Shown here one piece after another: positions 1-64,000 of a stretch of DNA of 64,000 nucleotides. This DNA is from a virus. The notes beneath the pieces were generated by a model. That model did no database searches and was not told the DNA's origin. It was given only the letters and a program-made list of their open reading frames with translations. A program made the position numbers and the translations under genes. The DNA is taken from positions 32,001 through 96,000 of the IMG/VR virus record IMGVR_UViG_3300027747_004779; one strand, 5' to 3'. How positions within the stretch are numbered: the first letter of the stretch is position 1; each line of letters opens with the position of its first letter.

Positions 1-1
1 C

Positions 2-838
2 TGTTGTGCGACCTGATTTAAATATTGGGTCATTTAATGTTAAGTTATTAATTTCTTCTGTAGTAGCAAAATTTATAGGTACGCGAAAAGGTGCGGAAAG
101 TGTATACCAACTATTAGTTCCAATAAGAGAATCATCGAGGTTTACGACTGCAACGTCTACAAAGTTTATATCAGTATCGGTTAACGGATAGCATCTTTTA
201 GTATTGCCAATAATATCTGCAGCGTTGTTTACAATACCACTATCCCATGAAGAGTTTTGATAACAATTAATTAACCTATAAGCAGATGAAGTTGAACCAT
301 AAGTATCACCAGCAAAGAAGAACGGTGTTTCGCTTTCATAATAAGACCCGCCAGGTGCACCTGCAACGTGGTTACAGGTGAGCCCAACCAATTTACCGTC
401 TATAGTATCAACAACAATACCGCCTAAAGTACCAGTGTTCACATACCCATCGGGTGGAGGTGCTGCCATAGACACACCGCCGCTAAGTGGTCTAACTCGA
501 GCACGATTATAGCTTACCGGAGGCGGTACATTCGGTGGAACACTTCTATCGCCGGTATTATAACAATATCCTGTAATAAGTGATATGGGCCTTGCTTCGT
601 ATACATCAGTCTTATATTCTTTATTATCTATTGTAATTGTTGGCGGTACTAAATGTTCTGGTTTTACATATCGATACGTATATTTTTTTTCAACCCCAAA
701 GCGAATAGACAATATGTTAGTGCGTATACTTTTAACTTCTTTATATCCTAAGCTAACTGCAAGAGAGTTATACTTTTTACTTTTATAAAAAGCTAAAAGC
801 TCTTCGCGTACTTTTTTATAATGCGAATTAGTTATCAT
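2..838 (-). CDS. Trypsin-like (S1/NAL1-like) serine protease, 3'-truncated by the window edge; not in the ORF track
   Basis: Manual translation from ATG at 838: MITNSHYKKVREELL...GTLGGIVVDTIDGKLVGLTCNHVAG...NFVDVAVVNL...IFKSGRTT. The frame is open to the window edge. It has the catalytic His (CNHV) and Asp (VDVAV) plus the KxGRTT motif; the catalytic Ser lies outside the window. Confidence 0.75.
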   Translation of the reverse strand, partial: MITNSHYKKVREELLAFYKSKKYNSLAVSLGYKEVKSIRTNILSIRFGVEKKYTYRYVKPEHLVPPTITIDNKEYKTDVYEARPISLITGYCYNTGDRSVPPNVPPPVSYNRARVRPLSGGVSMAAPPPDGYVNTGTLGGIVVDTIDGKLVGLTCNHVAGAPGGSYYESETPFFFAGDTYGSTSSAYRLINCYQNSSWDSGIVNNAADIIGNTKRCYPLTDTDINFVDVAVVNLDDSLIGTNSWYTLSAPFRVPINFATTEEINNLTLNDPIFKSGRTT

Positions 839-839
839 A

Positions 840-1712
840 TTAACTGTAAGTCACAAACTCTACTGTTAGCTGCTCAGGATTTGATGTAGTGGGTGTTACT
901 GAAGGTGTCGGTGTTAATGTCGGTGTAACTGTCGGCGTTGGTGTAACTGTCGGTGTGACTGTCGGTGTCGGGGTCGGGGTATATTTCATTCCGTTTGATG
1001 ACACAGTCTTACTTGTAGTAGAACTAAGCAACAAAAAGTTACTAACATAGTTCGTTCCATCTGTATCAATTTCAAATACCTCAACACTTTTTATTGCTTT
1101 ATCTACGCTACGTGTTAACTGCGCAGTATTAATGAGGTGAAAATCATCAAACTTGAATATAGTATCCGGAATGAGAGTTATTTTAAGATTAAAGATATTA
1201 AGAGAAAGATCTCCGTTAACAACAGTAATTGTCGGATAATATGTCGTACTTAAAAGTGATGTCGGCGTAAAGGTAAAATCAACATTCGTATCTTTTGGAG
1301 AGCCGGGATCTAGTACCGCGGTATTATTTGACAATACATTCTGAACTATACCTTTTTCTATATTCCTAACATTATCATTGCCTTCAAAATCATATAAAAT
1401 CTTCATTATCGCGTAATACGTTTCATCTAGAGCGGATGGGACAATGGTAAGTGTTGTTATTCCCTTGAATAGGCCCAGATCTGCGCTTAAGATTGTATTG
1501 TAAACTGGATAACCCCACGGGAAATAGAGACCTCCGTTAGCTGTAAGCGGAAACACGTATCCACCAGATGTAGTGCTAAAAAAACTGCCATCTGCACTCT
1601 GTGGGTAGTCTATATTTGTACCGAATACCGGGTCGATAAAAAGATAATGATTTATTATGGTCGGGTACTGTATAGTTTGGTAACTAGAGAGTACGTAATT
1701 AATATAATTCAC
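840..1712 (-). CDS. Putative virion structural protein with a short C-terminal Thr/Pro (PTVT) repeat
   Basis: 290-aa ORF, beta-rich, ending TPTPTPTVTPTVTPTPTVTPTLTPTPSVTPT. TAAATA lies 5 nt upstream of the GTG start (late promoter). Confidence 0.5.
   Translation of the reverse strand: MNYINYVLSSYQTIQYPTIINHYLFIDPVFGTNIDYPQSADGSFFSTTSGGYVFPLTANGGLYFPWGYPVYNTILSADLGLFKGITTLTIVPSALDETYYAIMKILYDFEGNDNVRNIEKGIVQNVLSNNTAVLDPGSPKDTNVDFTFTPTSLLSTTYYPTITVVNGDLSLNIFNLKITLIPDTIFKFDDFHLINTAQLTRSVDKAIKSVEVFEIDTDGTNYVSNFLLLSSTTSKTVSSNGMKYTPTPTPTVTPTVTPTPTVTPTLTPTPSVTPTTSNPEQLTVEFVTYS
883..980 (-). repeat. Thr/Pro (PT/PTVT) coding tandem repeat
   Basis: Repeated gtcggt/gtaact units encoding (T-X)n. Confidence 0.85.
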
Positions 1713-1752
1713 ATTATTATTTACTAATAATAGGTATATATACCCGTGAAAA

Positions 1753-4083
1753 CTAACTCTCTTTTCTTAATTCGCTCTTATAATGCGCAAATCTATTATG
1801 TTCTATAGGAGATAGTAATAATACCGCACTGTTTACAGTGCCTTCTTTTGTTAATTGAAAGATATAAGACATCCAAGTTTGTTCAAAAGGATGGGCCCAA
1901 GTAGTTGTTAAAAACATCTTTTTATTACCTTCTCGTGATACAATCTGCGGCCAGTTACAGTAATAAACATCGCCTGTTGCATAGGCTAGACCCTCAAGAG
2001 TTTTAATATTCTTAAATTCAGTCTTTGGTGATTTTGGATCTGTCCCTATTTCAGGAAGTTTACAGTAATTAGGCCAAAACTTTTCACGTATATTCTGTGG
2101 CACATTATACCACGACCATTGTGTGGTGTTATTACCATAAAATTCAGTAAAAGAAAACTTTATAAAGTCCAGCTCTTCCTTATGCATAATTTTATGAATT
2201 TTTGAAAATAGATTAGATACATACCTGGCAAAACCACTCTTACATCTATCACCGTTTTCTTCTAGAAGATACATATCATCCTCTAGAAAAATATAATGCT
2301 TTGCGTCTGTCTTATCAAAATGCTCAGCAATGAATTGTCGACCGCCACATATACCTAGATTATCTTTTTTAATATGCTCAAAATTATACTGCTTACAAAT
2401 TCTCTTATATTCCTCAGTAGTTGACAAATCTGTACTATTATCTAACAAATAATTTGTAGTTTCGGAAATAAATCCTGGGTGTTTGGTATATGACTCGCAA
2501 AGCGTTTCAAATTGTTTCGGTGAATTAAAGGTTATAACATATAAGCTTGTGCCTGCATATTCTTTTACTTTAAGTTTTGCAGCATCTTCAACTTTAGTAT
2601 TTTTTAAATCTTCAAAAAATTTACCAATAAGACCATTTCCATCAATAGAAAATAAACTAAATAAATCGCGATTAAGGTATGTCATAAGAGTGAAAATACT
2701 CTCCTCTGTACCCATATATCCTTCATTAAGAGTCTGTTGCAAGAGCCCGTAATACATTCCGTTAGCTTGACTAATCGTTTCTTTTGGTCCTCCGAAAAAT
2801 CCTCCTCTGCAAACATATTCAACATTTTTTGTTTGCGCAAGTTCATTCATTTTTGTTCTTGTAAATCCATGTATCTCGCCACCCTCGGGATACGGAAAGC
2901 TTATAAACATAAATTTATCAACTATTTTCGAAAGCTTTTCTTGCACTTTATCGTGCGTAAAATACCCCCAGTGCACAGTATTTGTTATACCAGCATCAAT
3001 CCAATAAAATTGTTTAGAGTTAAATGGGTTCCATATTGAAACGTTATTAAGCATAAACATTTTGCTCATAACCAAAGGGTTGTACATTTTTAATTTCGCT
3101 TGCGTCGACTCTGCCAGCCAACCGGCTTGTCCCAGCCATTCAGGCTTTTTGCGTATAGTATCTGTTATATCAGTAAAAGGAAACCATTTTTCGAGTTCCT
3201 GTAAACTCATAGTATTAACTACTGTATTTGATCTACTTCTGTGCTTCCATACCAACTCTTCATCAGCTTTATCAATGAAAATATATAGATTTACAGGTGC
3301 TTTAAGAAGTTCAATAAACTTATCCAAGTACGTCTGATAAGAGCGATGAAAGGATGTACCAATATCTCCTCTTCCTAGATTCCAAAGACCGGTAACGAAC
3401 GTTAGCGAAGAATCAGTTGTTACGGGAAATTTATTTTCTGTTTCTTGTTTCTGTTGTTCTACTTTTTCTGCTATACTGTTTAAATTAATAATAGCTTTAT
3501 GTGGATAATCTTTTTTAATCTCAGTTTCATCAGGTAAATCTATTGTATATATAATTTGATCATTATTTAAAGTATTCTTGTTTAAAAAAACGCCATAATC
3601 ATATCGAACACAAAACGCTGTATAATTTTTATATGTGTCTATAAATTTTCTATAAGTTAATTTATCTTGTACATGTATTTCATGAGTATTACCGTAATGC
3701 TCGCCTTGCGACGCCATAAACGGCACAGCTATTATAACATGTGTTTTAGTATCATCGATCTTGCTTAGTAGTTTTAGAGAATCTTCCTCACTAATATGCT
3801 CTAATACATCGCCAAAAATAATTAAATCATAGGAGTTAAGATCTATATTCGAATTAATTATATTTTCATTAAATACTTTATTATACTTACCTTTGAGTTG
3901 ATAGTCTTCAATATATTTTGCAAATACTTCAACACAATCAAGATTTGTATAACCTAAAGGTTTTAGGAGATTAGAATATGTACCGACACCAGGTCCAACA
4001 TCTAATATTTTTATATCTGTTTTAAAGTTTTTTACAATGTAGTCTAATGTCTCAGTCTTAAAGAAACTCGTAGATACGGGCAT
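1753..4083 (-). CDS. Fusion: class I SAM methyltransferase + HtrL/YibB-like domain + GT-A glycosyltransferase-like domain
   Basis: N-terminal ILDVGPGVG...YDLIIFGDVLEH (SAM MTase); middle TFVTGLWNLGR...SKMFML...FYWIDAG...GGFFGG...EE (HtrL-like); C-terminal YVITFNSP...YIFLEDD (GT-A DxD-like). Confidence 0.7.
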   Translation of the reverse strand: MPVSTSFFKTETLDYIVKNFKTDIKILDVGPGVGTYSNLLKPLGYTNLDCVEVFAKYIEDYQLKGKYNKVFNENIINSNIDLNSYDLIIFGDVLEHISEEDSLKLLSKIDDTKTHVIIAVPFMASQGEHYGNTHEIHVQDKLTYRKFIDTYKNYTAFCVRYDYGVFLNKNTLNNDQIIYTIDLPDETEIKKDYPHKAIINLNSIAEKVEQQKQETENKFPVTTDSSLTFVTGLWNLGRGDIGTSFHRSYQTYLDKFIELLKAPVNLYIFIDKADEELVWKHRSRSNTVVNTMSLQELEKWFPFTDITDTIRKKPEWLGQAGWLAESTQAKLKMYNPLVMSKMFMLNNVSIWNPFNSKQFYWIDAGITNTVHWGYFTHDKVQEKLSKIVDKFMFISFPYPEGGEIHGFTRTKMNELAQTKNVEYVCRGGFFGGPKETISQANGMYYGLLQQTLNEGYMGTEESIFTLMTYLNRDLFSLFSIDGNGLIGKFFEDLKNTKVEDAAKLKVKEYAGTSLYVITFNSPKQFETLCESYTKHPGFISETTNYLLDNSTDLSTTEEYKRICKQYNFEHIKKDNLGICGGRQFIAEHFDKTDAKHYIFLEDDMYLLEENGDRCKSGFARYVSNLFSKIHKIMHKEELDFIKFSFTEFYGNNTTQWSWYNVPQNIREKFWPNYCKLPEIGTDPKSPKTEFKNIKTLEGLAYATGDVYYCNWPQIVSREGNKKMFLTTTWAHPFEQTWMSYIFQLTKEGTVNSAVLLLSPIEHNRFAHYKSELRKES

Positions 4084-4112
4084 ACAATTATATAATTAAC
4101 TTCAAAAAAATA

Positions 4113-5018
4113 TCAAGACGCGGGTAAATCATATATTCTAGTAAAGACCTTATAGAAACTGTCGCCGTCTTTATCTAGTACACTACAACGTTCACCGGGG
4201 GAATGGAAATACCAAGTATAAAACTTATGAAGTTCGAATAATTCTGGATATGCAGAATATAAAGCACTAAAAATTTGCTCTTCAAGTACATGTACATCTT
4301 TTGTTAGAAAATATTTCAATACATCACTGTAAATAGCAAAAAACTGCTTAAATGGTTCTTTATAGCCGCCAAAAAGCCCGCCAATAAGATGATTTGTCAT
4401 TGGTGATACATTTTTCTTGCAGTATTCGGATATAATATGATGAACCGGTGTAGGGTCGCCTTGAAACGGTAAAGAGCAAAAGAAAAGTTTATCCTGGAGA
4501 ATAGAGTTAGATAAATTTTGACTTAATCTGGGGTTAAAGATATTATTCGGATTATTTGGATAATAGTGTGCCGGTGATATTACACTTAACAATTCAACAC
4601 CGCCAACTCTTTCTGGAAAAATACCATGATGTGTAAGCCCGCTATCAATCCAAAAATATTTGTCTGAGGGAAAATAGTTCTTTTCAATAGTATCGTTAAT
4701 CCAGTATGCTTTACTAAAGCAAAGTGTTTCGTTACGATCGTTTAATGTTATTTTTTTTATAATTCTTTTCTTAAATTCTAATGCCGCTTCACAGAACTCA
4801 AAACCGCTAATGTGATGCGGTATAACCTTAAAATCTTTCATATATGCTGACACTCGGCTCTCTACAATAGGTGCATCTTCATGGCTCGTGTAAATTACAA
4901 TAGGGCAATTTAAATTAGCGATATTTCTTAATGAAGAATCAAAAAAAGATACATCCCTTCCACGGCCGCCATAAATTGTATTAATATTATGGCTATAAAT
5001 AGCTGTTACAAGTGTCAT
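4113..5018 (-). CDS. HtrL/YibB-like putative glycosyltransferase
   Basis: TLVTAIY...SKAYWI...YFWIDSG...IGGLFGG...EEQIFS; paralogous to the middle domain of 1753..4083. Confidence 0.65.
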   Translation of the reverse strand: MTLVTAIYSHNINTIYGGRGRDVSFFDSSLRNIANLNCPIVIYTSHEDAPIVESRVSAYMKDFKVIPHHISGFEFCEAALEFKKRIIKKITLNDRNETLCFSKAYWINDTIEKNYFPSDKYFWIDSGLTHHGIFPERVGGVELLSVISPAHYYPNNPNNIFNPRLSQNLSNSILQDKLFFCSLPFQGDPTPVHHIISEYCKKNVSPMTNHLIGGLFGGYKEPFKQFFAIYSDVLKYFLTKDVHVLEEQIFSALYSAYPELFELHKFYTWYFHSPGERCSVLDKDGDSFYKVFTRIYDLPAS

Positions 5019-5746
5019 ATCTCCACTCCAAGCTTACCGTACTTTCTTAAGTTAAGACAATGATCGAAATTTTGCATACTATTTGCAAGAGGATGAATAT
5101 ACGCATTCCATTGATATGTCATTAGATAATGATTTTTATCGTAAGTACCGTTAATGTCCGACTGATTATCGATTTGTGTCACTATAGGATATTTAGCACA
5201 AAAGCTTTTAAATTTAGGATAAATTGCAATGTCAAAATACTGATCTATTGCATTATGCATATGTACGTTTTCTATAATTTCGTTTGTATTCCATTTAGTC
5301 ACCGCTTCTGCTACTCTTCTATTGTAAATAAATCCTGATGTTCCAAATATTCCGCGGTGTCTATTGGGGTCTTTTGGCGGTACATTAGATAAATCTGTTA
5401 AAATACCATCTGGTTTATGTATAGGGCGATGAATCGAGGGAGCAAAGTGAAATAGGTCCCAATCCGTATGGTTTAATGCATTTTCTACATTTTCTAATAA
5501 CACTTTTGCATACGGCATAAAAAACAAATCATCTTCCATGACAATAATATGCTCATCGTTGCTATCTAAAAGCATTTGTGCAATAGCCATGTGCGATAAT
5601 CCGCAGCCAATATAGCTTTTTTTGTCAATACCCTCAAATGCAATAAAATCCCAGCCCATATATTCCATTTCTTTTCTTGAATGCTCAAGTCTATCAGGTC
5701 TTCTTTTAAGGTTTATAATATATTTTTTTATGGAATTAATATTCAT
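5015..5746 (-). CDS. Glycosyltransferase family 25
   Basis: YIINLKRRPDRLE, GCGLSH, IIVMEDD and a downstream AIDQY, typical of GT25. Confidence 0.8.
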   Translation of the reverse strand: MNINSIKKYIINLKRRPDRLEHSRKEMEYMGWDFIAFEGIDKKSYIGCGLSHMAIAQMLLDSNDEHIIVMEDDLFFMPYAKVLLENVENALNHTDWDLFHFAPSIHRPIHKPDGILTDLSNVPPKDPNRHRGIFGTSGFIYNRRVAEAVTKWNTNEIIENVHMHNAIDQYFDIAIYPKFKSFCAKYPIVTQIDNQSDINGTYDKNHYLMTYQWNAYIHPLANSMQNFDHCLNLRKYGKLGVEI

Positions 5747-6501
5747 GTATTATACCTTAGATTACTTATATCATAATGCCCTCTACGGTGAACAAAAATA
5801 ACAGCGTCATTCTGCATAGCTGTCTGTAAAGTTCTTGTAAAATCTGTCCAGTAGCCATATCTATCGATATCCTGTTTTTTACAGTTATACCGTGATACCA
5901 ATATAGAATATACACTCTGATCATGTCTATGATTCTCTTCATCTCCTACTACACAGCCTTCAATTTTAGAATACTCAAAGGCTTCATTTATTAAAGACTG
6001 GTATTTACCTCGAGACTTATACCCTAAAATACCTGAAGATATAATTGTATCATTAAGCTCACCGTCTGTAGCATTCATTATTTCACGACATTTCTTTTTT
6101 GTAAATGTGCATGTTAAATGAACGTCACCGACTACAAAAATCTCTTCTTTTTCAATAATATCAAACATCTCTTTTATGTCTTTTAATAACATTACACCTG
6201 CATCAAGCCATAATACGTTGTTACCGTAATTTTGCGCATCGTATACGCAAAATAATTTATACGCGTGACCGCTAGGTAATAGATAGTTTTTGTAAGGTAG
6301 CGGGGATAAGCTAGAGAAATTAAGTAGTGTTACTTTTTGTATTTTTGAAAGTATAGACTTATTTTCTTCATCTAAATTTAAGTCGTAAACAAATATTTGA
6401 TCAACAGTATCAAAACTATGTTGATGTATACTACTTATTAATGTCTTTAGCGATTCAAAATAAAGATCGTTAGCTGCTGTAATTACAATGTTTCTATACA
6501 T
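5743..6501 (-). CDS. DUF1647-like putative glycosyltransferase (GT-A fold)
   Basis: VITAANDLYF...VYDLNL...YK...VLWLDAG...HRHDQSVYSIL. Confidence 0.6.
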   Translation of the reverse strand: MYRNIVITAANDLYFESLKTLISSIHQHSFDTVDQIFVYDLNLDEENKSILSKIQKVTLLNFSSLSPLPYKNYLLPSGHAYKLFCVYDAQNYGNNVLWLDAGVMLLKDIKEMFDIIEKEEIFVVGDVHLTCTFTKKKCREIMNATDGELNDTIISSGILGYKSRGKYQSLINEAFEYSKIEGCVVGDEENHRHDQSVYSILVSRYNCKKQDIDRYGYWTDFTRTLQTAMQNDAVIFVHRRGHYDISNLRYNT

Positions 6502-7289
6502 TTCTGTATTAAATGCTCGGGGTGAATATACTGTTTTGCTTTTTCAAAATTTTCTTTCACGCTATCGAGCATGGATAAATATAATTCAGGTGTGAGTGTA
6601 GATAATATTTCTGGCAATTGTTCCGGGTCTTTAAAACGTAAAATGCTTGTTGTATTGAAATATTTTTCAATTGCCGGACATCCTAGATAAATAGGAATTG
6701 TACCGGTTAAGAGACAATCTAATAATTTTTCTGTAAAATAATCTTCTTCTTCACTATTTTCAACTACAATAGAAAAATAAAAATCTTTATGTGCTTCTAT
6801 TTTGTATGGAATTCGATTATTGCAACCGCTGCCAAAGAAAGAAATATTAGTAGTTGTTTTTAACATATCATAAATTCTGTGTCGCTGTCTATGGTAACCG
6901 TTCCACTGCTTATCTGAAAAAAGAAAACTCATTAACTGTGTTTTTGGGTATATTTCTAATTCATTCTGCCTTAGCCACGTACCACCGTGAGGTATAAATT
7001 TGAAGTTGTTAATTTTTGTTTCTATATTTCTATAGTAAGAAAATACATATTTAAATTTCTCATAATTTTTAATAATATTATTATAATTGTCGCCGTTAAT
7101 AATAGGTGGCTCTATTATCCATGCATAGTTTTGCTTTGTATTATCTATTGGTTGGTTAAAGCAAAATTTATCTGTATATATACCAATATCATAATCTGCT
7201 ATTTCACGTTGCCAGCCTACCTGCGGGTCAATATAAGGGCAAAGCCCAGGCTGACCTAATAAATTTTCATCAAAAAATCTTATATTCAT
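6483..7289 (-). CDS. Glycosyltransferase family 10 (alpha-1,3/4-fucosyltransferase-like)
   Basis: GT10 signature FYFSIVVENSEEEDYFTEKLLDCLLTGTIPIYLG. Confidence 0.85.
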   Translation of the reverse strand: MNIRFFDENLLGQPGLCPYIDPQVGWQREIADYDIGIYTDKFCFNQPIDNTKQNYAWIIEPPIINGDNYNNIIKNYEKFKYVFSYYRNIETKINNFKFIPHGGTWLRQNELEIYPKTQLMSFLFSDKQWNGYHRQRHRIYDMLKTTTNISFFGSGCNNRIPYKIEAHKDFYFSIVVENSEEEDYFTEKLLDCLLTGTIPIYLGCPAIEKYFNTTSILRFKDPEQLPEILSTLTPELYLSMLDSVKENFEKAKQYIHPEHLIQKCIETL

Positions 7290-7290
7290 A

Positions 7291-7944
7291 TTAGTTTTTT
7301 ATAAAAATATCGTCTACGTCTAAAGATTTAATATGTGTAAAGCCTTTCTCTACTAAAAAATTCCTTATTTTTTCATCTTTATAGTTATTTTCTAAAGAAA
7401 TAGCAAATATATTGACTTTATTAAAATCGATAGTTTTTAAGACCTTTAATTCATTACCTTCTGTATCTAATGACAAGAAATCTATAGAGCTAATATTATG
7501 CTTATCTAAAAGCGTTTGAAGCGTTACAGTCTTAACTTTTATGATTTCTTTACTACCACCATAATGATGTATTTCGCCGTCTATTCTCCCTACATGCTTA
7601 GGTTCATATTCTTTAACTAGCCCGCTTAGCATCTCAGCGTAGCCATGCACTAATAAAAAATCATCTTCACCTTCATTATCTGATATTGCATAATTTTCAC
7701 ATATACATTTTCTATTAGCTTTTAACTGATCAAATATATTAGGTATTGGTTCAACGCAAAGACCTGTCCAACCAATCGATTCAAAATACTTACTATTTGA
7801 ATATGTAATGCCGTCGTGGGCCCCCACATCTACAAACACACCAGCTTGCTTGTTTTTAAAATATGTGTCGTTTAAATACCTATCTTGACCTAATTGGCTA
7901 CAATAATCCACAACAGTATTTATTAATAGTTGATTTCTGGCCAC
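7291..7944 (-). CDS. FkbM-family methyltransferase
   Basis: SQLGQD, FVDVGAHDGITYSNS, GLCVEP, IDFLSLDTEGNELKVL. Confidence 0.9.
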   Translation of the reverse strand: MARNQLLINTVVDYCSQLGQDRYLNDTYFKNKQAGVFVDVGAHDGITYSNSKYFESIGWTGLCVEPIPNIFDQLKANRKCICENYAISDNEGEDDFLLVHGYAEMLSGLVKEYEPKHVGRIDGEIHHYGGSKEIIKVKTVTLQTLLDKHNISSIDFLSLDTEGNELKVLKTIDFNKVNIFAISLENNYKDEKIRNFLVEKGFTHIKSLDVDDIFIKN

Positions 7945-8465
7945 TGAACTGATGTATATTTTTTAACTTCTTTAAGCAGTTGTTCGGTAGTCTCGAGACT
8001 CTCCTCTGCAAGAGCGCGCCAATGCCATTCGATATTTAATTCTGTTATAATAGACATATTATCATCTTGTATAAGTTTTCTAAGAACGCTATATTCTGCA
8101 CCTTCTATATCCATCTTAACAAAAACACGATCTCTACCTCTAAATTGCGAAATAAATTTAGAAAAGTCAATAGTTTCTATGGTTTGCTGAATAGAATAAG
8201 GTTGCTTAGAACTAAGAGATTCGAGAGTTGATCCTTCACCGATACCCTCACAGTTAAAAACACTTTCACCATCAGCTATCCAGACAGCTTTATTAAACGC
8301 GGTGATTTTCCACGGATGTTGACTTATTCTCTCTTGAATTTTACAGAGCGGGTTAGCTTCAAATGCATATGTTTCCCAATCGCCATGTTGACATCCACAC
8401 CACTCACCAATTGCAGCCATTTTTTCGCCAAAATGATAGCCGCAATCGATAAAGACTTTATTCAC
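7923..8465 (-). CDS. FkbM-family methyltransferase
   Basis: FIDCGYHFG, YAFEANP, KAVW, VFVKMDIEGAEYSVL, IEWH. Confidence 0.85.
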   Translation of the reverse strand: MNKVFIDCGYHFGEKMAAIGEWCGCQHGDWETYAFEANPLCKIQERISQHPWKITAFNKAVWIADGESVFNCEGIGEGSTLESLSSKQPYSIQQTIETIDFSKFISQFRGRDRVFVKMDIEGAEYSVLRKLIQDDNMSIITELNIEWHWRALAEESLETTEQLLKEVKKYTSVQWPEINY

Positions 8466-8468
8466 TAG

Positions 8469-9740
8469 TTAACTTACAGTATTATGTAGCTGGCCTGTAA
8501 TAGGTTCACACCATCCTTTACTAACACTATGCGGCCAAACAATCCAGCTAGAAGGCAATACATCTGTGTTAAATTCTCTCCAAACTTTGCAATAGTTGTC
8601 TGGGTCTTTTAACATTCTGTCTATCTCTGCTTTATCTGCATCTTTTCTATAAAGATCTTTTCCGGCTTTATCTTTAAAAGCAACACACCAAAAATCATAG
8701 TCTTTTTCAGGAACTTGTTGATACCCTACATCAATACAATGCTTAAAAATACTAAGAAACGATTTTTCATACTCTTCTTTAGTTAAATTATTGTTAGGAT
8801 TTGGTGGGTAATTACGTTCAAGTGTATGTTTTTGTATAGCGCGCTTCTTAAACGAAAGACCAGAATATCTTTCATAGTCTTCTAATGTACGGATTTTACC
8901 GAAATCATATTTTCCAAAATCGATATCTTTCTTTAATCCGTCCATTTGAAAGAGCTTTCTGTTTCTTAAGTGAGACTCCTCATTCCATTTACCCCAGCTC
9001 TTACTGTCATCCCAGTGTTTGGTCCTACCTTTTCTGGTATATTCGTGCCAAGCAATCACCATATGAGGGTGGAAGAGATCATAGCCCCAAGTGTATGATC
9101 TAACAGCAAGATTAATCTCCTCGCCATGAAAATAATAATATGGATCATATGGTACTTCTTTAACCCATTTTCCGAGAGTAAAAATAAAATGAGCTGATAC
9201 AAAGCGTGAAGGTACAGGCTCGGTTCGTTCTTTAAAGTCATCTATTGAAGCCGGTAAGAAAAATACAGCACCTTCAGGGATAAATCTATCAAAATCCATC
9301 TTCCATGGGATATGAATTCTTGCTTGTGGGTCATTATCTGGATCGAAGCTCGAAATATAGCCGGTCAAAAGGGGCTTTTTATGACCTTTCTTTTGAAGCT
9401 GCTTAACCATATCTATACACTTTACATCCCAGTCCTTAACAAAGCGGTGGTGGCTATCTAATTGTAGGTAATACTTCTCACCATTGTAATTTTTCTGTAT
9501 CTCACTGCGGGCCCAGCAAGTGCCGCGACTATCTTGATAAGGAATGTCAATAACTTTAACTCGTGGATCTTTAGCAAACTCTTCTAACGACTCTGTATCA
9601 TCACGCTGCCAACAAATACTAAATACTAAATTTTCTGGATTCTTAGCATTAGCAATACAATCTTTTAAGGTTGGAACTAGTTGCGGATCTCTATAAGAGG
9701 CAATGGAAATAAATATTTTGTCAGCTTTAGATTTACTCAT
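8469..9740 (-). CDS. GT60-family polypeptide alpha-GlcNAc transferase (Gnt1/Gnt2-like)
   Basis: IFISIASYRDPQL, GTCWARS, GEKYYLQLDSHHRFVKDWD (DSH motif), VPYDP...FHGEEI..AVRSYTWGYDLFHP. Preceded by a sigma70-like promoter. Confidence 0.85.
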   Translation of the reverse strand: MSKSKADKIFISIASYRDPQLVPTLKDCIANAKNPENLVFSICWQRDDTESLEEFAKDPRVKVIDIPYQDSRGTCWARSEIQKNYNGEKYYLQLDSHHRFVKDWDVKCIDMVKQLQKKGHKKPLLTGYISSFDPDNDPQARIHIPWKMDFDRFIPEGAVFFLPASIDDFKERTEPVPSRFVSAHFIFTLGKWVKEVPYDPYYYFHGEEINLAVRSYTWGYDLFHPHMVIAWHEYTRKGRTKHWDDSKSWGKWNEESHLRNRKLFQMDGLKKDIDFGKYDFGKIRTLEDYERYSGLSFKKRAIQKHTLERNYPPNPNNNLTKEEYEKSFLSIFKHCIDVGYQQVPEKDYDFWCVAFKDKAGKDLYRKDADKAEIDRMLKDPDNYCKVWREFNTDVLPSSWIVWPHSVSKGWCEPITGQLHNTVS

Positions 9741-9746
9741 TTAGTT

Positions 9747-9774
9747 ATTTTATACGATAACATTAATAAATCAA
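9747..9774 (-). promoter_or_regulatory. Sigma70-like promoter (TTGATT-N16-TAAAAT), 6 nt upstream of the GT60 ATG
   Basis: Same geometry as upstream of gp41, uvsX, gp45 and gp61. Confidence 0.6.
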
Positions 9775-9782
9775 TAACAAGC

Positions 9783-11492
9783 TTAAGGTTTCGAACGCGA
9801 AGGTGTATTCGTCGGTGTGCGGGTAAGTGTTGGCGTAGGTGTTCGCGTCGGTGTCTGCGTTCTTGTGGGTGTTTGTGTTGGGGTATGTGTTCTAGTAGGT
9901 GTCTGCGTAGGTGTTAATGTCTGCGTTATAGTAGATGTTGGAGTTGGTGTACGGAAAGGCGTAAATGAAGGTGTCTGAGTCGGTGTATTAGATGGCGTCA
10001 CTGTTGGTGTTTGTGTATTGGTTGGCGTCCCAGTAGGTGTTTGTGTTTGTGTTCTAGTAGGCGTCTGTGTGGGCGTTGATGTACGCGTTGGTGTATTAGT
10101 TGGTGTTCTTGTAGGTGTCTGTGTTCTCGTAGGTGTCTGTGTTCTCGTAGGTGTCTGTGTATTGGTTGGCGTGACAGAAGGTGTTCTCGTTGGTGTTTGT
10201 GTCTTTGACGGGGTAACAGAAGGTGTTATCGTATTAGTAGGTGTCTTAGTTGGCGTTCGTGTTTGTGTTGGTGTATTTGTAGGTGTAACGGAAGGAGTTT
10301 GTGTATTTGACGGTGTTACAGATGGTGTTTGTGTATGTGATGGTGTCACAGACGGTGTTATCGTGTTAGTAGGTGTCTTAGTTGGCGTTCGTGTTTGTGT
10401 TGGTGTATTTGTAGGTGTCTCAGAAGGTGTTGGCGTATTGGTAGGTGTCTCAGAAGGCGTTTGTGTCTGTGACGGGCTAACAGAAGGTGTTGGTGTAATA
10501 GTGGGTGTCTCAGAAGGCGTTTGTGTCTGTGACGGGCTAACAGAAGGTGTTGGTGTATTGGTAGGTGTCTCAGAAGGTGTTGGTGTTTGTGTAAGTGTTG
10601 ATGTATATGTCAATGTAACAGACGGTGTTTGAGTTGGTGTTTGTGTTTGAGTTGGTGTTTGTGTTGGTGTCGGTGTTTGTGTTGGCGTCTGTGTAGGTGT
10701 ACTAGTATGTGATGGTGTTACAGAAGGTGTTTGTGTATGCGATGGTGTCACAGACGGTGTTTGTGTTTGCGTCGGTGTTTGCGTCGGTGTTTGTGTTGGG
10801 GTGACAAAAAAGCCATTTTCATTAATATTTCTAACTGCGAATACTGTATTTTTATCGCTATTACTAAACCCTATGCATGGATATACTGTAGGTGGCATTT
10901 CAGCGGGCATGTTGATATCAAATATGTTATAAAATTTGTTATTAATCTTATGATCGAGAATAATATTTTTTCCGAAATTGGACACTGTTAATCTAAACAC
11001 TCGATATGCAGGTATTGCAGGTGACTGACGGTAAAGATAAAACGGTTCATCGAACTTTGAGCTTGCTAGATTTTCAGTACGATGAATTAATGAATATCCA
11101 GATTCGTAGTTGCCTCTTACGCTAACTGTATTAGAAGCCGGTTCTGCATAACCATCTAGCGGCCAGAAATTAGATCCGAAATTTCCTGTAATATCAAAGC
11201 CAACAACAAGGCTTGCGTTTACAACTCCAGGAAAATAAACAAACCCCGCTTCGCCAGATACTCCAACAATTTCCGTTGCGCCTAATGCTGGACCTGGTCC
11301 ACCGGTTCTACCTGTTGATTGAAGGTTTCTACAGTCAACAAAAAATAGTGAAAAGCCTTCAGCCCCGCTTAATGTATCGCCATAGCAAGCGTACTCTAAT
11401 GATACTATAAAATCTTTGGAAGTATCAATGGTCTTGTAATCATATACAACAGATGTACGATCTTGTGGGCTAAATGAATAAAATAATGCCAT
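9783..11492 (-). CDS. L-type-lectin-like domain + ~340-aa Thr/Pro mucin-like tail; probable virion appendage
   Basis: N-terminal ~230 aa with GAEGFSLFF...GGPGPALG...LVVGFDITGNF (legume/bacterial lectin-like). The C-terminus has Thr/Ser at almost every second residue. Last gene of the baseplate gene run. Confidence 0.6.
   Translation of the reverse strand: MALFYSFSPQDRTSVVYDYKTIDTSKDFIVSLEYACYGDTLSGAEGFSLFFVDCRNLQSTGRTGGPGPALGATEIVGVSGEAGFVYFPGVVNASLVVGFDITGNFGSNFWPLDGYAEPASNTVSVRGNYESGYSLIHRTENLASSKFDEPFYLYRQSPAIPAYRVFRLTVSNFGKNIILDHKINNKFYNIFDINMPAEMPPTVYPCIGFSNSDKNTVFAVRNINENGFFVTPTQTPTQTPTQTQTPSVTPSHTQTPSVTPSHTSTPTQTPTQTPTPTQTPTQTQTPTQTPSVTLTYTSTLTQTPTPSETPTNTPTPSVSPSQTQTPSETPTITPTPSVSPSQTQTPSETPTNTPTPSETPTNTPTQTRTPTKTPTNTITPSVTPSHTQTPSVTPSNTQTPSVTPTNTPTQTRTPTKTPTNTITPSVTPSKTQTPTRTPSVTPTNTQTPTRTQTPTRTQTPTRTPTNTPTRTSTPTQTPTRTQTQTPTGTPTNTQTPTVTPSNTPTQTPSFTPFRTPTPTSTITQTLTPTQTPTRTHTPTQTPTRTQTPTRTPTPTLTRTPTNTPSRSKP
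9790..10802 (-). repeat. ~1 kb Thr/Pro coding low-complexity tandem repeat with near-exact internal duplications
   Basis: 60-bp near-identical units at 10441-10500 and 10501-10560; a ~65-bp duplication at ~10221 and ~10353; 18-bp gtaggtgtctgtgttctc units at 10111-10160. Confidence 0.95.
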
Positions 11493-11494
11493 AT

Positions 11495-14400
11495 TTAAAC
11501 TCCAAAAATAAATGCGTCTCCTATTACACTCCCTGCAGCAGATCCTATAATTGTATATGTTGAATATCCGGAAAACGGTGGTGCATATGAGAAGTTTATA
11601 CTATTAACATCTGTAGTCAACTTAAACATATTATTGCTTATGTTTGTAATAACACCGTTTACATACTTAAAGAATGTCTTATAAATATAAAATAAATTAG
11701 AAAGATCTTTGCCAAGATATGAAATACAATATGTTTCTGTTTCATCGTCAAACGTAACTATTGGCTTTTCAATACTTACAATATTGAGATTAATATCTTT
11801 CCCTAATAGTGAATAATCTTTAATGTCTTCAAAAGTTAGATCTTCTTTATTTTTTTCGGGGTAAAGCTTTGTATAAGTCAATTTATCCATGTTAACGGTA
11901 TAAATTTCAGGATATATTGCTTTATAATTAGTCGAACTTAATTCATAGTATAAGACAGTTCGGCAGAAGAAGAGATTATTATTCATCTCATCGAACCATA
12001 CTGTGGATGTCTTTTCGAACTCCTTTACATCACCTTTGCTAAAGAAGCAATCATTGCGTGTAGTAGTTTTAATTGTATTATTTTCATTATCAAAAATAAT
12101 TTTATCAAATATTAAGTAGTTTTCTGTTTCGAGCTGTATTGTGTCGTAATAAAGATCAAAGTCAATTAATTTTTCTCTTAATTCAGTTTGCATTTCTAGA
12201 CTATACTTGTCATATATGCGTGAAAGAGAGGAAGAAGCTGGAAGATAGAGTGATGAATTAGCATTTCTAAAATAAAGATCACCGTATTCAACAAATCTTG
12301 CATCGTAAATTGTTTTTCTCCTTGACAGACCGGAAAGCCCTTCGACTACTTGCGTCTTTCTATTTGGTACATGATAATTCATGAAATTACTTGGCTCATC
12401 ATATCTAACTACAAACGCTGTTACGTCGCCGCAAGGTGCGGCGCTATTTACCCAGAATAAATTACCGTTTAAAGGAACATAAGTTGATAATGCTACAGTC
12501 GATGTAAAAAGTCCCGGGTAAGCAAAATTAGCTCTAAAGTCGGGTAATATGCTTGTGGGGTTAGTAGCGCCGTCGATTAACTCACCGTAGTAAACATCAG
12601 CATTTGCAGGGTCAAAATCTGGATCGTCAGAAGATTGATCAGGCAACAACCCACTTCCTGGTGAAACAAACGTCACACCATCAAGAGTAGTGCAGAAATA
12701 TATTGTTTCTAGTGCCCCGGGGCAAAATGTTTCAGGCTGAAATCTATATGATGCTACTGGTGTTGCTTTACCTGAAAGCGTATAAGATGGCGCTCCGCTA
12801 TTATACTCTGTAAATGTTGGAGGATAATCTTCAGGAAAGGGTATAAACGACCCCGGAGGCGGGTTGCCATATGGGTTCCATGTATATCCGTTAAAAGCAG
12901 GAGTGTAATAACCAGAGCCTGGGGGTATAGCATTAGCAGTTCTAAAAGTTACGCCAGAATAGCCAAGATCTGCATCTTCTATAGAATAGTTAAAGTTATA
13001 ACCAGAAATAGGGTCATAAAAGGTATGGCCGTCAAGTGATAAACAGAAAAAGAATTTTAAGTTACCGTTATCTGTACGTTCATTTGCCGGTACTTTCGGC
13101 GGATGTATATCTTTATACATAGTATACTCATTACCATAGACGTCGTTTTTATATTGTACAGCGGTCTTATTAAGAGAATATAGCTTTTCAATTCTGCTAT
13201 CTAGAGGAAATACATTTTGTGGTAATAACGGAAACACATCATTATTAGCCCAGAGTGATTTTACATCACCTTTAAAGAACTCCTGCGGATCTGTATAGCG
13301 GGCTAACCCTGCTACTGATGCATCTAATGTTTGCTCTCTACTTTGATATCCTCGAAATGTTTGAAAATATGAATTTGTTTCTGAATCGCCAAACCTATAT
13401 TGATTTGAAAAATCAATTTTATTAAAATAATTAAGTTCATTATATATTAAAGGCGAATTAAACTCTTCTTTTGTTAGCCCAGATACATTACCATATTTTG
13501 ATGGATCAGGAAAAATATATACTGTATTAGCGCTAAGTGAACTCTCGTTTATAACGGCATTAAGACCGAAATTAGTAAAGTTTGAAAACCCTATCTTATC
13601 TGGCTTAAAGAAAAGACCAATCTCTTTAGCTGTTTGTATAAAATCTTGGCTTTGTACAGCTGCTACAGCGGGATATCTTTTATTAAGATAATTTGCAAAT
13701 TCGTTTTTTGCAGAAAACAGTGCACCGGATACATAGCTTGTTGCAGTAGCTCCTGTCGATACATAATAAAAATCTGTACCGATAAACTTTTCTATTAATA
13801 CAGCTTGATTGTTTAGGTTTAAATTATCAGACGTCTGAGTATTGATCGTATTAATAAAGTCACTATCTTTAAGAAAATTAAGCTGTGTGCTATCTACTTG
13901 AGGTGTAATTGTAAAACTATCACCAAACTCAATAAGATAAAAAGGATATGATGTAATCGCTTGTACAATGGCGGTATTAAAATCTAGAAAGAGATTAGGA
14001 TCAATACCGTATTGATTTAAGCTAAAATACTTATATGCAGGGTCAGATGGAGATAACCCGTATGAAGATGCGGGTAGGTTAGCACTAGTGTCTAGATAGT
14101 CATTAAAATTATCGTATAGATCTTCGATATCGATAACCATACTGTTACGAATATCTGAAAGAGAGAGATTCAAGGTGCGAATTAAGTCAGTAAGGTCTTC
14201 TGTTTCTAAGGATTTAGATATTTCGTTATAAATTAATTTACTAACCCCGAAGTTTGACCCTTTAAGATTATACCTTAAATCAGCAGTCCGTACATCATCA
14301 CGCAACGTACTATAGTATAAGCATATGTCTTTAATTTTTTGTGCGAAAAACGGAATTGCTACTGCAAGATCTCTATTGTTATTAAAATCAATATTTTTTA

Positions 14401-14701
14401 GCCAGCGTCTTTCGTCCGTTGTTGTGTGAGTTAGTACTATTTCTTTTATAAGTGAAACATACAACGAGCGTGTTACGTCTACTTGTTCAATAGATTGATA
14501 ATTTTTTGTTTCATACCAGTTATTCAGGTAAGACTGATATCTCTGTAAGAAATCATTAGCATTAGTAAATAAACTATTATTATACTTGACCCACTCCTGA
14601 AATGTTAAAGGTTCTGTCTTGTCTATTGGTGATGTAGAGGGGGTAAGAGATGTTATAGATACATCTAGGCGTTCATCGATAAATCTACTTGACTCAAACA
14701 T
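11495..14701 (-). CDS. Large virion structural protein (baseplate-associated, possibly gp7-like)
   Basis: 1068 aa, downstream of gp25/gp6; a YNLKGS motif resembles gp7/wedge proteins; TAAATA 5 nt upstream of the ATG. Confidence 0.45.
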   Translation of the reverse strand: MFESSRFIDERLDVSITSLTPSTSPIDKTEPLTFQEWVKYNNSLFTNANDFLQRYQSYLNNWYETKNYQSIEQVDVTRSLYVSLIKEIVLTHTTTDERRWLKNIDFNNNRDLAVAIPFFAQKIKDICLYYSTLRDDVRTADLRYNLKGSNFGVSKLIYNEISKSLETEDLTDLIRTLNLSLSDIRNSMVIDIEDLYDNFNDYLDTSANLPASSYGLSPSDPAYKYFSLNQYGIDPNLFLDFNTAIVQAITSYPFYLIEFGDSFTITPQVDSTQLNFLKDSDFINTINTQTSDNLNLNNQAVLIEKFIGTDFYYVSTGATATSYVSGALFSAKNEFANYLNKRYPAVAAVQSQDFIQTAKEIGLFFKPDKIGFSNFTNFGLNAVINESSLSANTVYIFPDPSKYGNVSGLTKEEFNSPLIYNELNYFNKIDFSNQYRFGDSETNSYFQTFRGYQSREQTLDASVAGLARYTDPQEFFKGDVKSLWANNDVFPLLPQNVFPLDSRIEKLYSLNKTAVQYKNDVYGNEYTMYKDIHPPKVPANERTDNGNLKFFFCLSLDGHTFYDPISGYNFNYSIEDADLGYSGVTFRTANAIPPGSGYYTPAFNGYTWNPYGNPPPGSFIPFPEDYPPTFTEYNSGAPSYTLSGKATPVASYRFQPETFCPGALETIYFCTTLDGVTFVSPGSGLLPDQSSDDPDFDPANADVYYGELIDGATNPTSILPDFRANFAYPGLFTSTVALSTYVPLNGNLFWVNSAAPCGDVTAFVVRYDEPSNFMNYHVPNRKTQVVEGLSGLSRRKTIYDARFVEYGDLYFRNANSSLYLPASSSLSRIYDKYSLEMQTELREKLIDFDLYYDTIQLETENYLIFDKIIFDNENNTIKTTTRNDCFFSKGDVKEFEKTSTVWFDEMNNNLFFCRTVLYYELSSTNYKAIYPEIYTVNMDKLTYTKLYPEKNKEDLTFEDIKDYSLLGKDINLNIVSIEKPIVTFDDETETYCISYLGKDLSNLFYIYKTFFKYVNGVITNISNNMFKLTTDVNSINFSYAPPFSGYSTYTIIGSAAGSVIGDAFIFGV

Positions 14702-14709
14702 TAAAATAT

Positions 14710-17700
14710 TTAATTATTATATACAATGTCGCTACCACTTAAGAACAATCTAAGCCCTTTTGTGAGCTCATAGCTTAGCAGACTTTGCATAATACCACTG
14801 TTTTTACTCCATTCTTGAAAAGAGCTATTCGTATAGCTAACAGTAGTCATAGGGTTATTCCAATCAATAATATTATTATAGTGAGATCCTTCATAAAACG
14901 GTGTATATTCATAAAATTTGTAATAATCTGATATCCTACTACCTACAAGTGTTCTTGGCGCAATAAGTCCCCAGCCCCAGTCGTATGTATAGTCTGATAA
15001 CTGTACTGTTTCACCATATTTTATACCGGGTATTTCGACAAAGTTTACTAATGTATAGTTTCCAGAGAAAATTTCATATGCTACAACCGGTACGCCAGAT
15101 GATATCGTGCTTGTGAGGGTTGAGTATTCAGTTCCGAGATTGAGCTGTAGGCTATTATCAACAGTATATGCATTTTTATAAAAGCTTTGTGCAAATTTGT
15201 TACGCTCACCCCAAAGATTTTTATGTTTAATAGATAGAATATTTACTAAACGTAAAAGCTGGGGTGGGAAAGGATAATTATACTGTTCAAATTGAATTGA
15301 AAGTTCTTTACAAAATGAAAGTAATTGATCTAGGTTTACTTTATCAATATCGTCGATATTACTTGTAAAATTAGCTATCTTTTCGTAGATTGTCTTTCCT
15401 AATTCATATGGTTGAGCGCTAGCGCCCCCGACTATTGTTCCTAAGAAATCATTAAAAAATATTTTCTTTTCTTCTAAACTTTCTGTAAAGATTAATGACT
15501 TATAAAACCCTTCTGCGTTAAAATCTTCATTAACTTTTGAGAGACCATATTGCCCGCTAACGGGGTAGATGTTAAATAAATTACTCTGACCGGTGAGAAG
15601 ACGAGTCGTAGTCTGCGGTACCATATGTTTATTGATCCATCTTCCTCCTAGCCAATCGCCGTATGCTTGAAAACTTTTTTCTTCAAACGTTGATAGCTCT
15701 TTTATTGAAATGGATGGGTATAACAGATCTAAGCTTTCATATCCATATCCATCCACAGCTGACACCGGGGGAGCATATGTATCAATGAAATACATTTTGT
15801 TGGTAAAGGTGTTTATTACCCATATGAAGTCTGATGAATCACATGCAATGCCACCTATACTACAGATATAATTCGTCCTGTTACCTGATCCTGCAATGTA
15901 ATTTGTCAAAGAGCCGTCAATGCCGCTGACGCGAGTTAATGTATCTCTATCCTGAACTACCCATGCGTTTTGTAAGCTATCAACTGTAATATCTCCTATA
16001 AACCTAAATCCTGAAAGTGGATAACCTGAAACAAGGGCACCTTCTGAAGTAAATTTATACAAATAATCGTTTTTACCTGTTAACGTTGTAGCGTGGGTAT
16101 CTTGTGCATAGTTAAATGCGGTAACCCATACGTACCTATTTCTATCTACTACTGCTTCTTGAGGGGCGATAAGTGAAGGAAACGGTATAACCGTAAGTAA
16201 AGTACCATAGGTATCATATTTTATTAAAAAGTTTGATATCGGGTGATTATATGTTACCCAAAGGTTATCTTCATAATCTGTATCTAATGACGATGGAAGT
16301 AAACTATTTTCACCTGCAAATCCGGACAAATAGGGAATATTGTAGTCAGAACTCAAATAATACGTATAATTAGTAAAATTTGGATAAGCGACTGCCTTTA
16401 CGTAACCTTGCGACGCGTCTATCTTAACACATGAAACAGAATCAAAAAGAGCGACCCAGACGTCACACTTACCGTCTAGTGAAAGGCTTCCAGGTGCAGC
16501 GCTAGAAAGAATAGGCGAGAGAAGATTTGTTGTTATTATTTGACCTCCGCTAAGAACAGGATAAGCTGACATAGGGAAAGATGATAACATCTTACCATTT
16601 ACATCAAACTTAAATAATGTATCTCGTGTACCGTCGGCAAACCATGTTTGATAATCATTACCAGGCCCGGCACCAGAAGGAGCGACTTGAATTGCATATA
16701 CGTTTCTGTTATTTTTTGCATCAAAAAACTTTTCATCAGCAGAAATTGTAAGAGAAAGATATCCGGAGCAGTAATCATAAATTTCCTGTCTAAAAAATCT
16801 TAGTAGTACATTATATTGCGGTACAGCAATCCACCCAAACAAGACATCTTTTGGATAATTAGCAGGATCATCAATTACCATCGATGCTGTTAAAATACAG
16901 TTAAGCGTCTCATTAGGTATAGTAAAATAACCTTTATAAAACGCACCTATTGATTGCGGTATATTGGTTTCAAAATCTTCATAATATATCACATCGGGAA
17001 CTTCTATGTTTCCGTTGTCTGTTTGCTGTATAATACCGAACTTTACATTAAACGCACTTAGAGAACTTAATTTAGGGTGGGTAGTTGAAGAAGAGAGTGG
17101 AGGGTATGTTTTAGTGGTAAAATTATCTTTGTCTTTCATCCTTATAACGAAAGGAATTTCTGTGTTTTGCCAGCTTATTTCGGGTAAATTAAACTTGGTT
17201 GATGAAAGAGTGCCTTCACCATCGATGCCTGTCGTCGAAATAGAAAGGTCAGTTGCAGGATTATGCCTAATTTTAATAATAGGCAATACAGCGGGTTTAA
17301 TATTTTGATATCCGTATGGTGGATACGGTAGATATTCGTACGAATTTTTATATTGTGTGTACTGGTCATTAAATTTTGCATTATCTAAAGTAGCAAATAT
17401 AAAAATAGGAGGTTCACGCGATGTAAAGTTTTTAACTCTATCATCAACATAATAAAAACTGCAAGAACCTGTTGTACCTACAAATACGCTACCCTCATCG
17501 TCTTTAGAGCAATATTGTAAATGATTATTAACTATGTTGGCATATATTTCAGTGTTGCTTGTTTTAATTTTTTCAACAAGAGCATATTCATACGTATCGC
17601 CGACGGGAATTTTTTCATAAAATCGACTTAATTTGCGAAGATGAGACCATTTATCATTATAAAAATTTTCAACATTTTGGTAATCGCCTATAGCTCCTGA

Positions 17701-18177
17701 TGCATAGAGTGTTAATGTGTATCCTTCAGCGCTTAATGCATGGTATGATTGCCAGCTTGTGTGACGATTTACTGTTAGCGGGTCTTCTATTTTACTTGCC
17801 GGGGTATCGTATATAAATTTTACATAATCTTCAAAAACAAGCTGGTCACGGATAAAATCATGTATGTAAACTGTAGGTCCGTATGAGCTATCGTAAGCAT
17901 TGCCGTTTTTATCGTAAATAGTTAATCTAATTCTATATTTACCTGGCCATTGATATACATGTGACGCAGTTAGACTATTAGAAAACGTACCGTCGCCGAA
18001 ATCCCAACGCACTAATCGGTTGGAGATATTATTTGTTGCGGTTAATGTTGAAGAAGAAGTAAAATCGGGTTCAAAGTATAAAGGCGTATTTGGCAATGTA
18101 TAAGCAGATAATGATAATGAACCTGTATAGTTTCTTATGTAGAAGTATACGTAAGTATAATTTACCGAGTTAGCCAT
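14710..18177 (-). CDS. Baseplate-associated protein with a PKD domain and beta-propeller repeats
   Basis: PKD motif WDFGDGTFSNSLTASHVYQWPGKYRIRLT; repeated propeller blades (DxxxxVWV: DGKCDVWV, DYEDNLWV, DRNRYVWV, DSLQNAWV, DSSDFIWV); directly follows gp6. Confidence 0.6.
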   Translation of the reverse strand: MANSVNYTYVYFYIRNYTGSLSLSAYTLPNTPLYFEPDFTSSSTLTATNNISNRLVRWDFGDGTFSNSLTASHVYQWPGKYRIRLTIYDKNGNAYDSSYGPTVYIHDFIRDQLVFEDYVKFIYDTPASKIEDPLTVNRHTSWQSYHALSAEGYTLTLYASGAIGDYQNVENFYNDKWSHLRKLSRFYEKIPVGDTYEYALVEKIKTSNTEIYANIVNNHLQYCSKDDEGSVFVGTTGSCSFYYVDDRVKNFTSREPPIFIFATLDNAKFNDQYTQYKNSYEYLPYPPYGYQNIKPAVLPIIKIRHNPATDLSISTTGIDGEGTLSSTKFNLPEISWQNTEIPFVIRMKDKDNFTTKTYPPLSSSTTHPKLSSLSAFNVKFGIIQQTDNGNIEVPDVIYYEDFETNIPQSIGAFYKGYFTIPNETLNCILTASMVIDDPANYPKDVLFGWIAVPQYNVLLRFFRQEIYDYCSGYLSLTISADEKFFDAKNNRNVYAIQVAPSGAGPGNDYQTWFADGTRDTLFKFDVNGKMLSSFPMSAYPVLSGGQIITTNLLSPILSSAAPGSLSLDGKCDVWVALFDSVSCVKIDASQGYVKAVAYPNFTNYTYYLSSDYNIPYLSGFAGENSLLPSSLDTDYEDNLWVTYNHPISNFLIKYDTYGTLLTVIPFPSLIAPQEAVVDRNRYVWVTAFNYAQDTHATTLTGKNDYLYKFTSEGALVSGYPLSGFRFIGDITVDSLQNAWVVQDRDTLTRVSGIDGSLTNYIAGSGNRTNYICSIGGIACDSSDFIWVINTFTNKMYFIDTYAPPVSAVDGYGYESLDLLYPSISIKELSTFEEKSFQAYGDWLGGRWINKHMVPQTTTRLLTGQSNLFNIYPVSGQYGLSKVNEDFNAEGFYKSLIFTESLEEKKIFFNDFLGTIVGGASAQPYELGKTIYEKIANFTSNIDDIDKVNLDQLLSFCKELSIQFEQYNYPFPPQLLRLVNILSIKHKNLWGERNKFAQSFYKNAYTVDNSLQLNLGTEYSTLTSTISSGVPVVAYEIFSGNYTLVNFVEIPGIKYGETVQLSDYTYDWGWGLIAPRTLVGSRISDYYKFYEYTPFYEGSHYNNIIDWNNPMTTVSYTNSSFQEWSKNSGIMQSLLSYELTKGLRLFLSGSDIVYNN

Positions 18178-20030
18178 TAGAACTCTCGCTGTAATGATTG
18201 AATAGAAGGTGTAACGATCTTAATTTTGTTTATAAAATCTAATACATTATTAAGGTACGGAAACTTAAAATAAGGTAGCTGTAAGTCTTGCGTTGTAATT
18301 TGTATATCGCTTTCAGAATATACAGGGTTGTATATAACAAGACTAATTCCAGGGACGGTTGCTGTCTGAGTGCCTTGTGTTCTTATTGTATTAATGTCAT
18401 TTACACCGGGAAGAGCAAGAATTTGATTTGTAAGCTTGGTAAGACTTACTAACAGACCGAGATTATCTTTAAGTATAGAGAAATAATTAGTAAATATTGC
18501 TGCAATCTCTTGTCGAAGTGCTTCAGGATTACGTTTTGCTGTAATATCTCGCGATATTTCTAGATAAGATGTTTCTGCTACAGTAGGTGAAAGAGTTTCA
18601 CCGGGAAATCTTGTTCCTATATCAACAGCAACATATACAGGATCATTAACAATAACCTCTGCAGTAGTTAGTTTTACAGATTGTAAATCGTTTAATAAGA
18701 GTTGTTTTTGTGCAGTATTTAAGTAATTTGCTCTTGTAGTGAGAGATGTAAGCTTATCAAGTTTAGGTACAGCATATACGTAGACGTTGTTAAAATTACA
18801 AGAATCTGCAAATTTTACCTGGTTAAATAAAACACGACTCTCATAATTAGGTTTAGATACGCCGAGATCGAAATAGTATTTTAAGTGACCGGATATATAA
18901 TCCCAATTATTAATAACTCTCACAGAGGAAATAATATTTTTATAGTTTTTTGATACATAGTTTGTAAAATCTTCTGAAGTAATAAGCCGGTACTGGCTTC
19001 TAAAACTATTAATGGCATTGTTCTTAATGCTTTTAACACTTTCACGGGCTACAAAAGTTGTAGAGCTATCAATATTAGAGAATTGTATATTACTGACCTG
19101 GTCAGCATTAATAAGTGTAAGGTTTGAAGAGGTAGTATCAGACTGTATAGCTTTAAAGCGGGGCGAATTATAAAAGAATATTTTATTATTGTTTAATAGT
19201 CCTGGGCCTACTTCACCGCGAGTACCATCTGATTTAATATAATATATTGCTACCTCATCGCCGACATTTAGTTTCTTACCTGTAACGTTATTACCAAATC
19301 TTAACTCGTAACGTTCATTTTCATTTAAACGAATTTCATAAACACGAGAGTTAGATCTTTCTAAAAACAATGACTGTGTTGGAGTCCATCTTTCCCATGT
19401 CGGTGTTCCAACAGTATTATCTTTTACATAAACATCGATGTTAAAATGATCTATGGTAACATTTTGCCCGTTTGTATCTACAACTGTCATAGTAACAACT
19501 TCAAACGGCTCACCAGTAGCTGTATATGTCGGGTATTCGTTATATGCTCCTTGAAATAATAAATTATTTTCTTGTAATTCTGTTAACGCTTCTGTGCCGT
19601 TATTAATTTTTGTAAAAGTGACGTCTGTATTAAATGAAAATGTCGCGCCATTAACGGTAAAATAAGAATATCTTGGTATTGTATATGTTCCTGCAGGAAG
19701 AGTTTCTTGTGCTGTTGCTAGAAATGATAATATAGAAGTTTGATTGCCAATAGGGTTATAATTTATAAGCTTTACTATTTTATTAATATTTTCATATAAC
19801 TCTGCTGTAGTAAACGTACTTTCAGCTCCAGAACGGTTGAGATAGAAAATTAAAACATGATATGCATAGGCAACAATATCTATAATAGACGATAAATTAC
19901 TACCTTCAAAGTTTTGATCTGTAAAAATATTATTTGTGTTTAATCTTGTGGTAATTAAACTTTTTAAGCTAGTAGCATCAAACGCTACATAGCCATCTGT
20001 CGTTAAGTCGAAATTATTAAAAGTTGCCAT
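18177..20030 (-). CDS. gp6: Baseplate wedge protein, T4 gp6-like
   Basis: FTDQNFEGSNLSSIIDIVAY, YELRFGNNVTGKKL..GDEV.IYY..SDG..G, ESV.SIK...SQYRLITSEDF. Confidence 0.85.
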   Translation of the reverse strand: MATFNNFDLTTDGYVAFDATSLKSLITTRLNTNNIFTDQNFEGSNLSSIIDIVAYAYHVLIFYLNRSGAESTFTTAELYENINKIVKLINYNPIGNQTSILSFLATAQETLPAGTYTIPRYSYFTVNGATFSFNTDVTFTKINNGTEALTELQENNLLFQGAYNEYPTYTATGEPFEVVTMTVVDTNGQNVTIDHFNIDVYVKDNTVGTPTWERWTPTQSLFLERSNSRVYEIRLNENERYELRFGNNVTGKKLNVGDEVAIYYIKSDGTRGEVGPGLLNNNKIFFYNSPRFKAIQSDTTSSNLTLINADQVSNIQFSNIDSSTTFVARESVKSIKNNAINSFRSQYRLITSEDFTNYVSKNYKNIISSVRVINNWDYISGHLKYYFDLGVSKPNYESRVLFNQVKFADSCNFNNVYVYAVPKLDKLTSLTTRANYLNTAQKQLLLNDLQSVKLTTAEVIVNDPVYVAVDIGTRFPGETLSPTVAETSYLEISRDITAKRNPEALRQEIAAIFTNYFSILKDNLGLLVSLTKLTNQILALPGVNDINTIRTQGTQTATVPGISLVIYNPVYSESDIQITTQDLQLPYFKFPYLNNVLDFINKIKIVTPSIQSLQREF

Positions 20031-20031
20031 A

Positions 20032-20511
20032 TTAATTAAAGAAGAATCCTGAATTACTTAATGTACCAACAAGCTTAAAACTACTACTTGTGTCAATAGT
20101 AATCATTGTTATTATAAGTGTAATAATGTACTGTTGGTTCACTTCATCAGATTGCACGTTTATTGTTTTGACGCGTACACGAGGTTCAAATTTGTTAATA
20201 CCGTCTAAAATTTCATTACCAATACTATACCCCACGGCTTCGCTTATAGGGTTAAATAGGTATCTTTGTAGATTCAACCCAAACGTTGGGTTTAAGATAC
20301 GTTGACCGGGTACTGTATTAAAGAGATTAAAAATAGAATTTCTAACTGCGGCATAATCGTAGTCGATCTTAAGATCTCTTATTTCTTTTCTCTTAAGAAA
20401 TTCATTGTTTCTTGTATAATCAAACTGTAGGTCGAGCTCTAAATCCGTATATGTATATTTACTTGTAGATTTACTTGGTTCTGCAATTGATTCAACTTTA
20501 ATTGTGGCCAC
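20032..20511 (-). CDS. gp25: Baseplate wedge / sheath initiator, T4 gp25-like
   Basis: YTDLEL...AVRNSIFNLFNTVPGQRILNPTFG..L...LF...I...EPRV. Confidence 0.9.
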   Translation of the reverse strand: MATIKVESIAEPSKSTSKYTYTDLELDLQFDYTRNNEFLKRKEIRDLKIDYDYAAVRNSIFNLFNTVPGQRILNPTFGLNLQRYLFNPISEAVGYSIGNEILDGINKFEPRVRVKTINVQSDEVNQQYIITLIITMITIDTSSSFKLVGTLSNSGFFFN

Positions 20512-20516
20512 ATACT

Positions 20517-20524
20517 TATTTATA
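20517..20524 (-). promoter_or_regulatory. T4-type late promoter TATAAATA, 5 nt upstream of the gp25 start
   Basis: Exact T4 late consensus; the gp55 late sigma factor is encoded in this window. Confidence 0.75.
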
Positions 20525-20580
20525 GTACATTTATTCTTTTAAAAACAGTTTTTATTAAGTATAAAGCATAAATAATTTAA

Positions 20581-21189
20581 ATGAATAGGAACTTTGTCAA
20601 ATTATATGAGTCCGCTATTAGCAGATATACAAGAGGTGGTTTTCTCGCAGGCGATGTAGTTAAATTCAATGAAGGTGCGTTTAATGACGTGTGGTATAAG
20701 AATTTAGGTGAAAATACAAAGGAAAAAATACAAAACATGGTAAAGAGTGGGTTAAATCTACGTGTTTCAAATGTTAAGAATACACTTCCTGCTGTTATGG
20801 GTGCAGGTAATATCGATGACATGACAATCGACACTAATCTCGATATTACCTCTGAAATAGCCCCAGGGAGATATATGGATTTTGTTACTATACCTGCTCG
20901 CCTAGTTTCACCTGTCGGTTCATACCCAAATCTACCTGAAGTACCAGAAGTCTTTAAGAAAGACGATCCAGGCAAACGTGCGCATATTAAGGCTAAGGTA
21001 GTTAAAGATGAACAAGAGGAAGTTCCTTTTTATACTCCTCAAGGAACTAGATTGTCTGATGTAGGTAATAAAAAGCTAACAACAGGTGATCGCGTTCTCA
21101 AGAATCAAAATACAGTTATTCCATCTTCACCGGCTGAAGGTCATAAAGACCCCGCCTCATATACATACAACTATCTACCTAAGCGCTAA
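20581..21189 (+). CDS. Hypothetical late protein (candidate capsid-internal protein)
   Basis: 202 aa; TAAATA at 20569-20574; N-terminus MNRNFVKLYES. Confidence 0.6.
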   Translation: MNRNFVKLYESAISRYTRGGFLAGDVVKFNEGAFNDVWYKNLGENTKEKIQNMVKSGLNLRVSNVKNTLPAVMGAGNIDDMTIDTNLDITSEIAPGRYMDFVTIPARLVSPVGSYPNLPEVPEVFKKDDPGKRAHIKAKVVKDEQEEVPFYTPQGTRLSDVGNKKLTTGDRVLKNQNTVIPSSPAEGHKDPASYTYNYLPKR

Positions 21190-22117
21190 GTTTAAGTTCA
21201 GATAACGCGATTAAACACGTATAACAGTTAATCTCTTGGTCTATAACAAAAGAACTCCTATAGATATACTCTGAAATAGTAAGAAGATAATGCTTTTTAG
21301 TATTAATATTAGTTTCAATACTGTCAATATAGTTGAAAAGATTTCTCATTAAAGAAACGTAGTCGTTATTAAACTGACTCTCATTTTCTATAAGAGCTTT
21401 TCTGAGTGAAGTAACATTTTTGTTTTTTATTTCATTAAAAATGAGCTTTAAGACTTCATCATTCTTGAAGTTACTAAGCTTTAGTGCACCTGCGCTTGAA
21501 TATTTTTGTAATTCGTTAAGACATTTACGAAGATCAGGATAAAAAGAATGAATAAATTCAAGTAGCAGTGCTTTCTGCTCGTCATTTACTTCTATTTTTT
21601 CTGTTTTAAGTATATTAACACATCTTTTTGTAAAGCTAGGTTGAGGCGGTGTAAGATCAAAGCTCTGACATCTGCTTTGCAATGCTGGAATAACCCGATA
21701 TTTGTGATTAGCTGTAAGTATAAAGCGAGTGATTTTCGAGAACTCTTCCATTGTATTGCGTAGTGCACGTTGAGCGTCCATAGTTAACCCGTCAGTCTCG
21801 TCAAGAATAATAACTTTTATCTTACCATCAATACTTTTCGTTTGTGCAAAGTTAGTTACTTTACTACGAATTGTATCAATTCCATTTTCATCACTAGCAT
21901 TAATATACAAATACTGACATTCTAGTAGGTCATTAACAATAATCTTAGCTAAAGATGTTTTACCTATACCGGGGCTACCGGTGAACAGTAAATTGGGTAT
22001 CTCATTTTTACCCTTGAAGGAACTTATAAGCGATTTATTTTCGTCTGATATAATAAAATCATCGAACTTAGCAGGACGATACTTTTCAACCCAAAGATTA
22101 GAAAAATCGTAGTTCAT
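21179..22117 (-). CDS. gp44: Clamp loader AAA+ subunit (gp44 / RFC small subunit-like)
   Basis: LWVEKYRP, GSPGIGKTS (Walker A), INASDENGID, ILDETD, LQSRC. Confidence 0.92.
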   Translation of the reverse strand: MNYDFSNLWVEKYRPAKFDDFIISDENKSLISSFKGKNEIPNLLFTGSPGIGKTSLAKIIVNDLLECQYLYINASDENGIDTIRSKVTNFAQTKSIDGKIKVIILDETDGLTMDAQRALRNTMEEFSKITRFILTANHKYRVIPALQSRCQSFDLTPPQPSFTKRCVNILKTEKIEVNDEQKALLLEFIHSFYPDLRKCLNELQKYSSAGALKLSNFKNDEVLKLIFNEIKNKNVTSLRKALIENESQFNNDYVSLMRNLFNYIDSIETNINTKKHYLLTISEYIYRSSFVIDQEINCYTCLIALSELKLSA

Positions 22118-22584
22118 TATTTACCAGATGACCCGAATCCTTTATCACCACGAGCACTTTCTTCAACTGTTCCCCACTCAATAGGCATAGAAAAATTCAT
22201 ATACACAGCAAACTGTGCAATTCTATCACCGGTCTTAACCTGATAATCTGTATCCGTAAGGTTATAAAGCTTTATACCTGCATCCCCTCGATAACCGCAA
22301 TCAATAATACCTGGATGCGCCATAATACCGTGCTTAAACCCGAGACCGCTGCGAGATTCAACTTTAACCCAATAGCCTTCAGGTATAGATGCGAATTTTA
22401 AGCCGACACTAACGACGTCGCTACTTCTAGCCGGTATTATCTTGTCTTCAATAGAATAAACATCATAGCCTGTATCAGACTCATGGTTTTTACTAGGTAA
22501 TTTAGCCAATTCATGTGTTTTCTCAAACTTTAAAACAGGGAGGAACTGTAAATTCGGATCAGACTGAGGGCTTATATTATACAT
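22117..22584 (-). CDS. dut: dUTPase (trimeric); start revised to ATG 22584
   Basis: GYDVYS, SRSGL, GIIDCGYRG, GDRIAQF, RGDKGFGSSG motifs. TATAAT lies 6 nt upstream of ATG 22584. Confidence 0.95.
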   Translation of the reverse strand: MYNISPQSDPNLQFLPVLKFEKTHELAKLPSKNHESDTGYDVYSIEDKIIPARSSDVVSVGLKFASIPEGYWVKVESRSGLGFKHGIMAHPGIIDCGYRGDAGIKLYNLTDTDYQVKTGDRIAQFAVYMNFSMPIEWGTVEESARGDKGFGSSGK

Positions 22585-22635
22585 ACCTCTATTATAATAT
22601 ACCTTTATAAAAATCAATACGTATTAAATATTATT

Positions 22636-23115
22636 ATGAGTGAAGAACTTAATGAAATGGTAGGAGATCTATTAACCCAGCTATCAGACGCGAATAAACA
22701 AGCTGAAAAAGCTAAAAAAACTAGTGATCCGTTGACTAAAGAAAACATGGAAAAATTTGTTATTGAAAAGGCTGGTAGACTAGTAGAAGAAAGTCTTGAT
22801 GTTATGACAAATGTAAAGGATTACATATCTTCAGCTCCGGAGAGCAAGGATGTTGGTTCATTGTCTGAACTAATAGCTGCTACTGCTACAGCAATAGAGA
22901 CTTTAAACAAAATTATAGTGACAGACAAGCGTAATGATACAGTTATTAAAGCTAAAGAAATGGATATTGCATCGAGAAAAGAGCTTAAGACAGCTGACAA
23001 TACAAATAAACTCATGATAACACGAGAACAGGTCTTTAAGATGTTAATCGACAGCGCTAACAACAGTGCTAAAATTATAGATGCAGAAATTGTAGAAGAT
23101 AAAAAAATATCTTAA
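22636..23115 (+). CDS. Probable terminase small subunit (gp16-like)
   Basis: 159 aa, helical; its LVEESLDVM...SELIAATATAIETLNKI...ITREQVFKML pattern resembles gp16; late promoter TAAATA at 22625-22630. Confidence 0.55.
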   Translation: MSEELNEMVGDLLTQLSDANKQAEKAKKTSDPLTKENMEKFVIEKAGRLVEESLDVMTNVKDYISSAPESKDVGSLSELIAATATAIETLNKIIVTDKRNDTVIKAKEMDIASRKELKTADNTNKLMITREQVFKMLIDSANNSAKIIDAEIVEDKKIS

Positions 23116-25205
23116 CTGTAATCGTCTTTATTATCACATTCAAAGAACGTTGTATAAAAGCTACTCCACAGTTGCTTAAAGTCAGGTACAAGCCCTTTAA
23201 GAGCTTTCTTAAAGTCATCTATCTTCGGCATCTTAGGCACTAAGCTGTTAAGTGCGCTTTGGAAATCTTTAGTAATATTAATATTTGTTAAGCTATTAAA
23301 ATTAATTTTTCCTATTATAGGGAGTTTAAAGTCGCATATAATACCTTTAAGCTGCTGAGCTGTTCCTAATATAGACCCAGCATTGAGATTACTGAAGCTT
23401 GTATTAGAAAGTAAGGAATATATTTGTGGAAATGACCCTGGGTCAACAGAAGGTAGTACATTAGGCATATTAGAGAGAGGTGATTGTATTATGGATTGTA
23501 AATTACCTAATGAAGATGTGAGACCTCCAGTAGCGCCTCCTGCAAGGCCTTGCAGATTATAAATAGGAGCAAGAAGCGTTTCTGTAAATGGTAAGTTGCC
23601 TATACCAGTTTGATTAACTTTACTAATTAAATTAGAAATTTGTTGGTTAGGGTATTGTAGTACGTAGTTGGCTGCTGCGAGTTTTGAAGTTGCTTTTTGT
23701 GATAACGATATTGGTGTAGTTAATTTTACAGTTCTAGACTGATATAAAAGAGCCCTATTACTTTCTGCAGTAGTAACACCTCCGTTCTTTTGTCGTGTCT
23801 TACAAGCTAAAGCACCTTTTATAGTTCTAAAATTCATTGAATTAATAACTTTCTTTTTAAGGATATCGACTTGCTGAGGCGTACCTTCTACGTTCATAGT
23901 ATAGTTAATATTTGGCATTGATTGAAGATTATTAGCACTTGTATTAGCAGGATTATATGCCATATTATCATTCATATTGCTAAAATAATTAAGATACTCA
24001 AATCTATCTTGACCAAACTTGCTAGCTAGACAATTAAGTGAGGGTGCTTGCGCTTTAAAAGAATTTTGATATGATGGAATATCGGTTACCAAATTTAAAC
24101 CGTGTGGCTGCGTGGAGTCGGTCGCTATATTGTATGTATCGTTTACTTTTTGAACATTAACTTGATTTGTTTTCATTAGTTGTGCGTTATTAAAGCTTAA
24201 ATCTTCTGATAATTCGAGCGTTCCTGTGGGTAGCTTGTTTTGTACCGATGTGGGTAGTGTTTGCGGTGGCCCGTAGTCAAGATTAACGTCGAATACCGGT
24301 GATACATATTCACTAAATTGCGATAATGTATTGGTTAAATAGCCAACACTATCACTAGGTTCAGCTAACAATGAATTTTCATCTATTTTAACCTGGGCTT
24401 TAACATCATCAGGTTGAGCTTGTAGTTTTTTATACCAAAAAAACACAAAATCGTTGTTTAAGCCTTGTAATGCGGAGTTTAATCCATTAAAAAACTTAGC
24501 TAAATTATTAATTGGGTCATTACTCTTTTTGGCATTCCAGTATTGTGTAGATAGATCTAGCTGTTTTTGTAAATTATTAGCTGATGACGCGCTGGCTGCT
24601 AGTGTTGGCGGATCATATGTATAAGTGTCTGTCGGAACCCATCCTGTTCTTAGCGGACCCCAATAAGCTGACATACCTAAATTTTTACCATTACTGTATC
24701 CTGCTATAGATCCATCTCGCCCTACTAGCGATTCAGCAATTCGAACCGCTGCATCAGCATTAGTATACGGGTCTTGTAATTGTGCTTGTGTAAATGGTGT
24801 ACTTTGAAGCTTATAGTTCAACGCATCGTTTGGAGATAATTGAAATAAACCATTTGAATTGCCGGGAAACCTGCCAACATCGCCCACCGTGTTGTTGTTA
24901 AAAGAAGATTCTTTGCCCGCTAAATTAGTAAAAAAGTTTGCCCAGGATTGCGGTGTACCATCAATACCGTATTTTGCACCGTCTGACGGAACATATCCAT
25001 TTAGACTTGAAGCTTGTAGTCTTTGTACCATATAATTATTAAGACTATTAGGGCTAACCTTACTTCCTGTCTGTTGAATAGGTTGAACTGAGACGGGTGC
25101 ACCAAGAACATTCATAAAAGTAGTATCTCTGTAAATAATATCAGTAGAGTTAGCTACATTCGTACTAAGAAGTTCGGGATATATTGTGCTTGTCTTTGTT
25201 TTCAT
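23112..25205 (-). CDS. Virion/baseplate protein with a lytic transglycosylase (SLT-like) domain
   Basis: LAGKESSFNNNTVG...SNGLFQLS...LQDPYTNADAAVRI (catalytic ES and GLFQ motifs); located next to the hub gene. Confidence 0.7.
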   Translation of the reverse strand: MKTKTSTIYPELLSTNVANSTDIIYRDTTFMNVLGAPVSVQPIQQTGSKVSPNSLNNYMVQRLQASSLNGYVPSDGAKYGIDGTPQSWANFFTNLAGKESSFNNNTVGDVGRFPGNSNGLFQLSPNDALNYKLQSTPFTQAQLQDPYTNADAAVRIAESLVGRDGSIAGYSNGKNLGMSAYWGPLRTGWVPTDTYTYDPPTLAASASSANNLQKQLDLSTQYWNAKKSNDPINNLAKFFNGLNSALQGLNNDFVFFWYKKLQAQPDDVKAQVKIDENSLLAEPSDSVGYLTNTLSQFSEYVSPVFDVNLDYGPPQTLPTSVQNKLPTGTLELSEDLSFNNAQLMKTNQVNVQKVNDTYNIATDSTQPHGLNLVTDIPSYQNSFKAQAPSLNCLASKFGQDRFEYLNYFSNMNDNMAYNPANTSANNLQSMPNINYTMNVEGTPQQVDILKKKVINSMNFRTIKGALACKTRQKNGGVTTAESNRALLYQSRTVKLTTPISLSQKATSKLAAANYVLQYPNQQISNLISKVNQTGIGNLPFTETLLAPIYNLQGLAGGATGGLTSSLGNLQSIIQSPLSNMPNVLPSVDPGSFPQIYSLLSNTSFSNLNAGSILGTAQQLKGIICDFKLPIIGKINFNSLTNINITKDFQSALNSLVPKMPKIDDFKKALKGLVPDFKQLWSSFYTTFFECDNKDDYS

Positions 25206-25207
25206 CT

Positions 25208-26797
25208 TTATTTACTATTTAGATTCAAAAATAAATTATCATAGCTATACGTTTTAACACATCTTAATTCATTAAAATAATCGCTTCCTGTAAAATTATG
25301 TTTTACTTCAACAACAAAATAAATACCTAGTATTTTATTATCAAAATCACTGTAAGGATAAGCACCATCACGGGTTACGCCTATAAACCTACCGGCTTGC
25401 CTATGTGTTGAACCAGGCACTGTAAATGAAATTGTATTGTTCATAAATATAGTATTGAATAAGCATTTATTACGGCCAGAGCCTAGTCTCTGATCTGCAT
25501 TAGACTCGTCTTCTTGTTCTATAATAGTAGATACATTGCGTATATTTTTTTGTGTTTGTCTGTATTCACCAGGAAAATAATTTCTATAAGCTTTATCAAA
25601 GCTAAATTTTTGAAAAGGTAGTACATAGCTTGTATCATAAACGCTTAATGCGCTATTAATTGTATTTCTCTGTTCATCAATCTGAAAACATTTTTCGTCA
25701 CTGTTATAACTATGTACATTTATCGATACGAGATCTTGCTGTGTATATATACCAGGCATTGGATCGTATGTAAAATTGTTTAGAATGCCGTATTTATCAA
25801 GCATAAGCCCGTCTGGGGGTACATAATCTGCCTTTTCTAGTATAAAGTTAGTTGCTGATTCGTCTGAGTATGATCCAAGCTTAAAAGTTTCAAGATATAA
25901 TTCACCGGCTGTACTACTTGTGCTCTGTGCTGCCCCGTTTAAAGCGCGTTTAAAGTATTCTGTTAAACTTAAAAATGTAAATTTGTTATTATCACGCTCT
26001 AATCTCAAAAAAGACATATCGTAGTTATTTTCGGATGAAGAAACGTGCCGAGAAATTAAATATTTTAAGCAATCTATACCTTTAAATCGCGCTGGTGCAG
26101 AAAAAAATGTATTTGTAACACCTCGGTCAAAGTTTGATTCATCTATGGTAATTGGCCATCCATCATCCTCTTTAAAAAAGTCTTTTAAAAATGCAAGAAC
26201 AGCTTCGCCGGTATAAATTCCTCGTGTTGCATTTGAACTATTAATAATATCCTTATTGTTTACATAGTTTGCTGTAGAAAAATATGAATTTTTTTCACGT
26301 AGTAATTCATTATGCATATCCCAAAAATAAAGCTTTTTAAATTTTTCTCCCGGGTTTGTTCCTAATATTTCCTCCGTATTATAAACAGCAAAATTAAAGC
26401 GAAGACGGAAAGCTTTTTCAGCATCTGCGTTAGTTGAAAATGCAAAATTATCTTCATCAAGCTTAGGCATAATATCAATAACTAAAATATCACGACTATC
26501 CCCCTTAAATATAAAGCCTTTATCGTTAGAAAGTGTTGTTGCACCGGGTGTAGCACTTTCAGCATTTCTAAAATCTGCTATTCTCTCAACAGCATCAAAC
26601 GTGTTGTTTATAATTATATATCCTTTGTGATAAAAGTCTTGAAAATCATCATCTAGTACAAATTTATTAATAGCACCAATTTTTAATTCTTGATAGCGTC
26701 CATCAGTTGTATAAAGCCCTATGTTAAATCTATAGGGGTTATTGTTGATAATATTGGCAAAATCTGTACCAGCGCTAGATGGTGTGTAATTATCCAT
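25208..26797 (-). CDS. Putative baseplate hub protein (gp27-like)
   Basis: C-terminal ISFTVPGSTHRQAGRFI...GIYFVVEVKHNF...NELRCVK is typical of hub proteins; gene position agrees. Confidence 0.6.
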   Translation of the reverse strand: MDNYTPSSAGTDFANIINNNPYRFNIGLYTTDGRYQELKIGAINKFVLDDDFQDFYHKGYIIINNTFDAVERIADFRNAESATPGATTLSNDKGFIFKGDSRDILVIDIMPKLDEDNFAFSTNADAEKAFRLRFNFAVYNTEEILGTNPGEKFKKLYFWDMHNELLREKNSYFSTANYVNNKDIINSSNATRGIYTGEAVLAFLKDFFKEDDGWPITIDESNFDRGVTNTFFSAPARFKGIDCLKYLISRHVSSSENNYDMSFLRLERDNNKFTFLSLTEYFKRALNGAAQSTSSTAGELYLETFKLGSYSDESATNFILEKADYVPPDGLMLDKYGILNNFTYDPMPGIYTQQDLVSINVHSYNSDEKCFQIDEQRNTINSALSVYDTSYVLPFQKFSFDKAYRNYFPGEYRQTQKNIRNVSTIIEQEDESNADQRLGSGRNKCLFNTIFMNNTISFTVPGSTHRQAGRFIGVTRDGAYPYSDFDNKILGIYFVVEVKHNFTGSDYFNELRCVKTYSYDNLFLNLNSK

Positions 26798-26798
26798 G

Positions 26799-27161
26799 TT
26801 ATTTTAGTGCAATTTTAATTTCGTTTAATACAGTTGAAACATATTGTGGTTTTATAACCTTTATAAGCGTTCCTTTATCAGGAAATTTCACAGGATTAAA
26901 CACTTTATTAGCAAGACATATTAACCACCATAGTTCTATTGTCTGATATGCATTGTAGCTGACAATCGTCCATGGCATCTTTGTCGTAATCTGTTGATAG
27001 TATATGTAATCTTCATTTATATTATCAGGAAGAAATACAGATTGTAAGAGATTGTAGTAGTACTGACCTGCATCGTTAGTATAAAGTTTAAAGATATTCT
27101 CGTATCTCGTGCTTTTTAAGCCTGGTAGCCCTTTAATGCTGTTTTGAAACGTACCGTCCAT
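26799..27161 (-). CDS. gp53: Baseplate wedge protein, gp53-like (LysM-like)
   Basis: WTIVSYNAYQTIELWWLICLANKVFNP...GTLIKVIKP. Confidence 0.75.
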   Translation of the reverse strand: MDGTFQNSIKGLPGLKSTRYENIFKLYTNDAGQYYYNLLQSVFLPDNINEDYIYYQQITTKMPWTIVSYNAYQTIELWWLICLANKVFNPVKFPDKGTLIKVIKPQYVSTVLNEIKIALK

Positions 27162-27197
27162 AATAATACTTATGCTAAAAATGCAATTAGCTTGTTA

Positions 27198-28544
27198 TTA
27201 ACTATTAGGCGAATTTGGTGTCCGAATCGATGTATCTAGCGGATTATTAATAGAAGCATTAACATTTTGTCTCGTAGAATCGACAAACGGATTATTACTA
27301 CTATCTGTGGGAATTCCTGCAGTGTTCGTAGTTACTACCGGTGCTTTATTTAGAACAGAATACATAAAATTCTTAGACTCTGGAATAAGACTTTTTACAG
27401 TGATGTTTATTACATAAGCATCAGGAATAATAGTAGATATTTCATTTCTTGATGTCTGTCCTGTAAACCCTATTACGCGTTGAAAAACGCTATCAATAGC
27501 AGATGTAAGCTGACTTGTAGGATTATTTGCACCGGATTCAACACTAAGACTCTCTGTTGCAGCAAGATTAAATTTTATTTCGCGGCGCGAGCCCTTAAAC
27601 TGCACGGACATTGCTGAAATATAGCAAAATGGAAGAAACTTAACACCAGGAATTTCAACTTGATAGAGAACTGGAGGCTCAACAACAGATTTATTCTTAC
27701 GTGATGGCTTGTTGTTATACATTAACAAAAATACTAATTCCCAATTTCTTACTACATCATCAAAAGTTGAAGATCCAGTATTAATAAGAGGAAATGAAAA
27801 TGAGAATTCCTCGCCTTCTGTAGGATAGTTATAAAACTTAGCGCGTTCAACAAAAGTGATTTGAGTTGGATTTCTAATAACATTAGTAATCTCAGCAATA
27901 TCGGTTGCCATGTCTGCAGCATCTTTTAATAGACCTAGAAAAGGATTACCACCTGCATCTTGTGAAAAACCGTTACTTTGAGAGTTGTTGTAGTTATCAA
28001 AATACGGTAGATGAAACTCCCACCCTGTAGGCTCTGTTATATAAAGATTTTGATATGGTAAAAGGTATTTATTTTGTGAATATACATCATTATTATCCTG
28101 CAAAAATGATGCTTGTCCAAGAAGATCCTTTGTATATTGAGATGCAGACTGTACTGCCCCACCGGTTCTACCTGTGTTTAAAAAATTTGTAATAGGGTTC
28201 TTAATACCGTCAGGAAGGCTTTCAAAAGCAGCGGTAATATTACTTTTAGCTATACCAAATGAATATTTTAACTGTGAAATAAGAGCGTTTGCTTTTAAGC
28301 GCTTCTCTTTTAAAATAATTCTCGGTGTTTCAGCTCGTGAATCCCTTAATTTAGAATATGTCCAGTAAAAATTATTAACAACATCTACAATTCCACCGCC
28401 GCCGTTACTACTACCACCGAGAATCCCGGCTCCACCTGCAGAAGCGTTAGGTGCAACGAGTTTAGGCGGCTCTACATCAATAGAACTATTTCGTACAGTA
28501 TTGCCAAAATCTCTAGCTTGAGAAATAGAAAATACGTGATTCAT
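27198..28544 (-). CDS. Baseplate tail-tube cap, gp48-like
   Basis: Tube-fold features: FHLPY, FSFSFPL, PP.LYQV.IPG..FLPFCYISAMSVQF; position between gp53 and the tape measure. Confidence 0.55.
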   Translation of the reverse strand: MNHVFSISQARDFGNTVRNSSIDVEPPKLVAPNASAGGAGILGGSSNGGGGIVDVVNNFYWTYSKLRDSRAETPRIILKEKRLKANALISQLKYSFGIAKSNITAAFESLPDGIKNPITNFLNTGRTGGAVQSASQYTKDLLGQASFLQDNNDVYSQNKYLLPYQNLYITEPTGWEFHLPYFDNYNNSQSNGFSQDAGGNPFLGLLKDAADMATDIAEITNVIRNPTQITFVERAKFYNYPTEGEEFSFSFPLINTGSSTFDDVVRNWELVFLLMYNNKPSRKNKSVVEPPVLYQVEIPGVKFLPFCYISAMSVQFKGSRREIKFNLAATESLSVESGANNPTSQLTSAIDSVFQRVIGFTGQTSRNEISTIIPDAYVINITVKSLIPESKNFMYSVLNKAPVVTTNTAGIPTDSSNNPFVDSTRQNVNASINNPLDTSIRTPNSPNS

Positions 28545-28556
28545 AAGAATACTTAA

Positions 28557-30446
28557 TTAAAAGGTAACCCTATCTGTAAGCTCTCTTCTATAGTCGTAGT
28601 TTGAAGAGGGTCGATCGCCAAATGATGTATTGTTTGCTGTATTCTGTACTACTACGTTTGAGCTTGTTTTCTTATCACGTATATCCTTTAGTAAGTTAAC
28701 GTTTTCGCCCATAATTTTTATTTCATTTGATTGTAATGCAGCTGCAGCCTTAAAGTATTGTTGTAATCCTTTATTAAGTTCTTGTACAGTAACTGTAAGC
28801 TGTTTAATAGAATCACCAGTATGTTCATCGCGATTCTGTAAAATATTATCAATAGGACCACCGCTCTTAAATGCCATTATTTGATCTTGTTTATCAAACG
28901 AAAATGCTTGGCCACGAGAAATTAAAGTTCTATTATTATCGTCAATAAAGTCAGCTACCGGCTTAACAGCAGTTTTTCTTGTATTTGTATCTGCAAGCTT
29001 ATCAACTTCTGTATCGCTTTTACCGAAAACTCTTTTAAAAAGATTTTTTACAGCGTCCCAAATAAACGTCCATAGCTCTGCAATAGTATCTGTAAGTGAA
29101 TTCTCTCTAAAAAAGTCTTGTACTGCTTTACCCCAACTTTCACTGAATAAACCTATAAATTTACCAATAGCGATTCCAAGAGCATCACCAAGCATCTCAG
29201 GCAATGCAAGAAGGCCTCTTAGAATAGCTTCAATTATTCTACCGGAATTCCATGCTTCCACAATTTTGTCTGTGTATTCCTTGACGTCTTTCCATGTCAT
29301 TATACCAAATGTTACAAAGCTTAAAAGTCCTCCTAAAATACCATCAACAAACCCTTTTATAGTAGCGCCCTCTTCCATTATAGATTGAAATAAATTAACA
29401 CCTACGTCTAGAATAATACCTAACCAAAAAAAAGCTTTTTCTGCTAATCTAAAAATAAAACTTTTTGTAAGCAGCGTGTAGGCTGTTTCAACAATTTTTA
29501 AAAGTGGTCTAAAAGCTTCAAATACTTTAGCAATCCAGCTAAACATAGTTGTTCTTAAAGTACCTACAATCTCAAGAACGCGTCCTATAATACCTTCATC
29601 CTGAAATGCAGCTCGTATGCTGTTAAATATTTTTCCTATTACCCCTTCTTCGGTAAATAACGCTTTAAATGAATTCCATGTTCTACCAATAAACCCTTCT
29701 TCAGAAAATAGAGTTGCAATATCTTTAAAAAACTTTCCTATTACCCCTTCTTCTGTAAATGGTGCTTTAAGCTTTTGCCATAACTTACTAACTGGTCCTT
29801 CGCTGGAAAAAAATTCTTCTAATCCCTTGATAGCTCTACCTAAAAAACTCTCTTCTGAAAATAACCCTCGTACCCGAGCAATAACTCTACCAATAACCCC
29901 GTCTTCTGCAAATAGACCTTTCAGCCATTTCCAAGCTTTACCAAATATACCTTCTTCTGTAAATAAATTTTTAAGCGCTTTCCATGTTCTTGTAAGAAGC
30001 CCGTCCTCTTTGAAAAGACCGGATATTACTCTCCATAAACCCTCAATAGCTTTCTTAAAATTAGCTATATATCCACCTACAAATTTTATAAATCCTGAAA
30101 TTAAACCGGCTAGTATTAATCCTAATATCTTCCAATAACTCCTTTTCGGATCTTCCTTTTTATCAGGCAATTGCATTGAAGCAGTACCACTTAGTAGCTT
30201 TTGTATCGCTTTCTTGCCCTCAAGAGAAATATTATCTATAACTACTGGCGCGGCTTGATACAGCTTTTCTTTTTGTTTTAGTCTTCTTGTTCTATCTTTT
30301 TCACGTTTATCATCTGTAAAAAGATCTGTAATCTTACTCATTAACCCTTCTTTACCGGATGGTTTACCTTCGGACAGAAGGCCCATAATACTAGCTAATT
30401 TTTCATTAATACCTAGTATATTGCTATCGAGAGTAGCTTCATTCAT
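28557..30446 (-). CDS. Tape measure protein
   Basis: 629 aa, amphipathic helical, with 17-aa Trp/Phe repeats and hydrophobic segments; downstream of the tube and chaperone genes. Confidence 0.7.
   Translation of the reverse strand: MNEATLDSNILGINEKLASIMGLLSEGKPSGKEGLMSKITDLFTDDKREKDRTRRLKQKEKLYQAAPVVIDNISLEGKKAIQKLLSGTASMQLPDKKEDPKRSYWKILGLILAGLISGFIKFVGGYIANFKKAIEGLWRVISGLFKEDGLLTRTWKALKNLFTEEGIFGKAWKWLKGLFAEDGVIGRVIARVRGLFSEESFLGRAIKGLEEFFSSEGPVSKLWQKLKAPFTEEGVIGKFFKDIATLFSEEGFIGRTWNSFKALFTEEGVIGKIFNSIRAAFQDEGIIGRVLEIVGTLRTTMFSWIAKVFEAFRPLLKIVETAYTLLTKSFIFRLAEKAFFWLGIILDVGVNLFQSIMEEGATIKGFVDGILGGLLSFVTFGIMTWKDVKEYTDKIVEAWNSGRIIEAILRGLLALPEMLGDALGIAIGKFIGLFSESWGKAVQDFFRENSLTDTIAELWTFIWDAVKNLFKRVFGKSDTEVDKLADTNTRKTAVKPVADFIDDNNRTLISRGQAFSFDKQDQIMAFKSGGPIDNILQNRDEHTGDSIKQLTVTVQELNKGLQQYFKAAAALQSNEIKIMGENVNLLKDIRDKKTSSNVVVQNTANNTSFGDRPSSNYDYRRELTDRVTF
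29565..30020 (-). repeat. Nine 51-bp (17-aa) repeats in the tape measure
   Basis: ccttcttc(t/g)g.aaa-like units at 29593, 29644, 29695, 29746, 29797, 29848, 29899, 29950 and 30001, encoding LFxEEGxIGr/kxW/F. Confidence 0.9.
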
Positions 30447-30473
30447 TAATAATATTTAAAGATTTTTTACTGT

Positions 30474-31223
30474 TTAGACAGTAAAAAGAGAGGGATCAAT
30501 ATTAATATCTACCTCTTTACCATTATCTGTAAAGTATCCTTTTTCGAACAGTTTAGCGCTATTAATAAACTCAATAAGTTTAGTATTAATGGTAAGCGGA
30601 AGCTTTTCGACAAGTTGCGTCTTTTGCGCAAGATTAAGCTCATCAAATGCAATGCTAACAACATTACCACTGTTATTAATGTCTACTTTATCAATGTATT
30701 TTGTAAGCTCATTAATATACAATTCACCAACAGCTTCTTTGGGTAGGTCGTCGTTATCTGGAAGAGGTGCAAGTTTCTTTTTAGATTCGATATTAATTGA
30801 ATTATCGCGGTTTAACGAAGGAATTGCAGCAGTAATCTTAATATTATCTACTGTAATTTCTGTTGTCTTAAGCTCTGTAGGTAGCGGTAAGTTGTTATTA
30901 AGTACAAAATCTAAATTAATAATTTCATCTTCTTTTTTATATGTTGATGAAAGTGAAAGCACTCTTAAACATACAGCTATATAACTACGATCAGATAAAA
31001 GTAAATCAGCAGGCTCTTGAATATTTTCACGTAAAATAGAATTTAAAAGAAGCGAAAACGAAACACCAGCAGTCGCTTTCTCTAAAGCGCTTTTTACCGC
31101 ATCTTTTTGCTGCTTTGTATTTAGTCCTTTAAATTTTACCTTTCGGTTTAAAGAAGGAACAAAAATTTCAAAACTTTTAGATAAACTGTCAAGCGTATTT
31201 AACGCACTAGTAAACTTCTCCAT
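30474..31223 (-). CDS. Baseplate hub assembly protein / tail chaperone, gp26-like
   Basis: FEIFVPSLNRKVKFKGLNTKQQK...DRSYIAVCLR.LS...LVEKLP. Confidence 0.6.
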   Translation of the reverse strand: MEKFTSALNTLDSLSKSFEIFVPSLNRKVKFKGLNTKQQKDAVKSALEKATAGVSFSLLLNSILRENIQEPADLLLSDRSYIAVCLRVLSLSSTYKKEDEIINLDFVLNNNLPLPTELKTTEITVDNIKITAAIPSLNRDNSINIESKKKLAPLPDNDDLPKEAVGELYINELTKYIDKVDINNSGNVVSIAFDELNLAQKTQLVEKLPLTINTKLIEFINSAKLFEKGYFTDNGKEVDINIDPSLFTV

Positions 31224-31227
31224 AATG

Positions 31228-32079
31228 CTATTTATTTAGCCCCATAGGGTTAGCAACCGCTTTGGATTGTTCTTCTTGCATTTTGGCAAGCTCTGCTTCA
31301 TATATTTTGCAAAGTACAATATTCTCTGTCAGTGTATTATTGTCTATAGCCTCACATGTAAAAAACATTTTGCTCACTAATAGATACTGCATTTCATATA
31401 TATTTTTTAAATTAGCTGAAAAAAGAGCTTTTAGAATCTCGAATAACGTTGTATTGTAGGGAGATATCTCAATTTTATCAGAGTCTTTTAAACCTACTTT
31501 TAAAACAAGGTCTTTAAACGCCTTTATATTATCTTTACTAAACTTATCAATACGGCTCGTTACTTCTGCAGGAAGCTGTTCAATAATTTTCTGCCTCTCT
31601 TCTGATGTAGCAGAAAAAATGTCAATTTCTTCGTCGCTAACAAACACTTTATCTATTGAGCTGTAATAAGCATCTAAAAGGTTTTCAAAGTAAAGTGCTT
31701 TGGGTAGAGTGATTTGTATTTTTAAAGTGTCAATAACATGCTCACTTATAAATTCTGTTTTAAAATCGAGGCATTTATTTAAAAAAGGCACTAAAGGTAT
31801 TTTAGTTACCGATGTACTTTCTTTTAATTCTATTTCTGGTGATACAAATATACAGCGAAGTAAATAAAGCATACAAAATTTGTCAAAGTTTGTAAGTTTA
31901 TCATAATATTCTTTTTCTATTAAACATTCTTTTACGATTTCTTCAAAGCATTCAGAAATATGAAAGTTGTTGTTGTTTAACAAAAATTTATTTAGTACAC
32001 GATACTGCTTAAATGTGAGTTCTTTGACTCTTAAGTCTTTATCTAATGTTGGGGAATGAAAATTTAAATAAAATGACAT
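31228..32079 (-). CDS. Second gp26-like baseplate assembly protein
   Basis: PTLDKDLRVKELTFKQY...LTNFDKFCMLYLLR...IIEQLP; a paralog-like pattern of 30474..31223. Confidence 0.55.
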   Translation of the reverse strand: MSFYLNFHSPTLDKDLRVKELTFKQYRVLNKFLLNNNNFHISECFEEIVKECLIEKEYYDKLTNFDKFCMLYLLRCIFVSPEIELKESTSVTKIPLVPFLNKCLDFKTEFISEHVIDTLKIQITLPKALYFENLLDAYYSSIDKVFVSDEEIDIFSATSEERQKIIEQLPAEVTSRIDKFSKDNIKAFKDLVLKVGLKDSDKIEISPYNTTLFEILKALFSANLKNIYEMQYLLVSKMFFTCEAIDNNTLTENIVLCKIYEAELAKMQEEQSKAVANPMGLNK

Positions 32080-32987
32080 TATAAAAATCCGTACGGATTG
32101 ATATAGCCAAGTCCGTTTTGAAAACTCGTGACTCGGGGTATCGATCCGTTAGATATTCTATTAACCAAATCACCAATAGGCAAGTAAAGATTGTTTTCTA
32201 CTGCGTAATTCGAATATGTCCACCGTGTAGTGTATGTAGGCAATTTATCCTCTGCATAATCCATTGATTGCTCAGAAATTTGATAAGGAGTGCAGTTATA
32301 GAATGTATAAACTTTTCTAGGTACCATCGATATACCTTGATACGTTTTAGTATATTGCAGTAAAGTCATATTAACTTTCATATTTTTAAGATCTTTTTGA
32401 CCAGGGCGATCTCCCGGGCGTGCTGCCATACCAAAATGTGCTCCTAAGATTACCCAAGGTCTAATTACAAAGTCAACAAAAGAAGTATTAGTTTCGCGAA
32501 AATCGACAACTAATGTATTATAATCGGGATTTCTTGGACCGCCTAAAATACCTGGTAAAAAGCCTGCATTGTTATTTACTGAAGCAGATCCCGGGGTATA
32601 TTCTTCTGCAGGGACTGTAACTTCATGTGCGAATAAACAGCCTATTACTTTTTGCAAAGGGTAGCTTTTAAGTATATTAACGGCAGTACTGATGTCGTAC
32701 CCCTTTTTACCACCGTCAGTTCTTTCTAGTCCTTGAATTATACTTGTACGCAATGCCGGAGGATATCTATCTATAACAACAATCCATTGTGTGGTATTAG
32801 GAATCGCTGTAAACCATGATTCCATTTGTGTAAGAAAATAATCTCTTACGCTAATAATAGGAACACCGGGTATATTAAACCCAAAAAGATTAGTGACTTG
32901 AGGGGCGAATAACGGGTTTGTACCGGTTACAAGGCCTTGAAAATTATTACCTAGACCATTGAGCGCGTCTGTTAATGGATTGTCCAC
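32079..32987 (-). CDS. Tail tube-like baseplate protein (gp54-like)
   Basis: EVTVP, LVVDFRET..FV...IRPW, YTFYNCTPYQI...DY...T.WTY (tube fold). Confidence 0.55.
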   Translation of the reverse strand: MDNPLTDALNGLGNNFQGLVTGTNPLFAPQVTNLFGFNIPGVPIISVRDYFLTQMESWFTAIPNTTQWIVVIDRYPPALRTSIIQGLERTDGGKKGYDISTAVNILKSYPLQKVIGCLFAHEVTVPAEEYTPGSASVNNNAGFLPGILGGPRNPDYNTLVVDFRETNTSFVDFVIRPWVILGAHFGMAARPGDRPGQKDLKNMKVNMTLLQYTKTYQGISMVPRKVYTFYNCTPYQISEQSMDYAEDKLPTYTTRWTYSNYAVENNLYLPIGDLVNRISNGSIPRVTSFQNGLGYINPYGFL

Positions 32988-33013
32988 CTAATTATTTAGG
33001 ACAAATTTACCAA

Positions 33014-33562
33014 TTACGAGGTTTTTCTCCAGTAATGATAGGAGAGAGTAGCAGTAAATTCAACAGTATTTCCAACACCTTCAGCAATTAGATAATTTAA
33101 AGGACCGACATTGCGTACAGAAACACCAACAAGTTGATACTGTGCGGTCTTGTTCATTTGGTTATCAAGCTGTACAAGATCCATTACAGCGGTCTGCTTC
33201 GGGGCGAAATAATTACCAGTTGAGTTTGAATCATTAAAGATATCTGATGACCACTGTTCAAACTTTTGACGAATCTGTGAATTAGCATCAGTATAGAATG
33301 TTAATTCATAAGCTTCACTGTTAGGATACGTAACATTACCAGGTAGGTTAAAATTTAATCCCATATACGGCACAGCAACATTGGTAATTGAACGAGCAGG
33401 TAAGGAAGCCGTCTTAACATAGATAAGATCGTTATTATCAAATGTTACTGTGCTCGCTCCACCGGTATTAATATTCAATACACGGAAGTTAAAATCACGT
33501 GCGAACTCACGTGTAGTTGCTGCTGTGTAAAAGTCTGTAATGAGTTGATTAACGTCTGCCAT
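33014..33562 (-). CDS. gp19: Tail tube protein
   Basis: ARDFNFRV, VKTASLPA, VPYMG....PG...Y, IRQKFEQW, QLD, EFTATLSYHYW; follows the sheath gene. Confidence 0.9.
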   Translation of the reverse strand: MADVNQLITDFYTAATTREFARDFNFRVLNINTGGASTVTFDNNDLIYVKTASLPARSITNVAVPYMGLNFNLPGNVTYPNSEAYELTFYTDANSQIRQKFEQWSSDIFNDSNSTGNYFAPKQTAVMDLVQLDNQMNKTAQYQLVGVSVRNVGPLNYLIAEGVGNTVEFTATLSYHYWRKTS

Positions 33563-33577
33563 AAAATTATTTATCTA

Positions 33578-35869
33578 TTACGATACAATCTCCTGGAAGT
33601 TTGTACCAGTTCTTGTCGCATAGAAATTACAGAGGATGTATTCTGCTGATCTTACAGGTTTAATATAGATATCTACAACAATTGTATTGTCGTCGATTAC
33701 AGAAGGTGGATTATTGCGCTCATCGCAAATGAGAAGATAATCGTATATCCCTTGCGTATTCTTAGCATTATCAAATATCGGTGTTAAGCTATTTAGAACC
33801 TGTGTTCTTGTAAAGAGTGTATTAGGCTCAAATACGAAATATTTTACGGTATCTCTTGTTGCTGTCTCGAGATTTAAGAACAGACGGCGAACGTTAATAC
33901 GGTCAAACGCACTTGGCTTCTTCTGTAGAGTCTTTTGACCGAAGATTACAAACCCTTCTGATGGAAAGAACGTTACCGGGTTTAAATTAATCTTATAGAG
34001 GTTATCGCGTTGCTTCTGTTTCGGATAAATTGCAATATCAACAAGACCTGTTATCACACCGCGTGTAAAGCCGGCTGGTGCATACCAAGGTTGGAATGAA
34101 GAATCTGTATTTGCCATTGCGCCTGCAGCAAATCCCGAGAAAGGAACCCATACTTGCTGATTTGAAGCAATATCAGCTACTTTGCCGCAGTTTGCAAACG
34201 TACAAGCATAACTAGTATCAATACCGGCAAACTGATTCTTTAACGGCCAGTATACATTATCTGAGAATGTGTTTGTTGGTATATCTAAAACTTTAATATT
34301 CGCACCTTGTACAAATATGTTTGTAAAAGGATCGGCGAGAAAGATATGATCTTTGCGTGTTTGCGCGAGATTTAAAAACGCGTTAGCAACTGCAGCGTAT
34401 TGTGCAGCTGGTGTTGATACGCTTGAAGAATTCTGAATAGAAAGTGCTTCAACAGCTGCGTCATACGGAACTGTATCATCAAAGTAACCATATGTTGCAA
34501 GATTGAATGAATTAATATAGATTGTACCGAGACCAGCTTCACAGGTAATATTAATCGGATAGAGATCTACGTTATTAAGCTTTTCTGCAGCGCGATTAAC
34601 TTTACCTGGAACATTGCCAATAATTTTTGTAGCGAGATCTTGGTTGTCATATACACCAATGGGGAAGAGTGAAGCGGTAGATCCAAGATCAAAAAGAGCG
34701 GATGAAACATCGAACTGCGGTGCACCAACACGAGCAGTGTATTCAGCATCAGATTCGCCAGCGAGTGGGGTTGCAAGCGCTTGTGTTAAGAAACGAACTT
34801 TCTTTGTCGGTACACCGGAAAGATTAAGCCATGTTGTCTTATTCTTGTTTGAAATATTAGGATTAATTATGGTTGTAATATTAAGCGATGGACGGTCAAC
34901 AATTTCCATAAAAAAGCTAATAGCGGGGCCACCGTTTATACTGTTAATTTGCCTATTAGCATCAAATGAAGCTGTATAACCATCTTGTAAGAGGTAATCG
35001 AGAGCGATTGTATCAGGCGAAAAGACCGACTGGCGAAGTTTAAAAACACCGATTGTGGCAGTATCATCAAATTGATTAGATGAAATATCAAATGTAGGTA
35101 TATTTTCAAGTACTTCAGAAACACTTCCCTGTAGCCCTGTTGCATCAGCTGAAAGTGTAAAATTTAATCTTACATCAGGAATTCTTACATAATCAGTTCC
35201 AAAAATTGATGTTGAATTATTGTTGATTGAATAAACACTGTTAACATCATTAAATGGTGTTGCAGGGTTGAGATTTGTATTATCAATAATTCCAATATAT
35301 GTACCTTCGAACTTGCTGTTTATTGTTGATTGTGCTTTGTTAAGAACAATTAAACCAGCAGCGCTTAATGAAGCAACATTATCAAAGGTCGTTGTGCCGT
35401 ATGTATCATCGGCCCAAGTAAATCCATCGCCCTTCAATATTGAAAGATATTCAGTCTGTGAAAGTTGAATGTGTGTCGGTTCACCAAAGAAATATGTACT
35501 ATCGTCACCGGTTAGATCTGTAGTTAGTGCACCATGGCTATAAGCTTGTACAGGATATACTAATGCACTATATTCATTACTTGTATCAACGCCGAGACCT
35601 TCACCATAAGGTAGTCTATAAACTATTACGCTAGCAGAAGATTGTAGAGCTGCTTTGACAGAATGGTAAAAATATCTCTCTGCTCCATTAGTAGGTATAC
35701 CAAAAATTTGTTCAAATTCAGAAAGCGATGTTACTGTGATAGGTTCAGAAGAAGGTCCTTTAGAAGCGAATCCAGGTATAAATACTGTGGTTGCTGGGGT
35801 TCCTGTACCTCTCAAGGATAAATCTACTTCATTAATCTCGACTCCGGGGCTTTGAATTGTACGTGCCAT
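33578..35869 (-). CDS. gp18: Tail sheath protein
   Basis: SPGVEINEVDLS; PWYAPAGFTRG; RD.LYK..LNPV..FP.EG..IFGQKTL...SAFDRINVRRLF; IKPVRSAEYI..NF.ATRTG. Confidence 0.95.
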   Translation of the reverse strand: MARTIQSPGVEINEVDLSLRGTGTPATTVFIPGFASKGPSSEPITVTSLSEFEQIFGIPTNGAERYFYHSVKAALQSSASVIVYRLPYGEGLGVDTSNEYSALVYPVQAYSHGALTTDLTGDDSTYFFGEPTHIQLSQTEYLSILKGDGFTWADDTYGTTTFDNVASLSAAGLIVLNKAQSTINSKFEGTYIGIIDNTNLNPATPFNDVNSVYSINNNSTSIFGTDYVRIPDVRLNFTLSADATGLQGSVSEVLENIPTFDISSNQFDDTATIGVFKLRQSVFSPDTIALDYLLQDGYTASFDANRQINSINGGPAISFFMEIVDRPSLNITTIINPNISNKNKTTWLNLSGVPTKKVRFLTQALATPLAGESDAEYTARVGAPQFDVSSALFDLGSTASLFPIGVYDNQDLATKIIGNVPGKVNRAAEKLNNVDLYPINITCEAGLGTIYINSFNLATYGYFDDTVPYDAAVEALSIQNSSSVSTPAAQYAAVANAFLNLAQTRKDHIFLADPFTNIFVQGANIKVLDIPTNTFSDNVYWPLKNQFAGIDTSYACTFANCGKVADIASNQQVWVPFSGFAAGAMANTDSSFQPWYAPAGFTRGVITGLVDIAIYPKQKQRDNLYKINLNPVTFFPSEGFVIFGQKTLQKKPSAFDRINVRRLFLNLETATRDTVKYFVFEPNTLFTRTQVLNSLTPIFDNAKNTQGIYDYLLICDERNNPPSVIDDNTIVVDIYIKPVRSAEYILCNFYATRTGTNFQEIVS

Positions 35870-35875
35870 ATAAAG

Positions 35876-35881
35876 TATTTA
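35876..35881 (-). promoter_or_regulatory. Late promoter core TAAATA, 6 nt upstream of the gp18 ATG
   Basis: cataaatactttatATG; the same motif recurs before most structural genes. Confidence 0.7.
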
Positions 35882-35919
35882 TGTTTTTTCGGATAAAACT
35901 TTTTGGTTTTTTTGTTTTT

Positions 35920-36528
35920 TTATAGTATATCTACATCTTCAACTAATGAGATTACTAATTGTGAATAGGAAAATGTTACAAAAGATTCAACTTCACCGGA
36001 ATCACGGTGATTAAAGTTAACACCGCCAAGGGTTGTAGGAAATGCATTTAAGTACTTAAACTCTACTGTTCTTTTGTCGTATTCATCTAGAGCAAATATA
36101 GAAAGGTTAGCAGCATATACAAAATTAGCGCTATTATTACTACCTGGAGGGGGCACTAAATTGTCGGCATTAAAGATGTTTAGTTTAACGTCGTTTAAAA
36201 TATTTAACCATTTATATATGACCCAGTAATTATTAAATCTGTTGTCAACATCAAAATTTACAGTTATAGGTGGATACGGTTTTCTTGATTGGCTTGAAGC
36301 GGCTAATGTTTGGCCACCGTATCGTACATCTAAATGCGAAACTTCCATATCTGGTACAACAACACCGTAAACAGAGAACTGTAAAGAGTCAGGAATAATA
36401 TTTCTATTAGCGCGATCGAGCTTAGAAAATATTTCTTTAAGACCGTCAGGAAAATTTAATACGAGTAAAAATTTATCTTTACGCGCTTTATTAAAAGGAC
36501 TCTGTAAAAAATTAGTAGGTGTGGCCAT
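35920..36528 (-). CDS. gp3: Tail completion / sheath stabiliser, gp3-like; start revised to ATG 36528
   Basis: NFLQSP, FSVYGVVVP, YPPITVNFDVDNRFNNYWVIYKWL, F.YLNAFPT.LGG; TAAATA at 36534-36539. Confidence 0.7.
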   Translation of the reverse strand: MATPTNFLQSPFNKARKDKFLLVLNFPDGLKEIFSKLDRANRNIIPDSLQFSVYGVVVPDMEVSHLDVRYGGQTLAASSQSRKPYPPITVNFDVDNRFNNYWVIYKWLNILNDVKLNIFNADNLVPPPGSNNSANFVYAANLSIFALDEYDKRTVEFKYLNAFPTTLGGVNFNHRDSGEVESFVTFSYSQLVISLVEDVDIL

Positions 36529-36539
36529 ATAGTTATTTA

Positions 36540-38246
36540 TTAAAGCCTTGTCCAACCCTGTGACTCTAAATCGGTAATTTCGTTAAAATCATTACTATTA
36601 TCACCTTGCATAACAATGGGAAGAGGCGGTGTACCCATGCCTCCATCTTTTTCGTTACTGTAGATTGACGCAGGGTTTATAAAATATTTTATACCAAAGT
36701 CAAGTGATTTAATTCTTTGTGGCTTTTTATTTGCATCGTATTCTGCTATTTCAAAATACTTCTCAACGAGATCATTTTCTAAAATCATTAATGCCCACAT
36801 TAAGCTCATTACCCGGTCATCCCAATTATCTGCTCCAGGTTTAGCTGCCCAGGTGCCGTTAGGATAACGTACAAATCCTTTTAGCTCATTTAATGTCTTA
36901 AGATCTCTAATTTTTAAAACTTTTAATTCTCCCATCCAGTAGCGCATATTCATAACACCTTTATATTTTGTGTTAGTATGGGCTTGTACGCCAATTTTAT
37001 TAAAATTAACAGGGCCAGCTTTTATCCCGTAAGAAACAATATTTTCATAATTTAAAGTATTTTTAAGTTGGTCAACGACTTGCGCACCGCAATTATTTCT
37101 TTCAATCATAGCAAGAGGCGATCCCCAATGCTGTAATATTTCATGTAACTTGGTTGTAAAGTTGTATGGGCTAATTGTTCTATCGTGATAGATGGCAACT
37201 TGCTTAATTTCTCTTAGATCAGTGATATCTAGTATTTGTACAACGCTAGCAGCCTCACCAACACCTTCACTTATATCAACACCTGCAACATAAATTTTTT
37301 CTTTATTCGGTTCGTCCCACATCAGATATTTGCCTTCATTAAAAACAAATTTTGGTTCTGTGCATTCACCTTTCATCTCTTCAAACAGCTTTTCGTCTAG
37401 CGCACTTTCACCGGTCTGTAGGAAAACATTTCCAAACTCTTGATCAAAAACTTCTCTACTACCTAAAGTACGAATTGTTTTTTCTTTCCACGCTTCATCA
37501 CGACCAGGAAATTCCCACCAATCAACTTTTTCCGCTTTCCAATCATTCTTACCATCAATAGCACCGGAGTAAAGTTCGTGAAAAAGATTTCCTGTACCGT
37601 TTGGCGTTGACGCCACAAATATTTTGGACTTCTTAGAGGATGATATGATGGGGTACACAGAGCTCCAGAATTGCTCCACCAGATGATTGTCAATGAAAGC
37701 CAACTCGTCCAAAATGAGCACATTGCAGCTGTCACCTCGGCCGGCATCACTGCTGGTGGTGGATATGCCAATGCTGCTTCCATTGCCAAGTGACATGGCA
37801 GTTTTGCCATATTCTACTGCTCCTGGTTTGAGGTAGTTGGGCAGCTTCTCATAAGCCATGCGTATTCTCTTGAAAATGTTGATGGCTGTTTGTTCTTTGT
37901 TTGCCACAACCAAAATGCGTTGGTCCTCAAAGAAACATGCAATCCACAATGCATATATGGTCATCAATGTGGTTTTGCCCACTTGTCTTGATGCTAATAG
38001 GCAAACAAATCTACTATCTCTGAGACTTCTTAAAATACGCTTTTGATAACTGTGAAGCTTAATTTTCATCTTACCTTCATCAAGATTAGTAATAAAGAAA
38101 AAGTTCTCTGCAAAGTATAAGACATTCTTTCTCGATTTAGCTATATCCTCTACCCATTCAGGGTGTTCAGAATAATCAAAGACAGCCTCTGAGGTAGGTA
38201 AATTCTCATTCCCTAAATAAAACTTATTTTCTGGTTTTTTAGGCAT
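36540..38246 (-). CDS. gp17: Terminase large subunit
   Basis: YLGNENL, ASRQVGKTT (Walker A), LILDELAF (Walker B), ASTPNG, QEF, GVDISEG, DDRVMSL. Confidence 0.95.
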   Translation of the reverse strand: MPKKPENKFYLGNENLPTSEAVFDYSEHPEWVEDIAKSRKNVLYFAENFFFITNLDEGKMKIKLHSYQKRILRSLRDSRFVCLLASRQVGKTTLMTIYALWIACFFEDQRILVVANKEQTAINIFKRIRMAYEKLPNYLKPGAVEYGKTAMSLGNGSSIGISTTSSDAGRGDSCNVLILDELAFIDNHLVEQFWSSVYPIISSSKKSKIFVASTPNGTGNLFHELYSGAIDGKNDWKAEKVDWWEFPGRDEAWKEKTIRTLGSREVFDQEFGNVFLQTGESALDEKLFEEMKGECTEPKFVFNEGKYLMWDEPNKEKIYVAGVDISEGVGEAASVVQILDITDLREIKQVAIYHDRTISPYNFTTKLHEILQHWGSPLAMIERNNCGAQVVDQLKNTLNYENIVSYGIKAGPVNFNKIGVQAHTNTKYKGVMNMRYWMGELKVLKIRDLKTLNELKGFVRYPNGTWAAKPGADNWDDRVMSLMWALMILENDLVEKYFEIAEYDANKKPQRIKSLDFGIKYFINPASIYSNEKDGGMGTPPLPIVMQGDNSNDFNEITDLESQGWTRL

Positions 38247-38266
38247 ATATCTATTAAATACTTAAT
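38247..38266. promoter_or_regulatory. 20-bp divergent intergenic region with overlapping late-promoter cores (TAAATA on +, TAAGTA on -)
   Basis: The near-palindrome ttaaatacttaa sits between the gp17 start and the 38267 start. Confidence 0.55.
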
Positions 38267-39163
38267 ATGAACCAGACTAGAACGCTAGTAGAAATGGGTG
38301 ACTTCTATGAAAAGAGTGTCATCGAAGAAAAGAAATCAGTATTCCCCCCTAAGGGTACTTTTAAGAAGGCTGAAGATAAAAAGCCTGTTGAAGCTACTGC
38401 TGATAAAAAAGCGTTCGTCCAAAAAGATTCTGGCCCGGAAAACGCTGACGGCTTTAAGAAAGATCTTATTGATCCTAAGACAGAGAAAAAAGAAAATTTC
38501 TTTGAACCTAAGAAATTCTCACAAAACTATGAAAAAACAGAAGTACAAACAATAAATAATTGTATGAGCAAATCTATTTTTGACAAATTGTATGAGGATG
38601 TAATGTCCGATCAAGCCGTTGACACCGACACCACAGATGCCGCTGCCCTCGGTTTGCCTTCAGTTGACGCTGGAGAAGGTGAAACAAAGGAAGAAGTAAC
38701 ATTAACTCTTCCGCATGATTTAGCTGTTAAGCTTCATGAACTTCTCGCCACTGTAATCGGTGGTGAAGAAACATCCGGAGAAGAAACGGGTGAAGAAGCC
38801 GGTGCTGAAGATAGCGAAATGGCCGCTGCTGAAGGTGCTGATGAAGATAACGAAGAAAAAGAAGAGGATAAGGAAGAAGAAGAAGTAGCAAAAGAAGCTA
38901 CTGAACTTAAGGAAGTTCCTGCCTCAGCCGGTCAAGGCCTTCAGAAGAAGGATAATAAGGTCGGTGATGTAACAAAGAGTTTAGTATCACACGGTGCTGG
39001 TGATGGTAAAGTCACTGACAAATGTGGTAATGATGGTGAAAAAGGCCATGCTCTAGTAGGAAGCGGTGTAAAGGGTGGTGCCTCAACATCGCCTAAGGGC
39101 AAAGCTAACGTAGTTAGCAGCAAGACATCGAAGGTTGGTTCGTATCTCGCTGGTTTAAAATAA
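38267..39163 (+). CDS. Acidic/Lys-rich late protein (candidate prohead core or internal protein) with an internal in-frame start at 38564
   Basis: 298 aa, poly-Glu tract, biased (highly expressed-like) codons, followed by a terminator. Confidence 0.6.
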   Translation: MNQTRTLVEMGDFYEKSVIEEKKSVFPPKGTFKKAEDKKPVEATADKKAFVQKDSGPENADGFKKDLIDPKTEKKENFFEPKKFSQNYEKTEVQTINNCMSKSIFDKLYEDVMSDQAVDTDTTDAAALGLPSVDAGEGETKEEVTLTLPHDLAVKLHELLATVIGGEETSGEETGEEAGAEDSEMAAAEGADEDNEEKEEDKEEEEVAKEATELKEVPASAGQGLQKKDNKVGDVTKSLVSHGAGDGKVTDKCGNDGEKGHALVGSGVKGGASTSPKGKANVVSSKTSKVGSYLAGLK

Positions 39164-39190
39164 ACTAACTAATCAAAAATAGTAAAAATT

Positions 39191-39221
39191 AGGGCCTAAG
39201 TCAAATTAGGCCCTTTTTTTT
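39191..39221 (+). terminator. Rho-independent terminator
   Basis: agggcctaa-gtcaaa-ttaggccct hairpin (9-bp stem) followed by a T-run. Confidence 0.85.
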
Positions 39222-39235
39222 GCTTAAATATCTAT

Positions 39236-39562
39236 ATGACGTTTAAGAAATATTATATTGAAAACACTGACATAGGAATGAAGAAGCGTCATATGAATCC
39301 TATAGGTAGAGATGTAAGTTCGCATTCCAAGCATCCTGGTAGATTTGTACCACACATGCACAGAACAATAAAGAAAAATCAGAAAGTAGAAAGCCTATTA
39401 AACAAACCATCAGGTAGAATAGTTTTAAATGTACAGGATATTGCAGAGATTGAAAAGGAGTTTAATCTTAATTTTGATCAGCAAGCGCCTAAAAAGCTTG
39501 GTAATACAGGCATTACTATAAAGTTTGATCCAATACTATATAAGGCTATCTTAGAGAAATAA
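39236..39562 (+). CDS. Hypothetical late protein
   Basis: 108 aa; TAAATA 5 nt upstream; N-terminus MTFKKYYIE. Confidence 0.6.
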   Translation: MTFKKYYIENTDIGMKKRHMNPIGRDVSSHSKHPGRFVPHMHRTIKKNQKVESLLNKPSGRIVLNVQDIAEIEKEFNLNFDQQAPKKLGNTGITIKFDPILYKAILEK

Positions 39563-39563
39563 T

Positions 39564-40283
39564 ATGGAAAGTAAAGATTATTATACAGGTAATCCAGAAC
39601 CTAAAATATATCCTTTCTTTTACGAGGAAAATTGCTTTAGATATACAGACAAGGAGAACAATGCATGTGAACGAAACACAATCTCTAACTATTGGAGAGA
39701 ACAGATAAATCTTTATGGTCAAAAAGTAGGGTATATTGTTAATAATACAACAACGTTAAGTGCAGATATGCTATACGGTGAGCATCCTACACAAGCATAT
39801 TCGCCACCTCAGTATATTGTCATCGCCATGAATTTAAACGAGAATGCCTTAATGCTAAGTAAGTTTGGATTAGTATCAGATGATGAAGTAACAGCGTTTA
39901 TTCATATAAGCGCGTTCTATGATACGTTTGGCTTTGGTGCAGAACCTAAATCAGGTGATCTATTTCAGTTAACGGAGTATGGTAGTGATAGACCAGGTGG
40001 TAGAAATGGTAATATATACGAAATTACACAACGATTAGATCAAGATATTGCACAGATTAATCCATTAGCCGGTCATTATGTTTGGTTGATTAAAGCAAAA
40101 CGTTTTGAATATTCTTTTGAACCGGGCGTTACACCGGAAGCTCAGAATCAACAAATATTCGATGACACTAAAAACCCTGCTGCTTCAGGTGCTGATAAGC
40201 CTTATACATATTCTGTTGATGTAGCATCAAAAGCTGTCTTCAACTCTGATACAGATTATTCAAATGTATATGGTGGGTATTAA
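39564..40283 (+). CDS. gp14: Neck / head-tail connector protein
   Basis: EQINLYGQKVGY...DMLYGE...LSKFGL..DDEVT...EPKSGDL...YEIT...K.FEYS.E. Confidence 0.8.
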   Translation: MESKDYYTGNPEPKIYPFFYEENCFRYTDKENNACERNTISNYWREQINLYGQKVGYIVNNTTTLSADMLYGEHPTQAYSPPQYIVIAMNLNENALMLSKFGLVSDDEVTAFIHISAFYDTFGFGAEPKSGDLFQLTEYGSDRPGGRNGNIYEITQRLDQDIAQINPLAGHYVWLIKAKRFEYSFEPGVTPEAQNQQIFDDTKNPAASGADKPYTYSVDVASKAVFNSDTDYSNVYGGY

Positions 40284-40558
40284 TCTAATCTAAAAAATTC
40301 GTCTAATTCAGCTTTTGAAGCAGGTAGCTTTTCGTTACGATATTTAGCAATAAATTGATCACCTTCGTTGCAGCTTAAAAACAAAACATCAATAACAACG
40401 CCGTTAGACCCTTTAAACTTATAATTATATTGCTCTTCTACTTTATTTATGTTTAGTAAAGCATATGTAACACCAGGTACAAATTGTTTGTCGCGAACGC
40501 CGCGAGCAAACTTAATACCAGGCGTTACTGCGAAACGAGTTCCGACGATGTAGTGCAT
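40280..40558 (-). CDS. Hypothetical protein
   Basis: 92-aa ORF in a tightly packed - strand run. Confidence 0.55.
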   Translation of the reverse strand: MHYIVGTRFAVTPGIKFARGVRDKQFVPGVTYALLNINKVEEQYNYKFKGSNGVVIDVLFLSCNEGDQFIAKYRNEKLPASKAELDEFFRLD

Positions 40559-40845
40559 GTGTCAGGTTTTACTATTACGGGGATACGTACATTTTCATGA
40601 TTACCGACTTCATCAATCATTGATTCATATCGCTCTGTAATATATTTTTGAAATGCTAGCGGCTTAACCCAATCGACATCTTTACCCTGCAAATCAACTT
40701 TAAACTGCGAAGCTTTTTTCGTAATATAATCAAGTGCTTCAATTAAACAAAGCCAACGAGTATATTCTTCTACTTTTAGCTTATGTTTTTTTGTTTTTGT
40801 TTCAACAGTTATATATTTTTTTAATGGTTCCAATTGCATATCCAA
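40525..40845 (-). CDS. Hypothetical protein
   Basis: 106-aa ORF overlapping its neighbours. Confidence 0.55.
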   Translation of the reverse strand: MDMQLEPLKKYITVETKTKKHKLKVEEYTRWLCLIEALDYITKKASQFKVDLQGKDVDWVKPLAFQKYITERYESMIDEVGNHENVRIPVIVKPDTCTTSSELVSQ

Positions 40846-41254
40846 GTATTATCAAGGAAATCTGTTTAGGGTCAAGAAGATTCTTTTGTTCATTTAAATT
40901 AATTATAACGCTATAGAGCGCGTCGAACCCTTGCTGCACTGCGTCAATAGTTTGCTTCAACCCTGTATTAATACCGTCTTTATATTCCTCATTAACGCTA
41001 CTTTCTTTAAGAGATTTTATATAGGCCTCACAAAGCATCTTTATATAATTTTTAATAATTTGTCTATCGGATTTAACGTCTGAATTAAAATACGCTAAAC
41101 CAAATTCAAAATCTGTAAGTTCTTTTGTGGTGAGTGCTCGTCTAACTAAAAGAACAAGATCATCTAGTACTAACGGTGGTGTCTGTATTTTAGGTGTTAA
41201 TGCGCTTGCAGATATATCTGTCGTTAATTTATCAATACTTTCAGGAAGCTGCAT
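40802..41254 (-). CDS. Hypothetical protein (start probably ATG 41254)
   Basis: Helical ORF; the later start minimises overlap with the upstream gene. Confidence 0.55.
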   Translation of the reverse strand: MQLPESIDKLTTDISASALTPKIQTPPLVLDDLVLLVRRALTTKELTDFEFGLAYFNSDVKSDRQIIKNYIKMLCEAYIKSLKESSVNEEYKDGINTGLKQTIDAVQQGFDALYSVIINLNEQKNLLDPKQISLIILGYAIGTIKKIYNC

Positions 41255-41669
41255 TTTTAATTTTCTCCAGTAAAGCGGGCTCAATGTTAGTTGCGATTAC
41301 GGGCTCAGTTACAACTGCTGTTTCTGTTGTGGTATGCACGCTTATAGTCTTGCTACATTCCCGGCATTTATAATAATTCGCAGTATTGAATCTAAAAGGT
41401 ACAATATCGGTAACTTGCTTAAAGCAGGGGCACATGACTTCAATACTCTGAAAAGACATTTCTCGCAATTTTTCAACCTCAAGCTTTTTAGCTTTTATTA
41501 TAATGTAAAGGTTGAGTAAGTTTGAATATAAATAAAACCCTAATATTTGTGCGCTAGCACCAATAAAAATACCAACGAAAAAATTTAAATGTATAGTATT
41601 AAAAATAAATCCGCAAAAAAGTGAAACGGATATTAAAGCTAATAGCTGTAGCGCTAACTTTTTAAACAT
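41241..41669 (-). CDS. Membrane protein with two N-terminal TM segments and a Zn-ribbon (CPC...CxxC)
   Basis: Hydrophobic residues ~5-58; VMCPCFK...YKCRECSK; promoter TTGCAA-N16-TATAAT 6 nt upstream. Confidence 0.65.
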   Translation of the reverse strand: MFKKLALQLLALISVSLFCGFIFNTIHLNFFVGIFIGASAQILGFYLYSNLLNLYIIIKAKKLEVEKLREMSFQSIEVMCPCFKQVTDIVPFRFNTANYYKCRECSKTISVHTTTETAVVTEPVIATNIEPALLEKIKNAAS

Positions 41670-41689
41670 TATAATATTATAATGACTTC

Positions 41690-42067
41690 TTATTTTTTTG
41701 CAACCGGTTTCTCAGTAGCGTAAAATATTTTTTTTAACTCAACAATAATATTGGAAAGCTTTTCAATGACAGACATGACTTGCTCTTTTGCCGCATCATT
41801 TTCCTGGACAACAGGATTATTAAGTGACGCTTTGAAAAGCATGCGTGCGTTGCAGGCATTAATATATAGATCACCAAGCTGGCCGATAACGTTAGGCAAT
41901 GGATAAGGTAGGGGCTTATCTGCTTTAGCACTATTGGGATCTTGATCTACCGACTTATCAAATAAATCTTTTAAAGTAACTCTTTGAGTTGCAAGCTCTC
42001 TTGAAGCAATACCTGAAGTCCATTTATTGTAGTTTAAAACCTCTTCAAATAAAAGCTTTCGTTTCAC
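41690..42067 (-). CDS. Hypothetical late protein
   Basis: 125 aa; TAAATA 5 nt upstream of the GTG. Confidence 0.6.
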   Translation of the reverse strand: MKRKLLFEEVLNYNKWTSGIASRELATQRVTLKDLFDKSVDQDPNSAKADKPLPYPLPNVIGQLGDLYINACNARMLFKASLNNPVVQENDAAKEQVMSVIEKLSNIIVELKKIFYATEKPVAKK

Positions 42068-42100
42068 TAAAATATTTAATCTATTTCAATAAATAATATT

Positions 42101-42514
42101 ATGAGTCTATTCGAACGTAAATTTGGCATAGTTTTAGAAGCTAATGATGATGTTGAACCGACGCCTGCTGCTTCTAATGCACCTCAAACTGATAAAGAAG
42201 CGATGGCACAGTCATTAAATACTGCAAAACCTGAAGATTTTGATGTTGAAGGAAAAAGACAAGAACTTGTAGATCATGTTAAAGGTGAACAGACAACAAA
42301 GCTTAAAGAATGGATTGGACAAATAGATCAATTTATTACATTTTTAAATGGTACTGATGCAAGTTCAATGCAAGTTCAATTACATGCTGCACCTTGTGAC
42401 TCTACGTTCGAGGATATTGCAAGAAGTGAAAAGAAAAAAATTGCACGTCTTGCTGCTGAATTAAGTTCGCTCAGCGAATCACTTAAAGGCTATTTAATTT
42501 CTGCTAACGAGTAA
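42101..42514 (+). CDS. Hypothetical late protein (candidate internal protein)
   Basis: 137 aa; TAAATA at 42090-42095; N-terminus MSLFERKFGIVLEA. Confidence 0.6.
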   Translation: MSLFERKFGIVLEANDDVEPTPAASNAPQTDKEAMAQSLNTAKPEDFDVEGKRQELVDHVKGEQTTKLKEWIGQIDQFITFLNGTDASSMQVQLHAAPCDSTFEDIARSEKKKIARLAAELSSLSESLKGYLISANE

Positions 42515-43538
42515 TAGAAGACATTACTAGTCGGGCTTTTAAGCCTGTAAAAGCATTATCAACAAAAAACGAAGGCTCAATTTCGCTTAGATTTTTTGCT
42601 TCACACATTTCATTAATATCTTTGTAAGATTTAGAAAAAGTTTCAGGCCATATAAAAACTGTTTCACCGCTCTCAATAAGCTTTTGCGTTTTTTTTCTAC
42701 CTGCATCGTCAAGCCATTGATTATCTAACACCCAAATCTTTTTATGAAACTTAAATGATGCTAACTGTGCTTCTTGTAGCAATGTAAAGTTGGTATTACT
42801 GTTCTCCTGAATACCTGCAACAGCTGTACCATTCTTTACAAAAAACGCATCAATAGGGCCTTCAAAAATGAATATAAAATCTAAATCTGCAGATATTTTA
42901 TTAATATTATAAAGTGATTTTTCACCGTTTATTTTACTCAAATATTTCGGATAAAACTTCATATCTTCCTTATAAATTACCCGGGACTGATAGAATATAA
43001 CTTCGTTATCCTCGCTATAAAAAGGTATAATAATTCTATTCTTGTGCGTCTTGTCTTTTAATGAAACGTAGATAGCTTCTGGTCGATTAACAGCGGCATC
43101 TATTTTACGCTTTCTTATTAGTTCCAGTGCATCGTTAACAATCTTATTGTCTTTAAAGTATTCAATCTGATTCGCATCAAACAAATTAATTGAATCAGTG
43201 GGGAGAGGTTCAACCTGACGTTTAGGTTTTGGTATCTCGTCTGCACTAAGCACGTCTACTGGTATAACATCATAGTTTTGAGCCTCTTGAATGATTTCGT
43301 TGAATGTAAGGCCAGAAACCTCTTGTATCCATTTTGTTGCATCGCTATACCACCCACAGTTATGACAGCATATAGCGTTCTTATCAACTATATAAATACA
43401 TCTACGTTTTTTACCCCAAGACTTACCTTCATGACATATAGGACAGCCGGCGATATACGTGTTACTAAATCTTTTAAATTTTGGCGTACCAGCGTACTGA
43501 TAGAATTTTTGTATAGTATATTCTTGCGGTATTAGCAC
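42504..43538 (-). CDS. gp61: DNA primase
   Basis: Zn finger CPIC...CHNCG; RIIIPF; TOPRIM FIFEGPIDAFF, VLDN, KDINE. Confidence 0.92.
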   Translation of the reverse strand: MLIPQEYTIQKFYQYAGTPKFKRFSNTYIAGCPICHEGKSWGKKRRCIYIVDKNAICCHNCGWYSDATKWIQEVSGLTFNEIIQEAQNYDVIPVDVLSADEIPKPKRQVEPLPTDSINLFDANQIEYFKDNKIVNDALELIRKRKIDAAVNRPEAIYVSLKDKTHKNRIIIPFYSEDNEVIFYQSRVIYKEDMKFYPKYLSKINGEKSLYNINKISADLDFIFIFEGPIDAFFVKNGTAVAGIQENSNTNFTLLQEAQLASFKFHKKIWVLDNQWLDDAGRKKTQKLIESGETVFIWPETFSKSYKDINEMCEAKNLSEIEPSFFVDNAFTGLKARLVMSSITR

Positions 43539-43574
43539 AGAATAATATTAAAGGAATTACCTGTAATTACAAGC

Positions 43575-43754
43575 TTATTTTTTTTCAATATCTCTAACAG
43601 AAACAACACCCTTGCGAATAAAAGCACCTGAAGCGGGGTCAATATACTCTGCTTCAACTATTTCTTTACCTTCGCGAATATATGTCTTTAATCTCGGCTT
43701 TACAGGTTGACCACTAATAGGCGAGACAATTATCTTCGGCTCAATAATATCCAT
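43575..43754 (-). CDS. Small hypothetical protein (59 aa, below the ORF-track cutoff)
   Basis: MDIIEPKIIVSPISGQPVKPRLKTYIREGKEIVEAEYIDPASGAFIRKGVVSVRDIEKK; fills the gap exactly; TAAATA upstream. Confidence 0.7.
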   Translation of the reverse strand: MDIIEPKIIVSPISGQPVKPRLKTYIREGKEIVEAEYIDPASGAFIRKGVVSVRDIEKK

Positions 43755-43755
43755 A

Positions 43756-43953
43756 TTATTTATTTAATGTTTTAGCGAGCTTAGCTTTTAACTGTTCTGT
43801 ATATTTTGATACAAAGCCATCAATAGCGTTATTAGCTGCTGCAGGGCCTGATGCATTAGCAATCTTTACAATTTCAGCTGTTTCAATACCAACTGTAAAG
43901 GCATCGGTTTCCCTTGTATCGAGTCTTAGAACTGTTTCAATAGTTAATTTCAT
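43756..43953 (-). CDS. Small hypothetical protein
   Basis: 65 aa; TAAATA 3 nt upstream. Confidence 0.6.
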   Translation of the reverse strand: MKLTIETVLRLDTRETDAFTVGIETAEIVKIANASGPAAANNAIDGFVSKYTEQLKAKLAKTLNK

Positions 43954-43964
43954 ATAACTATTTA

Positions 43965-44249
43965 TTAAGGTGTCTGAGAAAGCAAACTTTTATTTTTTTT
44001 ATATTGCACACAACATGTTTCATAAACATCTTTAGGTAGTTTTTCGACAATATCAACAATACCTTCTTTTAACCCGTAGTCAAATTTGTCATGAGGAATT
44101 TCACGTATCTTCATATCAGGTAATGATAAAAAACTTAAGCTATCATTCTCTAATGTCATAAAGACGAGAAGTTCGCCTAAATAAGCCCCTTTTGTAACCG
44201 CGTAAATATATCTTTGTTGTGGGTGTTCTTTAGATACTTTAAAGATCAT
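43965..44249 (-). CDS. Hypothetical protein (start probably ATG 44249, coupled to the upstream stop)
   Basis: ATGA overlap with the 44246 stop. Confidence 0.55.
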   Translation of the reverse strand: MIFKVSKEHPQQRYIYAVTKGAYLGELLVFMTLENDSLSFLSLPDMKIREIPHDKFDYGLKEGIVDIVEKLPKDVYETCCVQYKKNKSLLSQTP

Positions 44250-45118
44250 ACACTTAACTGCTTTATGCAGCTTTCCATTGATACACATGAATCGGGTAAT
44301 GCTAGACCTAAGCTCTTTATTTTATCAGTAGAAAGCACGCAATTAGAACGATTAGCTTTAAGAGAGAGCGACTCAATATCTACGAATTTCCAATTAGGGT
44401 TAATAATGTTATATTTCGAAAGAAGCTCTACAACATCCTTACCATCGAGTAAACCTTCATTGACGACGTTATAAATCCCCGGATAGTTTTTATAAAAGCG
44501 ATGCATTAAGAATTCTTTTGTAAAAGTACACAGATCATCAATTGACGTCATGCTATTTTTATAACAAACTAAATTATCATAATTAATAATTTTATTAATA
44601 TAGTTTCTTTCAGAATTATAAGCACAAAAAGGCATGCGTATACGAAATGTAGATGCAGCGTTTTTATTAATTAAAGCTTCTGCCAGGTGTTTTGTCTTTG
44701 AATAGAAGCTGCTTATAGGGTTAAACATTCCAAAATTTGGAATATCAAGCTCTGTGAAGTCTTTTTCATAACCTGTAAAAATACAGCCGCTAGAAATATT
44801 AATCAGCCAATAGTTGTATTTGTCGCAAAAATTGCTTAAAAAGACCGGAAGCTTGGTATTATAATCAAGACAAATTTCTTTATTTGATTCACATGCATCG
44901 ACGTTCGGACGACCCGTATAACCGGAGCAATTGATAATAACAATATCATTAACATTATCATGGTGCGATTCGCGTATATACCTCTTTAAAGCTATCTCAT
45001 CAAAATAATTTACTTCCTTAAGACTGACAATATTGAGATGAAAATTATTTTCATTCGAAAAACTATTGTATATATGAGTACCTACAAAACCTTTGCCGAG
45101 TATAAAGACATTAACCAC
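44246..45118 (-). CDS. NDP-4-keto-6-deoxyglucose 3,5-epimerase/4-reductase (RmlD / NRS-ER-like, rhamnose synthesis)
   Basis: ILGKGFVG (Rossmann), NCSGYTGRPNVDACE, ISSGCIF, SFYSKTK (YxxxK), RIRMP. Confidence 0.8.
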   Translation of the reverse strand: MVNVFILGKGFVGTHIYNSFSNENNFHLNIVSLKEVNYFDEIALKRYIRESHHDNVNDIVIINCSGYTGRPNVDACESNKEICLDYNTKLPVFLSNFCDKYNYWLINISSGCIFTGYEKDFTELDIPNFGMFNPISSFYSKTKHLAEALINKNAASTFRIRMPFCAYNSERNYINKIINYDNLVCYKNSMTSIDDLCTFTKEFLMHRFYKNYPGIYNVVNEGLLDGKDVVELLSKYNIINPNWKFVDIESLSLKANRSNCVLSTDKIKSLGLALPDSCVSMESCIKQLSV

Positions 45119-45142
45119 GAAAATATTTTATATTAAAAATTA

Positions 45143-45466
45143 TTAATCTCCAGAGCTATTCTGGTTAAAAAGAAATTTATTAATTAAAGTTCCGAGTGAA
45201 TCGGCTTCTTGCTGGTTATGGGCAGAAATAATTGTTATAGGCTCACCGTCGAAATTATATCCGAGAAGAACAAAGCTGTTTAAAAATTCTAATACCTGAC
45301 TTGTTAAAACGTCTAAATCTTTTTTTGATTCATGCTTATTTTTAAGCTGATCGCGTAAAAAAGAGACAAGCGCTTTATGCGTTAGTTCTTTGACTTCCTT
45401 ATTTGCATTAGGATCAAAGCTACGATCTTTATCGCTTCCACTAGACTTGTTCTTGTCTTTCATCAT
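45143..45466 (-). CDS. Hypothetical protein
   Basis: 107 aa; TAAATA upstream. Confidence 0.55.
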   Translation of the reverse strand: MMKDKNKSSGSDKDRSFDPNANKEVKELTHKALVSFLRDQLKNKHESKKDLDVLTSQVLEFLNSFVLLGYNFDGEPITIISAHNQQEADSLGTLINKFLFNQNSSGD

Positions 45467-45815
45467 AAGTATTTAGTCTTTTTGACAGATATCTATCCCT
45501 ACCCGGGTAGTCAGTATTATTAGAAACACCGTGTCCGAGCAGATAATCTACAATTACTTCAATACTCGATGTTTTAATAAAGAAATTCTTAGGTACACGT
45601 TTGCCGCCATCATCTATTTCAAATAGAATTTCATCTATATTATTTTTATTAGCATAACACGTAATAAGAACAGAAGCTTCAGTTGGGTTGACCATTACGG
45701 TCCACTGCCTAGGATCAGATTTAGAATATATTGCAAATAACTTGACAACAATAAAGCCATTGTCACGTAGACGTTTAATAAAATAGCTTGGTGTTCTTAG
45801 TTTATTTTTACTCAT
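45441..45815 (-). CDS. Hypothetical protein
   Basis: 124-aa ORF directly downstream of the clamp gene. Confidence 0.55.
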   Translation of the reverse strand: MSKNKLRTPSYFIKRLRDNGFIVVKLFAIYSKSDPRQWTVMVNPTEASVLITCYANKNNIDEILFEIDDGGKRVPKNFFIKTSSIEVIVDYLLGHGVSNNTDYPGRDRYLSKRLNTYDERQEQV

Positions 45816-45816
45816 A

Positions 45817-46548
45817 TTAATTAGCTAATGCAGAGATTACAAATTTAAAAGATGTATTCTCTAGATTTAAATCAAATAGCATTACTCCCATTTTTGTTAC
45901 TAGCTTGGCTTGTATCTCTTTGAATCTCATAGAAGAAATTATTCTAAAGATTTCAAAATTCAACGGTATCGGTAGATTAAACTGTACTCCGCTATAATTG
46001 TCAGATATTCTGATTCCATACGAATCTATATTAGCCCGCATCTTATCTGTAAGTTCACCGGTAACAAAATTATCTTTTACAGAAATATATAGTTTATTTG
46101 ATTCTGTACTAATAGTACTACCTTTAATTAAACTGACTGTCGAACCGTGTGATAAAGTAAAGCTCCCATCATATTCTAAAGCTTTAAGCTTATCGATATT
46201 CACTTTAGGCGTTGTAATGATGTTATCATCATATAGGTGGTATTTAAAACGTACACTATCAGATTTAAATCCAATATAGTTAGCAGATATATCTAGTTCA
46301 AATAAATCGGTTTCAATACAGCTTAATACTCTGCATAGTTTTTTGAGATCAGGAACGTTTAATACTTTTTCAACATCTATTTTATCATCAGAATATTCTG
46401 CACTAACAATAATAGTATTATCGCAAGCAGATATTAATGAGGATATTTTTTGTTTGGTTACCTTTAAAACAGCGCTATCAGCAACTTTACTAAGAGGGGT
46501 TATAAAATTAGTTAGAAATTTATCTCTATCAGATATAACAAGAGTCAT
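45817..46548 (-). CDS. gp45: Sliding clamp (gp45/PCNA-like)
   Basis: 243 aa; the NVPDLKKLCRVLS and FKYHLYDDNIIT patterns match gp45; located in the replication cluster. Confidence 0.7.
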   Translation of the reverse strand: MTLVISDRDKFLTNFITPLSKVADSAVLKVTKQKISSLISACDNTIIVSAEYSDDKIDVEKVLNVPDLKKLCRVLSCIETDLFELDISANYIGFKSDSVRFKYHLYDDNIITTPKVNIDKLKALEYDGSFTLSHGSTVSLIKGSTISTESNKLYISVKDNFVTGELTDKMRANIDSYGIRISDNYSGVQFNLPIPLNFEIFRIISSMRFKEIQAKLVTKMGVMLFDLNLENTSFKFVISALAN

Positions 46549-46579
46549 TACTTTAATAATAACCTCTTTATACTAGCAA

Positions 46580-47011
46580 TCAATCTATTTTTTCTACTAA
46601 AGGAGTTTTTTTTAAAATACTATTAAGTGTATCTAGCTTACGTTCTATTCTATCTAATTGCTCAAATATTTGCTTTGAATATGGTGAGCTATCAAAATCA
46701 AATTCTAATTGATTGGGATCACTCTTTACTGCTTCTATTGTTTGAACGTTAAGGTTATGCTGTGGTTGAATATTATTAATATGCGGTTGAGCAATATTAA
46801 TGCCTGCGTTTACCACATTTGCAACCGGGTTCTGTGAACCGGGTATAGTGTTAATAACCCGCAAAGGGTCGATAGTTAACCCTTGTAAGGATGTAGTTTT
46901 GTTAGTAATGTGCTGGTCTAATACTTTAAGATCACCAGTCAGGTGCTGACCCATAAACTGGATCGTAGCAAGCCTAATCTCTTCTGGTGTTAATTCCTTA
47001 AAACTATCCAT
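46580..47011 (-). CDS. Hypothetical protein
   Basis: 143 aa with DPNQLEFDF and a C-terminal coiled coil. Confidence 0.55.
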   Translation of the reverse strand: MDSFKELTPEEIRLATIQFMGQHLTGDLKVLDQHITNKTTSLQGLTIDPLRVINTIPGSQNPVANVVNAGINIAQPHINNIQPQHNLNVQTIEAVKSDPNQLEFDFDSSPYSKQIFEQLDRIERKLDTLNSILKKTPLVEKID

Positions 47012-47859
47012 TACAGGTCCTTGAGCAGTTCCTTAATCGAAGCATCTTCGTCTTCGGTTGGCTTTGCAGCCTTCTTAGCAACTACTTGAACCGATGGTGT
47101 TGGAGCTGACGTTTTCGGCGTTACAGCTTCTACAGCTTCTTCAACATCCTTAGTACCATGATAATGCTCATCCAGGATATTCTTAAGCTCATCATAACTC
47201 TTAACACTTACATAAGATTCAAGATCAAATGCACTATTATAGATCTTATTATAGCCATCTTCATCAAGACCTTCAATTTCTTTAGGGGTAGAGAACTTCG
47301 ATGAAACGTATGTTGGATAATCGCCCTGTTTTTCAACCTTAATACGAAGGTTACAGCCTTTGGGCGAAAGATCAAAGATACGGGCGCCTAGCTCTGCAGC
47401 TTCTTCACCTTCGATTGCGTCCATAATAATCTTATGAAGCTGGCGACCAAAACGTACAATTTTTACTTTACCGTTATTTTCAGAGTTAACAGGATCATTT
47501 ACAACATATACATTCACCAACCAATTTTCACGACGCTTAATAGCGAGAGCTTTTTCTTTTTCTTTTTCTGTACCATTGCGAAGAACTCTGTAGCGCTCCT
47601 CGGCAATAGGATCACGCTGATTCCAAGTTGTCGGGCTAACAGCGGTAACTAACTGACCGGTCGTAAGACTATTCCAGCCATAAGAATAATAATGAAAGAA
47701 TGTCTTTGCAGCATCCTTAACATTAGGTAAAAGTCTAACAGTATAAGTATTGCCTGCCTCTGTGCGCAAGTAATCCTTAATTTTAGAAGAAGTAGACTCG
47801 TTATTTTTTGTCAAAGCACCCTTAATGCTTTCAAACATCGATGTAGTAAATGTATTCAT
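47011..47859 (-). CDS. gp32: Single-stranded DNA-binding protein; start revised to ATG 47859
   Basis: VRLLP, NVYVVNDP...ENNGKVKI.RFG..L.KII, IFDL..KG.NL.IK, Y.SSKF, KSYDELK, acidic tail. Confidence 0.88.
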   Translation of the reverse strand: MNTFTTSMFESIKGALTKNNESTSSKIKDYLRTEAGNTYTVRLLPNVKDAAKTFFHYYSYGWNSLTTGQLVTAVSPTTWNQRDPIAEERYRVLRNGTEKEKEKALAIKRRENWLVNVYVVNDPVNSENNGKVKIVRFGRQLHKIIMDAIEGEEAAELGARIFDLSPKGCNLRIKVEKQGDYPTYVSSKFSTPKEIEGLDEDGYNKIYNSAFDLESYVSVKSYDELKNILDEHYHGTKDVEEAVEAVTPKTSAPTPSVQVVAKKAAKPTEDEDASIKELLKDL

Positions 47860-47891
47860 ATTAAAGTATGATATATTCAAATAAAAATAAA

Positions 47892-48533
47892 TCAAGCATA
47901 TTTGCTAGAAATCTTTTTAAGGCCGAGGTCTACAAGTCTTAAAGCCTTTTTTGAATTATAAAGCTTTGTTCTATACGTAGATATGTTGTTGTAAAAATCG
48001 TCGCCAATAATAAACCGTATTATTTCAGGATCTCTGCTCTTGAGATTTTTCTCAAATACCTCAAACCCTAAAAGCGTATATATGTTAACTTTATGCTCTT
48101 TTAAATGAACCATAAATGAATATTCATTATTTGTTTTGTGATTAATATAATTTTGAGGGCTTACCTTAGCTTCATTGCAAAAATTTAGTATAAACACTAG
48201 TGATTGTTTAATATTGGATAATTGTTCTTCGCTATCAGGATCCATATTAACAATTTTTTTCTGAAATAGGGTATAGGATTTTGTAGCTTTAAGACTGGCA
48301 TAATAGTCAAGAGGAAAATAAGGCTCGTCAGGGTAGAGACTATAAGGGGCTTTAAAATAGTCCTCAATCTTAATATGAGGGAACTTTTTTAAAAATGTTG
48401 CAATGCGTTTAATTGCAATAAACTGCGCTTCGTCAATTTTTTCAAAATTTTTACGAAGCTTAAAGGGCTTGTTCTTACTCGATCTAGAAACAGCTAAGTA
48501 TGTGTTGTAAATGTGCTTTTCGAATGTCGTCAT
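47892..48533 (-). CDS. Hypothetical protein, possibly a gp59-like helicase loader
   Basis: 213 aa, basic/aromatic, directly upstream of gp32 as gp59 is in T4; IYNTYLA N-terminus. Confidence 0.35.
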   Translation of the reverse strand: MTTFEKHIYNTYLAVSRSSKNKPFKLRKNFEKIDEAQFIAIKRIATFLKKFPHIKIEDYFKAPYSLYPDEPYFPLDYYASLKATKSYTLFQKKIVNMDPDSEEQLSNIKQSLVFILNFCNEAKVSPQNYINHKTNNEYSFMVHLKEHKVNIYTLLGFEVFEKNLKSRDPEIIRFIIGDDFYNNISTYRTKLYNSKKALRLVDLGLKKISSKYA

Positions 48534-48748
48534 TAATTATAGAATTTCCACTTATTACGGGAAAGTTCTTTTTTGACGCGACGCATCTTACTTGGCTTGT
48601 AGTGACACCTTTTAAGTCTTAAAACGTCTAAAACGCCTGACTTTAAAAATTCTCTGCTAAACTTATTAAGGGCTTTTTCAAAATAAGCTTTATCAAGACT
48701 CTTCTTACCATTTAAAGATACTTCTGCATTAGGGTGTTTTTTACTCAT
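48533..48748 (-). CDS. rpsU: Phage-encoded ribosomal protein bS21 homolog
   Basis: 71 aa, very basic; FEKALNKFSREFLKSGVLDVLRLKRCHYKPSKMRR matches the bS21 pattern E.ALRRFK......G.....R....Y.KPS..RR. Confidence 0.75.
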   Translation of the reverse strand: MSKKHPNAEVSLNGKKSLDKAYFEKALNKFSREFLKSGVLDVLRLKRCHYKPSKMRRVKKELSRNKWKFYN

Positions 48749-49038
48749 AAAAATAGACTCTTTTTGGAACTGTTTAAAAACTTCATAACGTATTTACTTT
48801 TATACAATGTTGAATCAAAATGCAAGAAAAATTTAATTGCACTAAAATCATTTTTAATGTCACAATATGCTTTAAAAAGATCTCGAAGTGCTCTTTTTTT
48901 AAGTAATAAAATAAAAACATTAGCTAAATTAAGCTTCTTAGTATTGGTAAGTGTCACAAATGAACAAAAAGATAAGAACAAATGTGTCTGCTCATACTCT
49001 GTCATTTGCTTAGATGGATCAAATGTATTCACTGTCAA
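48745..49038 (-). CDS. Hypothetical protein
   Basis: 97-aa ORF translationally coupled to bS21. Confidence 0.55.
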   Translation of the reverse strand: MTVNTFDPSKQMTEYEQTHLFLSFCSFVTLTNTKKLNLANVFILLLKKRALRDLFKAYCDIKNDFSAIKFFLHFDSTLYKSKYVMKFLNSSKKSLFL

Positions 49039-49070
49039 TACTAATTATTGACTATTTATTGTAAATCCAT

Positions 49071-50396
49071 CTATCCCAACGCTAATTTTGTCAATGTATT
49101 AATCGATGATGCACTCCCTTCTGTATCGTTTATATGTTCGTCCTCTGTAATAGTAAGTGTAGTATAATCAATTCTCATAGGGCAGAATCCGAAATTGGGT
49201 CCAAATCGATTTTTCATAAAGCCCATCTTGATAACACCTAGCTCTTTATCAGTATCTTCCTGCCATACACTTAATATCACGTCACCGGTCATTGCTAACC
49301 CAATACTTTCTGAGATAGTTTTAAGACCGGGCTCAGATATTTCATAACCATCTCTATTGAGCTGTGTAGCTGAAATAATAGGGCAATTAAAGTCATACGT
49401 TAATGCGCGTAGTTGTTCAGTGCAGATTTTAATTCTTTCATAACTGCTATCGCCCATTGTTGAGTTGAGCAAATTAACGTAATCGAGAACAATAGCATCA
49501 ATTTTTATTCCTTTTTGTGTAAGTTTTCTTACAAAAGCTTTTAAATGATTGCAAGTTATTGTAGCAGGTGGAAACTCTTTAATAATAATTTTAGAGCTTG
49601 GATTCTCGATACAATACTCGGAAATTTGACTCTTAAGATTCTGAGATTCAACTTTAAGCTGGCCAAGGGGTATCTTAGATACACTTGAACAGAGTCGCTT
49701 TGCATATACAAGCTCAGGCATTTCAAGAGAGACTAAGAGTACTGTCTTGCCTTGTTTAGCAATATTAATTGCAACGTTACCAAGAAAAATACTTTTTCCA
49801 ATATTAGTTTCACCAGCAAACAGGTATAATGCACGACCGGATTCTAAAAAACCTCCACCGATTTTATCATCAAGCCATTTCCACTTTGAGGGAATATATC
49901 TGTCTGTAGAGTTTAAATCATCAATAACACGATCCACATCAGTAAATAAATCTAAACCTATTTCAGTTGCGAGGGTAATACTGCATGCCTTTTCAAACTT
50001 ATCCAAAATTTTAGATGTATCGACTTCGTTTTTATTAATATCATCTACTACATCCATCATAGTATGATATACTGCCTTCTCTTTTAAAAATATTTCTGTA
50101 TTCGTCGAGAGCTCATCATTATTAAGATTTTTATCTATGCCAGTAAACAGATTAACAACATTTTTAAGAGATGTCTTTAGTTCGTCTGTTGTTAAATAGG
50201 ATTTAATTTCAGTAATAGTCGGTTTAGTATTTCTTTTTTCGTAAAAATCGCGAATAATGGTAAAAATAGCTTTTATATCTTTGTTTTTAAAATAAAGTGG
50301 TTTAACGTAATCAACAATAGAAGCAAGGTACGTATCGTCAGTAAGGCTTTTGTAGGCGATTACTGTTTCAAAATAGTCTAAATCTAACTTCGCCAT
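49071..50396 (-). CDS. gp41: Replicative DnaB-like helicase
   Basis: AGETNIGKS, VSLEM, IIKEFP, IVLDYVNLL, SATQLNRDG, ISESIGL, KNRFG. Confidence 0.93.
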   Translation of the reverse strand: MAKLDLDYFETVIAYKSLTDDTYLASIVDYVKPLYFKNKDIKAIFTIIRDFYEKRNTKPTITEIKSYLTTDELKTSLKNVVNLFTGIDKNLNNDELSTNTEIFLKEKAVYHTMMDVVDDINKNEVDTSKILDKFEKACSITLATEIGLDLFTDVDRVIDDLNSTDRYIPSKWKWLDDKIGGGFLESGRALYLFAGETNIGKSIFLGNVAINIAKQGKTVLLVSLEMPELVYAKRLCSSVSKIPLGQLKVESQNLKSQISEYCIENPSSKIIIKEFPPATITCNHLKAFVRKLTQKGIKIDAIVLDYVNLLNSTMGDSSYERIKICTEQLRALTYDFNCPIISATQLNRDGYEISEPGLKTISESIGLAMTGDVILSVWQEDTDKELGVIKMGFMKNRFGPNFGFCPMRIDYTTLTITEDEHINDTEGSASSINTLTKLALG

Positions 50397-50402
50397 TAAT
50401 CT

Positions 50403-50430
50403 ATAATATAGTATTTTTTCTTGTTATCAA
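50403..50430 (-). promoter_or_regulatory. Sigma70-like promoter TTGATA-N16-TATTAT, 6 nt upstream of the gp41 ATG
   Basis: Conserved geometry; the -35 element overlaps the upstream TGA stop. Confidence 0.6.
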
Positions 50431-51095
50431 TGTGTGCTATATTCTTTTAGAAATTTCTCTTGGCTAGCATTAAAGTTTTTATCTTCAAAGCTTAATAGCC
50501 CGGGCGAATTATGCATAACCCAGATAGGGGCAACTCCAAGCTTTAGTTTCTTTTTATTTGCATCAATACAGCTAGCAATATCGTAATGATGAAACTTGTA
50601 GTTTTCATTAAACTTCCAGCCGGTCTCTTTGACACTTTTTGTTTTTATAGAAAGAAATAACCCATCTAATATGGCAACGCGTGCGGGTGTCGGTCCAAAA
50701 TTGGTAACCATAATTTGGTCCTTGCTACATGGGTGTGAAACTGCGCCATGTAAATTGTTACTTTGAAATCCTCCGCACATTAAATGCCATAAAGCTGGTG
50801 CTTTAATTGTAGGGTTAACGCCGCCTGCAAGGCCAACAATATCAAATTGAGTATGTGCTTTGATTAATTTTTCACAAACACCGAGATCGTCAACATATAC
50901 GTCATCATGGAGAAAAACAATATAATCAAAATCATTTAAATGTTCTTTTAAAATAGAATTATACATTACGCTCAGGCCTTCTTTGTTGTTAGCGTCATAA
51001 TACACATCGATATCATTCAACCGTGATAATGATTTGTAAGCTAATGTCTCTTCAGCATTATCTCCTTTTGTTGTAAAATAAAAAGCGATCTTCAT
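50427..51095 (-). CDS. GT2-like glycosyltransferase (Glyco_tranf_2_5 / StrF-like)
   Basis: GLSVMYN, IVFLHDDV, IVGLAG, VAILDGLFL, FNENYKFHHYDIASC, H.SPG. Confidence 0.8.
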   Translation of the reverse strand: MKIAFYFTTKGDNAEETLAYKSLSRLNDIDVYYDANNKEGLSVMYNSILKEHLNDFDYIVFLHDDVYVDDLGVCEKLIKAHTQFDIVGLAGGVNPTIKAPALWHLMCGGFQSNNLHGAVSHPCSKDQIMVTNFGPTPARVAILDGLFLSIKTKSVKETGWKFNENYKFHHYDIASCIDANKKKLKLGVAPIWVMHNSPGLLSFEDKNFNASQEKFLKEYSTH

Positions 51096-51775
51096 GGTGT
51101 AAAAAATGGTGAGTTAGGGGTAAATTTACCAACAGAAGTAATGCCTTCTTGTGTTAAAAGATATAATAACCCCTCTTCTAATGCAACATATCCGGGTTCG
51201 GGTAGAGATGAAAACTCATTATTAATAAAGTCAGCATATAGTGTACTACCGGAGCGAGCAATATATATGTTCCCGCTCTTTTGATTGTACATCCAGAGCC
51301 CGAACGTGCCTTTGAGTTGTGAAAGCGTTCGAACAATGCCTGCTACCTCGTCCTTAATACTCTTCTCGTTTATATGCAACAGTACAGGTATTACAGATGA
51401 ATCAACAACGTTAAAAGCTTTCTTATCCGGTATCAAGGCTTTAAGCTGCTTATCGTTAGTTAAGACGCCGTTATGAGCTATTAGCCAATCTTTATACTGA
51501 AATGGATGTGAAGTTGCTGGAGTAAACTTTCGTTGCGATGAAGTAGGGGCTTGCGTATGGCCTAAGTAATAATTAAAGTCATTAATATACTTCTTCTTTT
51601 TACCGTATTCAATAATTAGCTTATTGTTTAATTGTGTAACGCCTGGAGTCTTCAAAATAGCGTGCAATCTCTTGCCAATCAATAAGCCTCCATAAGAAAA
51701 GTTACCTCTTTTCTTGTTATTATTATAAAGCTTTACGTATTTCGTAAACTCTTTAGCTCCAAATATGCCGCAAAT
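51092..51775 (-). CDS. Class-II (Ntn) glutamine amidotransferase-like protein with an inferred ATT start
   Basis: The in-frame extension upstream of the ORF-track start reads ATT-TGC-GGC-ATA-TTT-GGA = (M)CGIFG; also RG..S.G, LGHTQAPT, HPF, AHNGVLTN, VDS. Confidence 0.8.
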   Translation of the reverse strand: MCGIFGAKEFTKYVKLYNNNKKRGNFSYGGLLIGKRLHAILKTPGVTQLNNKLIIEYGKKKKYINDFNYYLGHTQAPTSSQRKFTPATSHPFQYKDWLIAHNGVLTNDKQLKALIPDKKAFNVVDSSVIPVLLHINEKSIKDEVAGIVRTLSQLKGTFGLWMYNQKSGNIYIARSGSTLYADFINNEFSSLPEPGYVALEEGLLYLLTQEGITSVGKFTPNSPFFTP

Positions 51776-51783
51776 AACATTAT

Positions 51784-51822
51784 CCTCCTGATTTATTATA
51801 ATAAAAAGAATAAATAATTCAA
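51784..51822 (-). promoter_or_regulatory. Promoter TTGAAT-N16-TATAAT plus Shine-Dalgarno AGGAGG, 8 nt before the ATT start
   Basis: -35 at 51817-51822, -10 at 51795-51800, SD at 51784-51789. Confidence 0.7.
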
Positions 51823-51823
51823 G

Positions 51824-52732
51824 ATGAATAAGGATAGTAAACTCATATTCGAGGCATATTTAACAAAGAAACCTGTATTAAGTGAAGCTCCAATATATGG
51901 GCCGGGAGATTTAGACTATACCGGCGATATTGAAAGCGCCCCGGGAGGTGGTTACGGTGTTGGAACAGCTGCGGCAAAAGAGGGTAAAACAAAGACTGAG
52001 ATTGCCAACCGTATTCTTAATGCTGTCAAAACAAAGCTTTTTAAACCTGCAGCACATACAATCGATGGCAAAGAATATCAACTTTATTATCCTGGTAGTA
52101 AAATGAAGTTTAGAACAGAACTAGAAAATTTAATTAAAAACGAACTTAAGATAGGTGGTACAGCAGCCAAGTATACGGCGCGAGTAATTGATAATTTACT
52201 TAACGTTTTACGTGTAGATGTTGAAGGTGGTGCAGCTGCGTCGCCCGTACAGGTTAAGAAAGCTATTGACACCGGTGTACAGGGTAAGCCGGTATCTGGT
52301 GAGGGATCAACACAACCTGCTGCTCCTCAAGCTGCAGCAAACGTTTTCGTAAAAAATCCTCTTGTTCGTTTTATTAAAGAGTTTATGCCGATTTTTGTTG
52401 AACTACCTGATGAAATTACAACTTCAGGTAAGAAAGACTTTTACGAGTCGGATGAACTTCAGAACGAAGTCAAAGAAGCTATTACAAGAGCTTACGACGA
52501 AGCAAAAGCTAAGGATAAAGAGCTTATAAATGATTTCATCGATTCACTCAAACACAAAAACAGTTATATGCCTCAAGCTGAGGCACAAGCTAAAGAAGGT
52601 GAAGGTACCGGTGAAACCCCAACGGTTGATGAATATCCGGAAGATGATGATGTTACCGGTACATTAAGAGATATTGGCGCGTTACCGGGTAAAGTCGGTC
52701 GTGACCCGGGTAGCTTTAGCTACGGCGATTAA
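51824..52732 (+). CDS. Hypothetical late protein (candidate capsid-internal protein)
   Basis: 302 aa; TAAATA 7 nt upstream; N-terminus MNKDSKLIFEAYL...LSEA. Confidence 0.6.
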   Translation: MNKDSKLIFEAYLTKKPVLSEAPIYGPGDLDYTGDIESAPGGGYGVGTAAAKEGKTKTEIANRILNAVKTKLFKPAAHTIDGKEYQLYYPGSKMKFRTELENLIKNELKIGGTAAKYTARVIDNLLNVLRVDVEGGAAASPVQVKKAIDTGVQGKPVSGEGSTQPAAPQAAANVFVKNPLVRFIKEFMPIFVELPDEITTSGKKDFYESDELQNEVKEAITRAYDEAKAKDKELINDFIDSLKHKNSYMPQAEAQAKEGEGTGETPTVDEYPEDDDVTGTLRDIGALPGKVGRDPGSFSYGD

Positions 52733-53465
52733 TTGTTTTACAATTATACTTTTTCCAGGGTATCGTTATTTTATAAGAAATAGGGTCTATATACCCCGCA
52801 TCTATAAAGCCTTTTATTCTCAAAGAGCACGCAGTACATTCACCGCAAGCCTGTTCTTCACCCTCATAACAAGTCCAAGTCTGGCTAAAATCCACTCCAA
52901 GCTTTATACCCAGTTTAATGATTTCTTCTTTGGATTTATCAATTAACGGTGCTTGAACAGTAATTCTATTTCTGCGGTTCAAAGCTGATACATTATTAAT
53001 TTGCTCCAAAAATTCTTCGCTACCATCCCAGAACCCTGCAACACTGTCAGCCTGTGCAGCACCATGAAAAACAGTGCTGGCCCCATAGTTTTCTGCTATT
53101 GCAAGTGAAATGCTAAGCAGCATTAAGTTTCTATAGGGAACATAGTTTACCGTCTGCGGGTCGCCCATTACATCCTTGGCTTTAGCTACTGCAACCTTGT
53201 TGTTAAGAAGTGAAGAAACTTGACATATATCTTTAAAAAACGGTAATTTTATATGTTGACTATCAACTGGCATGTCAACTGATTCAATCTGAAATGACGC
53301 GCAGTTTATTTCTTTATCACGATGCTTCTGCCCGTAGTCATAGTTGACCGTAATTACTTTATCATACTCGCTTGCAGCTAAATGTAACAGTACAGAACTA
53401 TCCATTCCCCCGGAAATAGGGACTACTGCTTTACGCGATAGGTGCTTCTTCGCTTGGCGCTTCAT
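52716..53465 (-). CDS. queC: QueC-family ATP pyrophosphatase (7-cyano-7-deazaguanine synthase-like), divergent
   Basis: ISGGMDS PP-loop, YDYGQKH, YVPYRNL, TWTCY...CGECTAC..R Zn site; FWDG replaces the usual YPDC. Confidence 0.8.
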   Translation of the reverse strand: MKRQAKKHLSRKAVVPISGGMDSSVLLHLAASEYDKVITVNYDYGQKHRDKEINCASFQIESVDMPVDSQHIKLPFFKDICQVSSLLNNKVAVAKAKDVMGDPQTVNYVPYRNLMLLSISLAIAENYGASTVFHGAAQADSVAGFWDGSEEFLEQINNVSALNRRNRITVQAPLIDKSKEEIIKLGIKLGVDFSQTWTCYEGEEQACGECTACSLRIKGFIDAGYIDPISYKITIPWKKYNCKTINRRS

Positions 53466-54549
53466 TTAAGTTATATTTGTATTCCTCTGTTAAGCGCTTG
53501 TCGAGTTCTGGAATAATAAATTCCTCGTAGAAAGCGGGGTCTTTAGCAAAAGTCTTTGCATAACCCAGTTTATCACCCTTCTTATACTTACCACTAGTAA
53601 CTCCTATGGTATATGTTGCACCATTTTGTTCAACGATACCTCTTGCTGCTGCCATTCCAAGCAACCCACTATACTTGTTAAGTCCTGTCTTAAAAGAAAG
53701 ATACATTTCTGTCTCTAAGAACGGCGGTAAAAAGCGATTCTTTACAGTTAATGCACGAAGTGTTGTACCGCTGTATTTGTTAGCTTCTGCGAGCTTCTTA
53801 TCTTCTGCATCCATGGAGTCCCCCTCGCCTTCCTTCTCGTGGCGCTTGGCTAGCTGTACAAGAATACTAGCCATATATACAGGCCCTGAACCGCCAGCTT
53901 GATTCTTTACAAGACTTGGAAACATTGCAGCTGGATCATCGTATGTATGGTTCGTAAAGAGAATTGTCACGCCAGCTTTTGCAGCTTTAAATGTTAATGT
54001 ACGGAACATGCTCTTTAAAGACTTTGCACGAAGACCCATATCTGATGCGGATTTATCCTTAGCAACGTCATCGAGTTCTTTCTGTGATGCAAGATTACCA
54101 AGACTATCAATACTAATAATAAACTTACCTCTCGCATTATTTTCGATTACGCTATCAAGAAAAGCACTAATCTGATTACGACATTGATCGATGGTATCTA
54201 CTGGTACATATTTTGTATTTTCTGGATCCAATCCAACACCTTTTGTACTATTCTCATCAATAGCGATTTCAGTATCAAATATAACGGGAGTGAGGCCTCT
54301 CTTCTGAGCAGTAGCAAGAATCTTATTTACGATAAAAGTCTTACCCGTTTGACTAGGTCCAGAAAACCCTGTTATTCTTCCCTTAGGCACGCCGCCACCA
54401 CGACAACTGCCACCAAGAATAGCATTAAGAGCGTAGCATCCAGTATCAAACCACTCATCAACTTTACTAAGTGCATTTTCATTTAACATCGAAGCCTCGC
54501 TGTTAAGTTTATCTAGCGACGCGAATATTTTATTAAGATCTTTACTCAT
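53431..54549 (-). CDS. uvsX: RecA-like recombinase
   Basis: DTGCYALNAILGG, GPSQTGKT, FDTE, IDSLGNLAS, DMGLRAK.LKS.FR, TNHTY, GGSG..Y.AS. Confidence 0.93.
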   Translation of the reverse strand: MSKDLNKIFASLDKLNSEASMLNENALSKVDEWFDTGCYALNAILGGSCRGGGVPKGRITGFSGPSQTGKTFIVNKILATAQKRGLTPVIFDTEIAIDENSTKGVGLDPENTKYVPVDTIDQCRNQISAFLDSVIENNARGKFIISIDSLGNLASQKELDDVAKDKSASDMGLRAKSLKSMFRTLTFKAAKAGVTILFTNHTYDDPAAMFPSLVKNQAGGSGPVYMASILVQLAKRHEKEGEGDSMDAEDKKLAEANKYSGTTLRALTVKNRFLPPFLETEMYLSFKTGLNKYSGLLGMAAARGIVEQNGATYTIGVTSGKYKKGDKLGYAKTFAKDPAFYEEFIIPELDKRLTEEYKYNLNEAPSEEAPIA

Positions 54550-54555
54550 AGATCT

Positions 54556-54583
54556 AGTATATATGAAGTAAATTTAAAAACAA
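54556..54583 (-). promoter_or_regulatory. Sigma70-like promoter TTGTTT-N16-TATACT, 6 nt upstream of uvsX
   Basis: Same spacing as the other early/middle promoters in this window. Confidence 0.6.
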
Positions 54584-54591
54584 GTAAAAAA

Positions 54592-54951
54592 TTACTCGTC
54601 AAACAACTTAATTACTTTTTCGTCGCCGGAATTGCCTGCAGTAGGAGCTACTGTGGCAGCAAACAACTTGTTGTATTGATCAACAAGCCTAGGATCGTTG
54701 TCAATATCTTGACCAAGAACGATCGTCGCGAGGTTAAACTTCCAAACAGTTTCATTCTTTGATTTATCGCCAATAAACTCACGGAAATAAAGTGGAATAG
54801 TCTGCACATTAAGTTGACCCTGTTGTGTGGGCTGTACATGAATAATGGCAGGGTTCTTTACTGTAAGAGATGTCTTGTCAGAATCTACTTGTTCAGCAAG
54901 GATTGTTCTTCCGATGTGATCAATAAAAGTAACTAAATTTTGTTTGCTCAT
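54592..54951 (-). CDS. Hypothetical protein (Sm-like small beta-barrel pattern)
   Basis: GRTILAE...LTVKNPAII...LVDQYNKLF; promoter TTGATT-N16-TAAATT 6 nt upstream. Confidence 0.55.
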   Translation of the reverse strand: MSKQNLVTFIDHIGRTILAEQVDSDKTSLTVKNPAIIHVQPTQQGQLNVQTIPLYFREFIGDKSKNETVWKFNLATIVLGQDIDNDPRLVDQYNKLFAATVAPTAGNSGDEKVIKLFDE

Positions 54952-54988
54952 ACAACTAATTTAAAATAAGAAAAAAGAAAATCAACTG

Positions 54989-57577
54989 TTAAACTGCAAG
55001 GAGATCAAATAAATCTGTTTGTACTTGTGTTCCTGGTGTTTGTAGTTTCCAATTAACAGCTTCATAAAATCTTTCAATAACAGAAAAGATAATTTTCTCA
55101 AACATTAGTTCGTAGTTCAATGCAAAAACGCTCTCAAACTCTTTAGGAAAATCATATTTGTATCCGATAACAGAAATACCAAATTTATTAGGCTGCTGTG
55201 CATAAAAGTATCTTACCTTATCACCAGATGATATTTTTTCGTATTTTTTACCGGTATTAAATCTATCCAATAATATATTGTGATAATAAGCAGCTTTTAC
55301 ATGAATAGGCATATGTTTGGCAGTATTAAACCCATCACACTGCGCAGCATACTTTTCATAGCCTTTGATACCCATTACAAAAGCTACGTCTTGAATTGGA
55401 AGCTTCTTAAAAATATCATACGTTTCATTAAAAATTTTGTTTGTGGTTGCAAGGTCTTTTGATAGGAGCATTGTTTCAATAATCTTTTTAACATACGGTT
55501 TAATAGGTGCTGGCATAGTTGTACGCACTACTTCTACGCCGGTATATTTGAACTTATCGCACGGAATGCCTTCATCATCTAGAACATGTAATACGTATCT
55601 CTTTTTTTGTAAAAATAACCCTACATTAGCAATAGCCTCGCGCTTAAAAACTAAACGGCAGTCAATCGATCCAAGCGCTTGTTGACCCCAAGTAACTATA
55701 TGTTTATTAAGATAGTCTTCGATATCTTGAACTTGTTTGTAGTATTCAGGTGTTATTTTTCCTTTCTTATCTAACATACTAATATCTAGATATTTGACAA
55801 TATGCTTAATAGAAATATATGAGCTGTCAGTATCATTATAAATAATTGGTGTATCTTTAGCTAATGTTTCATCAGTTAGTCCCGCTTTTTCCTTTACATA
55901 CTCTACTAGTAATCTGTTTGATTCTTTAATGACTGCTTGGCCGGTTAGTGTAATCGATTCAGCGAGTTCATCATCGCCAAGAGGGCTATGCTTATTACCA
56001 AAGTAGCCATAGATTGTATTAATTAGAATCTTTATTGTATGTTGGGTTATATTTAGATTATCTATCTCGTGCTTAAGTTTAGCATACTCTTCGGTTCCTT
56101 TCTCTATATGTAATATTTTTCTCTTTAGTGAAGCTAGAGCGCGTTTAATTTCTACGCGTTTTTTATAAAAATGATCTACTGTAACAGGTATGATGCCTTT
56201 TTCTTTTTGCGTAAAGAGTACTTTTGCTTTCGAAATTGCAATTTTCTCCTTTTTGATAAAGTTAACAAAGTTTTCATTAGTTAAGGTAAATGACTGGCCA
56301 TTTACATGCTGAATAGTTACGCCTTTATCATCCTTATCAACAATCGTACCTACCTTAGTTTCGGGTGATAGGTTCAAAGTAATCATAACGTTAGGATATA
56401 GACTATTAGCGTCAAATGAAATTACATTTTCCTGAAACCCTTTTTGCGGTTCGCCCACATATGCACCGGCGTTCTGTTCATTGTTTTGCTGATCTTTTTT
56501 ATTAAAGGTAGGTATACGTTGTCCTCTTGTACGTGCTCTAATTGCACATAGACCGGTAATAACAGAAAGGGAACCAAGCGCGCCCTCAAATGTGGTAAGA
56601 CCGGCATATGCAATCATACGAAGTAGCTCTAGATACTGTAATTTCTCTTCTAGTCTTACCAGCAAATTAACGTCCTGAATATTATACTCAACAAACAGCT
56701 CCCAATTATCATCAGCTAGACTTGCTAAATTTGTATCACCGTAATCTACTTTATTCTGACTAAGCTCTGTTTCACCAATTGCATCGAGTTTATACGATTC
56801 TCGCAATACGGGGCAAAACCGTTTATAAATATCGAGATAATCTACGCACGATACGCCTTCAATATGCCAATGAACTTGCTCTCTACCGAACTTACCCGTA
56901 AAGGTAATGGGTCTAATATAACCGACAGGCGATAATCTTTTTACTTCATCTTCTCCTAGAATACGCGTAATACGATTTACGATATAGGGCATATCGAAAA
57001 ATTCACTATTCCATCCAGATAAAATATCGGGATAATCAGAGCAAATATAATTAACAAATCTAGATAAAAGATCTTTTTCTGTTTTACAGTATATGTAGGT
57101 AAGCTGCTCGGTTTTTTTGTTATATGGCTTTAACCCCCAGGTTATAAAATGCTTTCTGATAGAGTCATAAACAGTTATAATATTAATAGGATGCTGAGGA
57201 TCGTCCGGTTTTGGAAACTCATCTGGGCTATACGTCTCGATATCAATAAAAAGCGTACGAATAGGGTGCTGGGTAAATTCAGGCTTCTCGTTCTGCTCCC
57301 AAAATGTATCGATAAGAAATTGTTGCTGTACATTAATATTTTCAAAAATACGCGTTACTTTATTATCTTTTAAATACCGCGAGCGTTCAGCCTGATTACG
57401 AAATCTCTTTTTCTTTAGCTTTGTATTAAAAATACTGGTACAATCTGGGTGATTATTTGTCTCTAAGTAAATATATGGCTCAAATGTCGTATCATAGGAT
57501 ATACGTTTGCCGTCTTTATCCCAAGTAAAAAGACGCATTAATTGATCTTTAGGAAGATAGGCTACTCCTCTATACAT
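54989..57577 (-). CDS. gp43: Family B DNA polymerase
   Basis: Exonuclease DIET, GWNSEFFDMPY, YNIQDV; polymerase SFDANSLYP, KILINTIYG, YNDTDS, KKRY. Confidence 0.97.
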   Translation of the reverse strand: MYRGVAYLPKDQLMRLFTWDKDGKRISYDTTFEPYIYLETNNHPDCTSIFNTKLKKKRFRNQAERSRYLKDNKVTRIFENINVQQQFLIDTFWEQNEKPEFTQHPIRTLFIDIETYSPDEFPKPDDPQHPINIITVYDSIRKHFITWGLKPYNKKTEQLTYIYCKTEKDLLSRFVNYICSDYPDILSGWNSEFFDMPYIVNRITRILGEDEVKRLSPVGYIRPITFTGKFGREQVHWHIEGVSCVDYLDIYKRFCPVLRESYKLDAIGETELSQNKVDYGDTNLASLADDNWELFVEYNIQDVNLLVRLEEKLQYLELLRMIAYAGLTTFEGALGSLSVITGLCAIRARTRGQRIPTFNKKDQQNNEQNAGAYVGEPQKGFQENVISFDANSLYPNVMITLNLSPETKVGTIVDKDDKGVTIQHVNGQSFTLTNENFVNFIKKEKIAISKAKVLFTQKEKGIIPVTVDHFYKKRVEIKRALASLKRKILHIEKGTEEYAKLKHEIDNLNITQHTIKILINTIYGYFGNKHSPLGDDELAESITLTGQAVIKESNRLLVEYVKEKAGLTDETLAKDTPIIYNDTDSSYISIKHIVKYLDISMLDKKGKITPEYYKQVQDIEDYLNKHIVTWGQQALGSIDCRLVFKREAIANVGLFLQKKRYVLHVLDDEGIPCDKFKYTGVEVVRTTMPAPIKPYVKKIIETMLLSKDLATTNKIFNETYDIFKKLPIQDVAFVMGIKGYEKYAAQCDGFNTAKHMPIHVKAAYYHNILLDRFNTGKKYEKISSGDKVRYFYAQQPNKFGISVIGYKYDFPKEFESVFALNYELMFEKIIFSVIERFYEAVNWKLQTPGTQVQTDLFDLLAV

Positions 57578-57626
57578 TTAACATGTATTATATAACAAGC
57601 TATATATTATACAACTTAATTATTGA

Positions 57627-58841
57627 TTATATGCCGTTTACAGCGTTAATAAGCTTACGCTCTTTAGAGCCAAATGGATGTGTATATAACTCAGCATATT
57701 TGTTTAGATTGTCGTCGTTTTCTAACCATCTCTCTTCGGCTACTTTTCTATACTTAGCAGATAGGTTCATATACCTACCTTTCTTAGCTAAAGTATCTTC
57801 GATACAACCAATCATTTCATCACCGGTCTTGAACTTAATTGGCGCCTCAGAGTAAGTAACAAGATCTTGACATGCAATTGGAAGGCCATAACAACATGCT
57901 TCAATATACTTTAAATCGCTTTTAGCTTTGTTAAAGGTATTGTTTTGCAGCGGAGCAACCAACATATTAACACGTAGATTATAAATTTTTTCCGGGTAAG
58001 AATAAAGTTGTTGCCAGGTATGAAACTCTAGATCGCCGTTAGAAACATAAGGATGAAGCGGGAGCGGAAATGCACCTAAAAACACCCATCTATATTTGTG
58101 CCTTGTTTTGATAATAGCATCACATACATGAGCAAAGTCATCATTCTGACCAACACGATTGTCTACATCAAAATGTGCACCGGAACCAGCATATAAAATA
58201 CGAGGGCGCTTATCATTGGCATCATAATTTTCAGAAATACGTCTTTCGTTATAAAAATTACCCATCCAAAACTTTGGTGGGTAGTTAGGAATAACAGTAA
58301 CATTTTTATTGCTTGTTTTATCAATATAATACTGTTTCATGAAATCACAAGTTACAGTAATTTCATCGCACATCTCCATGATTGTTTGCGCTGTTCGACG
58401 AATCTCTGGATCAGTAAATGCAGGTTTAAACTTATTATATTCAGGTATATCTTCACTAAAAACTAAGTCGTCAATTTCATAAATTAACTTAAATCCAACT
58501 TTACTGCTCATTTCTTTAAGGAACTTAATAAACTGCAATTGAGAGGTTGTAGCTTGGCGTTGAATACGAACAGCCTTAACGCCGCGATAATAATTAGGAT
58601 CAAAACACATGACTGTACTTCCATGTACAATGAGCTTTTGATGTGCATTAAGCATATGCTCTGGCCATATCATTCTCCAGAACCCACAGCCGCTATAATC
58701 AGCGTAGTAATTTAAGCAACGCGATAAATCAAGCTCCGGGGGTCTTGGTAAACTTTGCTGTGGCGATGCAGGTGCTATCTGCGATGGAAATGGTGAGGGA
58801 AAGGGAGAAGCAAAAGGCGAAGCAAAAGGACTTGGATGCAT
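57627..58841 (-). CDS. GT-B (GT4-like) glycosyltransferase with N-terminal SPF repeats
   Basis: ADYSGCGFWRMIWP, QRQ, YEIDD, VIPN, APL.NN.FN.AKSDLKYIEA; lies between gp46 and gp43. Confidence 0.75.
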   Translation of the reverse strand: MHPSPFASPFASPFPSPFPSQIAPASPQQSLPRPPELDLSRCLNYYADYSGCGFWRMIWPEHMLNAHQKLIVHGSTVMCFDPNYYRGVKAVRIQRQATTSQLQFIKFLKEMSSKVGFKLIYEIDDLVFSEDIPEYNKFKPAFTDPEIRRTAQTIMEMCDEITVTCDFMKQYYIDKTSNKNVTVIPNYPPKFWMGNFYNERRISENYDANDKRPRILYAGSGAHFDVDNRVGQNDDFAHVCDAIIKTRHKYRWVFLGAFPLPLHPYVSNGDLEFHTWQQLYSYPEKIYNLRVNMLVAPLQNNTFNKAKSDLKYIEACCYGLPIACQDLVTYSEAPIKFKTGDEMIGCIEDTLAKKGRYMNLSAKYRKVAEERWLENDDNLNKYAELYTHPFGSKERKLINAVNGI

Positions 58842-58850
58842 ATTATAATA

Positions 58851-60662
58851 TTAACTACTATATTCAATATAATCAACTCGACGAGTAATACCGTTATTTT
58901 TTTCTAGAAAAATAATATCGCCTGTAGCAGCCTTAATACTCTCTTTTCTATGACTAATTACCATAATACATTCATTATATTTTTCAACTCGCTCTTTTAA
59001 TATGCTAATTACAAGCTCTACGCCTCTTTCATCAAGGCTCGAATCAAAGAGCTCATCATATATGCTAAAGTTAAAAGATACATCACCTTGAAGCCTTCTA
59101 ATATCCATAAACGTAAAGAGACATGCAAGATCAACATTCTTACGCTCTGCGCCGCTAAAGTTAAAATAGGAGCAAGGTTTGCCTTTGTTATCAACAATCT
59201 CCTCTTCAAAATATTCGTTAAATGTACAAATACAGTTAGCATCCATCTTTTTAAGATAATAAGCAAGCTTACTATTAAAGAGTTGTAGGATCTTTTTAAC
59301 AATATAGGATTTTACACCTTCTTCTGAAACTATAAACTTTACAACGTCCAGAGTATTAAGCTTTTCTTTTAATTTCTCTATTTCTGCTTTAACACCATCC
59401 AATCGATTGGTTTGGTCAGTAATAAGCGCGTCGTGTGTATTAGTATCTGTTTCTAAATCTTTTAAGTCTTGCTCAAGCTCTATCTGCCATTGATTAAGCT
59501 GTTTAAGACGGTCGTCGAGGTTTTGCTTTTCTGTAATTTTATGTTTAATAGAATTAATACTGTCTTTTAAATGCTGTATTTTTGTTTCGACTTTAGTCTG
59601 CAACCCAAGTAACTGCTTCTCTTCTTTCTTTAATTCAACAATTTTTCCTTCATGTACTTCTATCTCATCGTTAATTTTCTTTTTTTCGTTTTTAATATGA
59701 TTACGATCCGTGTCTTCAATCGATCTTAAGCATGTAGGGCAAACATCTTTTTCTGTACCAACAGATGTAAGTTTTTTATTATTTTGATTTATAAGTGTCT
59801 GATTCTCACTAATAGAATGCCTTGCGTCTTGTATTTTTTTATCTAATTTTAGATTACTTGTATTATATTCCTCTATCTCTTTTTTTAATTCGTTAGCGTC
59901 AGGTATTTCAAATTTTTCGAGTTTTTTAGTAATTTCCTTTATTTCTTTTGTATTACTTTCTTGCCGACCGAGATATTTCTCTTTTTTTCTAGCCCTCTCT
60001 TGCGAAAGAGTTTCTTGTTGCTTTTTATGTGTAAGTATGTTTTTTTCTATTTCATCATGCTTGATAGCTTCCATGTCAAACTGCTTTTTATGATCGCTTA
60101 TGTCAGTTTTGAGTAAATTTAACATATCGCTAAAAATACTAAGATTAAAAATATCTTCAATAAATTTTCTCTTCTCTTGTTTTTTCTTAGCCATAAACGG
60201 AATTGTATTGTTTATGGTCATAATAACACAGTTTTGAAATATCTCTGGCGTACAATTAAACTTCGACATAATAAACGAGTTAGTATTTGAAATGCTATCT
60301 CGTGTCTTATCTTCCTTATCAACGTATATAAAGCACTTTGAGGGTTCAAGAGTACGAATAATTTGTATTTCTTCTGTTTTATCAAACTGCTGTATTGTTA
60401 CATCTAAAATAACTTCACAGTTCTTTTTATTAACATTATTAATAACATGCTCTTTTTTTAGATCTCTTAACGTCTCTCCAAAAACAGCGAAATATACAGC
60501 ATCGGCAATAGTAGATTTTCCGACGCCATTTCTTCTGTCTTCTTTGTCCTTATTAATACCCGTAATAATATGAAGGCCTTTCTTAAAGTCGACAGTAACC
60601 GGTTGATTACCAACAGATAAAAAGTTTTTAATACTAATTTTATTAAAAGTAATATTCTTCAT
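58851..60662 (-). CDS. gp46: Recombination endonuclease ATPase subunit (Rad50/SbcC-like)
   Basis: KNFLSVGN, NGVGKST, CPTC hook, FSGAE signature, YDELFDSSLD, ISH. Confidence 0.95.
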   Translation of the reverse strand: MKNITFNKISIKNFLSVGNQPVTVDFKKGLHIITGINKDKEDRRNGVGKSTIADAVYFAVFGETLRDLKKEHVINNVNKKNCEVILDVTIQQFDKTEEIQIIRTLEPSKCFIYVDKEDKTRDSISNTNSFIMSKFNCTPEIFQNCVIMTINNTIPFMAKKKQEKRKFIEDIFNLSIFSDMLNLLKTDISDHKKQFDMEAIKHDEIEKNILTHKKQQETLSQERARKKEKYLGRQESNTKEIKEITKKLEKFEIPDANELKKEIEEYNTSNLKLDKKIQDARHSISENQTLINQNNKKLTSVGTEKDVCPTCLRSIEDTDRNHIKNEKKKINDEIEVHEGKIVELKKEEKQLLGLQTKVETKIQHLKDSINSIKHKITEKQNLDDRLKQLNQWQIELEQDLKDLETDTNTHDALITDQTNRLDGVKAEIEKLKEKLNTLDVVKFIVSEEGVKSYIVKKILQLFNSKLAYYLKKMDANCICTFNEYFEEEIVDNKGKPCSYFNFSGAERKNVDLACLFTFMDIRRLQGDVSFNFSIYDELFDSSLDERGVELVISILKERVEKYNECIMVISHRKESIKAATGDIIFLEKNNGITRRVDYIEYSS

Positions 60663-61732
60663 GTACTGTTAGCCCTCTTATAAAGATCTGTACAATAACG
60701 AGAAACGTCATCTTTTTTCTCTATGTCTAGCAAGGTAACGAACTCTTCAATTGCTTTGCTCATATCAACACCAGATAAGTCATAAGCTTGCTCTTCATTA
60801 ACAGTGATTGCATCGTTATATAACGAATAATCAACCGATAAATTAAAAGGCTTATGTGCAGATATTTTCTGTAAAAGCAGATCAATACTATCACTTGTAA
60901 TTTTCTTATCAACTACAAGTTTAATAATATTATTACCTACTGCTGCTCTCACTTCAGCTGCTGTAAGAGTTTTAAATGTAGTAAGATCTGTTAACGATAA
61001 TTTCTTATGTTTAGGTGAAAGTTCATTTTCAAAAAATGAATAGCTAAGATCGTTAAAATCTAAGATGTAATATCCTTTAACAGAGCCGGTATCACCAAAA
61101 TCCATTTCAAAGGGATTACCGACATACAAAATAGTTTTTTTATCATATTTTCTTTCATCCCTTAGATGAAAATGACCGGTCATAATTAGATCTGCCTTTG
61201 CAAGAAGATCAGAGGTTTTCATACCATGATCACAGTGCTTATGGCTATTCATCTTAAAGCTCTCAATCTCTAAATGCCCAAAAATTACATCGGACTTCTC
61301 AACATCTCTTACATCTGCACCCCAAGGTAAAAATGTGCATTGCTTACCGTAAATTGTATATGTCGCAGGCTCACTTATAATTTGTATATTTTTCCATCCA
61401 TTAAGAATAGAAAGTGAGTTAATATCAGATCTATCCTTATAAAAAGCATCGTGATTACCAACAAGAATAACTATATTAAACTCATCCCATAAATTAAGAA
61501 TTTGATTTACGACGTGAATCGTATTGACAGCAATTTCATCACGATAGTGATATAGATCTCCGAGTATAAAAATGTCTTTTATTTTCTTTTTATTGAGATC
61601 GTCACGAAGCCATTCGGCCCATTTAATAGCTGTTTCATGCCAAAAAATACTGTTCTGATGTACGCCAATATGAAGATCAGCAATACAACAAACTTTATTA
61701 CTTTTTGTTATAAGTTCTTTTTTATTTTTCAC
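60659..61732 (-). CDS. gp47: Recombination endonuclease nuclease subunit (Mre11/SbcD-like)
   Basis: ADLHIG, LGDLY, VGNHD, GHLE, TGHFH, YVGNP. Confidence 0.95.
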   Translation of the reverse strand: MKNKKELITKSNKVCCIADLHIGVHQNSIFWHETAIKWAEWLRDDLNKKKIKDIFILGDLYHYRDEIAVNTIHVVNQILNLWDEFNIVILVGNHDAFYKDRSDINSLSILNGWKNIQIISEPATYTIYGKQCTFLPWGADVRDVEKSDVIFGHLEIESFKMNSHKHCDHGMKTSDLLAKADLIMTGHFHLRDERKYDKKTILYVGNPFEMDFGDTGSVKGYYILDFNDLSYSFFENELSPKHKKLSLTDLTTFKTLTAAEVRAAVGNNIIKLVVDKKITSDSIDLLLQKISAHKPFNLSVDYSLYNDAITVNEEQAYDLSGVDMSKAIEEFVTLLDIEKKDDVSRYCTDLYKRANST

Positions 61733-62340
61733 TCTGTAGTGTTGTAATTATCATCTGCAGGTTCAACGTATATATGCGCGCCGGATGCAATATCCGGGTC
61801 AAGCATAAGATCGGTATATACTTTATCGCGATATTCATTTAATACTTCATGATGCTTATTTTCTTTTTTAATACGGTTAATGAAAGCATGAAATGCAATA
61901 GTAGTAAAATATGAAAAGGGACTAAACCCGGTATCAAGTTTAAATTTTTGATTACGCAATGCTGAGAACATCTTAACGATTGCATCTCCGATCATATCGT
62001 CTTTGTAGGAATAATTAATGAAGTTTGGTGCATAGGATAACCCGTTAGCAATTTTAGTTAAGCTCTCTCCAAGTTTTTGTGTTACAACCCCTGACTTATA
62101 ATATGCGCGTATCTCCTCTTCAAACTCCTTACCATTTACGTAATGAACTTTTTCTTTCGGTTTAAGCTTTCTTCCTGTAGGTGTTACTGTTGGTGGTAAA
62201 ACAATACCTTTAGAAATAATTTTCTTGAGATCAGGATCGCTCTCAATTATTTCTTCTTTTGAAGGCTTAGCCTTCGAAGGCTTAACCTTTTTAGATTTCA
62301 TTAATTCTTTTGATGGAGTATTTAATTTTTTCTTTTTCAT
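61729..62340 (-). CDS. gp55: Late-transcription sigma factor (true start may be ATG 62301)
   Basis: HYVNGKEF, KIANGLSYAPNFINYSYKDDMIGDAI, PFSYFTTIAFHAFINRIKKE. Confidence 0.92.
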   Translation of the reverse strand: MKKKKLNTPSKELMKSKKVKPSKAKPSKEEIIESDPDLKKIISKGIVLPPTVTPTGRKLKPKEKVHYVNGKEFEEEIRAYYKSGVVTQKLGESLTKIANGLSYAPNFINYSYKDDMIGDAIVKMFSALRNQKFKLDTGFSPFSYFTTIAFHAFINRIKKENKHHEVLNEYRDKVYTDLMLDPDIASGAHIYVEPADDNYNTTE

Positions 62341-63748
62341 AAAGTGCGCGACGTTTTTCCATATGAGCTAGGCTATATTTGAAATTATCTGCGATGTCGA
62401 ATATTATAAGCTTATCTTTATCCTTATGCAAGCGAAGACCTCTTCCAATCGATTGAACTATCTTTATTTTTGCTTTTCCGCCGCATGCAAAAACAATATA
62501 ATGTAGGTTTTTAATATTAATACCGGTAGAAAATATTTTTGAAATGGCGACAACAACAATATCAGTTCTTTTCTCCATAAGCTGTCTAATTTCATCTCTC
62601 TCTGCTACTTCGACTTCACCGCGTATAAAATAGCACTGTTTCTCCGGACATTGTTCTTTTATTGTCTTGTATAATAATTCTCCATGCTCAATATAATCAA
62701 CCAGAATTAAGGAATTGTTTGTAAGCTTACAAACAATTTTGCTTATAACATTATTTCTAAACCCGCTTCTCATTAAAAATCTTTGCTCTTCACGATAAAG
62801 ATTTGACGAAGATATTACGACGTCTTTAAACGGGTCTTCATTATAATTTAGTTCTATGATTTGCACCTGCACGCTACTTACATAACTTTCTAATCGAAGT
62901 TCGTAGCTGTTCTTCTCGTATATTACAGGGCCGATTTTACCTATAATATTCCACTGATCCATTAAGCTCTCAGGCATTGTACCGGTAAAACCAAATCTAA
63001 AAGGTGTTTTTATTTTTTTAAGAATTTTGTTTACTTCATTACCTTTACGTATTTTATGTACTTCGTCAACTATTAAGACATCAATTGTTTCAAGCCAAGA
63101 TAAATCTGTATTTTTACTTTGTAAGATACCTAGATTTGCTATAGTAACGTTGGCTTCATTTTTTAATTCATAACTCCCTGTCCATTTTCTAACAGAAAAT
63201 GGAACGTTATAAGAGAAAAAATCTGAAGATGTCTGTTCTACTAGCCCTAAATCAGGCACTATATATAAGCAATTAAATTTTGATCCGTACAATAAAAATA
63301 ATTTTGTAAGTAAAGAGGCAGCAGTAAGTGTCTTTCCGCCTGCTGTAGCAAGTATGATTGTACCGCGGCCAATTGATAAAGCTTTTTTAACAATTTCTTC
63401 TTGATAATCTCTCAATGGTAGTTTAAGAGGTATCGGATCGTATGAAAATCTTGTATCGGATTGAAGATTTTTAACAGGCATAATAACCTCAAGAAGAGAT
63501 TCGTCTGTCTTTACTTCACCGACATATTGATTGTTATTAAGATATTTTCTTATTTCAAAATAAAGACCCGGGTCAAATCTACCTGTTGGCGTTATTGCAT
63601 AAGTTCTTTGCGGTAAAAATCTCCCGTATCTTTTTCTCATAAAAAAAGCAGCTTCATTTTTAACAGAAAATGCTTCTCTTATTTCTTCAAATTTATCACC
63701 AGAAATAATACCGACCCCTTTATTAGAGTCAAAAGAAAAATTAATCAT
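62291..63748 (-). CDS. uvsW: SF2 DNA helicase
   Basis: LRDYQ, ATAGGKT, VDEVH, GFTGT, FSTGINIKNLH, QSIGRGLR, DIAD. Confidence 0.93.
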   Translation of the reverse strand: MINFSFDSNKGVGIISGDKFEEIREAFSVKNEAAFFMRKRYGRFLPQRTYAITPTGRFDPGLYFEIRKYLNNNQYVGEVKTDESLLEVIMPVKNLQSDTRFSYDPIPLKLPLRDYQEEIVKKALSIGRGTIILATAGGKTLTAASLLTKLFLLYGSKFNCLYIVPDLGLVEQTSSDFFSYNVPFSVRKWTGSYELKNEANVTIANLGILQSKNTDLSWLETIDVLIVDEVHKIRKGNEVNKILKKIKTPFRFGFTGTMPESLMDQWNIIGKIGPVIYEKNSYELRLESYVSSVQVQIIELNYNEDPFKDVVISSSNLYREEQRFLMRSGFRNNVISKIVCKLTNNSLILVDYIEHGELLYKTIKEQCPEKQCYFIRGEVEVAERDEIRQLMEKRTDIVVVAISKIFSTGINIKNLHYIVFACGGKAKIKIVQSIGRGLRLHKDKDKLIIFDIADNFKYSLAHMEKRRALYEKEKIKYSIKRINEI

Positions 63749-63999
63749 GTTGTCTCAAGCTTAATAATATCAACAAGATTTTTTATATCATAAGATGTCG
63801 AGCTCAACGTCTTTTCTGACTTTTCTAGTAGCTCAATAATAAGCTCTAATTCTTTTATTTGCGTATCGATCACAATTACTTCGCTATGCTTTTCTGCAGT
63901 ACGCTCAACAACCGGTGTAGCTAATTTTACCGGGCTTTGTTCTTGTATCTTATCAACTAATGTACGTTTTAATAGCTCGCGCTTCTTACGTAACTCATT
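63745..63999 (-). CDS. uvsY: Recombination mediator UvsY, 5'-truncated by the window edge; not in the ORF track
   Basis: Manual translation ...IDTQIKELELIIELLEKSEKTLSSTSYDIKNLVDIIKLETT*; stop overlaps the uvsW ATG; T4 synteny. Confidence 0.75.
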   Translation of the reverse strand, partial: NELRKKRELLKRTLVDKIQEQSPVKLATPVVERTAEKHSEVIVIDTQIKELELIIELLEKSEKTLSSTSYDIKNLVDIIKLETT

Positions 64000-64000
64000 G

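Follow-up and report, generated by a model that had tools for sequence, protein, structure and literature searches.

The glycosyltransferase cassette and its surroundings

The window analysed here is a stretch of 64,000 nucleotides (positions 32,001 to 96,000 of the IMG/VR record IMGVR_UViG_3300027747_004779) from the 158-kb genome of an uncultured T4-like phage, of which the available sequence is 74% complete. Its T4-like character is marked by genes for gp25 (PF04965), gp6 (phrog_219), the gp20 portal protein (PF07230, E 1e-104; elsewhere in the genome) and the gp44 clamp loader (PF21328); when the region was compared with isolated phages by megablast, no match was returned. Between positions 840 and 11492 the minus strand carries nine enzyme genes or domains, closely packed and in one orientation: a GT60 glycosyltransferase, two FkbM-family methyltransferases, a GT10-like enzyme, a weakly assigned GT8/DUF1647-like protein, a GT25 enzyme, an HtrL protein, and a fusion of methyltransferase, HtrL and glycosyltransferase-like parts (Table 1). 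A 569-aa protein with a lectin-fold head and a Thr-X tail borders this cassette on one side; its neighbour on the other is a protein of 290 aa that contains a PTVT tract. The whole is embedded among baseplate and fibre genes that share its orientation. The original prediction, made from the sequence alone, had proposed just such a cassette with Thr/Pro proteins on both flanks, and Pfam searches and translations show it to be real.

Table 1. Features of the cassette and the neighbouring baseplate/fibre genes (positions in the window)
Feature	Position	Strand	Evidence
N-terminal part of a 1421-aa protein running past the window start	2..838	-	phrog_20754
290-aa protein, conserved N-domain and short PTVT tract	840..1712	-	translation
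776-aa fusion: SAM (class-I) methyltransferase, HtrL_YibB and C-terminal GT-like parts	1753..4083	-	Pfam; phrog_842, E 2e-5
HtrL/YibB-family protein	4113..5018	-	PF09612, E 4e-8; TIGR02192 below cut-off
GT25 glycosyltransferase	5015..5746	-	PF01755, E 3e-14; phrog_2835
GT8/DUF1647-like putative glycosyltransferase (weak)	5743..6501	-	PF01501, E 0.002, and PF07801, E 0.003, both below cut-off
GT10-like glycosyltransferase	6483..7289	-	PF00852, E 2e-12
FkbM-family methyltransferase, 217 aa	7291..7944	-	PF05050, E 2e-23
FkbM-family methyltransferase, 180 aa	7923..8465	-	PF05050, E 9e-11
GT60 soluble polypeptide HexNAc-transferase-like protein, candidate initiator	8469..9740	-	PF11397, E 1e-71, 242.8 bits
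344-aa Thr-X/Thr-Pro tail of the 569-aa protein, candidate acceptor	about 9783..10817	-	41% Thr, 21% Pro; phrog_15511
L-type lectin-fold N-terminal domain of the 569-aa protein	10818..11492	-	AlphaFold2 model, pLDDT 86.9
1068-aa conserved structural protein, lineage marker	11495..14701	-	76 related loci, 25-98% identity
1155-aa structural protein with PKD domain	14710..18177	-	PF18911, E 2e-10; syntenic in relatives
gp6-like baseplate wedge protein	18177..20030	-	phrog_219 baseplate wedge subunit, E 1e-43; tblastn to cyanophage gp6, 26% identity
gp25-like baseplate wedge protein	20032..20511	-	PF04965 GPW_gp25, E 1e-13
T4-type late promoter motif, TATAAATA	20517..20524	-	immediately before gp25

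The flanking proteins had been placed in structural or late-promoter gene runs. The structural, T4-like setting is well supported, and in GT60-positive relatives the gene of the 1068-aa marker protein always lies immediately upstream of the lectin/Thr-Pro gene. The late promoters are a thinner matter: the motif ahead of gp25 is the sole exact minus-strand copy within positions 1-21000, the T4 late-promoter motif shows no enrichment within the window, and scans for T4 late promoters, sigma-70 promoters and terminators gave no excess over shuffled sequences, so that it is only the packing of the genes that speaks for an operon structure.

The GT60 enzyme

The GT60 assignment was to be checked by HMM, and the membership is clear, PF11397 having a curated cut-off of 21 bits (Table 1) and the protein covering model positions 2-44 and 95-351 of 352. 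The residues D95-S96-H97 are invariant among 11 homologues. PDB searches by sequence, whether with the single protein or with a profile, yielded no usable match, and NCBIfam has no model matching this protein, the GT10 and GT25 enzymes or the GT8-like protein; it was fold comparison of an AlphaFold2 model (pLDDT 82.5) that placed the enzyme. The top 29 PDB entries are GT27 polypeptide GalNAc-transferases (Z 18.7-21.8), generic GT-A enzymes score lower (Z at most 16.8), and no solved Gnt1 structure is among the matches listed. The sequence motif and the predicted model together describe a GT27-related GT-A fold with a DxH-type metal motif. The resemblance to the animal GT27 enzymes extends over about 280 residues and includes an identical DSH metal-binding-type motif, but those enzymes form another CAZy family, are only 12-16% identical, and sit in the Golgi as type II membrane proteins that carry a ricin lectin domain.

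The phage protein begins straight at the catalytic domain and has no hydrophobic membrane segment (maximum 19-residue Kyte-Doolittle mean 0.75); at its C-terminal end is an extra, beta-rich part of ~120 aa that belongs to no Pfam family. The characterised members of GT60 are all polypeptide alpha-GlcNAc-transferases, acting on mucin-type Thr/Ser or on the hydroxyproline of Skp1 (PMC8724618, PMC6939170). With the protist enzymes of Dictyostelium and Trypanosoma cruzi the phage GT60 shares the PF11397 domain, the DxH-type motif, the lack of a ricin-like lectin domain, and dense Thr/Ser/Pro repeats as presumed acceptors. It differs from them in its C-terminal part and in being soluble, with no signal anchor, and is predicted to act in the bacterial cytoplasm; the type II anchor that defines the Golgi mucin-type pp-alpha-GlcNAc-transferases is absent. 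In its solubility it resembles Gnt1 of the Skp1 pathway in Dictyostelium and Toxoplasma, a cytoplasmic, soluble GT60 whose action is followed by that of further soluble glycosyltransferases. Gnt1 serves one site, however, whereas the candidate acceptors here are tracts hundreds of residues long, and the available 74% of the phage genome contains no match to the prolyl 4-hydroxylase family PF13640. The literature searched offers nothing relevant that connects phages with GT60 or Gnt1, and phages are absent from a review of viral O-glycosylation.

Proposed extending and methylating enzymes

The predicted families of the remaining enzymes are upheld by Pfam (both FkbM proteins, GT10, GT25, HtrL and the fusion) and, for the glycosyltransferase-like end of the fusion, by phrog_842. 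The exception is the protein at 5743-6501, for which the DUF1647-like label is as weak as the GT8 one; it has a 57%-identical homologue in the cassette of a related locus, L031. The fusion enzyme is the conserved partner of GT60, being present in every relative with a GT60 at least 50% identical to this one, wherever the sequence extends far enough. What lies in the middle of the cassette differs between close relatives, with O-methyltransferases, GT10, a PLOD-type glycosyltransferase and a carbamoyltransferase among the variable genes, as would be expected of glycan tailoring. No cassette protein has a membrane segment, and Pfam finds no lipid-carrier priming enzyme, flippase or polymerase among them.

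The Thr/Pro proteins

The tail of the 569-aa protein had been put at ~340 aa of (T-X)n; it measures 344 aa, with 168 of the 172 Thr/Ser residues falling on alternate positions, and consists of degenerate repeats in tandem, each with a period that is a multiple of 6 bp. The head of this protein has no Pfam match; the PDB folds most like its model are those of ERGIC-53, VIP36 and legume lectins (Foldseek E 4e-8, TM 0.5-0.55). The PTVT repeats of the 290-aa protein are likewise present, as the tract TPTPTVTPTV at about 873-971; its homologues in related phages have longer tracts and RCC1 domains, and ESM Atlas leads for its N-domain are weak (at most 0.79). The set of possible substrates has grown beyond the two proteins that were originally named. 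Six Thr/Pro proteins are encoded in the genome, four of them outside 840-11492, and five of the six belong to the baseplate/tail-fibre module around the cassette. They combine their tracts with such other domains as the lectin-fold head, RCC1 propellers, an LRR/Gly-rich domain and a protease-like head. The last of these is found in the 1421-aa protein, together with Thr/Pro tracts at residues 430-753 and 859-1065 and an RCC1 propeller (Pfam).

Association of GT60 with Thr/Pro tracts

Co-occurrence of GT60 with Thr/Pro-repeat proteins in related phages had been named as a check on the original prediction, and the two do occur together. A tract lies within 10 kb of GT60 in 30 of 41 related phage loci, and in about 22 of the 41 it is in the ORF immediately upstream, this latter group including a clade whose GT60 is just 42% identical to that of the window. 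For several GT60 loci the nearest 10 kb are free of tracts; one contig (53% complete) has only a 16-residue tract and three, which are fragmentary, have none. A lineage-matched set was built on the 1068-aa marker protein (76 loci with an alignment as query; 3 with the single protein). All 21 GT60-positive relatives in it have tracts and 25 of 30 GT60-negative ones do not. Tracts were called here at the protein level, since the DNA pattern misses the Thr-rich tracts of two loci (L432 and L436), which makes the tract-bearing exceptions 5 rather than the 3 given by the DNA pattern; all five (L405, L409 and L414, with the two already named) lack GT60 on contigs that are 11-36% complete. On the marker tree these loci amount to just three independent contrasts (sign test p 0.25), and the association within the lineage is thus not significant once relatedness is considered.

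Sampling in the opposite direction takes one largely out of this lineage. Viral contigs chosen by the (TPxx)4 DNA pattern alone encode GT60 in 11 of 39 cases, whereas none of the 33 reversed-pattern controls does (Fisher p 0.0006), and 10 of the 11 have no lineage marker protein. Half of the bacterial GT60 loci (40/80), which come from many phyla, lie no more than 8 kb from a Thr/Pro ORF, and in at least 13 of the 80 such an ORF is directly upstream. The genomic association is strong, and these comparative tests support an enzyme-substrate relationship of GT60 with Thr/Pro tracts, in phages and in bacteria.

What the cassette may do

What is directly seen is the gene content, the folds, the solubility of the enzymes, the setting in a structural module, and the co-occurrence of GT60 with Thr/Pro tracts across lineages. 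From these we infer an acceptor, a donor sugar, a glycan structure, incorporation into the virion and a benefit to the phage. An enzyme of a mucin-initiating family that lies with extending and methylating enzymes beside Thr-Pro proteins suggests that the phage probably sugar-coats its own appendages, and cytoplasmic O-glycosylation of its Thr/Pro stalks, as predicted from genes and models, is the reading that we prefer, with a probability of roughly 0.6. Late in infection the soluble GT60 would transfer HexNAc, probably GlcNAc from a UDP-sugar, to Thr/Ser hydroxyls in the long tracts of the six modular proteins. The GT10, GT25, GT8-like, HtrL-like and fusion enzymes would extend this sugar, and the FkbM and class-I methyltransferases would methylate the glycan. 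Proteins of the baseplate or fibres would in this way gain mucin-like stalks or brushes that are stiff and resist proteases, gene order being what suggests that the Thr/Pro proteins are parts of the virion or of baseplate appendages. Shielding, adhesion and receptor mimicry, the roles named in the original prediction, are conceivable uses of such a coat.

The same enzymes might instead remodel a surface glycan of the host, be it LPS core, O-antigen or capsule, and in doing so block superinfection, for instance; the tracts would then be unglycosylated flexible linkers in a shared mobile fibre region. GT25, GT10 and HtrL/YibB are, after all, mainly known from LPS loci and LPS synthesis (Pfam descriptions), glycosyltransferase clusters of T4-like cyanophages have usually been read in this way (PMC12801897), and a dTDP-glucose 4,6-dehydratase is encoded in this genome. 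Yet the leading enzyme is of a family that acts on protein, the cassette sits among late structural genes and has none of the membrane-associated components by which a seroconversion or LPS cassette is recognized, and GT60 follows Thr/Pro tracts in unrelated phages and in bacteria; we consider host-surface remodelling improbable. GT60 could also act on some other protein, be it a host factor or a phage protein modified at a non-repeat site, in the manner of Gnt1, which modifies a single hydroxyproline of one protein, with the tracts accompanying it through shared modular inheritance. The GT60 loci with no nearby tract and the tract-bearing relatives that lack GT60 on the available sequence speak in its favour. 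The lack of a PF13640 prolyl 4-hydroxylase in the available 74% of the genome speaks against it, as does direct adjacency that is repeated across numerous phyla of bacteria and in groups of phages without the baseplate marker of this phage, recurrence that linkage alone can hardly account for; this reading too seems unlikely.

Sugar hypermodification of the phage DNA as a defence against restriction, in the style of the T-even glucosyltransferases, has the lowest standing, and we think it very improbable indeed. Phage glycosyltransferases do frequently modify DNA, and the C-terminal domain of the fusion weakly resembles the PHROG of the T-even beta-glucosyl-HMC alpha-glucosyltransferase (E 2e-5) and, at E 0.06, a TET-associated glycosyltransferase. 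The available 74% of the genome, however, has no thymidylate-synthase-like hydroxymethylase (PF00303), the fold of GT60 is nearest to the peptide-acting GT27 enzymes, and DNA modification would leave the structural-gene location and the Thr/Pro association unexplained.

Glycosylation of the phage's own stalks has partial parallels elsewhere. The capsid of the chlorovirus PBCV-1 is glycosylated by soluble, virus-encoded glycosyltransferases, among them a multidomain one that includes a sugar methyltransferase; PBCV-1 is a virus of eukaryotes and its glycans are N-linked. The O-glycosylated Pro/Thr linkers of bacterial and fungal cellulases are extended and shielded from proteases; they are short and owe their glycans to the machinery of the cell itself. 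Phage-encoded glycosyltransferases of mycobacteriophages decorate virion proteins of their own phage, according to the account of Freeman et al. 2023 in PMC12619734; the phages there are siphophages of actinobacteria, whose capsid and tail-tube subunits carry the glycans at their C-termini. In our phage, in contrast, a GT60 is the lead enzyme, and the candidate sites are the Thr/Pro stalks of proteins of the baseplate and fibres.

A further case is that of the Xanthomonas jumbo phage XacN1, whose ORF334 is a GT60 homologue, 46% identical to that of the window. A baseplate wedge gene and the gene of a giant protein that contains a Thr-Pro tract are only a few genes away from it. The XacN1 genome has 43 matches to the Thr-Pro pattern, and at least two bands of its virions stain with Schiff's reagent. 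(Its authors name neither the stained proteins nor the GT60 family nor the tracts.) It differs from our phage in the size of its genome (385 kb) and in the neighbours of its GT60, a carbamoyltransferase and a GT9. With these stained bands added to the enzyme families, the tracts, the context and the comparative link, the original suggestion of phage self-glycosylation is supported in part.

A wider conjecture is offered more tentatively, as something that we would rather doubt than defend: that GT60-initiated O-glycosylation of Thr/Pro stalks might be widespread in prokaryotes and phages, and not a speciality of protists, with the conserved GT60 and fusion genes bracketing an exchangeable group of enzymes that extend, methylate and carbamoylate. 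Close relatives would then present different fibre glycans, a kind of 'phage serotype' under diversifying selection, and the lectin-headed 569-aa protein might read such glycans.

If the preferred reading of stalk glycosylation is right, tailed phages of Gram-negative-type hosts build mucin-like glycoproteins by means of a family that has so far been characterised only in protists, and the range of GT60/GT27 mucin-initiating enzymes widens to bacteria and phages. A glycan layer would join the factors in phage adsorption, stability and recognition, and the annotation of glycosyltransferase clusters in large aquatic phages, for which host-surface or DNA modification are the usual labels, would change. 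Homologues of the GT60 are found in the cultured phages XacN1, Xoo-sp13, Stenotrophomonas CM1 and RAS14, which makes the glycosylation idea directly testable.

Genomic setting

The phage is T4-like. The window covers positions 32001-96000 of its IMG/VR source record (157,857 bp, 74% complete by CheckV, G+C about 36%) and contains genes for gp25 (PF04965), for a wedge protein resembling gp6 (phrog_219, E 1e-43) and for a clamp loader of the gp44 type; a T4 portal is encoded elsewhere in the genome (PF07230, E 1e-104). It has no close relative among isolated phages: megablast against these gave no match, and the gp6-like protein shares no more than 26% identity with cyanophage gp6. IMG/VR labels the record 'provirus', its T4-like architecture notwithstanding; the final 12 kb (3' end) hold phage-type genes only, with G+C rising to 0.42-0.44 across the last 8 kb.

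Between 20511 and 2 the minus strand carries every gene, and neighbouring genes overlap slightly or are 0-42 bp apart. Pfam and PHROGs bear out the families originally assigned to the cassette enzymes, except for 'DUF1647-like', which falls below threshold. A gene upstream of the baseplate genes encodes a 697-aa protein that carries a lytic transglycosylase (SLT) domain and may be the tail lysozyme or cell-puncturing protein. Six tandem paralogues of ~180 aa each, three of them with weak matches to phage tail-collar domains, come after a fibre protein bearing an S74 chaperone domain.

Features of the phage genome and of related loci (L-numbers denote individual fetched loci; L045, L458 and L459 are parts of this genome)
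Feature	Position	Strand
697-aa SLT protein	window 23112-25205	-
gp25		-
gp6-like protein		-
1155-aa PKD protein		-
1068-aa conserved structural protein (marker)	window 11495-14701	-
569-aa lectin/Thr-Pro protein	window 9783-11492	-
204-aa Val-Gly repeat open frame	window 10018-10632	+
GT60	window 8469-9740	-
Two FkbM methyltransferases		-
GT10		-
Weak GT8/DUF1647-like protein		-
GT25		-
HtrL		-
776-aa methyltransferase-HtrL-GT-like fusion	window 1753-4083	-
290-aa PTVT protein	window 840-1712	-
1421-aa protein (start)	window, from 838	-
tRNA-Thr (UGU), outside window	genome 7373-7455 (L045)	
Five tract-bearing ORFs	genome 20.7-43.6 kb	
dTDP-glucose 4,6-dehydratase	genome 106189-107142 (L459:1489-2442)	
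Six ~180-aa paralogues	genome about 152.1-155.5 kb (L458:6129-9491)	
Tandem GT60 paralogues, related phages	L023:8748-11227; L031:8745-11266	
Tract-less lectin-like proteins, relatives	L434:13093-14562; L435:13117-14586	

The GT60 enzyme

The GT60 call of the original prediction holds, PF11397 matching at 243 bits, and a D-S-H motif is invariant among the homologues. PDB sequence searches were unsuccessful; in a fold comparison with an AlphaFold2 model (pLDDT 82.5), polypeptide GalNAc-transferases rank first (top 29 entries, Z 18.7-21.8, ~280 residues), with generic GT-A enzymes such as SpsA behind them (Z at most 16.8). Characterised GT60 enzymes, known from protists, are polypeptide alpha-GlcNAc-transferases whose acceptors are mucin-type repeats or Skp1 hydroxyproline (PMC8724618, PMC6939170). 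No membrane segment was found in any cassette protein, and neither a PF13640 prolyl hydroxylase nor a thymidylate-synthase-like hydroxymethylase was found in the 74%-complete genome. Some related phages carry two tandem GT60 paralogues.

Thr/Pro proteins

The 344-residue tail of the 569-aa protein is 41% Thr, 21% Pro, 10% Gln and 9% Ser, with Thr/Ser at every second position (168 of 172 Thr/Ser residues); its DNA is made up of degenerate tandem repeats, whose periods are multiples of 6 bp. The head (residues 1-225) is confidently predicted to fold as an L-type lectin sandwich (pLDDT 86.9), with ERGIC-53, VIP36 and legume lectins as best matches (Foldseek E about 4e-8). Six ORFs genome-wide bear such tracts, ~1,800 residues altogether: five surround the cassette, adjoining a protein with tail-fibre PHROG matches, and the sixth, an LRR/Gly-rich protein, comes after the portal gene. 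Homologues in relatives keep the N-terminal domain and tract and differ in their distal domains (RCC1 propellers or P-domain, for example), a layout that we take as characteristic of receptor-binding or fibre proteins of phages. In two relatives without GT60 (loci L434 and L435) the lectin-like head is retained and fused straight to a C-terminal domain, the tract being absent.

The tract of the 569-aa protein creates strong local GC and AT skew. The Val-Gly frame antisense to it was rejected as a gene, being the shadow of the tail repeat on the opposite strand. Since Thr is encoded mostly by ACA in the tracts (401 of 672 codons, versus 51% in other large genes), the phage's tRNA-Thr (anticodon UGU) may help to translate them.

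Association of GT60 with Thr/Pro tracts

Co-occurrence across related phages, which the original prediction had put up for checking, was found: among 41 IMG/VR loci whose GT60 shares 40-81% identity with that of the window, 30 carry an ORF with a tract no more than 10 kb away, and in about 22 it lies immediately upstream, including a clade with GT60 just 42% identical. For five of the loci that lack a tract in this range, the search was extended to the whole contig; one (98% complete) has a ~180-residue tract 46 kb from GT60, one (53% complete) has a 16-residue tract only, and three fragmentary contigs have none anywhere on the contig.

The 1068-aa marker protein defines the lineage, and 76 loci encoding a homologue of it were fetched. 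Fifty of these extend 6 kb or more downstream; scored together with the window, they divide into 21 with GT60 and tracts, none with GT60 alone, 5 with tracts alone (contigs 11-36% complete, with no PF11397 on the sequenced part) and 25 with neither (raw Fisher p 7e-10). The marker tree requires three changes for GT60 and four for tracts and offers only three independent contrasts, none in opposite directions (sign test p 0.25), so that the within-lineage association is not significant on that tree.

The association extends beyond the lineage. Among viral contigs 30 kb or longer picked solely by a (TPxx)4 DNA pattern, 11 of 39 encode PF11397, versus 0 of 33 controls picked by the reversed pattern and smaller on average (Fisher p 0.0006). 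Ten of the 11, including a complete 321-kb genome, lack the marker protein and are therefore other kinds of phage. At least 586 GT60 relatives occur in bacterial genomes; in the best 80 loci, spanning Gemmatimonadota, Acidobacteriota, Verrucomicrobiota, Bacteroidota, Proteobacteria and others, a Thr/Pro ORF lies within 8 kb in 40, and directly upstream on the same strand in at least 13.

In the cultured Xanthomonas phage XacN1, a few genes separate the baseplate wedge gene from ORF334, whose product shares 46% identity with the GT60 of the window. The Thr-Pro pattern matches the XacN1 genome 43 times, the reversed control not once. Purified XacN1 virions show at least two Schiff-stained glycoprotein bands (PMC5852040, Supplementary Fig. 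S4), which the authors, naming neither the bands nor the GT60 family nor the tracts, suggested to be made by the phage's own glycosyltransferases (PMC5852040). Virion glycosylation by phage-encoded enzymes, known in mycobacteriophages as reported in PMC12619734, is suspected in XacN1.

What the cassette may do

We consider it probable, at roughly 0.6, that the cassette is a soluble, cytoplasmic O-glycosylation system acting on Thr/Pro stalks that the phage itself encodes. GT60 would initiate, the remaining enzymes would lengthen and methylate the sugar, and the products would be made simultaneously with the structural proteins. Our literature search found no paper on a link, in phages or bacteria, between GT60 and Thr/Pro proteins.

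Remodelling of the host surface by these enzymes is rather improbable: the cassette contains no membrane-bound or lipid-carrier component, and the GT60/Thr-Pro association also argues against it. That GT60 modifies some other protein is unlikely, given an adjacency to Thr/Pro ORFs that is repeated in many unrelated lineages. Glycosylation of DNA, to which one domain's weak similarity is the sole pointer, is most improbable.

Cassette variation and sugar supply

GT60 and the 776-aa fusion are kept together in every relative whose GT60 shares 50% identity or more with that of the window, where the contig reaches far enough. The genes between them vary, relatives having a rhamnosyl-O-methyltransferase-like protein, other FkbM/GT10 genes, a glycosyltransferase domain of the PLOD type or a carbamoyltransferase; in XacN1, too, a carbamoyltransferase adjoins GT60. 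Such variation fits glycan tailoring that differs between strains. Locus L031 has almost the same cassette downstream (GT10, GT8-like, GT25, HtrL, fusion), yet comes from a phage without this baseplate module.

The dTDP-glucose 4,6-dehydratase encoded by the genome (TIGR01181, 381 bits, above the equivalog cut-off) is a possible source of 6-deoxy sugars for the cassette. Its gene adjoins a PhoH-like gene and a radical SAM gene that weakly resembles QueE.

Follow-up and report, generated by a model that had tools for sequence, protein, structure and literature searches.

The amidotransferase gene and its start region

The source genome is an uncultured freshwater T4-like phage record of 157.9 kb with 35.7% GC, and the window analysed here, a stretch of 64,000 nucleotides of that record, carries a minus-strand glutamine amidotransferase gene in which the catalytic Cys codon is preceded by ATT. 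The genes are ordered UvsX, QueC, a 302-codon gene, the amidotransferase, a glycosyltransferase-like gene, a DnaB-like helicase, bS21, a 213-codon gene and a gp32-like SSB, and the listed neighbours are all on the minus strand except the 302-codon gene, which is on the plus strand. The genes and elements of the locus are:

48533..48748, minus strand: phage ribosomal protein bS21 gene, 71 codons, four genes downstream of the amidotransferase (PF01165, 30.7 bits)
50427..51095, minus strand: glycosyltransferase-like gene, downstream of the amidotransferase (Pfam Glyco_tranf_2_5, 47 bits)
51092..51775, minus strand: stand-alone class-II (Ntn) glutamine amidotransferase, 227 codons including the start
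51733..51780, minus strand: 15-codon open reading frame opened by an out-of-frame ATG (51780-51778), probably incidental
51775-51773, minus strand: ATT (AUU) start codon, aligning with the ATG of MCGIFG-type homologues
51789-51784, minus strand: Shine-Dalgarno sequence (SD) AGGAGG, exactly 8 nt 5′ of ATT
51800-51795, minus strand: -10 hexamer TATAAT, separated from the -35 by a 16-nt spacer
51822-51817, minus strand: -35-like hexamer TTGAAT of an early sigma-70-type promoter, adjoining the start codon of the divergent gene
51824..52732, plus strand: divergent 302-codon gene without a Pfam or PHROG match
52716..53465, minus strand: QueC, 7-cyano-7-deazaguanine synthase family (Pfam QueC, E 4.5e-56)

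By its sequence the gene product is a class-II (Ntn) glutamine amidotransferase. Translated from ATT it matches Pfam GATase_6 with 35.6 bits (cut-off 27), and the family profile matches the GlmS glutaminase domain (E 1e-10) and PurF (E 1e-3) in the PDB. The Cys directly after ATT does not vary in any alignment and corresponds to Cys2 of MCGIFG homologues, the oxyanion-hole motif AHNGV aligns with VHNGI of GlmS and NEVDSSVI with SETDTEVI, and residues H101, N102, G103 and D124 are invariant in the family. No match to the window region was obtained by megablast against GenBank phages, and tblastn gave only distant matches of at most 32% identity; the UvsX of this phage is only about 34% identical to the cyanophage and Melnitz proteins.

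The glycosyltransferase-like gene is syntenic in all loci and is probably translationally coupled to the amidotransferase, since its ATG overlaps the amidotransferase stop codon (ATGA). Synteny points to QueC or the glycosyltransferase-like protein as a candidate partner of the amidotransferase. Because QueC lies in the adjacent region and FolE and QueD are encoded elsewhere in the genome, the amidotransferase may plausibly act in a 7-deazaguanine pathway similar to the one that leads to dG+ through Gat-QueC. In phage 9g and archaea, Gat-QueC is part of the dG+ / archaeosine pathway (PMC6884629); what the present locus has in common with it is a class-II amidotransferase near QueC, with FolE and QueD encoded by the same phage. 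The two differ in that Gat and QueC are not fused here, being encoded at 51092-51775 and 52716-53465 with the divergent gene between them, and in that the amidotransferase has no match to phrog_1550 or phrog_10428, the long profiles to whose C-terminal parts QueC also matches; a search for fused or longer homologues of the amidotransferase found none. The record, which is 74% complete, has no match to PF01702 (TGT; this profile may miss DpdA) or PF04055 (radical-SAM).

The ATT, the AGGAGG, the promoter and the out-of-frame ATG all lie where the preliminary description of this DNA had placed them. Read on the minus strand, the CAT of the divergent gene's start codon (51824) is followed by a single C and then by TTGAAT, and TTGAAT-N16-TATAAT scored 10 of 12 matches in the promoter scan. 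TTGAAT or TTGAAA is kept as the -35 in nearly all related loci and TATAAT is invariant within the clade of the window. A late-type TAAATA (51811-51816) is situated inside the spacer of this promoter, 7 nt before the ATG of the divergent gene. Five nucleotides, AAATC, separate TATAAT from AGGAGG, such that the GGAGG core begins 6 nt past the -10 box, which is the predicted 5′ end of the transcript, and the earlier suggestion that transcription would begin at the SD agrees with this spacing. The interval between AGGAGG and ATT is ATAATGTT. With the -10 box 19 nt before ATT the leader is predicted to be about 13 nt long, and the window allele is not leaderless by the 5′-end criterion (start within about 3 nt of the 5′ end). 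A riboswitch or otherwise structured leader, also considered, was not supported, as positions 51500-52100 had no Rfam match and the first 60 nt of the predicted transcript lack structure in either of the allele types described below (mean z +0.3).

A leaderless-like layout is predicted to be the norm in this phage genome. TAAATA occurs 5-6 nt before 41 start codons genome-wide, and TTGAW-N15-18-TAnnAT ends 5-8 nt before 13 further starts. A 4-mer SD core was found upstream in only 18 of 178 crude gene calls, a raw count given without a background rate, and the bS21 gene is among those without an SD. GGAGG precedes an open reading frame from outside a gene at two sites in the 157.9 kb, that is at the amidotransferase and at a 60-codon open reading frame at the far end of the contig, where the SD is followed by ATG, as it is also in one relative of that frame. 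With two such sites, the SD is indeed exceptional in a leaderless-looking genome, as had been proposed. Among the tRNAs of the phage, which are those for Glu and Thr and two Met(CAT), there is none whose anticodon reads AUU. RegB gave no match in the genome, nor did the control of that search.

Initiation at the ATT codon

The codons after ATT are TGC GGC ATA TTT GGA, encoding C-G-I-F-G with the catalytic Cys codon at 51772-51770. In the window the frame is open for 29 codons 5′ of the Cys codon up to a stop and contains no ATG, GTG or TTG there, and the first canonical in-frame start 3′ of the Cys codon is the TTG at codon 31, which is the one chosen by ORF callers. In the 19 nearest viral contigs, with 70-98% protein identity, the codon before the Cys codon was ATT without exception (19/19); all of them also share the promoter and have either AGGAGG or GGAGG 5′ of the ATT, while the spacer between SD and ATT varies freely. 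About 10-11 of these 19 have an in-frame stop 3-7 codons 5′ of ATT (L007-L011, L013-L015, L017 and L019), and in L007 and L008 only TAT, ACT and ATT stand between that stop and the Cys codon. With these stops in place, translation could begin nowhere but at ATT. Across codons 1-28, many synonymous changes (for example TGC/TGT, GGC/GGA/GGT, TAC/TAT) have left the amino acids as they are, from which it follows that the N-terminus is translated.

The same start leaves a mark in protein databases. In a collection of 5.8 billion proteins, the relatives with at least about 64% identity are called as truncated proteins of 174-216 aa, with one exception that is extended upstream, whereas all relatives with at most 61% identity start with MCGIFG and are 225-232 aa long. 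This split marks a start codon that is used throughout a clade but escapes gene callers. The preliminary view that initiation must occur at the ATT is upheld by the upstream stops, the translated N-terminus and the lack of any other start, and the conservation of ATT with its SD in related phages, which it had put forward for checking, was found in 19 of the 19 nearest loci and, for ATT, in 60 of 124 distinct loci.

Two start designs among related loci

The comparison was extended to related loci on viral and metagenome contigs, 124 of them distinct, gathered in the first search, three more viral scans and one metagenome scan. They fall as follows:

ATT with GGAGG 8-10 nt upstream: 59 loci
ATT without GGAGG: 1 locus (L275, decayed SD)
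ATG without GGAGG at 6-11 nt: 64 loci
ATG with GGAGG at 6-11 nt: 0 loci

ATT with GGAGG recurred in 59 other distinct assemblies; the pattern is neither chance nor an error. In the ATG loci L100 and L106, GGAGG or GAGGAG occurs displaced to 11-15 nt. Among the ATT-type loci the 8-10 nt between SD and ATT differ in more than 20 ways, and GGAGG is unchanged in 59 of 60. The ATG alleles share the TTGAAT-N16-TATAAT promoter, and the distance from the -10 box to the ATG is 6-9 nt in 31 of 36 loci, which gives a predicted leader of 0-3 nt. In the ATT alleles it is instead GGAGG that follows the -10 box, at 5-6 nt in 30 of 36 loci, and the transcript is therefore predicted to start at the SD with a leader of 12-14 nt. 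When the start type is mapped onto a maximum-likelihood tree built from 91 proteins, about seven changes appear, five of these on well-supported branches, and the SD switches together with the start codon in every change. These switches are not fully independent tests, since SD and ATT are 8 nt apart and move together in recombination, and a sign test on their co-switching gave p = 0.06 with five pairs. On the strength of these patterns, this phage gene family probably has two start designs that can replace each other, one of them being the SD-AUU module.

Selection on the start codon was assessed by parsimony in the 42 ATT-type sequences of the tree, with 27 four-fold sites at invariant residues as reference. 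Each of the 27 sites had changed 9-19 times (mean 14.4) and none was invariant, whereas the third base of ATT had changed 0 times, which argues that AUU is kept by selection and is not an error. GGAGG was likewise unchanged across the ATT-type sequences of the tree. At the neutral four-fold sites G fills 11% and A 33%. Taken as sequence patterns, these counts are strong evidence that ATG, ATA and ATC have all been removed by selection where the SD is present and that the SD has been kept, and equally strong evidence that the AUU start would be functional and required rather than a tolerated defect. The earlier proposal of a real translation setting, made of SD and ATT together, is borne out in that both are conserved and under selection.

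Probable working and significance of the SD-AUU start

Our preferred explanation, which as a whole we consider probable, is that translation would start at AUU, 8 nt past a strong SD at the 5′ end of an early transcript with a leader of about 13 nt. In the alternative design an AUG 6-9 nt past the -10 box of the same promoter would give a leaderless or near-leaderless message. The SD would rescue AUU, a weak start that presumably could not work on a leaderless message. AUU would in turn keep output low and may act as a dose limiter, as SD with AUG would over-make the free glutaminase and also, because of the ATGA overlap, the coupled downstream enzyme. The presence of the module beside a GIY-YIG cassette in several lineages suggests a likely route of origin or spread. 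We infer both the transcription start at the SD and the initiation site at AUU from sequence patterns. It is established that messages without a leader depend on AUG and that IF3 inhibits them (PMC8459731), that genes with non-AUG starts tend to have SDs of greater strength and conservation (PMC5622118), and that mRNAs with an AUU start are poor competitors with a sensitivity to IF3, ppGpp and nutrient state (PMC5499595). Counting against this explanation, L275 keeps ATT despite its decayed SD. Nor is SD-AUG generally forbidden in these phages, since the 60-codon open reading frame and one relative use it.

How strong SD and AUU would be may depend on the host of this phage, for which a bS21 search of genome contigs gave no match.

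Leaderless mRNAs with an obligatory 5′-terminal AUG are known from lambda cI and from leaderless genes of Caulobacter and actinobacteria. The ATG alleles, together with about 54 other genes of this phage genome, are predicted to resemble them in having a -10 box 5-9 nt before the ATG, while the window's own allele differs in being leadered. ATT was never seen on a near-leaderless allele, in keeping with the need of leaderless messages for AUG (PMC8459731). Belinky, Rogozin and Koonin (2017) described the compensation of a weak start codon by a strong SD as a statistical trend across genomes, with AUG-to-AUU switches at about 1 in 61,000 (PMC5622118); the phage gene is similar in combining a weak start with a strong conserved SD and differs in being nearly all-or-none within one gene, with about seven switches.

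The alternative that survives best, which we nevertheless rate as unlikely, is that the start is a purpose-built IF3 sensor, where AUU, as in infC, would raise translation as the IF3 activity of the host declines in the course of infection. Two genes of E. coli, infC (IF3) and pcnB, are AUU-initiated, and in E. coli biochemistry the AUU start is sensitive to IF3, ppGpp and temperature. The phage gene shares with them an AUU with SD upstream, conserved among relatives, and an expected discrimination by IF3, and on this analogy IF3 sensing by the AUU start is plausible. It differs in encoding an enzyme and not a translation factor, with no autoregulatory loop evident, and in that its SD stands right where the leader of about 13 nt is predicted to begin and the design alternates with a leaderless AUG allele. 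In a version of the same alternative, held at the same low probability, leaderless AUG and SD-AUU would be interchangeable as IF3 antagonises both. Such sensing would explain why AUU is kept over AUG and why the alternative allele is leaderless, and IF3 has been described as inhibiting leaderless translation and as rejecting non-canonical starts (PMC8459731; PMC9723500). Against it, another open reading frame in the same genome and one relative of that frame use SD with ATG, and simple dose-setting accounts for the same data; phage-encoded IF3 and peptide deformylase were searched for in the genome and not found, nor was any other initiation factor of the phage. It is similarly unlikely that the phage keeps nearly all its genes in one IF3-low (or ppGpp- and nutrient-sensitive) regime, SD-AUU and leaderless AUG both being antagonised by IF3. 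If this were true, AUU would keep a leadered gene inside the IF3-low regime, and the choice of start codon would be a tag of regulon membership.

A rather improbable alternative sees in SD-ATT the footprint of a homing endonuclease, that is flanking DNA of a GIY-YIG cassette inserting at the gene start. The module would then persist after loss of the nuclease by hitch-hiking or by destroying the nuclease target, a corollary of the same low standing. In L040, L047, L053, L054 and L089 a 244-aa homing endonuclease is encoded between the divergent gene and the amidotransferase, on the opposite strand (phrog_314, E 7e-34, with weak GIY-YIG, SegE and NUMOD1 matches). In these cassette loci a TTGATA-N16-TATAAT promoter lies inside the 5′ end of the nuclease gene, and the leader, some 45 nt long, has caaacaggagaggagggtaacgct-ATT at its end. 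A nuclease remnant is kept in L060, and L267 has the same leader without nuclease. L275 carries the cassette with ATT and the decayed SD, yet its protein is 96.5% identical to that of the ATG-type L064, and the comparison of the two revealed no sharp co-conversion boundary. Judged from these neighbourhoods, the SD-ATT module is travelling with a selfish GIY-YIG element in some lineages. The preliminary description had mentioned neither this association nor the alternation with a near-leaderless ATG allele. The arrangement recalls the Seg-type GIY-YIG homing endonucleases of T-even phages, in that in some relatives the promoter-bearing flank of an intergenic GIY-YIG gene supplies the expression signals of its neighbour. 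It differs from them in that the nuclease is missing from the window and its whole clade, where none of the 28 loci has a nuclease at the site and the leader measures just some 13 nt. Drift would be expected of a hitch-hiker, but neither ATT nor GGAGG varies in sequences whose neutral sites changed 9-19 times, and immunity of the target would tolerate ATA or ATC, neither of which was seen. Hitch-hiking cannot explain the persistence of the module in the window clade, because selection maintains ATT there, and the footprint would fit the origin of the module better than its maintenance.

The preliminary description had further suggested a possible coupling of the start to the phage bS21, as a protein acting at the anti-SD region. 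In such an alternative the phage protein would alter the availability of the anti-SD and so specifically switch this one SD-led gene. The bS21 gene is 2.5 kb downstream in the same orientation, and the whole window clade has both bS21 and SD-ATT. However, the distribution of bS21 does not follow that of ATT: the ATG-type records L021, L056 and L064 have it, and it is missing at the syntenic site in at least nine ATT-type loci (L040, L043, L047, L053, L060, L079, L086, L088 and L089) and from the whole 79-kb record of L060, these records being incomplete. The link is not supported, and a coupling of this kind is very improbable.

The out-of-frame ATG fared no better. It is found only in the window and in its 98%-identical kin L001-L003, is replaced by ATATT in L004-L006 and is missing elsewhere, which gives no support to a role for the open reading frame that it begins. 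A frameshift from this ATG was rejected because the ATG is not conserved.

Some Ntn enzymes carry propeptides, and gene callers do pick the TTG at codon 31, but that there is no AUU start at all, be it through sequencing error, a pseudogene, a start at TTG-31, initiation farther upstream followed by removal of a propeptide, or frameshifting after the out-of-frame ATG, can scarcely be credited in view of 60 independent ATT assemblies, purifying selection on the N-terminal 30 codons, the lack of TTG-31 in L012, L015, L016 and L018, stops 3-7 codons upstream that leave no alternative start, and an out-of-frame ATG in only four sequences.

The elements of the SD-AUU design were already known separately, namely AUU starts (infC, pcnB), the AUG need of leaderless mRNAs and the compensation between SD and start codon. 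What is new is the combination in one phage gene of a near all-or-none alternation, a 5′-terminal SD and clear selection against ATG; a literature search for AUU/SD alternation in phages found no paper describing it. One practical consequence is a systematic annotation error, in that the database entries for proteins of the ATT clade are 11-50 residues too short and lack the catalytic Cys, apart from the one upstream-extended exception. ATT versus ATG, with and without the SD, also offers a simple reporter pair on the setting of protein dose in SD-poor, leaderless-type hosts and phages, and the homing endonuclease link suggests how SD-ATT modules spread. With about seven alternations between a 5′-terminal AUG and a 5′-terminal SD with AUU, this one gene is a natural experiment on the rules of bacterial initiation, in which selection visibly removes the combination of SD with AUG, and it indicates that in phages an AUU start can persist stably under selection.

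Overlapping promoters ahead of the amidotransferase gene

The gene lying divergently from the stand-alone class-II glutamine amidotransferase gene carries its own late-type promoter motif.

51824-52732, plus strand: divergent gene of 302 codons, late-type TAAATA 7 nt before the ATG (region 51811-51823)

This TAAATA motif is contained in the 16-nt spacer of the early promoter of the amidotransferase gene, and two promoters of different classes therefore have approximately 30 bp in common, an overlap which accounts for the near-invariant CATCTTGAATTATTTATT block found in all relatives. The N-terminus of the divergent protein, MNRD..LIFEAY, appears from its residues to resemble leaders of the capsid-targeting type, and the protein had no match in Pfam or PHROG.

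In the related loci L040, L047, L053, L054, L089 and L275 the two genes are separated by the insertion of a GIY-YIG homing endonuclease gene, represented here by that of L040.

L040:2223-2957, minus strand: GIY-YIG homing endonuclease (phrog_314, E 7e-34)

The 5′ end of the homing endonuclease gene contains a sigma-70-like promoter directed toward the amidotransferase gene. A remnant of about 100 nt of the nuclease gene is left in L060, and L267 has the leader of the cassette without the nuclease gene.

Genes downstream of the amidotransferase

49071-50396, minus strand: DnaB-like helicase gene, own promoter TTGATA-N16-TATTAT at 50403-50430
48533-48748, minus strand: phage bS21 gene of 71 codons, flanked by the helicase gene and a 213-codon gene

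The helicase promoter ends 6 nt 5′ of the helicase ATG, in what is, as read from the sequence, a predicted further start of the leaderless type. Since the helicase gene has its own promoter, the amidotransferase and the glycosyltransferase-like gene following it may form one two-gene unit. The phage bS21 gene lacks an SD and is present or absent at exactly the same site in relatives, independently of their amidotransferase start type.

Start regions with and without SD

51764-51766 and 51752-51754, minus strand: invariant synonymous codons of the amidotransferase gene (28 clade sequences)

Synonymous positions at codons 3 (ATA, Ile), 7 (AAA) and 9 (TTT) are invariant throughout the window's clade (28/28), whereas the adjacent Gly and Cys codons vary among the same sequences, and the invariant codons may represent a selected A/U-rich region 3′ of the start. 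Because gene callers do not permit ATT starts, every version of the clade's amidotransferase in public protein collections (P0002-P0036 and others) is cut short at the N-terminus, with a called length of 174-216 aa and without the catalytic Cys.

Besides the amidotransferase gene, only one ORF in the longer genome record (G000) is SD-led.

G000 157261-157443 (L289:462-644), outside the window, minus strand: 60-codon ORF, AGGAGG, 5 nt, ATG

This ORF, which matched no family, is located at the end of the contig beside a gene for tRNA-Met; its combination of SD with ATG is retained in the relative L290 and missing in L291. Among relatives with the ATG-type start, L100 and L106 have a displaced GGAGGAG or GAGGAG motif 11-15 nt upstream of the amidotransferase ATG, and these alleles may be intermediates linking the SD-ATT and the near-leaderless ATG designs.
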